DNA of 63,518 nt, the filler included, from Sluysia triapertura (lineage: Eukaryota), in assembly GCA_046118255.1 (NCBI GenBank). It is 5 parts of 5 records of this genome, joined end to end, with 100 filler letters (N's around TTAATTAATTAA, not from the genome) between each part and the next. Parts side by side here need not be neighbours in the genome. Positions count along the whole stretch, not along the records: positions 1 to 11,316 come from JBJNIA010186068.1; positions 11,417 to 25,016 come from JBJNIA010029943.1; 3 more parts are not named here. One strand, written 5' to 3'. Shown piece by piece: positions 1-63,518 of the stretch; the first letter of the stretch is position 1, and every line of letters begins with the position of its first letter. The notes under the pieces are model-generated. The model was not told where the DNA came from. It made no database searches and worked only from the letters and a program-made list of their open reading frames with translations. Made by a program: the position numbers and the translations under genes.

Positions 1-2004
1 AATCTAATTGGGACGTCATCTTTTGATATAAATCGTGCCTAATTAGTCGGACGGACTCCAGATCCATTTTGCATATAAGGAAATATCTTGCATTACAATT
101 TATTTACTTAGTTGTCGTGTTAGTTTGTGCTTAATATTATTAGTTTTTTCATCTATAACAATGTGATATTTAATTATTGTTAGGGATTCTAGCGTTCGTC
201 ACAAAACCATAGAATAACTTAGAGAATTGATTACAAATACAAAATTTACTTCAATCCAGACTCAATATTTTTAAATTCCAAACATCTCATTGCTTAAGTC
301 ACAAATTGTAATATTTTAGTTAAATAAACATCTATGTGAAAAATATGAACTGAAATTTTTTGTAAAAAATGAGGAAATTTATGTAAAAACTTAATTAAAT
401 CAAATGCTTGTTATCAAATGCATTTATTCTTGATTAGTAAATATATCCAGATACCACCTTAATATAATATTCCTTGTAGTATGCATGTAAAGTAAAATAA
501 TTATACATACTCAATATCTTTAATGCCAAATTTCTATCAAAATCATTATGTTATTCAATAAATTACAACCTATAAATTATAAGTTAATAAAACATTAAAA
601 CTTTCTTTAAATTAAGTCACTAAAAACAAATGCTTGTGTTTTTCTTAATCTTAACGACTAACAAATTAATTTTTTACTTATCAGGATCGCCTACGATTAA
701 CCGTTTTACGTAGGATTTGAATAATTAAACTTGATTACTTGACAAATCTCATCCTCAAAAATTACTTGAAGCTATTTAAACGGAATTAGTGATATTTGAA
801 TATGATGACTCTCGTTAATGAGGCTAGAATTACTATTCGTAAATAGACCGAGTAAATACTTAAGAGAATGGAATCTCTCTAACTAAAACAACAAATTTTT
901 AAAACTTTATATAATTAATTAATTAATCTCCTCCAAATTAACCTTAAACCTCAATATATTCTACAATTGATTAAGATTCAATTTTAAATTAGTGAGAAAT
1001 TCTTTACATTTAGTATCTTATTTCTTTACTATTGACAGTTTCAATCTTAAAAATATTTTTATCAAGTCTTAAATTACTCTAACTATGCTTAAATATTAAA
1101 TGTTCTTATAAGAAAATGTTTCATTGCATGGTTATTCGATGAAAATTTAAATTTTATGGAATTACAATTAAAAGAATGAATTTCAATAATATCTCTAATA
1201 ACGGAATATCTTTCAATAAAATTTTTGTAAATTATTGAACAAAAATAACCAATGAAGTCTGATTTATTTTGAACTATAATTGATATAAAACATATTGAGA
1301 AACTGACATCTTGAATAATGAAGGAAAAGAACAAATGTTAATAACAGAATCCAAAGTAATTGTACAAGTTGATACTAAACTTTACTTTAGCAATTGCATA
1401 ATTCGATAAATAGATTGATCGATTAATGTTAATTTTCCACGTTGGTGGTACACTTCTTTCACGTTGACTGTTTTAGTTTTCTCTTCGTGGACATATGCGT
1501 TGTTTATAAACTATAATTCTTCATAGATCTCGTTAACTTTATGAACACGAAAATTAATCTTGCTAATTTGGATAACTTTATATAAAACTAATTTTTCACT
1601 TGAATCTAATGTATCTTCATTTAAGTACCTTAGTTTATTAATGTAAACTTTATTTATACTTGGCTTAATAATTTCTTGAAATAGTTCTAATTTATTTGCA
1701 TAAGTATTAATTAAGTTAAATTTGCTAACTTCACGAAAGAACTTGATTTTGTTTAGGTAGACGTTACCTTTGGTCGATTTAATCAGTTAACAATATTAAG
1801 TCTGCCAATAAACATAAATTTAAAGTGTTATTCAACTTAAGTGTTGATTTAGTAAGTTTGTGCAATAACTTGTTTACTTATAATGCGTTTAAAGTGCTCA
1901 ATAACAATAAAGAGACTTTGAGATAGTTCTATTTCAAACATATTATGAAGAACAATGCGTTCAGAACGCTTTTGAGTACGTATTTTTTATAGATATTAGC
2001 GCCA

Positions 2005-2052
<48 letters not shown>

Positions 2053-2307
2053 GGTAAGGTATTAAATTAGTGAATAACAAAGTAATACACCCATTAATGT
2101 AGCATGGAAATATCATATTACACATCAAACGAAGTACAAGCTCTTAGTATTGGCGCTATGAATTGTAAACATAGCATCAATTGTAATATGATATGAGTAA
2201 TATAGAAAACTATTAAATACAAGTGCTATAGTATAATGTTACATATTGAACGCGCATAATACAGAAATAGGGCTAAACTGACATAAGATACAATTATGTA
2301 TTAGTAT

Positions 2308-2465
2308 TGTAGTGGCCAACCCATTAATTTTAACAAATTTTATTCTAAAGATTTCAAAACCATACAAACTTTCAAAATATACATTTTCAAAAATTCATTA
2401 AAAACATTTTTTACATAATCCTATGTCAATATAACACTCACCCCCAAAATCTACAACTCACTGTT
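2308..2465 (+). repeat. Dispersed repeat end beginning TGTAGTGGCCAACCC (inverted partner ends at 4794)
   Basis: About 150 bp of degenerate similarity to the reverse complement of 4640-4794 (TGTGATGGCCAACC...); the same terminus occurs at 52310-52324. Confidence 0.65.
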
Positions 2466-2555
2466 GTGAGGTGTTTAAGATTAATATAGTTTTTATAATT
2501 TAAATTTAATTTATAATTACTTTTACGAATTATATGATCAAGTTTCATTAAAATT

Positions 2556-3862
2556 TTATTGAAAATAACAAAATAAAACTTTATTTATGGAAAGTTTTAA
2601 TTTTGATACTTCACTCCTATGTATGATTCTTTTTCTTATCGTTTCACTCTCTAAAAAAAATTGATAATAAAAATAATAGATAACACTAAAGATATCAAAG
2701 TTATAACTATTTACCTTGATGTTGTAGTCCATTAAAATATTGCGAGATGTAATACTCTTTAGTAACTCTATAATTCTTTGTGAGTGTCTATTGTAAGTTG
2801 TTTCATCTTTATTGCTGATCGTCAATTCTAGAACAGAATGAGTGTAACGACAGAACATTCCATGCATTAAGCAAATATCTTTGTTGTCGGTAGAAGCTGG
2901 ACATAGGGCAGCTATACGACCAATTTTTTGATTATTGAACACGTAATATTCATGCTCATTAGCATTAAGTCTAGAGTCATCACGTTTATCATCATTAGGT
3001 GAACAAAAATCATCATTACTATTATTATACACTTCATAAACCTTAGATTTATTTTTATCATGTTTATAAATATTATTATCATCAAGAAAATTAAATACAA
3101 TTAATTTATAATCATAAAATTCGTAAAGACATTACTTTTATTTAAAAAATCGACTTTATACTATTTGAGTTTATGGATATTATCTTCGCAGCAGTAAAAG
3201 GAATCATCATGTGCTTTACTGTTGTTAACTTGATTATCGACATCTTTCTTCCTAGTTTGCGTGACATCATTTCCAACACTGTTATCTTTATTGTCATTAG
3301 GGTTATCATTGTTAGCTTCATAATATTCGACTTCGACATTATTGACTTCGCCACTGTCACATTCAAGATTGTTATTTTGGAAATCGTTGTCTCTACTATT
3401 GCTAATCGCGTTATACTGATCTTCAAAATTATATGCTCGAAAGTTTTCGATGTTATCATCACTAATTTTATTCTTATGGTCTTTAACATTAATAACTATA
3501 ATATTATCATCTTTAGTGTTGTCAATCAGGTTATATTTATCTTTATAATTACATATTTGATAGTTGTTATATTCAACATCATTAACTTTATTTTGATCAT
3601 CTTTAACATTTATAACTGAAACCTCATCATCTTTACTGTTGTCAATCAGGTTAAACTTATCTTTATAATTGCATATTTGATAGTTGTTATATTTAACATC
3701 ATCAACTTTATTCTGATCATCTTGAGCATTTATAACTGTAACATTATCATCTTTAGCATTAATAAGTGGTATCATTTTTTCATAACCACCAAGATTAGTG
3801 TTTTCCTTTAATTAAATTAAGATCGCTAACTCCATTTTGCTTTTGGATTTGTCAGAAGCCAT
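2556..3862 (-). pseudogene. CCCH zinc-finger family copy 1 (N-terminal 40-aa acidic repeats plus C-x9-C-x6-C-x3-H finger); disrupted or spliced
   Basis: Finger CPASTDNKDICLMHGMFCRYTH at 2903-2838; GT-AG intron 2714-2651. Upstream ORF 3775-3161 is in a different frame, so a frameshift or an unresolved intron separates them. Confidence 0.65.
3385..3765 (-). repeat. Coding tandem repeat, 120-bp (40-aa) unit, ~3 copies
   Basis: NAKDDNVTVINAQDDQNKVDDVKYNNYQICNYKDKFNLID / NSKDDEVSVINVKDDQNKVNDVEYNNYQICNYKDKYNLID / NTKDDNIIVINVKDHKNKIS... Confidence 0.85.
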
Positions 3863-3899
3863 GTTGTAATGAAATTGTGAAAATTTTTAGTTCCAGTAA

Positions 3900-4095
3900 T
3901 TGTTGATTGGTCATCCAACCAAAAGCATTTACAAGAAAAACACAGTGATACATGCTGATTGGATGGCCAATAGCGAGATACATAAAATAAAGATAATTGA
4001 TGAATAATGAAATCACACTGTGATGACAGCCATCATCAACAGTGACATGAAATTATAAATATAAACCAAAATGTCACTGCTGATGATGGCAGTTA
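3900..4095. promoter_or_regulatory. Putative promoter block of CCCH copy 1: two TGATTGG-n4-CCAA palindromic motifs plus a 20-bp inverted repeat
   Basis: TGATTGGTCATCCAA (3904) and TGATTGGATGGCCAAT (3956). Inverted repeat GCCATCATCAACAGTGACAT (4029-4048) / ATGTCACTGCTGATGATGGC (4071-4090), 19/20 match, 22-nt spacer. Regulatory role is inferred. Confidence 0.45.
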
Positions 4096-4329
4096 CTCAA
4101 GTTGATTATGGGCTTCATTTGAAAAATAATGTAAAAATAAAATGAATGAAAATAAAAATGGTGATAGTAATAATAATAACAAAATGTTAAGAGATTCATA
4201 TAATATAGTTATATAGAAATGAAACTTCTTTATCTTTAAGGCTTTTAACACGAACTGTCTTTTACATCCTTAATTTCTTGACATAGTAGACTTAAAAACA
4301 ATTAAACTTTGGTGAATTGTGAATTTACG

Positions 4330-5160
4330 ATGTTAAATATCGGGATATGTTGAGCTTAAACTTAGAATGTTTAGATCGGTTGAAGATGTTTGTTGGTTAA
4401 TATCGGACGTAATTGTGCTTGAATCATTAAGGGATGAAAAATATAATATTTTGAATGAATTTTTTTAATGTGATTTAATGGTTTTGAATGTAATAATGGT
4501 TTGGATGTTATGAGATTGTGGGTTTAATTGGTTTTAGCGGATGAAGATGTTTTAGTGGATGTAAAAGAGAAAAATATGGGAATGTTACAATGTTTAAGAA
4601 TATGGTTTTATGTACAATAGGTTAATTTAGCTTAATGTTGTTTTCTGTTGATTTTTGAATGTGATTTGTAGTTTTTGAGGATGAATATTAAGTTGGCGGA
4701 AGTTAATGTAAGGGGATATTTTTGATGAATGTTTTGTGACTATATAAAATAATTTTTTAATAAAATTTATTAAGAAAAAAGGTTGGCCATCACACTCACA
4801 TTTTTAAATTCACAATTCAGTACAAAGATAACTAAAATCATATCCTTTTCAACACCACATAACAACCTTGTAAAATTCGTCACAACCGTTTCTATATCTT
4901 AGTTCTTTTCAGATCCACCAAAATCAACTCTCATTTTTTCAAAACATTTCACATCTACAATCTCATAACATACAAACCACAATGACAATCAACACCATCA
5001 ATTTACATTAAGAGATTCATCAAAAATATTTTATTCGACATTTCATAACAATCTAACTAAAACCACATTCGAAATTAACTACCAGACACCTTCAAATTAA
5101 TTCAAACATTTATGTTATTTCAAAATAAGTAAATCTTAACCTTTCAATGCTCAAGCTTAC
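4330..5160. repeat. Two head-to-head diverged copies of a strand-skewed repeat forming an imperfect palindrome
   Basis: A G/T-rich arm (4330-4794) and a C/A-rich arm (4795-5160) align in inversion, e.g. CACAATCTCATAACATCCAAAACCA vs TACAATCTCATAACATACAAACCA. Confidence 0.65.
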
Positions 5161-5390
5161 CTTCAGCTAAAAACATTAATTCATTTATTCTAGCATCCAC
5201 ATAAAGCATTCATATTGTTCAAAATATTTAACACCTAAATTTATTTTCACTTGAAATGAGTAAATAGCATTAAAAATTACACTAAAACACTTTACGTATT
5301 ATCTTATAACATTAGTATTAAAAATTAGCAATATTAAAGGACTGAATAGTTGTTTAGTAAAAATAGATCAACCTATTCTTAGGAAGGAAC

Positions 5391-6438
5391 ATGTTGATAA
5401 AAAGAATGTGAAGTATGTATGCCCCTTAAAAGAAATTAAAAAAGATGATCATTATATCAGTACTGGACATAACAATATTTTTATTTACTTGAAACGACAG
5501 TAATGAGACAGAATGTAAAATAATAAAGATTTCAGATATGTTGTTGAGATACAGAACGAGGTGATCGAAACGTATAGAATCAATGAAGTTCATCATAAGA
5601 TCGAAGAAATAATTGACGGTTTTAAAATAGCATTTAAACCCCATGAATATAGAATAGTAACCAATTGTGGGGTTGGTGATGTAGTTTTATGTAAAAATAA
5701 ACATGGATTAGGTTCCAGTGGAGAAATAAAGTGGATGGATTTTGATCAAGTTGAATATTTTAGATTTGGAATTGAAACTTACAATTATCATCCTGATGGC
5801 ACGAACAGTACATGTTACGATAAATCATTTCTTTCTTATAAACACAGATATGAGGTTATAGTGAAATCACATTTGGTAAACCACAAGTGAATATTGCAAT
5901 GGATGCGTTAAAATCTGGAATCTATTAGAACTAGCGATGATGATGGCAATTTTTCTCAAAATATGCAATTTCCAGTCTTAGATAACATTATACCGTAGAA
6001 CATACATTATCAAGTTGTGCAAATGATCGACAAACGACTTCACAGAATTATGATATATTAAAAAAAAGAAAATATCAAGGAGCAGTCAGTAAAATGTAAA
6101 AGTGAATTTATCAAGAAGGCATTCTGCCCATTCAGCAGCGATCACAATGGCATTTGCATAAAGTATGGAATTGGTTGCATATATGCCCACACAGTTAATC
6201 AATTGGTGTCTACTAAGGAAAAAAACATGAACTGCGATTACCATCCTTCTAGAGTAGAGGAACTTCTCATGAGTCTCAGATCACCGATTCGAAATTCGGC
6301 AATTGACTCATTCATCATAGATAAACAAAAAAGTAAATAATTTTTATAGTTCTATTGATGATATTATAATTTTCTATTGTTATTCAGATAGTGAAAAGTG
6401 GAATTACATTGAAAGCATACACAAGAGTGGATCAGTAA
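5391..6438 (+). pseudogene. CCCH zinc-finger family copy 2, with in-frame stops and frameshifts
   Basis: KAFCPFSSDHNGICIKYGIGCIYAHTVNQL (finger 6125-6190), then ...SRVEELLMSLRS. Intron 6333-6387 (GTAAAT...TTCAG). In-frame stops at 5996 and 6059. The 5' boundary is approximate. Confidence 0.7.
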
Positions 6439-7920
6439 AAAATAAAATTATTATAAATAAATTTTAATGTAATTTGTATTTGTTATTTATGAGTTTAGAA
6501 ATCGTTTTTGTTTTATAATTTTAAAAAATAAAATTTTAATAAATCTAAGTAAATGGCTTAACACGAATAAAATAAATAACATTATAAACCTAATTTTTAA
6601 TTCAAAAATCATAAATTATATTAACCCACAACAAGTATAAAGAATATCTAATTGGATAATAGGTAAAATAATAACCACTTAAAACAAGGTAATATGAACG
6701 AGTTAGATAAAATTTAGTATATAAAGGATTGAGAATTGTATTGCGATCACACACACAAAATAAATCGAATTATAAGTTAGTAGAAGCTACAAGTTAGTGT
6801 CGCAGCTATTCGGTTAAGTGTGAGAACATAAATAAGTAAATGAAACACACTTTCTCAACATTTTAAGTGTTTAATATTAATATTTTAATATTAAATAATA
6901 GTAATATTTTAGTAATATAATAATATTGAGTAACAAAAGTTAACCTATTTATCTTTCCTAAATAGACATTGTTTAAAAAATTTTATTATTTGGATTAATA
7001 AAAAAATTTCATTTGAAAGATTTTGTTATTTGGGAAACATATCTAATTTAAAATTTATTGATCCATTAATACTTACTCGTGTCAGCGTTCAAGATCGAAA
7101 TCTTTTAAGTTTACGTCAGTTTGTTATTATATGTTTCGCTTACTTAAGAAAGCATAAAATAATTTTAATTTATTAAAGATACCATAACATATACCATAAC
7201 ATACATATTTATTTATATCTATTTATCTAAAATAACCTTTTGTTTACTTTTTATATCTATTTAAGAGTGAAAATAGTAGATTTTATTTGGATAAATAAAT
7301 ATTGATCATTAATTTAAGAATAAATAAACTGTAAAAAATTTGTTCAAGTAATTAAAAGGTTAATATTATTTAAAGATTAGTATGAGCACTATCCTTAATA
7401 TTTAAACTGAATTAACGTTAAAGAAAAGAGATTCAAAAAGGAATTGATCAAAAGGCGCTTTTATTAGCAAGCATCATAAATTTCATAGTAAAACCAATCT
7501 AATATTGTAAGTTTCCAACTAATTCTACAAATTTGTTAGAGAAATATTTTATATAAAATTCCTAAGCTCGTATACATTATTTAGTTAAGGAAGTTAACGA
7601 TTATATATTTTCGCTTATATCATTATTTTTGTACCTTAAACATTAATATTAATAAATCATTATATTTATTAATTACTACTTTACTACTTGCAAAATATGA
7701 ATTAACTTAAACTTAAAATTTTTTGTAATAGTAAACATTAGCTATTTTTATATTGCTTATAAACTTTTGAATTCATTGTGTTTTTTCTATCCTAAGACAC
7801 AAAGGCGGATAAAAACTTTGACTCTTAATATTAAACACGTTTAGGTTAGATTTACCAGTCGAAGACAACAATAACTTAAACAAACTTGAGTTTTTCAAAT
7901 TAATAAATTAAATTTTCAGC

Positions 7921-7981
<61 letters not shown>
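7921..7981. repeat. (ATT)n microsatellite
   Basis: About 20 perfect units; similar tracts at 2025-2052 and 17425-17487. Confidence 0.95.
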
Positions 7982-9079
7982 GCTATAAATAAATAGTACA
8001 AATAAATAGTTGTCTGAACAAATAGTTAAAATAAAATAATAATACTGAAATACTGAAATAAATATGTAAGATGAAACAATTTATAATGCTAACTGAAATA
8101 AATGCAGAAAGAAATTAATCAGAAAAAAATTTGCGAAAATTACTATAAGAGTTCTTTTCACTGTCTATTTCACTTTTTTAACTTGGTGTATGTAGTTATT
8201 CAATTATTAACGAAAAGCATTTGGCATATATCGTGATTCAATTATTAAAAGAAATATATATTGTTCTATTATTAATGTAAATGTATCAAAAAAAATTAAT
8301 ATGTAAATGTTAAAGACCTAATGTAAATTTTGAAATGTTAAATGTAATTCTCATACAATTTTTGATAAAAACTGTAAAAATAGTTATTATTTATTAAAAT
8401 TATTATTCTTGAAATTATATTATATGATTATCAAAATCATATTTGTTAAAATTATCAAGATTACTAAAAGTACAAACATATAAATGATGATTCAGTTGAA
8501 TAAGTAACTTAATATGTGCAACATAATAAGGTCATAACCTGAAGAAAATATATAAATACGAATAATTTCATATACATTTTTACAAGTTTTGTGATTTTTG
8601 TCAAACTCTTTGAAAGTTGAGTGATATTAACAAGAAAAGTGACGTGAAGTTGTAGTTCTTTAATAAATACGTATGCAGTGATTTATAATATTTTAATTCG
8701 ATCGGTCAATCTCCAGAAAGATGTTATTTAGTAATTACAACTTCAATATTGGTTAATTTGGAAAAAGAATATCTACAATTCTTGCTATTCAACTCTTTCG
8801 TTAGTTTTAACATTACTAGGCAATCTATTTTAATTAAAGCTCTAAAATCTAACTTAAACTATTTATATAATTTTTTAGTAATTATTTAAATTGAATTCTA
8901 AATAAAAATTTACAATTAGTCTTTATCTATTGTAATAAGTGATACAATTAATATTGTAACATTCATTTATTTTTAAAATTTTTTATTTCTGTAACATAAT
9001 TAATATTCATTTATTTTTTATTTTAAATTTTCAAATTTTTTAAAGTTTTCCATTTATAATTTAAATTCATTTAAAATAA

Positions 9080-9480
9080 AATTAATTTCAAATAAAATTA
9101 AAATCATTATCATTAAGATTATAATGGTTTATATCAATTAAAAATGAGATTTAATAGAATTAATATAACTTCAAAATTTAATAAACAGCAACTAATTTTA
9201 AATTAAAATCAAATAAATTGTCATTTTTAAATAAGATTCCATAAAGACACTAAAACATCAAACTTTAAGAACATAACGATCATTTTAATACGTAAGTTAA
9301 AATCATGTTAAACTGAGATTTAATAAAACTAGTATGTAAATAAAAATTAACAACATTATTCTCGATCAAAATTAAAGATTGGGTATAACAGAGAAATTAG
9401 TATATCAAAATTCAAAGTATCATAACCGACAAAAATCATATTAAAGTGAGAATATAAATAATTTATAATCAAAATTTATT
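9080..9480 (+). repeat. Dispersed AT-rich repeat, copies at ~41660-41890 and ~54380-54780
   Basis: Shared blocks AACTTTAAGARCATAA and CGATCAAAATTA; AAAATCATATTAAA is shared with the 41.8 kb copy. Confidence 0.6.
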
Positions 9481-10279
9481 AACAACTTCAGACGAAAGGT
9501 AATAGCTATTATGACTTATGAAACTATTATTACTTGTTGTGCTAGTTATTACTACTCATTAAATTTGTACTATCAACTATTGTTATTATATATTAACTAT
9601 ATGTTGATGAAATTATAATTTAGTAGTTTCACTACCATTTATAAAATTAATATAGAATAAAAATTAAAAACAGTATAAATAACAACAAATTTTCTACAAA
9701 AACACAATTAACTGGAAGAGTTACAAATTTTTTCATAAACAGATAATTTTTTGGTATTTTCATCAAATTTTGGTAGCATCTTTGAAATTCACCTGGTTAA
9801 TTGAAGATCAATAATATTCTGGAATCTATTTGGGCAATTTAAGCAATATATAAATCATTTTTATTAATTGTTAATCTAAATGATTGTTAATAAGTAAGTA
9901 ATAATTGTTAATTTTATCTGAAGATTAATATACTACATTTTATCACTAATTATAATATTAAAATTTGTCAGTTTTATTAATATTTATCAAACTGTCTGGT
10001 TTAAATAATAACTCTACTTTTATTGTTGAAGTAATTGATTATTTGATTAATAAATTTTCTCAAATGAATTTGTTTTGTTAATTAAGTATCAAAAACAAAA
10101 GGAGAGAGCCCTCAAAGGAAAAATAAAGTAAAACAAAATAGTATTTGTTTCAAAATTGAATCCTAGTATTCTCACAAAATAAAATAGAGTAAAATAAAAT
10201 AATATTTATATAGTAATCAAAGTCGAATCCAAGTATTCTCGCAAAATAAAACAAAGTAAAGTAAAACAAAAACTTAATT

Positions 10280-10485
10280 TCGGGTTTCCATTTCAGATTA
10301 CCGAACCGAGTATCCGATTCCACGTGTTATGGATAAAATAAATTTAAAGCATAAATATTAATTATAAAGGAGCCTAACGATATAAGGTAAAATAATTACT
10401 AAGAGAATTTAAGTTGCTATTGACGAATAATACTTTGTACAAGTGAAGATATTTAGACTATTGTCGAAGACTAAGGTGCATTTTA
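10280..10485 (+). repeat. Dispersed repeat, second copy at ~33738-33893
   Basis: TTTCCATTTCAGAT...TTTAAGTTGYTATTGACGAATAATA...AAGTGARGATATTTARACTATTGTYGAAGACTAA is shared. Confidence 0.75.
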
Positions 10486-11316
10486 ACTAAAGCAATGCAG
10501 TATAAAGTAATTTAAAAACATTGAAGAGTAATAACATTTAGTAAACATTATATTAAAGAATTCTAAATTTTACAGTCATAAAAGATCACAGTTAAAATTA
10601 AAAATTAAGTGAGCATATTGATAAAAGGATTAAAATATTATTACAAACAAGAATCCATAGAGAATTACAAAATCTATAGAACGTAAGAGAGCATTCAAAG
10701 ATATTTAATTTCTGTAAATAACAATCAAGCCTATAATTTTATAAATTTTACAATATTAACTATATTATATATAACATTGTCTAATTCTATATCAGTAATT
10801 GTGTAACGATTATAAATTAATATTTTTATCATTAATAAATTTATAGAAGTTAAAAATATGCTTATAAGTTAGGATTCGAATGGGACGTATATCTTACCAC
10901 AGTTAATTAATTTATATAGATTTAATAAGTATAAAATCCAGGGCTAAGTAATAATTTTATTGAATATATTAATTTAATTGTCCAGATCCTATTTAAAAGT
11001 TTGTAATCTCATACAAAATACTTAATTTTGTAAATACACAACAATTAATAAATTTAGAATAAAACACACAAATTTAGATCAATAAATTTAGAATAAATTT
11101 AGAAACACACAAATTTAGTTTCAATATGTAAAAATATGTAAATATTTAGTTTTAATCAATAAATTATATGTAAATATGTTTAGTTCACACAATAAATTTA
11201 GAAACATACAATATTTAGCTATTTAAAAAATTGGATTAGCAATAAAATTATTTTGGATTAATTATCAATAAAATTATTTAATAATTGGAATAATATAGGT
11301 AAGTCATCATCATTTT

Positions 11317-11416
11317 NNNNNNNNNNNNNNNNNNNNNNNNNNNNNNNNNNNNNNNNNNNNTTAATTAATTAANNNNNNNNNNNNNNNNNNNNNNNNNNNN
11401 NNNNNNNNNNNNNNNN
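11317..11416. other. Artificial assembly spacer (44N-TTAATTAATTAA-44N); also at 25017-25116, 39720-39819, 51899-51998
   Basis: Identical 100-nt structure four times; the 12-mer puts stop codons in all six frames. Confidence 0.95.
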
Positions 11417-12133
11417 TTATTTAAAATAAAATTTGTAATCCAGAGCTTACAATAATAGTTTGTAATTAAATAGCGTAAAGATAAAAATATTTACAGTATT
11501 GATCTTCAGTTACTTGACAAAGCTTTAAAATCCTACTCAAACGTCCATTATAGGTAAATCGTTTAACGTAGGCGGACCCAAAATCTAAAATTAACATTTT
11601 TTATAATTGTTCAGGTAATAAGAAAACCGAACAGTCACATAATAACGAAATTAACATTTATAATTGAATTGAAATAATTTAGACCGAGTAAAGTAGTAAA
11701 AATAATATTTAAATTTATACTAAAATAATACAAACGTATAATATGGATATTTTTAAAATGTGGAGAATAAGTAAAAAAATATACCGAATGATAGAGCAGC
11801 TCTACCTGTATATAGATTTGGATAAATATGGCATAAAAATATCTCAAAATATAAATAAATAATAGACAATAGAAAGGCTACGTGAACTGATTTAACAGCT
11901 TTATAAAATAATAGCATATGAAAATATGCCTTTAAAACACTTGAATGTATGTCATATAATTTATCCATATATAATATATGATTTGTTTTACCTGTGTAAT
12001 CTAATGTAGCATCAAATATACTTTCATTAAAATTTTTTTTCATAAAATATTTAAACTTTTTAACATTATGAAATATTATAGTTTTATCTGAAATATAACC
12101 AGTATATATTAATTTAATTTTAAAACATTTTAA

Positions 12134-12351
12134 TACCGTAAAATCCCATACATGGTCTCACCCTTGTATAAGCCGAACATTATAAATTTTTTAAAACGAT
12201 CTTTGTTTTAAATCTTTCTTTAAATACTATGTTAAACTTCACTTTTCACAAACTAAAGTTGTTTTTTTTCTCTTGTTTTAAAATCTTGTGTATAAGTAAA
12301 TATTTTTAAAAAAAACAACTTTTTTGTAGATATGCCACGGCTTATACGGTA
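12134..12351. mobile_element. Possible Tc2/pogo-type MITE
   Basis: Ends TACCGTA...TACGGTA; GTATAAGCCG near the left end recurs inverted (CGGCTTATAC) at the right end. Confidence 0.45.
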
Positions 12352-14169
12352 ATAAAAATAATTTAATAAAATTTTTAAATTTCACATTTTAATAAGATGG
12401 AAAGGTAATGATGATAATGCTATTATAACAGTAATAATAATACAAAATTAAATACGATAATAGGAAAATAATATAATGACAGTAATAATTTTAAAATTAT
12501 AAACTTTAGTTTCTGTCTGCATATTGTTTTTGTGATTTTTGTGACTGTAGTTGTACAGATATGTTGAATTTGAAATGCTTGATTCTTCCTTGATTAGATC
12601 CTGCCAAAACGGACTAGACTCTTCTTATAAGGATAACTAAGACAAAGTGTGAAGCACTAACTGAATTAAGAGCAGCCGATAAGCCTGAATGCACACAACT
12701 ACCAAAGGAATTATTTCGTGATGTGTACAATTCAATTGATTCACATTTTGAGAACAAAGGATAACAAACAAATAAAATAAAATTCTTTTACATATTGAAA
12801 ATTATACAATCTACAAAGCCTTAACTAGGCAGGTGCAACATGTGACCTTAGAGGACTAACGATTGAATACATGTGCTGACGACGAAAATTTATGTATACT
12901 GACGATATTCTTATAATCGTTTTCTAATCCATGAATTTGCTGTTTGGATTTTTATTTTTATAATGAACATGTATACAAATATAATTGTTGCGTTATATTG
13001 CCCTTTATTGGCACTATCTTGCACAGACCTAGAGAAGCTAGTTATACGGGATACTATGTCTATTGTGATTGATTATTTGATTGCCTGTATATGTTGATGT
13101 ACGATTTTAATCTTTAATAACATTTTTAGTCTATTTATTATTCCGAAACTATATATAAGCTAATCGTTTTTCATCCTCACTAATCACGACAATGTTTTAC
13201 AATTTCTAAATTTAAATTTCGTCTTTTTATTAATTTTATTTAATCTAAATTGAAAGTAATTAAATTGATCATCATACCTTTCTACAACCAATTAATACAT
13301 TTTCATAAATTTACTAAATTAGTACACATCAAATTAAAAGCGTCAGTTTCACTATCAATCACTATTAACAGTATAAACACAGGGGTGACTATTTAATTGT
13401 ATTGATTCAAAGACTGAATTTAATACATTCTGATAATGCTTAATCAGATCTAAATAAGTCACATGTTTAAATCAAATCATAGATACATAATTTAATTAAC
13501 TTGCCTGAACTAATATGTATCTGTAAGTGAATCACTTGCATTATTTATTAAGATTACGTTTGGTTTCACATTAAATAAACATTGTGTATTATTATTATTA
13601 TTATTATTTTAATGAAATGGTGCATTTGATATTATGTCTAGTATTGTCTATACATAATATGTAAGAAATTTATATATACAGACATTGTAGTATGCTCTAA
13701 ATATAAACCATGATCTTACAAATACGAATTAATATCAATGCATCATATAATAAAGACTTATGAATCATTAATTTCCACTTGTACTAAAGTATCAATTAGA
13801 TAGCCTCACTTAAGCACAATGTATGCGCACTTATAATTAATAGCACACTGCATTGTTTTTATATTAAATTGTTTATAATTATTAAGTTTATTTAACATTA
13901 AATTGAATTACAATATAGGGTAAAAATTTACACCGTATATGAACATTTAACCGTGCAAACCTAAATAATTACCAATAAAATAAATACAATAATATTAGCA
14001 GTTTTGAAAGGTAATGTTTTGTTCCAGTCCATTCCCTTTATACCTTTTTGTATTAACATATTAATTTTGAATGTTTTAAAACTACTACAAATTTACTTAT
14101 TCGTTATCAGATAAAATATAAAAACGAATTAAACTGGAAGTTTAGGTTTTATAAAACTGTTTATCTAAC

Positions 14170-16196
14170 TGATCTTGTGCCGCATCCCGAGTTAAATCGA
14201 CTCCCGGTCTCATTGTACGATAATGTAAGCGTGTCTGATTAACTTTAAGGAAATTTTCTTTATCGCGAATATCATCTTTAAGAGCTTGAATATTTTTTTC
14301 TTGATCTGCAATTTCTCGACAAGTCTAAACAAAAAATTATATAATTGTAGAATAAAATTATCTGTTGATAAATGAAAGTAAATAATCAATAAACAAACTT
14401 TAACAAGATTATCTTTAATTTTATTACGTTGATCAACATATTGATCAATACGTTTTTGGAACGATATATCAGTGGCATCAGCTTGTCGACGAACGTCTGT
14501 TGCAGCATCATTGACTAAGTTTGCACATAATGCTAACAACTGTTCACTAGCCATTCGTTCATGTTCAGCTCTTACAATATTGTCGTGACTAAATTGAGCC
14601 CATGATTGCGGTGTTGATTGTATCTCTTGATAACGGGCTACACCATGATAAAATTGTTTGTTAGTACTGCTATTTGTGAGAACACGTCCTCGATCATCTA
14701 ATTGTTCAGCTTCATATTTATTACTCCAATCCATTTCAAGAGCTTCTTTAATTTCTCGATTTCGTCTAACAAAAAAAAATAAAATTTTATTTTTAAAATT
14801 TACAATTATTTTTATTTACTTAATAACAGATTTCATTTCCTAAATAAATAATGGTTAAATTTTCAACATAACATTTTGCGTTTTATACCACACTTTATAA
14901 AACTTATTTTTCATTGTCAAAAATCATTTTTATTCATATTCTACTGCAATATTTATTTGTTTTTTCGGTGTTTACATAGTGATTGAAATTTAAATATAAA
15001 TGTCAAACAAAAGATAGCATATTATGAGATTGTGGAATTAAAATTAGACTGAAAAATATAAAACAATGAATAAAACTAATTTGAAAATAAATATATGGAC
15101 AAAAAAGAAAATCATGGAATTTATTAATCAAGGAAATCTTTATGAATTACAGTTACTAGAAAAATATAAATCAATAGATTACAATGTGCGTGACTGCGAA
15201 GGTTATAGTTTATTACATAATTGTTTGTTTTCTTCAATCCGACGTAAAAGTAGTGTATGTTTAATTGAACACATTTTAAAAATGGGTGGAAATCCTATGC
15301 TCAAAGATCAAAAATATAAAAGAGATTGCATAAGTTGGTCAATTGTATATCAATCAATTGAGTTTTTAGAATATTTTTTAAAATATTGTGCTAGTATGCT
15401 AAATTTTTATTCAAGTGATATTAACGGAAATTCTTATTTACATTTGGCAGTAAATACAGGTCAATTGGAAATTGTAATGATAATTGGAGATATTATGAAA
15501 ATTAATTACGTAGATTTTGATCATATTAATAGTGACGGTTTAACAGCACATTTATTATCATATTATCATGGATACAAAGACATTTATGAATTACTTGAAC
15601 AAAAATATGATTTACCGAAATATTGTGTTGACGATATTAATAAACGTTCCAAAACGATGCTTTGTGAAGATGGATTTTTAAATAAACAAAAACAGCGTCA
15701 AGAATGGTTAGTAAGAACGAGAAATAAGCAACGTATTTATGGTAATAATCCTAATAACATCAAATTACCAAAAATCGAATTTATACCTAAAACGAATAGT
15801 AAAACTATTGTATCAAGTGGAAGAATGGAAAATTTTCGAGAATGGTGTTTTGATATAAAATTAAATAAATCTACAGAAGACGATACACCAAATTATTTTC
15901 AAAAGACCAGTTATGAAAGTTTTTTATCTCATTACATGAATTATTATTCAAAACAAATGTTAACGTGTTATCGACCTGACAAAGTTTATGACAAGAAATC
16001 CATCGAATCTTACATTAAATTAACTAATATATTAAATTGTAATAGAAAAAGACGTCAAACGAAAAGTAATTTAAGAAAAAAAACGTGACATTTAATTGGA
16101 TAAAAAATAACATTATATATCTTACCTTATTTGTTTATTGAATTCTTCGATGGTTTTTCTGAGCAAATCTTGTACTTTGTTAAGAACATCTAATTC
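14170..16196 (-). CDS. TEKT4: Tektin (tektin-4-like), three internal exons: 16196-16126, 14765-14399, 14324-~14170; 5' and 3' exons not found
   Basis: Spliced translation ELDVLNKVQDLLRKTIEEFNKQIR|RNREIKEALEMDWSNK...STPQSWAQFSHDNIVRAEHERMAS...NLVK|TCREIADQEKNI...QTRLHYRTMRPGVDLTRDAAQ follows the tektin-4 pattern. RPGVDLTRD is a variant of the tektin nonapeptide RPNVELCRD. GT-AG introns of 1360 nt (phase 2) and 74 nt (phase 0) keep the frame. Confidence 0.9.
15066..16088 (+). CDS. Intronless ankyrin-repeat protein (340 aa, ~4 ANK repeats; possibly ANKRD34/63-like), nested antisense in tektin intron
   Basis: Longest ORF in the window, ATG to TGA. Ankyrin motifs: DCEGYSLLH, DQKYKRDCISWS, DINGNSYLHLAVNTGQLEIV, NSDGLTAHLLSYYHGYKDIYELL. 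Confidence 0.88.
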   Translation: MNKTNLKINIWTKKKIMEFINQGNLYELQLLEKYKSIDYNVRDCEGYSLLHNCLFSSIRRKSSVCLIEHILKMGGNPMLKDQKYKRDCISWSIVYQSIEFLEYFLKYCASMLNFYSSDINGNSYLHLAVNTGQLEIVMIIGDIMKINYVDFDHINSDGLTAHLLSYYHGYKDIYELLEQKYDLPKYCVDDINKRSKTMLCEDGFLNKQKQRQEWLVRTRNKQRIYGNNPNNIKLPKIEFIPKTNSKTIVSSGRMENFREWCFDIKLNKSTEDDTPNYFQKTSYESFLSHYMNYYSKQMLTCYRPDKVYDKKSIESYIKLTNILNCNRKRRQTKSNLRKKT

Positions 16197-17422
16197 CTAA
16201 AATAAATATTTAATATTATTTTATATAAAAAAATTAATGCGTTAAGTTGTGAATCTAACTAAGAAAGAACACTGATTTTGTCTCAAGTTAATTCTAAGTT
16301 AATTGAACACAGATCAATGCAATATAAGAAATAATTGAAAATATTAAGTAATATGTATAAAATAAATTGCCATAGTACAGAGATTCATCGAAATATTTTT
16401 ATCCATACTAGGCTGAACTATATCAAAAGATTCAGCTTAATTAAAATAATTTTAATTGCTATGCTATGGTCCTCTTATTTTCTAACCTACGGCAAAATAA
16501 AATTGAACAGGGTCCGGTTACAGTAAACGTCTTATGTCGTAAAAGAGGGCATTACTGTAATTACACGTTTATTTTGTTACCTTTTCCTTAATAATCAGTC
16601 AATCTGGGTTCGATTTTTAATTCAAAAGTTATAACTATGATGCGATTTATATATTGGCCTGTTACAAACTTTAAATTGAAATGAAAACAATTTAATAAAC
16701 ATAATATTTATTATAGAAATTAAAGTAAATATGATGCAAAGCAAAAGTAAGGAAAATAAAATAAAATAATGTTGTATTTTATAGTTGTGTTTGTAAAAAG
16801 GTTGTAATGTCAACCTAACAGCTACAGCAATAACTATAACGATTATCAAAATACCAAATGGATTATAATACAAAATTGCAGACAAATAAGTATTCACATA
16901 TTTTTATCTTCAAGATTTCAAAACAACTTTTATAATTTTAGAAAAATGGTCTCTTTATACTTTATTTAATATTTTATTATTTTAGATATTCGTGGATTAT
17001 TTTGTTAAATTCAATAACAAACAGAGACTTGTTAAATTTAGTTTACCAAAATATAAATCTAATAATTGGTGATTAAATAAACTTCAATAATTCAAGTATG
17101 CCTTGAATATATCGATAATTTGTCATTATTGTTTTTAATGAATGATTTTTTCTTCATAGTATATTTATTATAGTTATACGAATTACTGTTTATATTATAT
17201 TATATTATACAATCTATTCTACCAAAAATTGTGTAATTTTGACGTATTATAGATAATTTTGCTATATATTGAACTTAGTTATGTTATAGTTTATCACAGG
17301 TACATTACATTAATTTTTGATATTGTCAACATTGTATAATGAAATTATGCAATATTTCATTGTCAAGGTATAAAAGTTAAAAGTTTTAAAATGAAAAGTT
17401 ATAAGAAATAGTAACGAATACA

Positions 17423-17474
<52 letters not shown>

Positions 17475-19439
17475 TAATAATAATAATGTATATAAGTTAT
17501 TATTTATTTTATTAAGTTATTAATATATGTTCTGGGCGAATTTTTAATTATACAATTTTTTTTGATATGTCTACTTGATGTTTTAAGTGAAGTACACAGA
17601 CAAATCCATATTTAATCTATATTTAAAAAAGAAGAAACAGATTAGTATAACAAATAATCTGAGTATCATAGAGGAGCGTCTATCTGAGGTAGGTTAACAA
17701 ATCAACAATATTCTTAATCGAATAGATCATATATTTATAATTATTTAATGGAGTTGCAAGTGTTTTACTATGAAAGAGTTTATCTTACACCTTAGCAAAA
17801 TGTCTGGAAGTCCGTTCGCCTAATAAGTACGACTTAAATCTGTGAAGAAGGATTTTCATGAAGCAATTGTGTAGTATGTTACAGTTTAGAAGTAATTACA
17901 TAGTTCGCGAAAGATTAATCACGTATATGACGAATATTTTAATGTAAGCAAATCATATTTCTTTATTTTATTTTGGAGTCAACTTGTTACGGTCTGACAA
18001 ATAATAGTAGATTTTAAATGTTAAGTTAGCCTGTTACGGTCTGACAAATGATGCGATATTTTAAATTACTCAAAATAATCAAATTAAATAGTCGTTATGC
18101 GATATTTATTAGCAAAACGTAAAATAAAACACTTACAATGACAAAAGAGTTATAACAATAATAAAATAATTATAATAACAAGAGTGATTTTAAACTCTTA
18201 AGATTAAATCTTAGATTCACAATGATTTTGTACTCAATTAGTAAATAAGAGTGCATACGCACTGGTTGGTTAAATGAGTACTTAGTATTCCTCTTGTAAT
18301 AAAATAAAGAGTACGTATACACATAAATCAAGCACTAAGGCCTAGACCATATTATCATAAAAGTCTGCAATCAGAATTAGTGGCTCGTCCACCGGATTTG
18401 AGTATAGAATAATCAAGTAAATTAGAGATTTTGGATGAGTTTTCTTAACTATTAAATTAATTAAATAGTATTTCGGTCCTTCTTAAACTAGGACGAAAAC
18501 AATGTTTTGTCGTCGTACTTAAACCGAAACAGAAATAATTCCGTAAGGTTGAAACTAAATCCCTATATTTTACATCCTGTCTCAACAAGATTTATACAAT
18601 TGGTACGCTTAGTTTAATTGTTTGTAGGGATTAGTGAAAATTACATATTTTCTCTTTTAAATTTGTGGAATGATATATTATAGATTATAAAATAACATAT
18701 AAAATATATAAAATTTATCAAATTTAAAGCGAGTTTTAAATGTAAAATTAAGCATTAAAATTAAATACTTTAGACATTTAAAAGTCTTTATAATAGTTGT
18801 AAATACATTGTTACTTCGATTTTATTCTATATTAAATATAGAAAAACTTAAATAATAAAACTAAGGCCAAGGAATACAGAAAATTAGTTTTAATGGCGCG
18901 TTTATTGAAATAATGAAATAAATGTATTCTTTTGAACTGTTATTCAGTTTATATTCTTTAGTATTTAAATTATGCCAAATAATTGAGANNNNNNNNNNNN
19001 NNNNNNNNNNNNNNNNNNNNNNNNNNNNNNNNNNNNNNNNNNNNNNNNNNNNNNNNNNNNNNNNNNNNNNNNNNNNNNNNNNNNNNNNNNNNNNNNNNNN
19101 NNNNNNNNNNNNNNNNNNNNNNNNNNNNNNNNNNNNNNNNNNNNNNNNNNNNAATGATCCTGACACTTTATTATTCTTGTTTATTTCTTTGTTATTCTAT
19201 AATCTTCTTCATAATCATTCTTCTTTCGTCATAAACATTCTATTTTATTTTACCTGGACTTGGACTTTTCTGGTAATTTTGCATTTAGTAAAATTTTAAT
19301 TACAAGTTTCCATTTTAACTTCTTAAAAGCCTTTTTACAACAATTATTACGTACAATATTATTACAATATTTTTCTATATTTCTCTGAGTCTTTTATTTG
19401 GTATTATTACTTAGCCTAACGGTACTTTTATTCCTACTA

Positions 19440-20316
19440 TTATTTTGATTGTCGAAATCGTGTCCTGCATTAAGTGGCCATCTTGGTAACTCTTAGAATT
19501 GAAATTATTGTCATTATCGTCGCTAAAACCAAAATTATTATTGCCTTTAAAGGCCTGATAGTTATTATCTCCTCTGCAATCCACAAGGATTAGTAATCTT
19601 ATTAAATTATTTCCACTAAAATTATTTCATCTGAAGTTAAAATTAATAATTAAAACTATTACTGTTGTTTATCCAATCACTGGTTCTATGTTAATTAAAA
19701 TTACTATTAGATCCAAATCAAAGTTATGTTTCTTACATTCTAATCTTGAAATTCCATTTTCTTAAACTTTCTATTTTCATAACTATCTACACAATCACTC
19801 ATGTAAAGTAAATTATCTTTTTTTCGGCTTGAGATTTCTCGGTAACTCTAAATTTCTTAAAAATATCTTTAAACAGTAAATTAGTAATTAAACTTACATA
19901 AGCTCTTTGCTTTGAATGTAACCATTTTTAATTTATAAACTAAAATTGAGCCATAGTCCTGCATACCAAAGATTTTAATGCACATGTGAATTCATAAACA
20001 GTTTTTGTTTTCTTACATTAAGCATTTTAAAAATAATATATATCTAAATTTAAAGAGCTATATCTTCAGTAAAAACATTAATAAATTTTTGCCAATTTTG
20101 TTTATGTTTATTAGCAATCAAAATTACTCCGTTTAAATAATTTCGTATGCGTTTAATTTTGTCGGTTTCGTTCCACTCGTTTACTTCTGCTATATAATCG
20201 TGCTGAAAAAGAAAGTCTCTGAGATATTTTTCTGCATCGTTAAATTTACGTAATCCATGGAGTGGCATTGCAAGCCTTATATATTTACCAAATAAAGGCC
20301 TATAGTCTAAATTCAT
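19440..20316 (-). mobile_element. Degenerate LTR-retrotransposon (Gypsy-like) gag remnant
   Basis: FLFQHDYIAEVNEWNETDKIKRIRNYLNG resembles a gag capsid N-terminal region. It is followed by an N-rich linker and a decayed knuckle-like GHLMQD near 19480. Confidence 0.5.
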
Positions 20317-23300
20317 TTATGGATAAAGTAGTTTCTTGGAAGTCTTTTATTATTTTCCTTTGTAGTGTTCCTCCATGTAGTCAATACCCCACATTTCTGT
20401 GATGATTAGTATGATAAGATAGATTATTTTTATGTTTATTTAGAAATAGCTTCCTTACTCATCGTGAATTCTCTATGATACTGGACTTACTCACTGAAGG
20501 GCCAGTACATAGATTTGCAGCTTAAGAAAAGAGAGATACGACTGGAGGTATATATTTATATTTAAAAATCCCCCTAAACTTGCTTTGTTATTCTATTATA
20601 GAAATAATAAACACACTAAATTTTAATATACAAATCAATTAACTTCGAACAAAAATATTATAGTGCAAGTAGATTACTCAAAACTATTTAACAAATATAT
20701 TTAATAACAAAATGTCAATAAATTATAAATCAATAAGACTGTTATATTATAAAGTTCACAATAGAGTTAAATAAGTATAACGATACTTATGAGAACTTAA
20801 TGTCTAAACTTTATAAAAACCAATATTAACGATATACACAATTTGATATTTATTTAACATTAATATTACGTTAAAAATATTTTAAAAAATTATTTTATGT
20901 TGTAATAAAAATTACTGATTTTTTCTTTTATACTATTATTTTAAGTATATTTTATATTAATAATCAAAATAAACTTATAAAGATAAAAAACTAACGATTT
21001 ACAAAGATATTAATTTTTAGCCTCAATAAATCAAATTGTCTTCAGTAATCAATCGTAAGGATCAAAATTTCTTCAATTGTTGACCGTAATACTAAGAATT
21101 TCTTCTATTATCGACCGTAACATTATTTATTCTTCGTAGTTAATCTTCAAACCAATTTATAACCTTACTCTCAGAGTTATATCAATTTATAAAAACTATC
21201 AAAATAAAACTTATATTTATACTTTATTGTTACCAAGGAATGTAAATATTAGTGGTATATAATAACAATACAATTTTTCAAATAACACTTTTTAAATAAT
21301 AGTTTTATAACGTTTTTATACAATTAAATATATTTAAATATTTTATAAATTATAATTTTTGAAATAATAAATAAATATTTTTAAATATTCTATGGTAATT
21401 TCAATTATAATACTATTAATTTTATTAATTTCACTTATAATAATAATAAAATGGTAAAATAATTTAATAATAATAGTAAACTGTACCTTTACATTTCCAT
21501 AAAACACAAATATAAACAATTAAAAACTTCTCAAAGAACTTTATCATTGTCAAATAAATAAATTATTCTAATTATGTCACTTAATCTCAATTCAACTCAT
21601 CTTTACAAAAGCTTTATCATTTCCCATTCTCAATCTCAGTTTTGCTTTATCTATATGTAAAATTTCTTACTGAATACTAAATCAATTACTTTTCAATGGC
21701 TATGGATTCATTAATGTTGTACATATAAATGTATCATGATAGACTCATCATTTTTTAGTTTTAATATTTTTACTACAAAGTTAATCGACCACAGTAATTG
21801 GCAAATCAGTTTTTTATTAAAGTATTGTTATTTGTACGGACATGATAAGTTTCTAAAAATTGACTACCAAGTTAATATCTTAACGTTATTGTTGCATATA
21901 TATGTAAATATTAAAAAAGTATAATTAAAAATTGTTAATCGATATTAGTTGTCTTAAGTAAAATGCCAACATCGCCTTTACCTTACTTCTGTGAACAGAT
22001 TATTACATAACTGTTTGATATCTAGAAGTTTTAACGATTATTTTAAGCTGATAAGATTTGGAGACAATCAATTATAGCTTCAGCTCAAAAATTACTATCT
22101 GATATGTTTTGGGTCAGTATGAATTTTTACATTACAAAAGGTATAGTATCTCCTTAATTTAATGTTTATGAAACTAACCGTTAATGGCTGATCTATCATT
22201 TCATAATATTGCCGTCTCACTTAAGCAAGAACGTCCATTATCAACCGTTATAATTGTAATGATATAAATTTAATTTTTTCGTTGCGATAATATAATGATG
22301 TAAATTTATATTATTAAACATATTTTTGTAAATTTAAATAACGTAAATTTGTAATATTGAAAACATATTTTGTAAATTTAAATAGATAGTTTCTGTTATA
22401 TTGTTATATTTTATTAATATTTTTATATTATTATAAATAATCAAATTAAGTTCGATTTTCATGGAGTTTATAAATGTGACTTTTAAAACATAAATTCCTT
22501 ATCGAAAATTCTTTTTGATCATCCCTCCTGTCCATTATATACTCAAACCTTATTATATTGTTTTCTTTACTAGCATGCATCTTTCGCATTCATTGACTAT
22601 ATTAAATGTTACTTTTTACAAAACTTTTGGAACAGATCTCTTAATCATTCTTTGTATTACCTTTATATTAATCTAACTGAACATCGACTCTTCATTCCGT
22701 CAATTCCGTTCTAACTAATAATCACGACTATGTTCATAATTCTCTATCATCCACAACAAATGAAATCCAAGTTAAATGTTTAATACAATCAACAAAAATG
22801 TACATACTTAACTATGAAGATTTATAAAATCCTCGACCATCCAAATCAAATAAAACCAAAAATGACCTTGTAACTCAAATAGTAAAATCATATACCACAA
22901 ATATAACTAATTTACTAAATCCTTATTAAGTTTTATTAAATTTTTCATCTGTTGTTATAAACTTATAATATCAAATGCATACTTAAGTGCAAACATATAT
23001 AAAAAACGAAAAATATCAATAAAACTTATAAAAAGTATGATACTTTATCAATAAATTCAAGGAATCAAAATCAAATATCAATAACTTAAAATCAAATCAA
23101 ATTCAAATGCATAACTTATAAAAAGTTATTAATAAAAGCTTAATTATTATCAATAATTTATTCAAATTCAAATAACATCTTTTTGAAAATAATCTTATTT
23201 TAACTTTAATATTAAATAAATCGGGAAACTTCTACCAAAACTTGTTTTGTGGTAATAATATGTTATTTCTATATGTATTATGTTTTAATTTATGATTATA

Positions 23301-23511
23301 TGAGATAAAACATCGGTTAACAAAATTAATTTACTTAGATTTATCACAATTAGAGAAAATTCAAAATTAATATTATAATTATAATTTATTATGATTCTTG
23401 TTACTAAAGTAAACTCAAATTTATTAAATAATAGATAAACATAAAAGTGACGACTAAGTTGATTTATTTTATTTAAATTTTTGTAAAAATTAGTTAATTT
23501 TTGGATATAGT

Positions 23512-24524
23512 TTACATATTTCTTGAATACGCCTGGACGTAGCTATGATTGGAATTCTAAAAAATACAAATATACAAATTGATTTATACCAGAGTAAATT
23601 AAATTAAATTTCAAAATTACTTTTAATTTTTTCTGGTTCGCCGGATCAAATGATGTTACTGCCAAGCTTGACAATATATCATTATTTCTGTCATAGTGAG
23701 TATGGAATTTCGATGTAGAACCAATAACATCTCTAATATCATAAACTTGATGACAGTATTTGCAATTTCTACCATACCGGGAACATTTGCCAGTCTGTGC
23801 AGTTCCTTAAAAGCAAATAGCATCTTGTAGTGTTTGTCTTCGTTAGGATAAATCTGTGGATTTGCATTGAAAGGTATAGCAGCACCATAAAAAATTTTAA
23901 AATGACTAGGTTTTTATTTATTGTTTGACGCGTGGGTCTTAAATAATGTTACTTGACTTGTCATGACAAGATAACTAATTTGTGGATCGTTAGGAATGCA
24001 TTAGTAAGTTTTTGTATAACTTCATCATCAATTGTTACAATTAATCTAAGAATCCTTTTATCCTTTTAGATTTTAACATGATTTACAATTACTAACATGG
24101 TTTCTTTGTTACTTTTACAAATCATAATAAGTTCTTTTGGCCGAACTGGATAAAAACGCGTAATTAAACATCTTGTACTAATATCGTATACCTGCACTGA
24201 ACTAACATAGAATTCGCTAATTTCGTAATTCGAAATGTTTGTAATTTTTTGTTGTACTATAAATGATTTATGAAACATACTATGTAAAACTAATTTTTTA
24301 TTAACAGATTTCATATTTACTGAATAATTATTCTGCTATTTACTGTGTTGCACTACACTAAGTTCATCTTCAAATTTACTATCTTTTAATTGCTTAGCAT
24401 TAACAAAATAAACAACATAACGAATTTCAAAATTATCTTTTTTACCAAAGTCGAGTAATGGATTTCTATCACCATATTTGGATAACATATACAACGGGAA
24501 ACTAAATGTCTTTTCTATATTCAT
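23512..24524 (-). pseudogene. CCCH zinc-finger family copy 3, disrupted
   Basis: AICF*GTAQTGKCSRYGRNCKYCHQVYDI (finger 23815-23750, with an internal stop). 64-nt GT-AG intron 23620-23557; last exon NSNHSYVQAYSRNM*. Upstream ORF pieces 24524-24336 and 24314-24066 are in the same frame, separated by one stop. Confidence 0.62.
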
Positions 24525-24754
24525 TATTGGAAATCAATGATCATGAATATTACTGTTAAAATAAAAATGTCTCACAAAAAGGTAAGTAATTAATTCTATC
24601 GATTTTTTAATTTATATTTTATAAATTTTACAAACTGAAAATAGTTTTTCTAGTTAATTATAAAAAGTAAGTGTGTTATTCTGTATCTTTTAATTTTATT
24701 GGCTCACAAACAAAAATCATGGTTTTCGATTTGTTACAGAAAACTGGTTCTCAT

Positions 24755-24890
24755 GAGTGATTGGACGTCCAGGATTGCATGTTAATGATAATAATAGAAA
24801 TGAGACTGATCGGACGTCCAATGAGGTCAGAGTTAATGCAGTATACAGTAATAAAATAGTATGACAAGCAACTGTCATCGGTGACATTTT
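24755..24890. promoter_or_regulatory. Homologous putative promoter block upstream of CCCH copy 3
   Basis: TGATTGGACGTCCAG (24758) and TGATCGGACGTCCAAT (24807), then ACTGTCATCGGTGACATTTT (24871-24890), which resembles one arm of the 4029-4090 inverted repeat. Confidence 0.42.
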
Positions 24891-27800
24891 AAAATAGTGG
24901 TAGTGTTCGGTTTTTATCTATACGAACAATTATAAAAGAAATTTTAGAAAGCTGGGTCCGCCTACGTTAAACGATTTATCTTACCTAGAAGGACGTTTAC
25001 GTAGGATTTAAAGCTGNNNNNNNNNNNNNNNNNNNNNNNNNNNNNNNNNNNNNNNNNNNNTTAATTAATTAANNNNNNNNNNNNNNNNNNNNNNNNNNNN
25101 NNNNNNNNNNNNNNNNTATTAATATAAACGTTATTGTTAATTTTGACTTTTTAGCCAGTTTGAATATTGTTTAGTAGAGATTTATAATAATAAATTATAT
25201 TTTGGTTTTTATTTAATAGTAAATTATTGTGTTATTTTTGATTTGATTTCCAAGGGCCTAATTTTGGGGTGAACAATTATTCATATTAAGTACGACAATT
25301 ACTGAAAATTTATACTTGATCTAGTGACTACTTAAATTATTAAGATTCTTTTTAAGCTAATTAAAATGATATTGAGTCATCATAGCTAGTAATTTTCAAA
25401 GTCATAACACACACACATATATATATATATATGCCGGGTTTTTCTTTTTCTAAATAAACTTAACCTATCAGCAAAATTAACTTTCTTCTTACGTTGGGTT
25501 CACTTGTAATATTCGACTTATCGAGGCGTATTCACAAAATTTTCTTTAAAGGAAAAATAAGTATTTCCAAATTAAGCTCTTCTCAACTTTGCTATATTAA
25601 ACTATTAAGGCTATTAATTAGTCTGAGGGTCAATAATGATCTAGTTCTCCTCTAAATAATATACCTACTTATGACCTTACAACTAAATTAACTAAACAAA
25701 ATTTTACGAAGGTTTATTAAATTATAATGCATATTGAACTATTGAACAATAGTATATTAAATTGAACATTTAATTATAATATAAATAACAATGTTATAGA
25801 TAGAGATTTTAGGGTATATTCAAAGTTTAAAAAATTTAAGGTATAAATTATTGTTGACTTAAGCCCAGTAAAAGTGTTTATTAATTTAGAGATTATCGCC
25901 GACTAAAGGCTAGTGCAAACAGTTTAATTTTAGGTATGATTTTATAGCTTCTCTTAATGATATATATATACAACCTTTACATATATTAATTTTGTAATAT
26001 TAGTATATTTTTTCGGAAAACTCCCATTATTATTTGAAAGTATAACATTTGCATAATTAGGAATTCCTGGAAATCATAGTGTTAATATATTTATCATTTT
26101 ATTTTGGATTTCCAGTTATTGTTTAAGATTTGCAATATGCATTTTTAGAATTCCCTTTCTATTTTGATTTGTAATAGTCACATAAAGCAGATAAATTTAT
26201 TAGGTCATAATTGCGTTGCCTCCTGATTTATTGATGAAATAATTACATTGATATTGAGATATGATTTTTGCGACAATATTCTTTCTTATTTATTCGTAGT
26301 TAATTCATTAATATTATTGTGTATAAACTCATAACAAAATGTATTTGATTTTGTCATTATTAAATTATTGTTAGTCTCATTAATTTGAATTTCGAAGCAA
26401 CAATATTAATAAAATTTTAAAATCTTAGGGAAGTTACCATAAGTCTTTTTACTACAAGCTATTCATTTTATTAGGTTAAATTTAACTAAAATACCAATAA
26501 ATTTTCTGATGCCCGAATTGGGACAAACGAATTAACGGGCGGACAAATAAGACATACAAGATATAAACACAGTGCATTATTATGCATTAATATTGTTTAA
26601 GTTAAAGAATTTTCTTGATAATTACTTTACATTAATTATAATGTTTACGTAAAATTTCGAGTAATATATTAAGAGAAAATTTAAATATTAAGTCTAACTA
26701 ATATATTGAAATTATAAATTTATAAGACATTGCTAAATTAAGATCTTCGAAGTAGAAGAATTCATTTTGAACAAATGAGAAACATTTGCATGTCATTTTT
26801 GAAAAATCTAAAGCTAGAAAGTTAAACCTGAAATAAAATACATAATTTCTTTCATGCTATGCACGATAAAATTTACTCTAATTTATTGCTTAAGTAATGT
26901 AAAATACATGATATTTAAGAATTAGTTTCAATATTAAATTAGATATCGAAATAATTTGTCGAGTTTAGTGTTTGCAAGGAAATTACACAATTTATAAGTG
27001 TGAAAATTTATAAATTTAATTCTTAAAGTAACAAAACAATCAATAAAAGCCAGTTTTATTGCCTAAGTAATTAAAACACAAAACTATCGAAAATTGTAAT
27101 ATTTTCGCGATGAAAATTAGCAATAAACTAAAAATTGTGGTTTCACATTGAACAGTTACTACCAATTTCTTGGTTTTTATTCAAAAATCTATAAAATTAT
27201 CCATGACCTCTTAATTCCACCACTAATTAGTACCCGGTATATCTAGTGAAACTAGAAATAAAAGTAGATATATTCTAAAAGATCTGTTGTTCCATTATTA
27301 AGATAAATTTTTAATACATATTTGTATCAATATCAAAACAAAAGAATAATGAACAAGGTTTATCATAGTTTTACATAATTTGACTTTTCTACGAATTTTG
27401 ATTAAATTTTTTATATTGCAATGTAAATTTAAAAATTAACTGTATTTTTAAATTTTAGAAATTCTTTTTAATTATATCACACATTTTAACTATAAATTTT
27501 AACCCTTTGTGATCCATTGATGAGTTTGAAAATTAAGCCAATGAAATTTATCCAAACTTAATTTGTAATTATAAAATTAAAAAATTATTATCTCAAACAA
27601 TATAGTTTTTTCTTAAAATTGTAAAGCTTGGAAATTGTTTGAAATAACAAAGTGTAACATAACTATATTAAATTGGCGCAATTCTGATTAAAAAACATGA
27701 GGTACAAGAAAATAAAATTGAATACCAATAATGAGCACAACAGTGAACTGATTATTAAGATTAATAATTACACATAATAATAATAAATTATAATATTAGT

Positions 27801-28249
27801 ATGAATATAATTGAATTTTATATTATAATACAACTTTTTGATACAATATTTGAATTTGATTTATTTACAGAATTATAACTGAAAATTAGTAAAAAGAAAT
27901 AGGTTATTGTTTTTAGCCCTGCGGAGACGAGTGTGTTCCTCGTACAATCAAATGTCATACAACCTTGCACCGAAACTAACGGCAAAACCGGTCTAGTTTC
28001 TCACCAGTAACATGACATTTAAGCAATATCACGAATACGAAAAAAGAAATTTACATTCATCTAGTAGATCATCCGCGACCTCAGCAAGGTCAATAAATGA
28101 TCCATCTTTTACTATCATATGAAGAATAACTATATTTATTTAGAACAAAATTGTCTTTCTCTTCTATTGTAAATCATGTATTTATTTCGAATTTACAAAA
28201 TAATATTCATTTGCTTTTCAGAGTTGTACTATAATATAAAATCACCATC

Positions 28250-28420
28250 TTAACTTTCCGTCTACCAATAGGGTCCAATGGACCAAAGTGTAAATATTTT
28301 ACAGGTTATTTTCTAGTAGTATGTTACATATTCAGAACATTCTTTTGATTTTCTGACTTATTATATTGTAGATCAATGGGTCCAATGGATACATACATTT
28401 TTTGATAGACGGAAGATTAA
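28250..28420. mobile_element. piggyBac-like MITE
   Basis: TTAA at both ends. TIRs TTAACTTTCCGTCTACCAA and (reverse complement) TTAATCTTCCGTCTATCAA. Two internal GGGTCCAATGGA motifs. Confidence 0.7.
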
Positions 28421-28604
28421 TTTAAAATGCGTACAATTCTTTTCTAATAATTACATAAAATATAAACAGCCATATTGTTGAGATTCTGGTAATATTTAAA
28501 AAAATAATAAAATATTGATTTAAATATAATGTAAAAATTTTATTATCTAAATTGTAATGAAATTGTAATAATGCAACTACAAAGACTTTAGTTGCATTTT
28601 AGTT

Positions 28605-29372
28605 CACTAGAACTCCCAAAACTGGAACATGTTCAATGTTTTGCAAAATCAATTAAATATATTTTGTTAACTGTATGTACATAATTACATATACTTACTG
28701 AAAATTAGATAATAAAAGCATTTAATAAAGAAACATATTCTCTAAACTGAATTACAGTGATTTTATACGCTTTTAAATATTGACTGCTTAACCAAATTTT
28801 ATTAATATTTAATTTTGCAGGTGGCTGGTGTTATAATTAAATAAAATCTTTATTCATCAATGACTAACTCATCTGCATCTAGAGTGCCTTAACAAGATTT
28901 CGGAATTTTGATGGCTTTGAAAATTCTGTTTAGCTATTTCTTTTGTAACACATATGCTTGCATAAGACAGTCTTCTGTAAAACAAGAATTATTCTCTATG
29001 AATTTGAGCACAGTCTCTATTGACTTCTCGCATTTTCCAATGATATCTCTTCACAATTTTCATTTTGAACATTTGAACAAGAATCTTCTGATTTATTTTC
29101 CGAATCATTACTTTCCTGATCAATAGTTTGTTTCAATTATTTCATCATAATTTATCCGTGCTTCAACATCATTTGCATCAAGCAGATTCATAAATGAACT
29201 ATTTTTGTAAGATGGCTAATGTTAATGATTTGGTGAGCTATTTTTCGGTTTATTACTATTTTCTGAAAGAGTGTGACATGAGTAAAATTATACTAAAAAT
29301 ATAAGCTACAAGTATGTTCGAGTTTAGGAAGTTGTTCCTGTTTCAGGATGTTCAGTTTTGGGAGTTGTAGTG
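28605..29372 (-). mobile_element. pogo/Tigger-like internally deleted element
   Basis: TIRs CACTAGAACTCCCAAAACTGGAACAT and (reverse complement) CACTACAACTCCCAAAACTGAACAT. The minus-strand remnant DVEARINYD...DSENKSED...ISLENA...IETVLKFIENN resembles a Tigger/pogo transposase C-terminus. Confidence 0.6.
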
Positions 29373-29759
29373 TATTTTAAATTTAATTAAATTTATTCTC
29401 TAATGTAATTTAAAAAATACCATACGAAATCGCTATTTATAAATTTTTAGTAAATTTTTCGAATAGTTAATATTTTAACAAAACTTAGCTATGAATTAAT
29501 TGCTTTAATTTCGGTTTTGCATACTTTCGATAAGAAATTAAATGATTTTAAATTAATATAAACATAATATTGATATTTACTGACCAAGTTAAATGCATTA
29601 AGTTAATAAACAAACTAAATTCCTTTGTTTTTCGAAAGTTCGTAATTAAATTACAAACACCTTCATTATTTGGAACATGAAATAAAAAATTAGCTAATTA
29701 TTCGAACAATAAAACATTAAATTTTCGTAGATTGAAACATTGTATGTATATGAGGTGGT

Positions 29760-30282
29760 ATATGAGGTGGTCAAATTATTAGAGTAAAACAGGAAACATG
29801 TTTTTCTTTGGTTTTCTTAATATTTGCTACCCTGGCCTGGAAACTCTACAGACATGAATCCCGTAGAAAATCTGTGGGAGATTGTCAAAAGGAGAGTTTC
29901 TACCCATAAATCAACCACTAGGACGGAACTTATTGAAACCCTGAAAAAGTATGGCATCACGATGACGAGATCAAGCTCATCGGGAAATTATTGGGATAAC
30001 AAAGGAGGGCAAACAAAGTACGAATACAATAGTTTGTACATATTTGATTTGTAGAAAATTGTGTTATCATTCTAGATGAATAAAATTTCTGTATGTTTTG
30101 GATCTCAATGCTTTTACTTTCACCAGAATTTTTTTTGGAGAAATTAGTTAATTTTCCAACATTTTATACTTTCCGTGACAATGTTTTTATACACTTTAGA
30201 TTATTAGTTTCATAGTATCCTCGAAAAATGTTGAATTTTATCACAAAAATGGTCTGTAGTCTAATAATTTGGCCACAACTAT
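29760..30282 (+). mobile_element. Internally deleted Tc1-like element with both TIRs
   Basis: WPGNSTDMNPVENLWEIVKRRV is the Tc1 WPxxSPDLNPIENLW motif. Left end GTGGTCAAATTATTAGAGTA matches the reverse complement of the right end, GTGGCCAAATTATTAGACTA. Confidence 0.85.
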
Positions 30283-31256
30283 ATTTCTGTTTGAGCACAC
30301 AAGATTTATAGAATAAGTTAAAATTAAAGTTGTATTTTTGAAATAGTATAAACTATTGTATAATAATATTAATCTTATTTTTATTTAATTAATTGTTAAA
30401 TTATTTGTGCTTTGTCGTTTTCACTAATTATTTGTTTTATCCTTAATCATGTAATTGTTACATTTTTAATATAAATGCAGTTTCGAAAGATATGCTTTTG
30501 AACAAGCTGAGCACTCTTCGCATCGCGTCAATCCAAACACAACAACTTTTTTGAATTATCTAACTTTTTAACTAAAAAAAATAGAAACATTTCAAAATTC
30601 TCTTGGCGATTTTGTCGAAATTTTACAGAAGCAAAAATCAATGGAAAGTGTACATTTGTGTAATAAATTTCAAGTTTCAATTATATTATTTTAAATTATC
30701 ATCGTCAATCTATATGTTCTTCACAATATTTAACCAGTGCATACACAAAGCACAAAAATAAAACAATTTGTACGCGGAATTAAGAAAAAATGTTAAAATT
30801 GTTCTACTTTTATTAATTTTTTTTACTACTTTTAATAGTAAAAAAACTATAAATAATTGCAAAATTTTCATTATTTTGAAAGTTCCCTTTTACATAAATA
30901 TTTTTAAATACAATAAAATCATATTCAAAAAATACTTATTATAATATGTTCCAATTAATCTACAGCGATATATTATTAATTTGAATTACTGATAGCTTCA
31001 TCTATTGTGATATTTTTCGGTATAGAATTGAGAATTGTAGTAAAATATTCGCTAACATTAACACCGTCGTATTCGGATTCAATAAAAAATGCATCGACCT
31101 GAAATATTAGTGAATAATGAAAATTACAAATAATCATAATTGTAAAAGCAATAATAGGTAAATCGTTTTAGTTGATTAGCAACAGTAAACGAACATTTAA
31201 TAAAATCTACCTATAAAAAATTAAATTTAAAAATACTAATTTCTTCTATAAATTTA

Positions 31257-31540
31257 GTGGCGGGAGGGAACATCAAATCAATGATAAGAAAATTCATTAT
31301 ATTTTACACGAATTTATACACGAAGCTGCCAGAGATATTTGTGTCGTGTATGGAGAGGATGCTATCGTTGAGAACTGCTCGTGATTGGTTTGCCACGTTC
31401 CAACACGATAATTTCGACCTCAACGACACTCCTTGTTCCGGAAGACCAGTAGAGATGGACGAGGACCAACTCGGGGATCTTTTGAAGGAAAATAGCTGCC
31501 AGACATGAAGAGAATTTCACGCCACCTTTGATTTCTTTGA
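31257..31540 (+). mobile_element. Mariner transposase N-terminal (HTH) fragment
   Basis: RTARDWFATFQHDNFDLNDTPCSGRPVEMDEDQLGDLLKEN matches the mariner WFxxFxxGxFDLxDxxRSGRP motif. Confidence 0.82.
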
Positions 31541-32399
31541 AAATAACCGTTTAAAAAGCGCGGTAACTTATAACTACAGTGATAATAAATAATTCTTAAA
31601 ATGATGTTAGCAGGATGCATATGTCGAGAAAGTATAGAATAAAAATTCGGAATTTCAACGATTTTTTGATAAAGCAATATTTTAATAAAGAATTTATAGA
31701 AAAGTTCGAATGATCAGAAAAAAATAAAAATTAGAAAAAAAACAAAAATATGAAATAATCTGTCAAAGTGAATAAGCATTCAAAAATATCCACGTTTCAA
31801 AATGGAATGCTATCAAACAAATACGGACAAGCACAAGTAAGTAAGGACGTAATTTAACTGTAGTATTGTTAGAGATTATATTAGAGCTCAGTATTTTAAT
31901 TTTATCTCAATTTAATTAATACAATTATCCAATTAATATAGACTACCAATAATATTTATTAATCCTTTCAATCCTACAATGGTATGTATGTTCCAATAAA
32001 TTTCTAAGAAACACTGCAAAGAAAATACGTTATTTAATTTGTAATGTCTCGAGACATACATATTCCATTAAATTATTCAATTACTAATTAAAAATGATAA
32101 TAATCGACATATTTCTTGTTTCAGTATGTGTATTAGTGTGATTACTATACTAAAAATTAGATCTAAAAATTGAAATGGTTAAATATAAATGCTAAATTCT
32201 ATGATTATGATTCTATAATTTAATAATCAATACAATATTTAAGCGTTCACCCAAGAAATCACGTTAAATTAATCAAAACACAACTAAAAAACTCCAAATA
32301 GATACACAATTTGTTAATAAGATATAAACTCCAAAAAAATTAAAATAAAATAACTAAAGTTGTTTAGTGCTTCATAAAGCACTCAGAATCACTTACTAA

Positions 32400-32620
32400 C
32401 TATTAACATATCTAACTTGTATTTAAATTATTTTAAAGGTCTTAAACGCTTGTCAAGGTTTCCGATATTCTTCAAGGTTGATAAGATCGTAAATAATCTC
32501 AAGGTTCACAAGTTCAAGGGTACTTTAACAGTTAAAAATGTTTCCAATACAATCTCAAGTTACCTCAAGAGTCTCTGGAATGACAACAGATGCTTTAATT
32601 TTCATAATACTTTTTTTAAC
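32400..32620 (+). repeat. Dispersed repeat, inverted copy at ~49500-49700
   Basis: AAGGTTCACAAGTTCAA core; the ORF-track peptides NNLKVHKFKGTL and NNLKVHKFKSTL are homologous. Confidence 0.7.
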
Positions 32621-35600
32621 AATATTTTATTAACTCCCTCCAAACAAATGTAATTACCGGAAAATTGTGTGATCTTGGACATCACAACTTCAGTCAAAAT
32701 AAACAAGATGCAGATTATTTAAGACAAGAATGAGCATTGCACAATGAAGAATAAGGTTATATAATACAAATTCGAAAAATTTTACATAGAAAAGCACGAA
32801 TTAGCAAAATCAATTGAACCAAAAAACAAACAATCGAACCGTTCACCAAGGAACAGAACAACTCTTTGAAATAATAAAGACATTCTCATACAGAATCCAC
32901 AATTATAGATCATATACTGTACGATTACAAAATACGTATTTTAAACACTTTTGATTACTTATTTCATAGTAAATATTAACACCACATAAATTGTATTATT
33001 ATTGTTGAATATTGTTTTGATTATTTCATTACTAATTATTTTTACTATTATTATTATTATCACTACTTATTTTGTTACTGTAACTAGTATTACACTACTT
33101 ATTATAGATTATTACTTCTTATTATCACTTACTATTATTAAATTTAGCCATTACTAGTTATTATTGTTATTAGTATTACTTATTAACTATTATTATCATT
33201 GCTGAAATACCATTATTGTTATTTAATTCAAGCAAAATATAAAAAAATTAATTATTTTATGTTTAACAAAACATAGTATAAATACTGCTACTGAAAATAA
33301 AAATCACACAAAACAATAGAAAGCAAGGCCGGAGTTGAAGAATTTAAACTGAATAAATTGAATTTATCGATACGCATTGAACATTTATTATAAATAGAAA
33401 TTAATTGAACATTCTGATTCTAATTGAAAAAAATAAGTAATATTATATTTTGTCTGAATAATAAAAATTAATAAAATAAAATTTTTTGATAGAATTTTAA
33501 AAAATTAAAACTATCGTTCTTTCAGTATACATATCGAATAAATTTCAAATTGTTATAGTCAATAAATTTTAGCGTATTTTAGTTTCATTAATTTATTAAA
33601 AGTTGAAGATAGTGTCCCAAAAGAAAAGTAAAATTATTAATTGTATTAGTAAAAAATAAATTTAACATTTAAACTCAGACTTTTAATAGAACAAGATTTT
33701 ATTTTATTTGATATCAGACTCAAAATTTACTTCACGTTTCCATTTCAGATCTCACACTTCTAGATAAAATAAATCTAAAATATAAGCATTACTTAAATAG
33801 TAAAACGATAGAGAGTTTAAGTTGTTATTGACGAATAATAATTTATATAAGTGAGGATATTTAAACTATTGTTGAAGACTAAAAGGGTACATTAGCTACA
33901 ACTTAAAGCTACATCGATTGAAAAAACATATACTTTTATAAAGAATTACAAAGGTTATACAATAATTTTAAAAAAGTTTACTTTACTATAGAATAAAATT
34001 GGCTATATGAAGAAATGCAGTACTCGTGAAAATACTGAAAAATACTTAAAACAGTTCTTTTATTTAAAACTGTTATAACTGCAATTTTTCAGACAGACTT
34101 CTTATATTAAAATTTTAAAATAAGTTGATATATATTAGTCAAAGTTTTGTGACAGTTTTAAATATAAAGTTTAACCAGAATAATTTTAAGAAAATTTAAA
34201 AGTTTTATCTAGTTAAATTTTTCATTACAACCAATCATTCTTATTACAGATGCATTAGAAAAGTTCTATATATCTTTTGAAAACAATAACAAAACAATCA
34301 AAAACCTAAATCAATAGTAATAATAATAAGACATAATATGTTCTATATTTTATATGCTTTAAACATAATAACTACTTATCAGGGAAATACTCAAATACTC
34401 AAGGTGTCAAGACTCAGAAAAATAATAATGGTAAAATAACGTAATAATTTCAATAACGATAATATTGCATTATTATTATTAAATTTATTTTAAACTAACT
34501 TTAAATTCAAAACTTAATTAAAATAAAATCAAAAATAAAATTCAAGATCAATACAAATATCATAATCAAATAAGAATGACGACAGATGAACTTTCACTAA
34601 TAGAATAAACTAATAAAATAAACTAATATTAAAAATTATAAATAAAAATGAGGAATGAAGTAGCCAATTTGATTGGTTTTCGTCAGAAAATAATTTTTTG
34701 ATAAAACTTTGTATTGTTTCGAAATCAAAATTCGTTACAATCCATTAAAAGTGGCTACTGTATAAAACATTTTTCAAAATTTGAAATTTTTGAAATCTAT
34801 TTATCCTAACTTTAAGTTGAAAAGCTGAATTCTCGAAACTTATAAACTCGCCCATTATAAACCGAACTGAGAATGAATAAATTTTCAATTTGACAAGCAG
34901 ATTCTTAGATGAAACACATCACCTTATACAAACTTCACTTTAATTAATACGAACATTACATTAATTTGAAAATTTCAATGAAACATTATTTAACTGCATT
35001 TCAATACGTACTATACATATCTAAATTCAAGACAATCAATAATGAAAAACTTGAAAACAGATCGATGAAAACGATGAATCAGTGAAAGATTTAGTTTTTT
35101 TGCTTCTAACAAAAATCTTCGTGTTAAATAGTTTTTTCAAATGATTAGACAATGAGGTATAATTTTATGTAAAAAATGTTCCCATACTCTAAGATACACA
35201 CACGTATTTTGAATTATTAACTCTTCTTTATTTAAAACAATGGCATTACTTACACACACATTTTCTCTATCCACTTACTATTCTTATCAACACATGCACA
35301 CATACCTCGAGAAAAATGTAATTACTCTGTAACAAAGGGTTTTGCTCTGAGTATCCCTTTCATTTTGTTTTTATATTTTATATTTTCAGATTTTCATTGA
35401 TGACATTTCGACATTAAAATCACAATAAATATAATCAATTTCTTAATATCTTATTAATAATAGTGCCGTGTAAATATTATTTCATTATTCTGAACAAATA
35501 CCTAAATTAATTAATTCGATGCTATATTAAAATATCAACACATAATTCGAACAGTCATTCGATAATTAAACTTAATTAATAAGATTTTAAATAGGTTAAT

Positions 35601-37015
35601 ATAAAATAAAGCTTACCTTCAAAAAAAACAAAACCTTACCATCTCTTCAATTCTTTAGTTCTCGCTAAAACTTCTATTTATTTTATCACTGTTATTTTTG
35701 AAACTATTTTAAAATTAGAGTCGAAAATGTGTGGTGATCTTAGTTTTGAATTTGAACACATTTCCGGATTTTATTATTCTGTTTTATTTGATAAATTTTA
35801 TTTACAATATTTTTACAGTAATAAGGACCTTAAGTCCACTTATCTTAATCTTAAATTTATATGCCTAAACTCTAAACAAGATAACAATATTATTCGGCCA
35901 TCTCAATGGTGTCAGGAGTGGGATCTGAAATTGCATTTTCGATATTTTGATATATTACTCGACTATCGTTCACTAACATATCCGAAGGTTTCACGGAGCA
36001 GTCAGAGAACAATTCCAACATATAACCGTGATTGTTACGATATCTAACGAAAGGACCTTGTTTATAACCCATTTCGTCTACATATGAAAACTGAATAGCT
36101 AGTTACATGACCATTAAACACTTTAAAATATTCAGAAACTAAATAATGTACATAATTTGAGAATCTTTTTAAAAGGTATATCTTCATGTGATATATCAGT
36201 ACTATATATATTCACTTTAGTTACGTAATCACAAAAGGTAGGCAGTTCAGAGACGTTTGTAAAAATAATAATAATAATAATAGGAGTAATAATACAGAAG
36301 AAAATGTGTGATAATTAACGCAATATTGGTGCAGATGAGAGAGGCGATATCAGCGGATTAAAGGCAATGCTATGTGATTAATTATTGTAATAAATATATT
36401 GTATTATTTTAAAAGTAGGTATATTGAAAATATGTTTAAAGTATGTTTTATTTTAGGCGTTATCGTGTGTAAAAGATGTAGCAAAGTTGTACTGCGTGTG
36501 GAGTATTTGTAGGTGAGTTTTTTTTGGTTTGTGGATCAGTTGAACACTACACCTACAACAAATTTCCCTCCTGGATTGAAAAAATCACAGAAACATAGTT
36601 GCCGTCGTAGGGAAGTGAGAAAGTTTCATTAACTGTTTCATTTGTGATTAATAAAGTTATTTAAGAAATTATTTATTAAAATATTAATTGTTGCAAGACG
36701 TTATACAAAATTAACTGTATAACTTGCCTCTAACATTAATCTCTTTTCTTAACACTACAAATCGATGTACTGGCCCTTTAATGAGTAAGTCCAGTATCAT
36801 AGAAAACTCACTTAAAATTGAATAACTTAACAAATATAAAGAAGATAAAATTAAAGTTCACATACAACGACTTAGAGTTTAATATTTATTTCCTAACATA
36901 TAAAAACTACAAGTTAAGAACAGATTAAACTTTTTTACGTATCGTTTATTCCTTGCATAATCTCCAAAATAATAATAAGTATAACTTAATATTAAACCTG
37001 TTAGACTTCGTAAAA

Positions 37016-37087
37016 TGGACTGACCGGGAATCGAACCCGGGACCTCTAGCTGCGAAGTTCGATGTTCTACTACTGAGCTATCAGCCC
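37016..37087 (-). tRNA. tRNA-Ala-derived degenerate copy (pseudogene or SINE head)
   Basis: GGGCTGATAGCTCAGTAGTAGAACATCGAACTTCGCAGCTAGAGGTCCCGGGTTCGATTCCCGGTCAGTCCA. Paired acceptor stem with G3:U70 and A73, intact T arm/B box. The anticodon stem does not pair and the D-loop GG is mutated. Confidence 0.75.
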
Positions 37088-39164
37088 ATCTAACAAATTT
37101 ATTTTATTATAGTCAATTTACCAAATGGTACTTTAAGCCTTTTACCCCAACAAACCTAATTTAAATATTTTTGGAATTATTGATAGGAATCTATGCTACA
37201 AATAATTTTTTTGTCATTAATGTTAAAGTAACGAGCAGTCAAAGTTATTCAAAGTATTTTGCTAAATAATATGAATGACGAAGGTTAAGTTGGGTGTATC
37301 GCATAATTGAAATTGTAGTGTATGCCCATCAGATGACTAAGTGCTACATTAATGACGATAAAATATCGTGTGATTTACTCTTTAGTCTACTCAAACTGGA
37401 TTCATCGGAACTTTGCCGAATGACTTACCAGTTTTTCCGTCAAGAGCGCCGCAAACAAATTTTATTTCCGGTAGCTAAGATCTTACGTCTTGATCGGCGC
37501 AGTGGAGTCTGTACTGCAAGCATAACTTTAGGAGATTGTTTTGCAGATGAAGATGTTTTATTAATGTTATGCTTCAGATGAGGTACCATTGTGGCAATCT
37601 GTACTAAGAATAAACGCATAAAATAATGGATTTAATAATGAAACGAACGAGATAAAGGATTTATTACATTAAAGCTTAGTAATTTGGATTCTGGAGCATT
37701 CATATGTAATTGTTTCATAATTATATTTTTGTGATTTTTAAGGTATTTTAAATGTTAAGTAACAATTAATGATTTAGTATTAAGTATAAGTGGATAAATT
37801 TTATGAATATTTATGACAAAAAGCATCTTTACTACTGCTCAACATTTTTATTTTGCTTAATTTTTTATGTATAGAAGACTTTGCAGCACCTTAGTTAAAC
37901 TTTTACCTGAAAAGTTTATGATTAAGTTTTAGATTTGTTGTCGAGCATGGGACCGAAATATTATTGCTATGATTAATATTATTAATGCTGTTAACGGTTC
38001 GTGCAACAATTTTGTTCGTGACTTTTATTTAGGTGCACGATAAATTTTATTTTTAAAATTAATTAATTTAAAAATTATTTTAATTTAATATATTTAAATA
38101 TAATTTAAAATAATTTTTTGTAATGTTGCATTTTCCCTTTGATTATAAATTCCTCATTTAAATTTCTTAGTTATCTTTATATTTTTTTAATTGCTTAACG
38201 TATTAATTTATATTGCGATCATATTTATTATAAAGTACTCAAACGTGCTTAAAATAAATTATTCATTTGGCATTTTTGAAACAGAAAGAACGTTGCCATT
38301 TTCTTAAATATTTCATAATCTTCCAGTAATTTGACATTCTCTGGTAGCTAGTATATGATCAATTACCTACCTTATGATCACTGTGGATTTTGTGTAAATT
38401 GTGTCTCAATGAAATTTTCATCTTGGTTTTAAAATTTTTTATTATTTCTGGGAGTTATTCGGGACTTCCATAATGCAAACATTTGTAAATTCTTGTCATG
38501 ATTTTGAATTCTACTCTTGCATTTATTGGCGACCAAAGTAATTTTTTAAGATATTTTGCCTACTTGGAAAATTGTTTTGCTACTTGATTAATTAGTAATT
38601 CTAAATTTTTTACCTTTGCAGGTGAGATTACGTGTACTATGCCATTGTTAAATCTTATGTTGTTAGTTGCCAATAAGTAAATAATTGGTTTACTTGTTAC
38701 TGTAAATTTATTAATTTTTTTAATTAGAATGTAAAAATTTTTGTTTTGTTTTAATTATTTGTTTTTAATTTATTATTTTTATTATACCAAGATTATAAAT
38801 AAATTATAATTAAAAATTTAATTTTGTTTAAAATTACATTTGTTTAAATGTTTAAAATTAATGCAGAAAATAAAGGGAATTATTTAAACTATTAATTAAT
38901 AAAGAAAATTAAGGTAATTATTATTTTATAATTTTATTTTTAGAAAAAAGAAAATATTAAATCAATTACTATTTTTAGAAGAGAAACAAAGAAATAATTA
39001 TTTTAATATTGTAAGTAAGAGTTAATATAAATAGAAAAAAATTTAGAAATCTTTTCAATCATTATATTGTTAAAGAACAGTTCCTGCTATTAAACTTATA
39101 TCTTTTCCATGGCAAAGTAATTAATTTTTGCATATGTTTAAAACTGCCTCACTTTAATATGAAG

Positions 39165-39423
39165 CATAACTTTTTAAAAACTGCTCCAGAATATTGATTT
39201 ATCTGTTCCTTGCAATCATCCCAGTCTAAATAAATTCCGCTAACATGACCAGCTGGAACTGCATAATAAAATTTTGATGATACGGCATTGTTTTCCATGA
39301 AGCATCGGGCTTCGTAAAAAATTTTCGAAAATAAATATCATCAAAACTTTCAATTCTTGCTTCGCATTCTTCCCAGAAAGAATAAATTCCGGGTTTCTTG
39401 CGTAATATAACCTCATAAAACAT
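39165..39423 (-). pseudogene. Two tandem RNase H1 N-terminal hybrid-binding (Cauli_VI-type) domains, frameshifted
   Basis: MFYEVILRKKPGIYSFWEECEARIESFDDIYFRKF and, in another frame, FYYAVPAGHVSGIYLDWDDCKEQINQYSGAVFKKL; both match FYAVxxGxxxGIYxxWxECxxQVxGFxGAxFKKF. Confidence 0.78.
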
Positions 39424-40349
39424 AGAGTTCAAATTCTTGGCTTTTGTAACTAATACTTTAATTTTTTAAAAAAACTTTATTTAAATTACAACCTTTGAAT
39501 ATTATGTTTATTTTATATAGATCAAAAAATAAAATAATGTAATGTTGAGTTCACATTAGATTCCAGTAATTAATTTTTATTAATATATTCAGTTTTGTAA
39601 ATAATCGACTCGTTATTTATGATTTTTAAACTAAAATTATGGAAATTAATTTATCACTAAACTTGATTATTTAAACAAGGTTCCATAATTAAGAAAAAAT
39701 TGAAATTACTACAATTATANNNNNNNNNNNNNNNNNNNNNNNNNNNNNNNNNNNNNNNNNNNNTTAATTAATTAANNNNNNNNNNNNNNNNNNNNNNNNN
39801 NNNNNNNNNNNNNNNNNNNGTATATATATATATATATGTATATAACGATCTAAATCCTCTTGGGATATTCGATCTAATGGTATGTATAAATTAAATTTAA
39901 AATTTCCCCTCAATACATCGGGGTTCTCACTAAAAATTAATAACAAAATTAATTTTAAGTATATTTTAGGATCTTGATTTTAGTAAATCAAAATCGCCTT
40001 AATAATAAAATACTTTACTCTTTCATGGATCTGATAATAAAATCCTTGACGAAGTTGTTTGATTGTGATTTCATTTAACCAAAGATTTTCCAAAAGTGGT
40101 TGTCTGAATGAAATAATTACAAGATAATTAAATAGCTGAATTGAATGACTGATATTTGAAATGACTAATTAAATGGCGATTTTCATTAAACTGATGCTGG
40201 TTTATATACTAGTCATCAACGAATGAAAATCAATGGTATGTTGTATAACATATTCTAGAAGCTTCTATTCTATTTATAGAAGCAAATTTTCTTTTTTAGA
40301 ATTTCTATTTTCTCTTTTGGAAAATTAATAATTTTTGGTGTTTTTTGAC

Positions 40350-40740
40350 ACAAATAATTTTAAAACATTTTGTGAGATTTTAAAAGGTGGTGATGGCAGA
40401 CCTAACGATATTGTAAAATCAAATGAGATCAGACATAAACATTCATGCCGAAAACCTTAATGAGATATTTTGATTAATGAACGAAACCTGGAATACGACA
40501 AAAATAAAAGAAAAAAATCATGTGGCCAGTATGAAGAAATAACTGTATTTAATGAAAAATGGCTCGTGAATTGAGATTGGAAAACGAAAACTTCAAAATG
40601 TAAAGTTTAATGAAGTCAGAGATAAAGCTATCGCAGAGGTATTGAACCCATAGTTTAAAAAAGGAATTTTGGATGATGATAAATACGAAGTCATGGGAAA
40701 ATATGTAAAATTCACTCCAATCTCAATACAAATTAAATGA
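40350..40740 (+). mobile_element. Possible hAT transposase remnant
   Basis: Broken frames give FCEILK and AIAEVLNP*FK, resembling the hAT AxxLDPRFK motif. Confidence 0.3.
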
Positions 40741-43700
40741 AATATTTCATTTAAATACAACAATCCAATCTCAAATTAGATTCATTAATCATTCTTCATA
40801 TTTATAAACCACCACACTAAAATATTAAGTTGCAGTTTTTTATAAATTTTCAATTTATTTCATTTACAATAATTATGATTATGATTATTATTAATTATTA
40901 TATTTTTAATAAAAATTATATCTTATTAATTATTTTAATTACTGATTGCTTGAAATGTATTTAACTCAACTTCAATTAAGTTTTAATTAGAAATTATTTA
41001 TTTTCAATTACTTATTACTTAAATTTAAATTACTTTTAATAATTTTACTAAGATTGTAATTAAATTTATTTTACTTTTTCTTATACTAAAGACATTTAAC
41101 TTTAAAAATTCTTTTTTTTTCATACGAGAGTTTGTCTTACGAATATTCGTTTTGTAAATCCAGTCGATAAAACAAGTTTAATTCTTAATTTGTTTCTTTC
41201 GTAGAAATGAAAATGCAAATTGCAATAATTAAATCTTTAAGCCTCTATGCTCAGAAATTTAACTAATTAACTAGATATACGATTTATTATGAAAGAAAAA
41301 TTTATTACTTCACAAATATAAATATAATGATATAACTATAAGAATATAATTACATGAATGATTTTAGATTTAGAAATCTTTAGATTGGAAGAAAATCTTT
41401 ACTGAAAATTTCTATGTATATTAAAAATTCTTTAAATTTCAAATATAACTTTATTATTAATGTAATAAATGTTTTCAACATAATATCCAAGGTAATAACA
41501 AAATATAAAATAATATGTAAAAATTTGTAAATTTAAGTTGATAATTATTACGATTATAATGTGTTAAAATATAAATAATTATCCTAAATTACTTAAGAAT
41601 AATATAAAATCAGAATTCAGTAACATAATCACATCCCATTTTTGATTGAAATTGTATAAATGGTTATTTTAAAATGAGATTAAAATGAAATTAAAATTTA
41701 TAAGCACCAAATCTTACTATTATAGTCAATAAAATTATTTTAAAATTAATATAAAATCAAACTTTAAGAGCATAAAACACGATCAAAATTATCCTACAAA
41801 CATGAGTTAGAATATTATAATACATAAGATAAAATCATATTAAATTGAGATTGAACAGACCAGTATGAAAACAAAATTTAATAACATTATTTTGGAGGGC
41901 ATTAAATAATTTAATTTTGATGAGTTATATATATTTCTATTTAATTTCGAATTTATATTAAAGAAATTTAAAAGTTTAACTAAATAACATCAATTCAACT
42001 TTGATCTGAGAACCTTTAACAAACTAAGCTTAAGGCCTGCAAAAATTAGCAATTTAAAAGCAATAACAAAGCTTAATATCTTAAATCAAACATTAAAGAA
42101 CACAATATAAATATACTCACAATATAAACACAATTAGGAACATAGTCTCAGTTAAGAACACATCGGCATTTAAAATTTTTTCTATTTTTTACGATTTTTG
42201 AATGTCGGTTTTGATAAGATCTTTCTCTATTTACAACACCAGGTATAATCATAAAGAAATCTGAAGTTACCACATAATTTTTAATATCAGAATTATTAAA
42301 CGTTAATGAAATGTATGGATCGTCAATATACATTGGTGACTGAACCTCTTTCTTTTCGAAATAACTAGTATTGGTGATGAAAGTGCCGTTAATATAATTA
42401 TATAGAAAATATAATGGAATAACTTTATAACAAATTTAACAACTTCCAAAACAAAATATTGATTTTTTTAACCACAGTTTTACATAATTATTTTTATTTT
42501 TAAAATAAAAAAACAAACCAATATGTTCATCGGTATCACTTAAAATAAAATTATCATTTGAATTATTAACATAAATAGCATTATTACACTGTAAAATTTT
42601 TTTACTAATATTTTCCTGATACTTGACTTGAAAATTAAATGATTTAATACTATTATCCAAACTGATACAAATTTTACTCATAAACTCAATTTGATTATAA
42701 TAAAATATTCTACCTACATTAACAGCAGTGTCAACAATTAATATATGTATAGAAATTACAAATAAAATAAGTAGAACTAAAAAATTATACGTTGTTTCAA
42801 ATGGTCTACGACTAGCACTAACAATAAAATATTTCAATAATAAAACAATTGCGATATACCATTGAAATGGCCTTTTTTAATTATTTTACTATTAATCAAT
42901 TCATAAAATGTTGAAAATTTCGATTTATTCACTTTTACTGAATTATAGCATTTTTCAATAAACTTCTTCACAATAAGCTCGCTGTGACAGTTTCAGTAAC
43001 TTAAAATTATTAACATAAATTATTGATTTTTTTATTATCATAAAAATATATATGTACTTACATTGCCTAAAGTTAAATAGAAAAAACAAATTGTTTAAAT
43101 CAAATGATATAAAATCAAATCACAAATATTTTCAAGCATTTTCATTAATGATGAATTTGTATTGTTCATTCTTTTTAGCAATAAATAACACAAATGCTGT
43201 TGCTGATATTATCGGTACAACTTTTGACAAAACGTATAAAAATGTATGAATAGGTTTAGAATAGGTTTTGTCATTAACGAAACTCTCTACTTGTTTTGCT
43301 CGCACAATGTTCAATTTCGAGATTGTATCCATGGTTTTGTAATTAAATTTCGATAATTCTTCTGAATTGTTGCGAGTAGGTAGATCGACTATATATGTGG
43401 TCTCTATTCCATTTTTGGTAACAATTTTAGAATATGATGCGTTACATATCTTAATTTATGAAAGATTTCAAACTGCACTAAGTTACTTTCCAATAATATG
43501 TTTGTCATTTTTAAAGTCAGTACAATTTATAACTTTATAACAAAAAAATTGACGATATTTGTTTTAAACAGACGTTATGCTTGATAACTTGTTTCTGTTG
43601 TTAGAGATAGAAGTTTTTGTAAATTTCTATTAGCTTCAATTTAGAAACCTCGTTTAAAAAAATAAATGATCAATTAAAATATATTCTTGTATCATTTCTG

Positions 43701-46700
43701 GAGTATCTTTTGTTCCCAATTGTTGATCAACACATGTTAATAGTTGAGTGAACTCGTCTCGATCTATAGTGGGCCCCATTCGGCCGCAATAAGGTAGCGT
43801 GCGTTTGGTACCTATGGTCGATGATAAATTATGAATACACATCCACACGTTTGAATAATAAGCTTTTGCTTTTTCGATATATTGTGTGTAGTATTGAGGA
43901 AAAACAAAAAAATAAAAAGAAAGATTGATAATAAGCATAAAAGAAATAATAATGATAACAATAACGTAGTTATTATGTTTATTAATGATAGTATTATTAA
44001 TGGTAATATGAAATTTATTATAAAAGTTATTATAACGATTATTATTTGCTACTCATATTATATAACAAAAATGACAATAATTATTATATTTATTGTTTAA
44101 TACGATTTGAATTGTAATAATAATAGTTGTAGTTCATGATAACTGTGTACAATGATTGTTTGTTTTTTGATTTTTTGTTTTTAGCAATTTGCTTAATGAT
44201 CTATGTATATGTGAAATGTTTTTATGTACTGAAGTGTTTTGAATTTTATAAGATTTTCCTACAATTATATTCAAAAAAATTAAGTTAAATTAGAGATTAG
44301 ATAAAACAAACAGATATGATATATAATCAAAATTCCAAAGCATTATAATCGACTAATATCTAAAGTAAATTTAAAATCACCATACAGCTAAATCGAGAAA
44401 CTAATAGCAATAATAATAATAACTGTCAATAATTATTTGATTATTTATGACTATATGAATTACTTTAAACTGTGTTAATTGTAATAACTATTGGAATTAT
44501 TTTAAACTATAATATTTACTGATTATAATCTATAATTATTTATTGTAGCAAACATACTATATATATAAGTAAAAACAAAATATGCAAGAAAGAAAGAGAA
44601 ATTTCGAGTTAGAATTGTATAATAAATTGAAAAAAATATTTATACTTACTTAAACGAGCTCGAAATTCATTTACTAGATTATCATTTGTTATTTTATTAT
44701 AATTTATGTACTAATAATTTAAAGCCTTTGTCAGATCTTGTGAGATTCTATCCATATAATACACAATCATTCAATATACAAGAATTTAAAACGTAGTGTT
44801 TTGAAATCGATATCAGTATTATTAGTCGAAGATGATAATGATGATGATCGTGCTAAGAGAAGTAAAGAGAAAAAGAACCAGTTACACTGTCTATTCGCGG
44901 GCTAGCCTGGAACACAAAAGCCCTGAAGGAGTCATACAATTAGTTCACAATTAAATTAGGACTTAAGTCTTTTTCAAAACTCATATAATTTTTGTATTAA
45001 TATTGAAATTTCGTTCTTTTTTATTTTTTTTGTTAAATGTTTTATTAATAAAGCAATAATTAATTTTTTGATAACAATAAATAATAATTTAATTATTTTA
45101 ATGAATTCTGTAAACTTATAATAAAGTTTAAAGACTTTATAAATGTTAGATGCTTGTTACAGTTTTTCGTATGTTCTATATAATCTTTTTTACATTTTTT
45201 ATACCATAACTTGAGTAGCCAAAATTTGCATTCATGGTCGGTAACACCAAAAACAATAACAACATCAAGTTCTTATAAATTAACATCCACTTTGATAAGT
45301 CCATGAGTATTTTACTTAAGTACCTAGAGTGCCATCAACCAATCATAATAGTTATAAGTAAATCCATTATTTTTTAATTATAATAGTAATTAATTTCACT
45401 TTCATAAAGTCACATTCTTTTAATCTAAATCTTTACAAATTTAATGTTATGATTTTATGATTAATTCATTAAGGTTTAGAAGACGAAACAGTGAATTATT
45501 AATGAAATCTGGATTACGTAAATTATAACATTGTTATTTATAAACAATTCAAAAGTTAAAACAAAGAATTCAAAATAACTATAAAACTCATATATTAAAT
45601 AGTGTACATCAATACACATTGGGAGGATAAAAGTTGATAGAATGTTAGAAAAAAATTAGTTAGGATAAAAATTTTACTTAAAACTCATCAGTTTAATTCT
45701 GCCATTAACAAATTCGATTGTGGTGCAAAGACTTGGAATCATATAGAAAACCATAACTGACCAACAAAAAATTGAAAGAAGAAACACAATTTGACAAATG
45801 TATGTTACGAGAATTTCTAGAAGAAAAATTCTACAATAAAAGATTTAAAATGTTTATATACACCATTCTTCTCAGACATTGAAATCACATAACATATAGT
45901 CCTAGCTACTCTGATCAGTTTGGTAATGACTTTAATTTTAGCCATAAAATCTGACTAAAAACTCCATTCCATCGTAAACATCAATTTAACATTTATTGAG
46001 CCTCTTATTGACAGAATGAAACTCATTCATTAACATAAAAATATCTTTGAGCTTAGCTTTAACTGTAGTAACCGTTTTATCAACTTTGTAAGCTTTGTTC
46101 ATAAAAATGACTTTATCCAAAATATTAACTTCACTTGTGAGGATCTTATTATCAACAAGACAAGCTGTGTTCATCATCATTAATTTATTAATAATGTTGA
46201 AATTAGTCGTTTTCATGATGAACTCTTTGATTAAAACTTTATTGATGATTATTGTTAGATTTTGCTTTAAATTATTACAATTAAATTCATGCAAAAAGTG
46301 AAATTTATTAGTAAAATTAAAAATTAGAACTAAATCTGGTATTTGTGAAATTTATTGTAATTGCCAAATTGTTGTAACAGCTGATATGGAAATTTTCAAC
46401 AACTTTATTGTTTCCCATTTTCTGTACCTTTGCTAAATTTTTGGGTGATCTACCAATTTAAGTAGCACATTATAAATCTCTAAATTACCACATTTTACGA
46501 TACAGTAATTTATGAATTTATTATTTTTATCAAATGATTATCGATATCACTTTATGCATAATACACAGAAGATAAAAACGAATATGTTGAATTTTGTGTT
46601 AATGTGGGATAATGAATTGGTAAGCCAATAGAAGTAGCGGTAGCAGGTAATTTGTCATTAGATAAGGAATTAAAACAATAATCTGAGGTAGACGGATAAC

Positions 46701-49700
46701 GCAGCACAGCATCATCATTATTATTGTTATTATTATTACCAACACTGATGTTATTATGATTACAATTTCCTTTACAACTTGCCATTTTTGAGTTAGAATT
46801 CTGAAGCTGGTGTTGTAAATGATATTTTATTAAATAATTTTAATTGTTTTTCATTTGCAAATGACCATATTGTCTATCTGTTAAAGAGTTATGATTTGTC
46901 TTTTGTTTTTATTATTTTATGTGCTACTAATATATTTAACCGATTGCTACAATAAAACGACTTACAATGCAAAGTGGTCATTCCTTTAACAAATAGAAAA
47001 ATCTAACTTTCGATTTTCTTACTCTTCAATGTACTGCATATATCTTAATTGCTAGAAAGTTAGAAGGTCTTAATATAATTATCTTGTTCCTCAGGAAATT
47101 GAAACACTACTTTTTTTTCGACATTTACTCTCCTAATTACAATGCTTTACCTTATTGCTACATCGAAATGCTAATACAGAGGATATGACTGCTAGATTTG
47201 AAATCCTTACAAACTTTTTAATACTATTTCTAATTAACAATTAACAAGTTTAACGATATAAAAACAAATTTATTATAAAATTGTAATAAATTTAATGAAC
47301 AATGGAATTAATAAAAATCAAGTTTATAATTAAATCCTTATTAAGGTTTTTAACTTTTAATAAATATGAGATTTTATAAATGATTTTATCCATCAGTAAA
47401 TCGAGGACCAAAATTCATTTAAAATTGATTTTAAGAGTTAAAATCATCTTAACATAAATAACTTACCGAAATTATCATGGAAAATATTAGATTGAAAATT
47501 TCCAAAAATTTATATTCAAATATTAAACTGAATAAATATAGCTTCTCATTATCACACAAAAATTTACGATTTCTTTATGATTCAGTAACATCTGTATGTA
47601 TAGTTAGCAGCCAATCAAAATCAAAATTTTTTTTCGAAAACTTTTATTTTTGTAAAATTAATATCTTTTTTAAGTTTTAGAAATTTTAAATAGTTCTGAT
47701 GACAATCTAACATACATACACTACCCAAAATTGTTTTATTTATTTCAGATCGTAAGCTTAAAAGTCCATTAACACTAAATACAAATTAATACTCAGTCTA
47801 ATCCAATAAATCAAATAATATTCACTATATTCAGTATTATTACAAATTCAAATTACGCTTGCACAAATAAACAAGGTATCCTCCCACCTTCCATCCATTT
47901 TGGAGAGATGAGGATGGTTTAACATGGACATATCTATCTACCTTAATATTAAAGATTTATTAAAATATACGAAATTGGTACCATCCATATGTATAATAAT
48001 ATAATAATTACAATAATAACAAAAAAAATAATAATAAAGAATATAACGTGCCAATTTGTAAAAATAATGTTTTAAAAAGGAGGCGATGCCCATATTCAAT
48101 GAAGATATAAATAATTATTAACTTCTCAGTAAAATAAGTAGTTAGAACCGTTTAAATAGTTTAATCAAAGAAATTTAATTAAAAGTTTAATTTAAAAGGT
48201 AACAAAATTTTCTTTCTAACGATCGAAATATGTGGTATAATTATAAGCGTTAATTTATTAATTGCATGATTGGTACCATCCTGCAACTTCGACACGATCC
48301 AACATTAACGATTTTTTCTTAATTGAATATTTTGTTTGTTTATTTTTATTAGGAAAGCTTACTTAAGTAAGCTTTTAATTTAATACATTATTATCAAAAT
48401 CATTGACAAAATCTATTCGAGCATATGAAGAACTATACTAATTTTTCTTTTTTTGTTATTTTAGGAATATGCTTATTAATATTAATTATAGTGAATTTGA
48501 GTTTTTTTGTTTTTTTCGAATTACTTTTAATGGAATATTAATCATCATTTGAGGAAATTGAAAATAAAGATTTCGTATTTACATTACTCTTATTCGTTAC
48601 AATTAAAATAATGAAATAATCATGCATCTTCTTAGACCCTCATACTTAAATTATTCAAATTGATGTTAAAAACCTATATGAATGCCAGTCATAAGGTCAT
48701 GAGTTACTATAGGCGAACTCAACACATACATAGAAAAAATTTATCAGACAATTTACTTCATATAATAAAATTAATTAAACATTTTAACGTAAAATGCAGT
48801 ACAAGCAAAATGTCTGCATAGATTTAATTTTTGATGCACCATCAATCGAAAATGTTTATCGTTCTAAGAGGAACAAAACTGTCTGTTAAACTCTAGATAA
48901 ATGTCACAGGGTAATTAACATATTAAACAAGAATTATTAAAGATTGTTAATAAAACAATTGTACTATTAGTTGATTGATTTAGTCTTTAACAATATAAGC
49001 TATTAATGTCAGTGAAAATTATAATACTAAAGTGTATTATAATAAATCTATATACTTGGATTTTATAAAGTTGATGATTTTAAATTAAGTTTTACAATAG
49101 ATAGCATTTATAAAACTTTAAAAATTAGTAGATAGTAAAATAAAATAAAAATTCAAATTTCATTTACTGAGTATAATGACATTGTAACAAATCATAGTGA
49201 AGAAATTTTTAAATACTAAAATAACAANNNNNNNNNNNNNNNNNNNNNNNNNNNNNNNNNNNNNNNNNNNNNNNNNNNNNNNNNNNNNNNNNNNNNNNNN
49301 NNNNNNNNNNNNNNNNNNNNNNNNNNNNNNNNNNNNNNNNNNNNNNNNNNNNNNNNNNNNNNNNNNNNNNNNNCGGATCAGGAGTTAAGTAAGAAACATA
49401 TAGAATTGTAAAATGAAGGAAGAACTGATACAAAATGATGGATTGAACATTATAAACATTGTTGGAATAAGAATTATGAAAATGAAAACATCTATAATTA
49501 TGTCGATAGCTAGAGAATACTTTCGAATTCCAAAGACCTTTTGGAAGCTTGAGATTGACTTGGAAAACCTTTGAAGCATTAAGGTACTTTTGAACTTGTG
49601 AACCTTTAGATTGTTTAAGACATTAGTAACCTTTAAGTATTTTTGGAACATCGATAGGCATTGGAGATCCTTTAGTAATCTTATAAAGTATTTAAAATAT

Positions 49701-50639
49701 TTGAGAAATAAAATCATTATTATTGGTATTAAAAATAAATCTAGCATGGTAATAATTAACATGAAGAAGTAGAAAAAGGAATCAGAAAGGTGAAGGTGAA
49801 AACATATAGAGCCTCCTGAATGCATTATTAACTACTAAATAACTTTAGAACCTTAATAAAACCTCTAAAAATTAAATAAGATTAAGTCAAAAAATAGATT
49901 AATTAATTAAAAATCTTAATTAACTTAATTAAGAAAAAGTACGTTTTTGTGAATAACTTTTGAATGCGGAATGCTGTGCTGAATTTGAAACTGTGTATGT
50001 ATATGTTTTGAAAGGACCTTTCGATGAAGGTATGGTTTGATCGAGTTCATGCAAGGAAAATTTGAGCAAAGTCAAATTTTAATTAATTTTTACTTATGAA
50101 ATGTTGAATTTTTTATATTTAGAGTGATGTAATATGAGATGATTGCTACGAAAGAGGAGAATCTATAAGTGAGTTCCAAATGCTTGTATAATGGTTTGTT
50201 TGAGAATAAGAACCTTAAAACATTTTTCATTAGAAAATTGGGTGTGAAAAATCTAAAGTCAATTAAATTCTAAAAAGTGAAATTAAATTCATTATTTTTG
50301 TGAATGTTAACAATATTGTTGATTGGTATTTTAATGTGAGAAGTAATTTAAGTAAAAATAGATTGAGTAGAGTAAAAAAATTATGGTTGATAATAAATCA
50401 AATTTTTGTGTTTTGAAATTTGACTGAACGTACTATGTAATTGTCAAAGTTGTTATTGTCGGTCTAATTATCAAAGAGGTTTGGATGATTTGTGTAAGAA
50501 AGTGTTTGATTGATGAGAGTTTAAAATGAAAAACTTTAAAATTTTAACACACAACACAGCACAATTAAGTTAGAAGTTTCATGCTCTTGGTAATTATATT
50601 TGTTTTACTTTATTATCTTAATATTGTTATTTTGATTAT

Positions 50640-50641
50640 TA

Positions 50642-50679
<38 letters not shown>

Positions 50680-51435
50680 GTCATAGTAATATTCATTTAA
50701 TATAATATTCATTTAAAAATAATAATAATAATAAATAAATATTCATTTAATATAATATTCATTTAAAAATAATAATAATAATAAATAATGTCATTTAATA
50801 ATAATAATAATCATTTAATAATAATCATAATAATATAGTAATATTCATTTAATAATCATTTAATAATAATCATAATAATATAGTAATATTCATTTAATAA
50901 TCATTTAATAATCATTTAATAATCATTTAATAATAATCATAATAATATAGTAATATTCATTTAATAATCATTTAATAATAATTCATTTAATAATAATAAT
51001 AATATCATAATAATATTCATAATAATAATATATTCACTAAATAATAATAATAAAATATTCATAATTTGTTAATAAATTGATTTGCAAAGTAATATTTGAA
51101 TTCATAATTTTGTGCTGTTGTGTCTAATTATAGAATTTATTTGAATTCATAATTTTGTGCTGTAAAATATAGAAATTATTACACAAGTTTTTGTATCTAA
51201 TTATAGAATTTATTTGAATTCATAATTTTGTGCTGTAAAATATAGAAATTATTATACAAGTTTTTGTATCTAATTATAAAATTTATTTGAATTCATTTGT
51301 ATATTATAATTTTATGCTGTAAAAAATTTAAATCTAGAAATTTATTTATTTTTGGAACAATATAAAATTTATTTGAATTCATTTGTATATTATAATTTAA
51401 ATCTAGAAATTTATTTATTTTTGGAACAATATAAA
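50640..51435. repeat. Compound tandem repeats: (ATT)n, TCATTTAATAA arrays and ~70-75-bp units
   Basis: Repeated TCATTTAATAA, ATTTGAATTCATAATTTTGTGCTG and AATCTAGAAATTTATTTATTTTTGGAACAATATAAAA. Confidence 0.8.
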
Positions 51436-51496
51436 AGAGAACAATATTTTGCTATAATCATTAAGGGATTTTATATTTGAAATCGAGAGTCAAAAA

Positions 51497-51850
51497 TTTC
51501 GTTATTGAAATCGATAATTTTATTGAAAAACATTCGTTATTGAAACCGCTAATTTGATTGAAATACATTCGTTATTGAAACCGAAAATTTTATCGAAAGA
51601 CATTCGTTATTGAAACCGAAAATTTTATCGAAAGACATTCGTTATTGAAACCGAAAATTTTATTGAAAGACATTCGTTATTGAAACCGAAAATTTTATCG
51701 AAAGACATTCGTTATTGAAACCGATAATTTTATTGAAAAAACATTCGTTATTGAAACCGATAATTTGATTGAAATACATTCGTTATTGAAACCGATAATA
51801 TTATTGAAAGACATTCGTTACTGAAAGACATTCGTTACTGAAAGACAATC
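51497..51850. repeat. 35-bp minisatellite, ~9 copies
   Basis: CATTCGTTATTGAAACCGAAAATTTTATCGAAAGA starting at 51531, 51566, 51601, 51636, 51671, 51706, 51742, 51777 and 51812. Confidence 0.92.
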
Positions 51851-51998
51851 ATTATCTGTAAGTAATCATTTGTTATTTAACAGTTTTAAAATATTTAANN
51901 NNNNNNNNNNNNNNNNNNNNNNNNNNNNNNNNNNNNNNNNNNTTAATTAATTAANNNNNNNNNNNNNNNNNNNNNNNNNNNNNNNNNNNNNNNNNNNN

Positions 51999-52324
51999 TT
52001 GTTTCTGAAATGGTTATAAGTGTGATTTGAATGTTATTGTATCTGTGGTTTGTGATTTATGAGGTTTGTGTGATGGTTCTGACTTGTTTGATGGAGTATT
52101 TGATGAATTGATGTTGTGAATTTTGATAAGATGTTTAGTGAGTGAGTGTTTTGAGTTGTTGAAATGAATGTAAGAGCTTATTGCGTTGGGAATGTTCAGA
52201 TATGGATTAATTTATTGTCGGATGTAGTTTGTGAAGTGTGAGTTGGGAGAGTGTTATGGTTGTGCATGTTGTTTTATGTGATGAGTTTTATTTTATTTTT
52301 TAAGTTAAGGGGTTGGCCACTACA
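51999..52324 (-). repeat. Further copy of the TGTAGTGGCCAACCC-ended repeat
   Basis: G/T-skewed sequence ending GGGTTGGCCACTACA, the exact reverse complement of 2308-2322. Confidence 0.6.
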
Positions 52325-54094
52325 ACATAATCATGGTGTATAATTATCATTGGTTATATTTACTGTTATCATAATTTCTATCACAATAATAATTCTCCCA
52401 ATAATTTCACATTCTCGTAATTCAGTCAACATTATCACTTTAAACTGCATAATAATCTTATTATAATCTCATAATTTTTATCATTGTAATTTTATTATTC
52501 TTAAAAATTACTTTAACTTACTTCTTCACTCTCTTGTATATATGCATGTTTATCTGTTTATGATGATTCACATTTTTACTGTTTCTTACATTTTATTGCT
52601 GTCATTTCTGCTTTTTTCACTTCATTATTTTTTATCGTTTATACAAATCAATTATGTCACCTTGAAATGAAATAAGAAGTAAAATTTTGTGGCTGATACA
52701 AATCTTCGCACATCACATTACCACCAAGATCTGTCAACGAACAATTAATAAACCAAAAACCATACTAAGTAAAATTAACCAATTTGAACGCTACTTATAA
52801 TGAAATGATCAAACCATCAAATCCGTATACCACATAATTTAAAGGTGTTAAAGCACAGTTTTCTCTAGATACCGAAGCATTATTTGATAGACAATTGATA
52901 TCCAATTATTTAATACAAGAAAAAAGTACCTTTGAACAAGATAGGTAATACAATCCTTAATCTGTTTGGATCATCAGAAGAAAAACAAATAAGGTGACAA
53001 TGTAAACCCAAAACAGGAAACAAATTCAACTGAATAATCTAATGATGAATCCAAAGAATATCAAAGAATCTAAAGAAGCTGAAATAAGAAATAAAAGCGA
53101 TACCAAAAGTGCAATAAATACTACGAATAATTCTGTTTCAGGAAATAATTCTAAGCAAAATAATAAAACTGTTTCTAATAAATGCAGGATAAAATACGCC
53201 AAATAGGAATGATTATTTAATCCATTTACTTTTACTTCGCGTGTCGTTAAAAATTTCTACAATAAAATTACATCTAAATATAAAGTCAATAATTTAAAGT
53301 TAGCTATTAAATTTATAATCCCGGCTAGTTTTACAGTATTTTGACAAATAGGAAATGTGTAGCAGACGATAACTTTGACTTAACTCTAAGATTTTTATTT
53401 AATTTTTTAATTATAGTTTCGTACGTTTTCACTCCATTTATCTAGAATACAAACGAAATAATGGAATAATACAATATTTCATTATGGTGTTGTATTATTA
53501 TTTATTTTAGTATGTATGCTATCGAAAATGATTAATGTTTCAATTTATGATTACAAATTTTTGCAATTTCTCCAACATAAAAATATTAAATAAAATAATA
53601 AAAAATTAATAATAATTATTTATTAATATTTATTTTTAAAAATGATTTTGTGATTATATAAATGGAAGTAGTTAATTTAACAAATTTGTTTGGGATTTCA
53701 CATAATGAATCCTTACCTGATTATTCATTCAATCGTGATTATAACCAATCAATAATCGTATCCAGAACGAGCTCAAAACTAAGGAAATTAAATTTGTGAA
53801 TGCTTTGGAAACAGCTAGGTCAGAAATCTACAGACAAAACATGCATGATTTTTCAAGTCCTGCCGTTGTAATTATAGGTATATTTGTATTCATTATGTTC
53901 TTTTTAATCTTATATAATAAAAAAGCTGTTTGCTTGTTTAGTTTACTCGCTGTAGAATTTCTAATTGTTTTAAAAATTAAAGTTTTTAAATTTTAGTTAA
54001 CTTAACTTATTATAAAAATAAAATAAAAGTTAAAATTTAAATTTAAAAGTAAAAATTAAATTTTATAAAATTTAAGATTTTCAATAAGTTACAT

Positions 54095-54305
54095 ATTTCT
54101 ACACCTATTTCGCTTCTGCCATACTTTTTCCTAGAAGAGCTACTGATTCCCATTTCATCAACAAAAGTAAGTTTGATTTCATCTTGACCTAGCAAAAATC
54201 AAGCATATTCATTTCTTCTGATAATATTTCATCTGTATTCCTTGCACGTGGAATACTGTAGTTAAATGATCCAATTGCTACATTTATTGTTGAGATGGAT
54301 ATTTC
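54095..54305 (-). mobile_element. IS630/Tc1-type (DDE_3-like) transposase fragment, frameshifted
   Basis: EISISTINVAIGSFNYSIPRARNTDE...LTFVDEMGISSSSR...YGRSEIG fits the SxSTIxxxI..F.YS..P..RN...IFVDExG...YGRS..G pattern of IS630-like eukaryotic transposases. Confidence 0.6.
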
Positions 54306-56251
54306 TAACGAAAATGTCAATAAGTTTACGTTTACTAAATTCAATAATTTAATTTAAAAATTTAATCTAAAATTATTTTTTCAAAATAAAATTAAAATCA
54401 CTATTATTGAGATTAAAATACTTTTATATTAATTTAAAATGAAATTGCATAGAATTAATATAAATTTAAAAATTAAAAGTGTATAAGTAATTATTTTAAA
54501 GTAGGATTCAATAAATATAATATGAAATTAAAATTTATGATCATCAAAACTCACTATTATACTCAACAAATCATTTTAAATTAAGAATTTAAATGATTTT
54601 AAATCATTTAACAGTGATATGAAATCCAACTTTAAGAGCATAAATTTCGATCAAAATTAACTTGAATTAAAGATTTGATAGAATAGACAAAATTATATGT
54701 ATTCAAAATTTAAAAGAATTTATATCGGTAAGAATCATCCTAAATTTTGATTGAATATAAATAACATAAAATTTAAATTTAATAGCATATAGTTTGATCA
54801 TTATTCAGTATGTATATATTTATTAGTATTAACAAATAATTATTATTGTAATTTAACCATTAGCATATGAACAACAAATAATTATTAATAATCATTGATT
54901 TGACCAAGTATTAATTTGATTAATTGAAAAATTATATTATTGGTGTAATTAGTCCACAAAATATATATAAATAAAACAAAACACAATAACTGAACAATTT
55001 TTTAATGTTTTTGGTCGATATTTTGAAATAATCGAGTTAAATATTTGGTATTTGGTAAATAATCGAGTATTTTGGTTAAACATTTCGTCAAATATCGAAT
55101 AATTTTATTCATCGAGATTGAACATTTTGATTGAATATTCTGGCAAATATCGAATTGAAGCAGAACATACTTATAATTTATCTGAGCAAGTAATAGTTAT
55201 TTTGAGCTCGCGTATTTTGTAACTATATAATCATAAATTAAATAATTGTTTTTGATCATATTTTATCCATTAAGATGTAAAAGTTGTCACCGTTTAATTT
55301 ATTTGAATAAAGTAAAAATTATAGTTTTTTTTTAATTCTTAATTACAAAGGGATTGAAAGTAGAAATTAAGATTAGGTAGTTACTACAAAATTAAGGATA
55401 ATATAAAGCACATTTAGAAATCCAAAACTTGAATTAAGATTTCATAAAGCGAATTAGATACGTTTAATAAACTAAAGTCTTTTCAACAATATTAAAAATA
55501 TATTTTAAAATTCGAATAAATAAACCCTAAAGAATTAGAACTCTTGGTAAAGGGTAATCAAGTAAAAACAAATCAAGTTTAAAGAATTCTTTCTAAAGAA
55601 AATTATTAAAAGGCACTTATATCTCGAATAACTGTGACAAGCATTCGAGCTTACACTTCCAGATAAGATAAACATAATAGACAAAATATAGATCTTGCTT
55701 ACGTAGTTAATTGACAGAGCAAATTTACATTAATAAAAGATTGTAAAGAAGTTTAGATCATTGCCAAAGAATAAGAGTGCATTACAAACACGTACAAAAC
55801 TTTAAAATATAAAATAGTGTTCTTATACATTCAATTTTACAAAGAACCATTTAAGACAATTTTTTTAAAATTTTTACAGACCTAATACTGCAGTTCTTTT
55901 TAATAAAAACATGTTTGTTAATTAATGCACTGAAATTATTTATGAATGAAGTTACATTTGTAGATCGAATGTTTATTTCAAACCCAATATCTTGATGTAC
56001 ATATGACCAATAATTTATTTCGATATTTTAGAAAGCTTGTATCCAATCCGATATCTCTCTTTTCCCTTCACTCGAAAAGTAATAAAAAAATAAAATGTTT
56101 CTAAAAGTTTCAAAGTTCTCTCAGTTCTTTAAAATTCACAAATACGTGTGTTTTAATCTATACATCCATTTGACGTTGTAATAACTTTGATTCTTCGACA
56201 GTTTATAGCATTAATTTTCGAACATAATTAAATTACTTTTGCACAATTTCT

Positions 56252-57275
56252 TTAATAACTTCTAAGGTGGACGAGAGATATATAACAGCAGTAGTCTTGT
56301 TGGAAGATCCAGTTTCGGCCTCCAATTTGACCTGCGAGGGGAATGAGGAAGTCATTGAGTGTTTGAATATACTTCTGTGAGTTTTGTTTACCGTCTAAGA
56401 ACACAGTTTCAATTTTCCCATTCCACCCAAAGGCTGCCCATACCATCACCGAACCACCTCCGAATCCACGTTTTTTGAAGTTCTCCGGAATTGGCATCCA
56501 TCGGGTCCATCATTATTAAATTTTTTCTCGTCACTGAATATAATTTGATGCCATTTTAAAATCCATGATATGTATAATTGTGCCCAGTTGACGCGTGCTA
56601 ACATTTGTACTGCTGTGAGTTTTGGTTTGGGCTTCCTCTGCTCATATCTTAAGTGTTGGCAGTTGTCTACAACCTTTTGGACAGTTTTTATTGAATAAGG
56701 AAGCTGATGGACCAATTTAATCTGATTTCGAGACATATTTTTGTCAGTGACGTCACGAAGAATGCTCCTTTTGTCTCTCGATGTCAACTTTAGTTTCGCC
56801 CTCTTCTTATTTTTTTGCCATAATTCTCGGGATCTTGAAGAAATAACTGATTGTGCTTGCATCTCTGTTAAAGCGACGTCCAATTTCTCTTATTCCCAAA
56901 TTTGCATCTCTGTAGGCCAAGATTTGTCCAATTTCAATAGGCAATAATTGTTTCCCCTTTGGCATCTTAAAATAATTTTATTTTATTTATATAATAACTA
57001 ATAAAAATATTAAATAAAATTAATTACCTCTGATTGACTAAAATTGACTAATTAATTAATATATTAAACTTTAGAATGGTGTTATAATTTTGTCACATGT
57101 AAAAATCACATTTTATTTTTTAATTCAAATATGGCAGAGTAATTAGGTATTCATTTTAATAATATTTTAATTGTTTTCATATGTGCTTCTAATAATAACA
57201 TCAGAAATAAATATCATTAATAATTAATTAAAATAAAACAAAAAACTACCGTTGTTATATATCTTCGGTCCACTG
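56252..57275 (-). mobile_element. Tc1/Tc3-like DNA transposon remnant with frameshifted, 3'-truncated transposase
   Basis: ATG at 56965: MPKGKQL...; then WHQIIFSDEKKFNNDGPDG, GFGGGSVMVWAAF and WIFQQD, matching Tc3-type motifs. Terminus TA|CAGTGG at 57277-57270. The last DDE glutamate region is absent. Confidence 0.9.
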
Positions 57276-57279
57276 TACA

Positions 57280-57715
57280 ACTACTACTACTATTATCATT
57301 ATTATTACTACTCCTTCTACTACTACTATTATTATTACTATTACCACTACTACTACTAATACAACAACTAGTACTACTACTTTTACTACTACTACTACTA
57401 TTATAATTATTATTACTACTACTCTTACTACTACTAATACTATTATTACTATTACTAATNNNNNNNNNNNNNNNNNNNNNNNNNNNNNNNNNNNNNNNNN
57501 NNNNNNNNNNNNNNNNNNNNNNNNNNNNNNNNNNNNNNNNNNNNNNNNNNNNNNNNNNNNNNNNNNNNNNNNNNNNNNNNNNNNNNNNNNNNNNNNNNNN
57601 NNNNNNNNNNNNNNNNNNNNNNNNNNNNNCTATTACTACTACTATTACTTATACTACTACTTTTACTAGTACTACTACTACCATTATTATTATTATTATT
57701 ACTATTATTTTTTTA
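57280..57715. repeat. (ACT/ATT)n low-complexity tract spanning an N gap
   Basis: TAC/TAT triplets on both sides of the gap 57460-57629. Confidence 0.85.
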
Positions 57716-57872
57716 CTATTAAATAAAATTAATATAAATTTGTTACTTGTATCCAAATCATACGACGCAGCCCCCGTCTGTCACTAGTCAAATAAATAAA
57801 TAGAAAAAATATCTTGTGTTATACTGTTTCATTAATAATAATACCACTACTAATAATACTTCTACAACTAAC

Positions 57873-58160
57873 ATTTCGTCTTAAATTCGCATTGTGATGA
57901 TTCTCTGCATTTCCAAAACGATATCATCCGGTTCCAAATTGATGTGGGAGTCATTACTAATTTGATATTATATGACGTGTTCAGATTGAGATCACCAATG
58001 CGAATAACTGATCCATTCACATTCGTAACACTGTGTCTTTCAATTTGTCTTCTTTCTTTGTCTTCCAAATATGCATGAGAACATCGAAGAGCAGACGAGT
58101 AACACGAATAATCTATGTGAGCGTAATTCAAGCCTGCTTCAACATTTGTAATTTGTGTAC
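57873..58160 (-). CDS. Fibronectin type III-like exon (96 codons, phase 1-1)
   Basis: IRIGDLNLNTSYNIKL...FKTK. Bounded by TTTAG| and |GTTAG, 288 nt; same FxTK-T|GTTAG ending as the 61648 exon. Confidence 0.55.
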
Positions 58161-60319
58161 CTAAATAATAATGATAATAATAACGATAATAATAAGGAAA
58201 AGTTCGTGCACCCAGTTAAAATCAATCATCTATTCTTTGCCAGGTTTCGGACTGCGTCAAAGTGCAACTTCTTCGGCTCTGAATCGAAAAGTTCTAAAAG
58301 GCTATTGGGAATCGTAATTTAATAAGTTTCCTTAATGCAATATTGGTACAATAGTTTCGATTAAGTAAAGGGTTATAATTATAAATCAAGTTGATGTTGA
58401 CCATATCGTTATTATTACCAAGAGAGTGCTTAAGGCACTTAAAATTTTCATTTAATTCATGAAAAATAAAATAACGAAAACTCATTATATTAAATTCCTT
58501 CTCCATAGCAACTCTTGTTTGACCATTTATAATACTAGATTCGATGCTCGACAGTGAAAACATACTTATGTTCTCAACGAGATAGGGCAACTCGAATGTA
58601 CATGGTACCCTTCTAACGAAGACGTATTGTGCCCAATAGATTTAGATCGTAAAACTTGAACCGTATTATTGCAGGTCATAACAGTTCGTCTTTTGCTTTC
58701 ATGGGTCTTTAGAGCCGCTGACAAACAGTTTGTTATAAATAATTTAAGTTTTTATTATCATCGCAAATCGCATATTGGTTCTCATTTCTAAGGATAATGT
58801 CTTTATACTTATGTTCTAAAACTTTATTTACATATACGCGGGTGACCCAATCTCGTTGTTCATCTGAATATAAAACTTGATAATAAAAGAATAAAAACAG
58901 AGACATTTATAAAATATAAAATTTGAATTCAAAACTTTAGTTTCACTAAAACCAGCATTTGGTAAGGTGCGGAGTCGGCGTTTCTGACATGAGAACGTAT
59001 TAAACAATCTCTTTCTTACTAACTAAACCATGCTTATTTCCCATCAACACTTTATTAACATTTTCGCTAGCATATTGTAAATATGAACATTACTTTATGT
59101 GAATACTTTATTATTGATTTTCGAACATTACTTTATGTATACTACATAATTTACTTATTTTTATAATATACAAACATTTATAAACATAATTTATTTTAAT
59201 TGATTTAGAATTATTGATTTTTGTTTTATGAAAATAATTATTAATTTAAATTATTATTTGGAAATTGTTACAATAAACATAAGGTAATATTTAATATTTA
59301 TTTAATATTAATATTTAAATTTAAAACCTTTAATCTATTTCATTTGTTTATTAATACGTTTAATATTTAAATTTTAAAAAATGCTGGAAACACAAGGTCG
59401 ATATGAACCAAATATAAATACCCTAACATTTTCATATAAAACACACAACAAAAAATACTACAAATTCGTTACAGTTGATTTTTACCACAGAGACACAGCT
59501 TTGACTTCAAATCGATCTTGATTGTTTTTCTAGATTTTTATTCTAAAATTTTATTTTTTATTCTTAAAATTTTATTTTAAGGTCCGATACTATTACAGTA
59601 TCCACGTAAAAACCACTAAAAATCCATTATTATTTTTATAGAGATCTTATAATAGATCTGAAGTAAAATCAGTAGTAAAATTTCATTAGATATATTAAAT
59701 TTCCTTGTAATATATCTATTTCATTTTTATTTATATAACATTGTACAAATTAATAATAATGTAATAAAATTTTTAAGAATTTAGTTTTTTCATTATCGGG
59801 TAGTTTTAAATATAAAATCTTCAGAAAAATAAAGATTTCAAAGATGAGAATTTTAATCTAATCTCTAAAACTCATTTTTTATAGATCATTTTCATAGGAT
59901 CTTCGTAAAATACTGCATAAATTATGTAATTAAATAATTGCTTTAATAATTTAGAAACCTTCACACTAAAGATAACTTATAGACCTCCTGAACGTACTAA
60001 AATCGAGAATCAATAATTGTTAAGCTAAGATAGCAGAATCACGCATACTTTGGACAGTTTACTGTATTGAAATTACTAAATTTGAAAATTAACAGTAAGC
60101 CAAGAATATACATTCTTCATACACAACATTAATTAAAATACCTCCACAATTAAATTGGAATTAACAGTCAAGGTATTAAGTAAAGAATACCCTAACAAAA
60201 AAACTACACTTTAGACAATTTTTACTTTAAAATCTTTTATCTACAAATCTAACGGCTAGCCCTAATTGGTAAGCCTAGTACGTTGGTGAACTCACGTTAA
60301 AACTATTCTTTATTCTAAA

Positions 60320-60559
60320 ATTCTCACAATATTTATCAACTTCATGTAACCGATTACGAATATTGTTGTAGGTCATCTGATCAGTAACATCATAAACAAT
60401 ACTATGCGGACCACGAGAATACGAAGATGTTGTACGTAATTGTTCTTGGCTAGTTGCACCCGAAATTTGTAATTTGACAGTTCCTTCACCAAGTTCAACC
60501 ATATGAATTTCAAAATCCACTCCAATTGTACTAACACCACTATCTGTACAAGTGTCGTC
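60320..60559 (-). pseudogene. RAB1: Rab1-derived degenerate fragment inside a longer chimeric ORF (60275-~60778)
   Basis: DDTCTDSGVSTIGVDFEIHMVELGEGTVKLQISGATSQEQLRTTSSYSRGPHSIVYDVTDQMTYNNIRNRLHEVDKY vs Rab1 [80 protein letters not shown]. No P-loop, WDTAGQ lost, no NKxD. Confidence 0.85.
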
Positions 60560-61647
60560 AACTTCAGAATCACTTTCGGATTCTATCGAGGCTTTTAAAC
60601 AATGTCGTTCAACCATGCGGAAATTTTTGATTTCATGCTTACCAGCGACGAATTCGACTGTTGCACCGTAAGTTTTTAGTTTCAAAAATTCTGGATTGAA
60701 TTGATGTCTAACGAATCGGCTAGCATCTAGTTCTTTTTTGAATTCTTCATCCCGTTCTTCTTCTTTAAGTTTAAATTGACATCATTGAGCATGTATTTAT
60801 TATCTTTTTCAACAAATCCAGATTAATTAATTAATCCAACAAAAACCATTAAAGTTTGTCTAATTAAATCAAATGCAAATTTAAATGGAGATCTTAACTG
60901 TACTAAACTTAAAATTACTAAAATCCTAAAAAAATATCAATTTCAAAATTTTTCTTTTTCAATGGTTCTTCTCTTTTTACTTTTCTTTTAAATCTTTAAC
61001 AAGTCTAATATAATTTTACCATAATAACTTCTACTTTTACAGCAACAATAAAAAACATTTTAAGAAATCGAAAAATTACAAAAAAAGATGAAAATACCCG
61101 GTGATAATGACGATATGGGGACAAAGAGTAGTGTATTAAAATGTAATAAAACGAATTTTATTATGCATCTGTATTTTATGGTGATGAAGGATGTGATAAT
61201 GCGAATATTATGTGATTTTTGTGATGAGGCTTATGTAATTTGTTATTGTGGTATATATTATAGGTATAAGTTTGCGGCTGGACCACCACATCTTCAACAT
61301 CTTCGAATGACTCAAATCGAAAGAGGCCATAATCTGAGGGAACACAACCGTTCAATTATTCACGCTTGATGTTGATCTTTCTGGTCTTTCTACCAACAAC
61401 ACGTTCACGAGCGCACATTATGCTCGATCAAGTTGTTCGAAATAAAGTTTGGAACAATTTCAAAATGAAAGAAATTTTACACTAATAATAACAGAACAAG
61501 CAACAGTTGTGCAACATTAATCTATTTTTACGTGCTACTTTTGAATTCTGTGAAATACATTTATTAGATTAGTAAATCGATGGGAGAAGTGCACGAACAA
61601 AGAGAATTATAATGATAAACATCAAATAATTTAATAGCCTCACTAAC

Positions 61648-61896
61648 ATTTGGTTTGAAAATGTATGGTTTTAGTTAACATGGTTTTAGTTTCAACATGT
61701 TCAACTTCCACCGCCAGCGAATAATCGGTACCTGGTTTAAGGTTTCCTATTGTGATATTTTTTTCCACAATTTTAATTTCTATAGACTTATCTACATCGT
61801 GGAAATTGACGAAAATGTGTGCTTCTGAAGTTTCTTCGTAATTATGGATCAATACAACCTCATTTGATGATATTGATTTAACTCGAACTTGGAATT
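61648..61896 (-). CDS. Fibronectin type III-like exon (83 codons, phase 1-1)
   Basis: ITIGNLKPGTDYSLAVEV is the FN3 LxPxTxY motif. The exon is bounded by TATAG| and |GTTAG and is 249 nt long. Confidence 0.65.
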
Positions 61897-62868
61897 CTAT
61901 AATAATAATGCGAAAAATTATAAAATTAGTATAATGATTATTTAACCCATTCACTGCCAAATCTAAATTGTATGACGTTATTCGCTTTGCCATTTCTGTT
62001 TTGAGTGTTACTATGTTTATTTAAGTTTTATTATTTCAAGATAAATACAAACATTTTAAATTTTTCTAATAACAATATATTTGTATCCCTTTTTTTCCAA
62101 GTTGTTACACTTGTCTATTCATGTTTGTGGCGGAGCTCCACAAGTTGTAATATATTGAAAGTGCCACGAGTATATTCGTGGTTGGCAGCGAATAATGGTT
62201 AAAAAGGATAAATAATGTTGGTTTGTTCGATAAATTATATTTAAAAATTATTAATAGAAAAATAATACATTTTAAATGAATGCAATGGATAATTAATTGA
62301 TGTATCCATATTTACTGAGTGGATCTTCAAAATTAGAAAATGAATTACGACTATCGAAACGAATAAATTAATGGAATTTTAATGGAAATGTGCATGTTAT
62401 TTTGGATGTTTTAATGAATAAATTAAATAAATAATGCGGTTTTATTGGATACAACAAATTTAACACAAATATTTCGAGATATCGATAAGATCAATTTCGA
62501 TCGACGATATTCGGTATATTGTTCACACCAGATCGAGAAGACTATAAAAACACGTTTGGATCGTAGTACTACTTCGATTAGCTATTCATATTCGAGATCG
62601 AATTGGAATTTAATTTGTCAAAAAAATTTTACATTATATTTAAAATAAAATACCTAGCAACGAGACACAAATAACTGCACTTCTTGATAAAGGTCGCATT
62701 GAATTGTTACTTGCTTCTGTGCTACTGATCTGGAATCGATCTATGTCAAATAACTATCTACGAATTCTATTTACCATCAACACGATGCCCCTATTCCAAT
62801 ATGTATTGAAAGGGTATTAAATGTGACATCTGATGTCTGTCTAAACCACTAAGTTTCATTATGCTTAC

Positions 62869-63036
62869 TTCCCATAATGGCGTCTCACTGAACCTTGAGA
62901 CGGTAATTACTCGCTGACCAGACGTAAACCAAGCAGAAGTAACACACACAGTGCACACTATGATAAGTGCCCACACAAAAACACACGCAAAGAAATTATT
63001 GATCAATAATGTACAATGAAATGGAAAAATACTCAT
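62869..63036 (-). CDS. Possible first exon with signal/anchor hydrophobic segment
   Basis: ATG start, FFACVFVWALIIVCTVCVTSAW, then a GAA|GTAAGC donor; lies upstream of the FN3-like exons on the same strand. Confidence 0.35.
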
Positions 63037-63184
63037 AATTCATTATATTATCAGTAGTACAAAAATTATTTTATGAGCCAATAAGATTGATTTTTATTAA
63101 TGATGTTTTATAAATATTCTAGTTCAGCAAAAATTGACACTATTGAAAGAAGACTATTACCATAATTAAAATAAATTGATTAAT

Positions 63185-63518
63185 TAAGTATGATTATATT
63201 ATTTCAAGTATAATATTATGTCAAGTATAAATGTATTATATCAACTATTATTATATTATGTCAAGTAGGATTGTATTACTTCAAGTATAATATTATTTCA
63301 AGTATAATATTATTTCAAATATAATTATATTATTATAATATTATTATATTATTTCAAGTATTCTTATATTATTTCAACTATTCTTATATTGTTTCAACTA
63401 TTACTACATAATATCAACTATTATTATATTATTTCAAGTATTATTATATTATTTCAAGTATAATAATATTTCAAGTATTATTGTATTATTTCAAGAATTA
63501 TTATAATATATTATTTTA
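63185..63518. repeat. Degenerate ~17-20-bp tandem repeat
   Basis: Recurring TATTATTTCAAGTAT units continuing to the end of the window. Confidence 0.8.

Follow-up and report, generated by a model that had tools for sequence, protein, structure and literature searches.

The window analysed here, a stretch of 63,518 nt from Sluysia triapertura (GCA_046118255.1) in which five records are joined with 100-N fillers, contains three copies of a CCCH zinc finger, found by a six-frame scan at 2838..2903 on the minus strand (c1), 6125..6190 on the plus strand (c2) and 23750..23815 on the minus strand (c3, whose third codon is a stop), with the positions and sequences quoted in the initial annotation. 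These are the only three matches to C-x9-C-x6-C-x3-H in the six frames of the window, against a mean of 0.05 and a maximum of 1 in 60 local shuffles; the TIS11/TTP-type motif C-x8-C-x5-C-x3-H is absent from all six frames, and a general CCCH scan detected no neighbouring fingers, each copy carrying one. The Pfam family PF25427 matched c1 (E 0.0042), c2 (E 6.9e-7, 29.5 bits) and c3 (E 9.8e-5, stop read as X), although none of the copies reached its curated cut-off of 31.1 bits (scores from highest to lowest 29.5, 22.6 and 17.4 bits); PF00642 matched none of the three. The zinc ligands and the aromatic positions are kept in all three copies, the latter as in TIS11/Unkempt-type fingers, with Y/H-G in the Cys2-Cys3 interval and Tyr in the Cys3-His interval. 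Zinc and RNA binding are predicted for the product, which is probably RNA-binding; the AlphaFold model, with a mean pLDDT of 38, is too poor to bear out the helix that the initial annotation placed after the finger. The spacing had been called atypical, but the third zinc finger of Unkempt (PDB 5ELH) has it too.

The proposed paralogy of the copies holds, all three pairwise alignments of the finger exons beating shuffled sequences (0/500 each); the c1/c2 alignment runs ungapped for 55 codons, with 36% identity. Similarity of the tail that follows the finger is significant, once the finger is removed, for c1/c2 (1/1000 shuffles) but not for c1/c3 (216) or c2/c3 (199). Similarity to a possible fourth copy at 1250-1720 was not significant, and hemagglutinin matches (E 0.39-0.96) were dismissed as chance.

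Intron-like GT-AG segments are present as described, 64, 55 and 64 nt long and lying 41, 47 and 43 codons downstream of the His in c1, c2 and c3, respectively, the introns themselves being predictions. In c1 the predicted intron (2651..2714, minus strand) is in phase 0, and the last exon (2650-2597, minus strand) meets a stop at its fifth codon, with an AATAAA at 2585-2580. The tiny last exon that had been reported is in frame in c3 (predicted intron 23557..23620, minus strand, phase 0; last exon 23556-23512), while in c2 (predicted intron 6333..6387, plus strand) the donor is off by one base, which puts the homologous last exon (6388-6438, LKAYTR) out of frame as assembled. Since a contig spanning 5885-6382 matches c2 with 0 differences and 0 gaps, assembly error was ruled out as the cause of its breaks. 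Every copy is disabled, as had been noted, by stops and frame changes, and no intact copy was found. The Asn/Asp-rich N-terminal coding region of c1 (3164..3862, minus strand) has a stop inside at 3814-3812 and a terminal stop at 3163-3161, with a frame change between the latter and the finger exon; it includes tandem units of ~120 bp at 3390-3760, the number of which differs among related contigs, as judged from contig joints. In c2 an open frame of 123 aa with no known family (5519..5887, plus strand) is separated from the finger by four stops, and in c3 the N-terminal coding region (23890..24524, minus strand) carries four in-frame stops and then frame changes ahead of the finger. These N-terminal regions are not clearly homologous among copies, 4 of 5 pairs being insignificant; the c1/c3 pair scored 0/500 shuffles, but both are N/K/D-rich. 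A possible GT..TG intron at 3135-3083 in c1 was rejected, related contigs diverging there into different Asn-rich sequence, as was an alternative genetic code (TAA/TAG as sense): the standard code leaves a 346-aa ankyrin ORF and tektin exons uninterrupted, and the copies carry TGA stops and frame changes too.

The copies c1 and c2 each lie within a discrete element. That of c2, about 1,990 bp long without the insert, extends over 2308..6633 (plus strand, ends TGTAGTG...CACAACA), is flanked by AGTAT at 2303..2307 and 6634..6638, and is split near its left end by that of c1, which measures 2,333 bp (2462..4794, minus strand, gene-strand ends TGTGATG...CACAACA), has the opposite orientation and is flanked by CTCAC (plus strand) at 2457..2461 and 4795..4799. 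Both 5-bp target-site duplications are perfect, and the ends were set independently by homology; the two words have frequencies of 0.0018 (AGTAT) and 0.00035 (CTCAC) among the 5-mers of the window. Contigs joining 2422-2458 to 4794-4824 represent related copies lacking the c1 insert, and the contigs show unrelated, single-depth flanks beyond the termini. The att motif of animal Metaviridae and retroviruses, TGTTRNR...YNYAACA, is matched 6/7 and 7/7 at the two ends of both elements; being symmetric, it gives no orientation. The terminal inverted match is only ~8 bp, with no long inverted repeat. Chance readily produces TGTNR...YNACA pairs flanked by a 5-bp duplication (the window has 172 and shuffles 98.5, or 3 against 1.0 once filtered for G+C), and the duplications therefore count here only through ends defined by homology and contig joints; one such pair, 4019-6751 with a CACAC duplication, was discarded because it cuts across the nested arrangement and has a CA run at its end. 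For c3 a probable downstream end, CCACAAAACA, lies at 23243..23252 (minus strand; 6/7 att match, weakly similar to the c1/c2 ends), and the other end may lie at the gap 25017-25116; its upstream region shows no resemblance to the conserved end of c1 and c2, and a partner end at 27080, equally without likeness to that end, was put down to chance.

The two elements share one end. The terminal ~450 bp of c1 (4340..4794, minus strand; the gene strand has 4% G and 23% C, and its complement is GT-rich), a candidate R-U5, is 67-72% identical to the corresponding region of c2 (first part 2308-2461, second part 4800..5130, plus strand), scoring 177 vs 58±9 in 200 shuffles. A further end of the same family, TGTAGTGGCCAACC, with G 4%, runs into a gap at 52000..52324 on the minus strand (score 96 vs 63±8.5, 0/200 shuffles); all three ends have 4% G and 22-29% C on the gene strand. 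When contigs of one DNA run (X1) were aligned to one 4.65-kb stretch, outside which c3 lies, 6,538 matched, mostly 80-95% alike (437 at 99% or more, 4,991 under 95%), and c1 and c2 are thus high-copy repeats; the many further copies foreseen earlier do exist. Summed contig depth, which does not equal copy number, is far greater on the G-poor end (up to 16,918 in c1; 13,065-24,250 in c2) than on the finger exons (1,160-1,300 in c1; 438-640 in c2), compared with 13.7-23.8 for contigs unique to the locus. A strong hairpin in c1 (4019..4099; 23-nt arms, 91% complementary, z -7.2, 0/200 shuffles), not seen in c2 or c3, is covered by 82 contigs, with a depth of 8,910 at 4029; Rfam gave three weak matches, all below the gathering score.

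Searches outside the window support the lineage restriction previously proposed, in that profile, word and viral-contig searches gave no homologue. The three-copy profile found no family member among 1.84 billion representatives, its 12 matches being 11 multi-finger TIS11-like proteins, picked up by summed finger scores, and one repetitive artefact; word searches yielded no homologue among 878 candidates and, the second time, no candidates, and 0/73 viral contigs carried one. The terminal motif gave two metagenomic loci, which proved to be one contig sequence twice, with a chance match within an unrelated ORF. In the ESM Atlas the finger exon reached 0.89 at best, with CCCH clusters, which serves as a lead only, and the N-terminal region of c2 gave nothing usable. 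As to mobile-element genes, Pfam scans covered 150 of the 400 ORFs of at least 40 aa in the window plus 18 others; reverse transcriptase, RNase H catalytic and integrase families were absent from the 150, no transposase or Gypsy-integrase-like domain was matched in the ORFs of c1, c2 and c3, and no full-length element with two LTRs, PBS, polypurine tract or gag/pol was seen in the window.

Between c1 and c2, pN is 0.39 and pS 0.82, and second codon positions are identical at 36/55 sites vs 20/55 for third positions (Fisher p 0.004). The two copies diverged under purifying selection, though both are broken now; selection would work in replicating master lineages, the solo copies decaying neutrally afterwards.

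On balance, we read c1 and c2 as solo LTRs of a Gypsy- or BEL/Pao-type retrotransposon, with a spliced gene in U3, probably antisense, that would encode an accessory protein with one CCCH finger; c3 is probably a solo LTR of the same family. The finger "genes" are the decayed cargo of a mobile element present in many copies, most likely the unusually long (2.0-2.3 kb) LTR of a retrotransposon. That the units are discrete, with TGT...ACA ends, 5-bp duplications, nesting, high copy number, an ORF once under purifying selection between subfamilies and decayed inserted copies, is observed directly; the class of the element and the function of the protein are what we infer. Full elements would have been inserted by integrase, and LTR-LTR recombination would have left a single LTR between the target duplications. 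If the conserved GT-rich end of ~450 bp is R-U5 and the variable rest U3, the CCCH gene would lie antisense in U3, and its intron, not being spliced from the genomic RNA, would survive reverse transcription. An intron on the strand opposite the genomic RNA of a retroelement survives retrotransposition, and for this reason the retained intron is not, as had been argued, proof of duplication at the DNA level. The product would consist of a low-complexity or novel N-terminal region, one CCCH finger and a short tail; granted the LTR reading, its likeliest role, at somewhat less than even odds, would be in the export, stability or translation of the element's own RNA, which it would bind as an accessory factor much as Rev or CERV do; a role as decoy against host RNA decay or small-RNA silencing is somewhat less likely. 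U5 starts GT-rich (PMC3601003, in the part drawn on here), and one common end with a variable rest fits LTR subfamily evolution as in crapaud, as far as the cited account goes (PMC10787394). An AATAAA stands 120-230 nt ahead of the gene-side end, which fits an LTR in either orientation at 24% G+C, the value for this genome; its position is also compatible with a sense-orientation LTR.

The alternative that fares best, though unlikely, is that the units are non-autonomous cut-and-paste DNA transposons mobilized by an integrase-like (Ginger2/TDD-like) transposase and carrying an accessory CCCH gene, possibly a VANC-like anti-silencing factor. With no RNA intermediate the intron would be kept without assuming an antisense orientation, and both complete units are single pieces flanked by target duplications, with no retroelement genes among the ORFs scanned; against this, deletion derivatives of DNA transposons retain both ends, whereas in c1 and c2 one end is far more conserved and more deeply covered than the other, and neither copy showed a transposase remnant in the ORFs scanned, which a non-autonomous copy need not have. 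According to the portion of the Ginger description used here, Ginger1/Ginger2-TDD elements resemble c1 and c2 in their TGTNR ends, introns, 5-bp duplications (TDD-4/5) and size (2.6-7 kb), but possess terminal inverted repeats of 40-270 bp, compared with ~8 bp here, and the integrase-like transposase, both missing from c1 and c2 (PMC2836005). Solo LTRs with the gene sense in U3, like sag or nef, and with the LTR's own poly(A) signal, the CCCH protein shielding intron-containing genomic RNA from splicing and exporting it, are improbable: AATAAA and T-rich sequence 120-230 nt from the 7/7 YNYAACA end is the usual R-U5 layout (PMC3601003) and CERV is an export factor of an animal LTR element's own (PMC10309623), both as given in the parts cited, but a short canonical intron in genomic RNA should be irreversibly lost, and all three divergent copies keep the predicted intron; moreover, the conserved end would be U3, normally the variable part. 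With ...GGCCACTACA as the element end, a PBS beside it in full-length elements would contradict the sense orientation. The model of the initial annotation, a host gene family expanded through DNA duplication (segmental or tandem) and subject to rapid birth and death, agrees with the retained intron, the purifying selection and the disablement of all copies in the window, and is nevertheless very improbable in view of the sharp common termini, target-site duplications, nesting of c1 in c2, empty-site contigs, thousands of related contigs and unrelated single-depth flanks; it is already contradicted for c1 and c2, where the multiplying unit is a transposable element rather than a host gene, and stays formally open for c3 alone. 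A match to a known transposon ORF had been named as an outcome that would refute that model, and the finding that the unit is a transposable element answers to this in spirit. Penelope-like elements, a retroelement class that keeps introns, would be truncated at one end and have the deep end as the 3' end of their RNA, and would account for one end being far deeper than the other, but are scarcely credible, att-like ends with exact 5-bp duplications, seen in both complete units, being unexpected for them.

Returning to the antisense solo LTRs, a broader picture may tentatively be drawn of an undescribed animal LTR lineage whose 2-kb LTR holds, antisense and in full, the spliced gene of an Unkempt-type CCCH RNA-binding protein that the element has captured. 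Its subfamilies would keep the finger and R-U5 and swap the N-terminal region, and each solo LTR would add to the genome a transcription unit for an RNA regulator, opposed to host RNA silencing in an arms race and serving as raw material for new host genes. To our knowledge, the coding exceptions among LTRs are vertebrate retroviruses; an invertebrate terminal repeat with a selected, intron-containing RNA-binding gene would, if true, mean that accessory genes of the retroviral sort occur in a further place, and would provide an example from nature of an intron kept through reverse transcription. Were the units DNA transposons instead, an integrase-type element without long inverted repeats and with a selected accessory gene would also be unusual. 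In a compact animal genome, what looks like a lineage-specific expansion of genes can thus be transposon cargo, which annotation would count as host genes.

Among known proteins, Unkempt has six tandem CCCH fingers and a C-terminal RING, unlike the one finger per copy found here; its ZnF3 (5ELH; PF25427), which has the identical spacing and aligns without gaps, is the best PDB match of the three-copy profile (E 0.001, 22.2 bits). Descent of the finger from Unkempt is suggested only, because c3 alone scores TIS11-like and MBNL fingers above 5ELH and PF25427 also matches TIS11-type proteins. Among mobile elements, c1 and c2 resemble, in the parts of the sources cited, the solo LTRs known from animal Metaviridae (Gypsy/Ty3) or Bel/Pao, with TGTTRNR...YNYAACA ends, short inverted repeats only, a GT-rich terminal region, nesting and a short target duplication (4-6 bp; 5 bp in both complete units here) (PMC3601003); unlike them, c1 and c2 are 2.0-2.3 kb long and protein-coding, with the internal region not seen in the window, although plant Ogre LTRs reach similar lengths (1.9-6.5 kb; PMC6431247, as far as cited). 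Accessory or RNA-handling proteins of animal elements are known from CERV of C. elegans Cer1 (PMC10309623), the extra ORFs of bdelloid LTR elements (PMC5408684) and the CCCH-containing Gag of Saci-2 (PMC2582038); all are encoded in the internal region, none being described inside an LTR in the portions of these accounts considered. LTRs are ordinarily non-coding. A parallel in the cited part of the literature is MMTV-type sag of betaretrovirus LTRs, a gene in U3 mostly preserved as solo LTRs (490/527 contigs) and decayed, with an omega of 0.289, just as c1 and c2 have a protein gene inside the presumed U3 and decayed copies with a purifying signal; sag, however, belongs to a vertebrate retrovirus and is sense and immune-stimulating, whereas the element represented by c1 and c2 is from an invertebrate, encodes a CCCH finger and has a predicted intron within what is presumed to be its LTR (PMC4667437).

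The C-x9-C-x6-C-x3-H motif occurs exactly three times in a six-frame scan of the whole window (mean 0.05 in local shuffles), at 2903-2838 (-), 6125-6190 (+) and 23815-23750 (-), which are the three same-type fingers (copies 1, 2 and 3) reported in the initial annotation, and the pairwise alignments of the finger exons beat 500 of 500 shuffles. The shared short intron and small last exon that had been described are recovered as predicted GT-AG segments of 64, 55 and 64 nt, placed 41, 47 and 43 codons past the His in copies 1, 2 and 3, each with a short last exon and an AATAAA downstream; in copy 2 the predicted donor misses the phase of the LKAYTR exon by one base. The proposed similarity of the tail following the finger is significant for copies 1 and 2 (1 of 1000 shuffles) but not for the pairs including copy 3 (216 and 199 of 1000), and the helix placed there is putative, the AlphaFold model having a mean pLDDT of 38. 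That all copies are disabled is borne out, stops or frame changes being present in all three; those of copy 2 are real, since a contig of run X1 (a DNA sequencing run whose contigs were aligned to 2250-6900) spans 5885-6382 with no differences from the window.

The spacing, formerly considered atypical, is the same as that of the third finger of mouse Unkempt (PDB 5ELH), which gives an ungapped alignment and the best PDB match of the three-copy profile (E 0.001). The only Pfam CCCH family matching all three copies is zf-CCCH_UNK, at 29.5, 22.6 and 17.4 bits, all below its cut-off of 31.1; a firm Unkempt origin is argued against by the observations that this model also matches TIS11-type proteins and that copy 3 by itself scores better with TIS11-like and MBNL fingers. 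Across the three copies the four zinc ligands, together with the Gly that follows Y/H and the Tyr that precedes the last His, are invariant or conserved; at comparable positions of TIS11-type fingers, aromatic residues stack on RNA bases. No full-length homologs were found in the sequence collections searched, and the available portion of PMC2478707 contains nothing on C-x9-C-x6-C-x3-H spacing.

Copies 1 and 2 are divergently oriented and have in common an upstream region of 67-72% identity. Following this homology and the joints of contigs, two elements can be delimited: c1, around copy 1, at 2462-4794 and flanked by CTCAC, is nested in the opposite orientation within c2, around copy 2, at 2308-6633 and flanked by AGTAT; contigs of run X1 connect 2422-2458 directly to 4794-4824, that is, the site without copy 1. 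On the gene strand both elements start with TGT(A/G)(G/A)TGGCCAACC and finish with CACAACA, and a third start of this type is found at 52324 (a 35-bp tandem array and more AT-rich tandem repeats, at 51467-51870 and 50600-51450, lie past the gap after this end). Chance often produces end pairs of this kind with a 5-bp duplication (172 observed versus 98.5 in shuffles), so what counts is that homology and contig joints had fixed the ends beforehand; given these ends, the 5-bp matches have window frequencies of 0.00035 and 0.0018. For the region around copy 3, with one probable downstream end at 23243 and a scaffold gap upstream, homology suggests a similar element.

The expectation of many more copies is confirmed by the 6,538 contigs of run X1 placed on 2250-6900, 437 of them at 99% identity or above and 4,991 below 95%. 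Contigs unique to the c1/c2 locus have a depth of 13.7-23.8, while summed depth on the finger exon is 1,160-1,300 for copy 1 and 438-640 for copy 2, and on the shared upstream region 13,065-24,250; summed depth is not copy number, and read loosely these values amount to tens of relatives per gene and, for the shared end, to several hundred or more.

As to the class of the element, none of the 150 ORFs scanned (of 400 of at least 40 aa in the window) matched RT or integrase families and no gag-pol partner was seen, so that we infer the class from other features. The ends of c1 and c2 agree at 7/7 and 6/7 positions with the TGT...ACA-type att motif characterising animal Gypsy and retroviral LTRs (PMC3601003). 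One end is conserved over about 450 bp, with a gene-strand G content of 4% in all three examples, and the opposite end can hardly be aligned (6, 9 and 51 of 200 shuffles); U5 is described as GT-rich (PMC3601003) and LTR subfamilies as differing in their 5' half (PMC10787394), and a conserved GT-rich end with a variable remainder is the pattern of LTR subfamilies, which would place the gene antisense in U3 and explain its retained intron. On balance, c1 and c2 appear to be solo LTRs with an antisense gene. An integrase-type DNA transposon is a possible but less probable identity: Ginger elements likewise have TGTNR ends and introns, with 5-bp duplications in TDD-4/5, but the group is defined by TIR of 40-270 bp (PMC2836005), against an inverted match of about 8 bp between the two ends here. 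A solo LTR with the gene in sense orientation is improbable, and all other explanations taken together are more so. The finger genes are decayed passengers of a high-copy element inserted by an integrase, most likely in the form of coding solo LTRs; the observation made initially stands, and its interpretation is supported in part, the reading of a gene family spread by DNA-level duplication giving way to one of mobile-element cargo.

Comparison of c1 with c2 along 55 codons that align without a gap gives pN 0.39 and pS 0.82 (0.31 and 0.92 for the finger alone; no exact ratio is given because synonymous sites are saturated), and the two agree at 36 of 55 second codon positions versus 20 of 55 third positions (p 0.004), a pattern indicating that the ORF was functional as the subfamilies diverged, though every inserted copy here is broken. 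One stop of copy 1 is private to it, given that 435 of 454 depth units of placed contigs have a different letter. The N-terminal regions vary by subfamily, with four of five pairings insignificant and c1/c3 merely suggestive.

Integrase insertion with a 5-bp duplication is the reading the sequence suggests; LTR-LTR recombination, the orientation of the gene within the element and the function of its product would complete the scheme. The predicted finger protein might counter host silencing, as VANC reportedly does. Alternatively, the selected single finger, predicted to bind RNA, would serve the export or stability of the element's own RNA, CERV providing the comparison (PMC10309623); one or other of these roles seems most plausible. 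A hairpin at 4019-4099 in c1 (23-bp arms, z -7.2; 82 contigs of run X1) is a candidate target of the protein or an inserted repeat, and its absence from c2 and c3 argues against a shared role; it is pre-miRNA-like and its run X1 depth exceeds that of its neighbours, Rfam miRNA matches being weak and below gathering score.

The window has a G+C content of 24% and short introns, and the host is an animal that evolves fast, probably a spiralian. A host tektin-4 gene at 14210-14815 (-), whose best named matches are annelid, nemertean, flatworm and mollusc proteins (54-58% identity; unnamed up to 60%), stands head to head with a 346-aa ankyrin-repeat ORF contained in one exon at 15048-16088 (+). 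Tc1/mariner transposase relics (DDE_3, HTH_48, HTH_Tnp_Tc3_2) lie at 29821-30051, 31176-31505 and 56255-56889. An intronless 168-aa frame at 60275-60781 (-), joining UNC119/PDE-delta-like (PF05351, E 1e-11) and degenerate Rab/Ras (PF00071, E 6.6e-10) sequences, looks like a chimeric retrocopy; no partner matches the similar LTR-like ends CACACAACA at 59450. Two tandem RNase H1 N-terminal domains (Cauli_VI, PF01693; E 9.7e-14 and 1.7e-7) in different frames at 39152-39465 (-) adjoin a scaffold gap, as do both members of a 79% identical repeat at 11521-11633 (+) and 25015-24904 (-), the second upstream of copy 3. The gaps at 11317, 25017, 39720 and 51899, of 100 bp each (N44-TTAATTAATTAA-N44) and several within repeats, are apparently scaffold spacers. 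A dispersed repeat at 32422-32612 (+) and 49687-49496 (-), 69-74% identical, has CACAC(A)AACA end-like motifs nearby, with ends at 33315 and 50556, and no target duplication was found for it. At 37015-37088 (-) lies a tRNA-like sequence whose anticodon loop is defective; its flank 36740-36811 recurs at 20464-20534, possibly as a SINE. Two metagenome loci (L001 and L002) with one and the same contig sequence, matched by the element's terminal motif inside an unrelated ORF, are chance matches; they are AT-rich, carry a long ORF as well as a GAPDH-like one, and by eye resemble a giant virus.

The literature searched, mainly open-access main texts, yielded no description of an invertebrate element whose LTR carries a CCCH gene or a gene with an intron, and a repeat-library entry is possible. 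Invertebrate LTR elements are reported to carry extra ORFs between pol and LTR or around env (PMC6431247, PMC5408684), and Saci-2 has a CCCH motif within Gag (PMC2582038). A precedent is the MMTV-type sag, which, according to PMC4667437, is located in U3, is found in solo LTRs in 490 of 527 cases and has an omega of 0.289 despite decay: as proposed here, a gene in U3, mostly in solo LTRs, decayed yet selected, although in that case the element is a vertebrate retrovirus.
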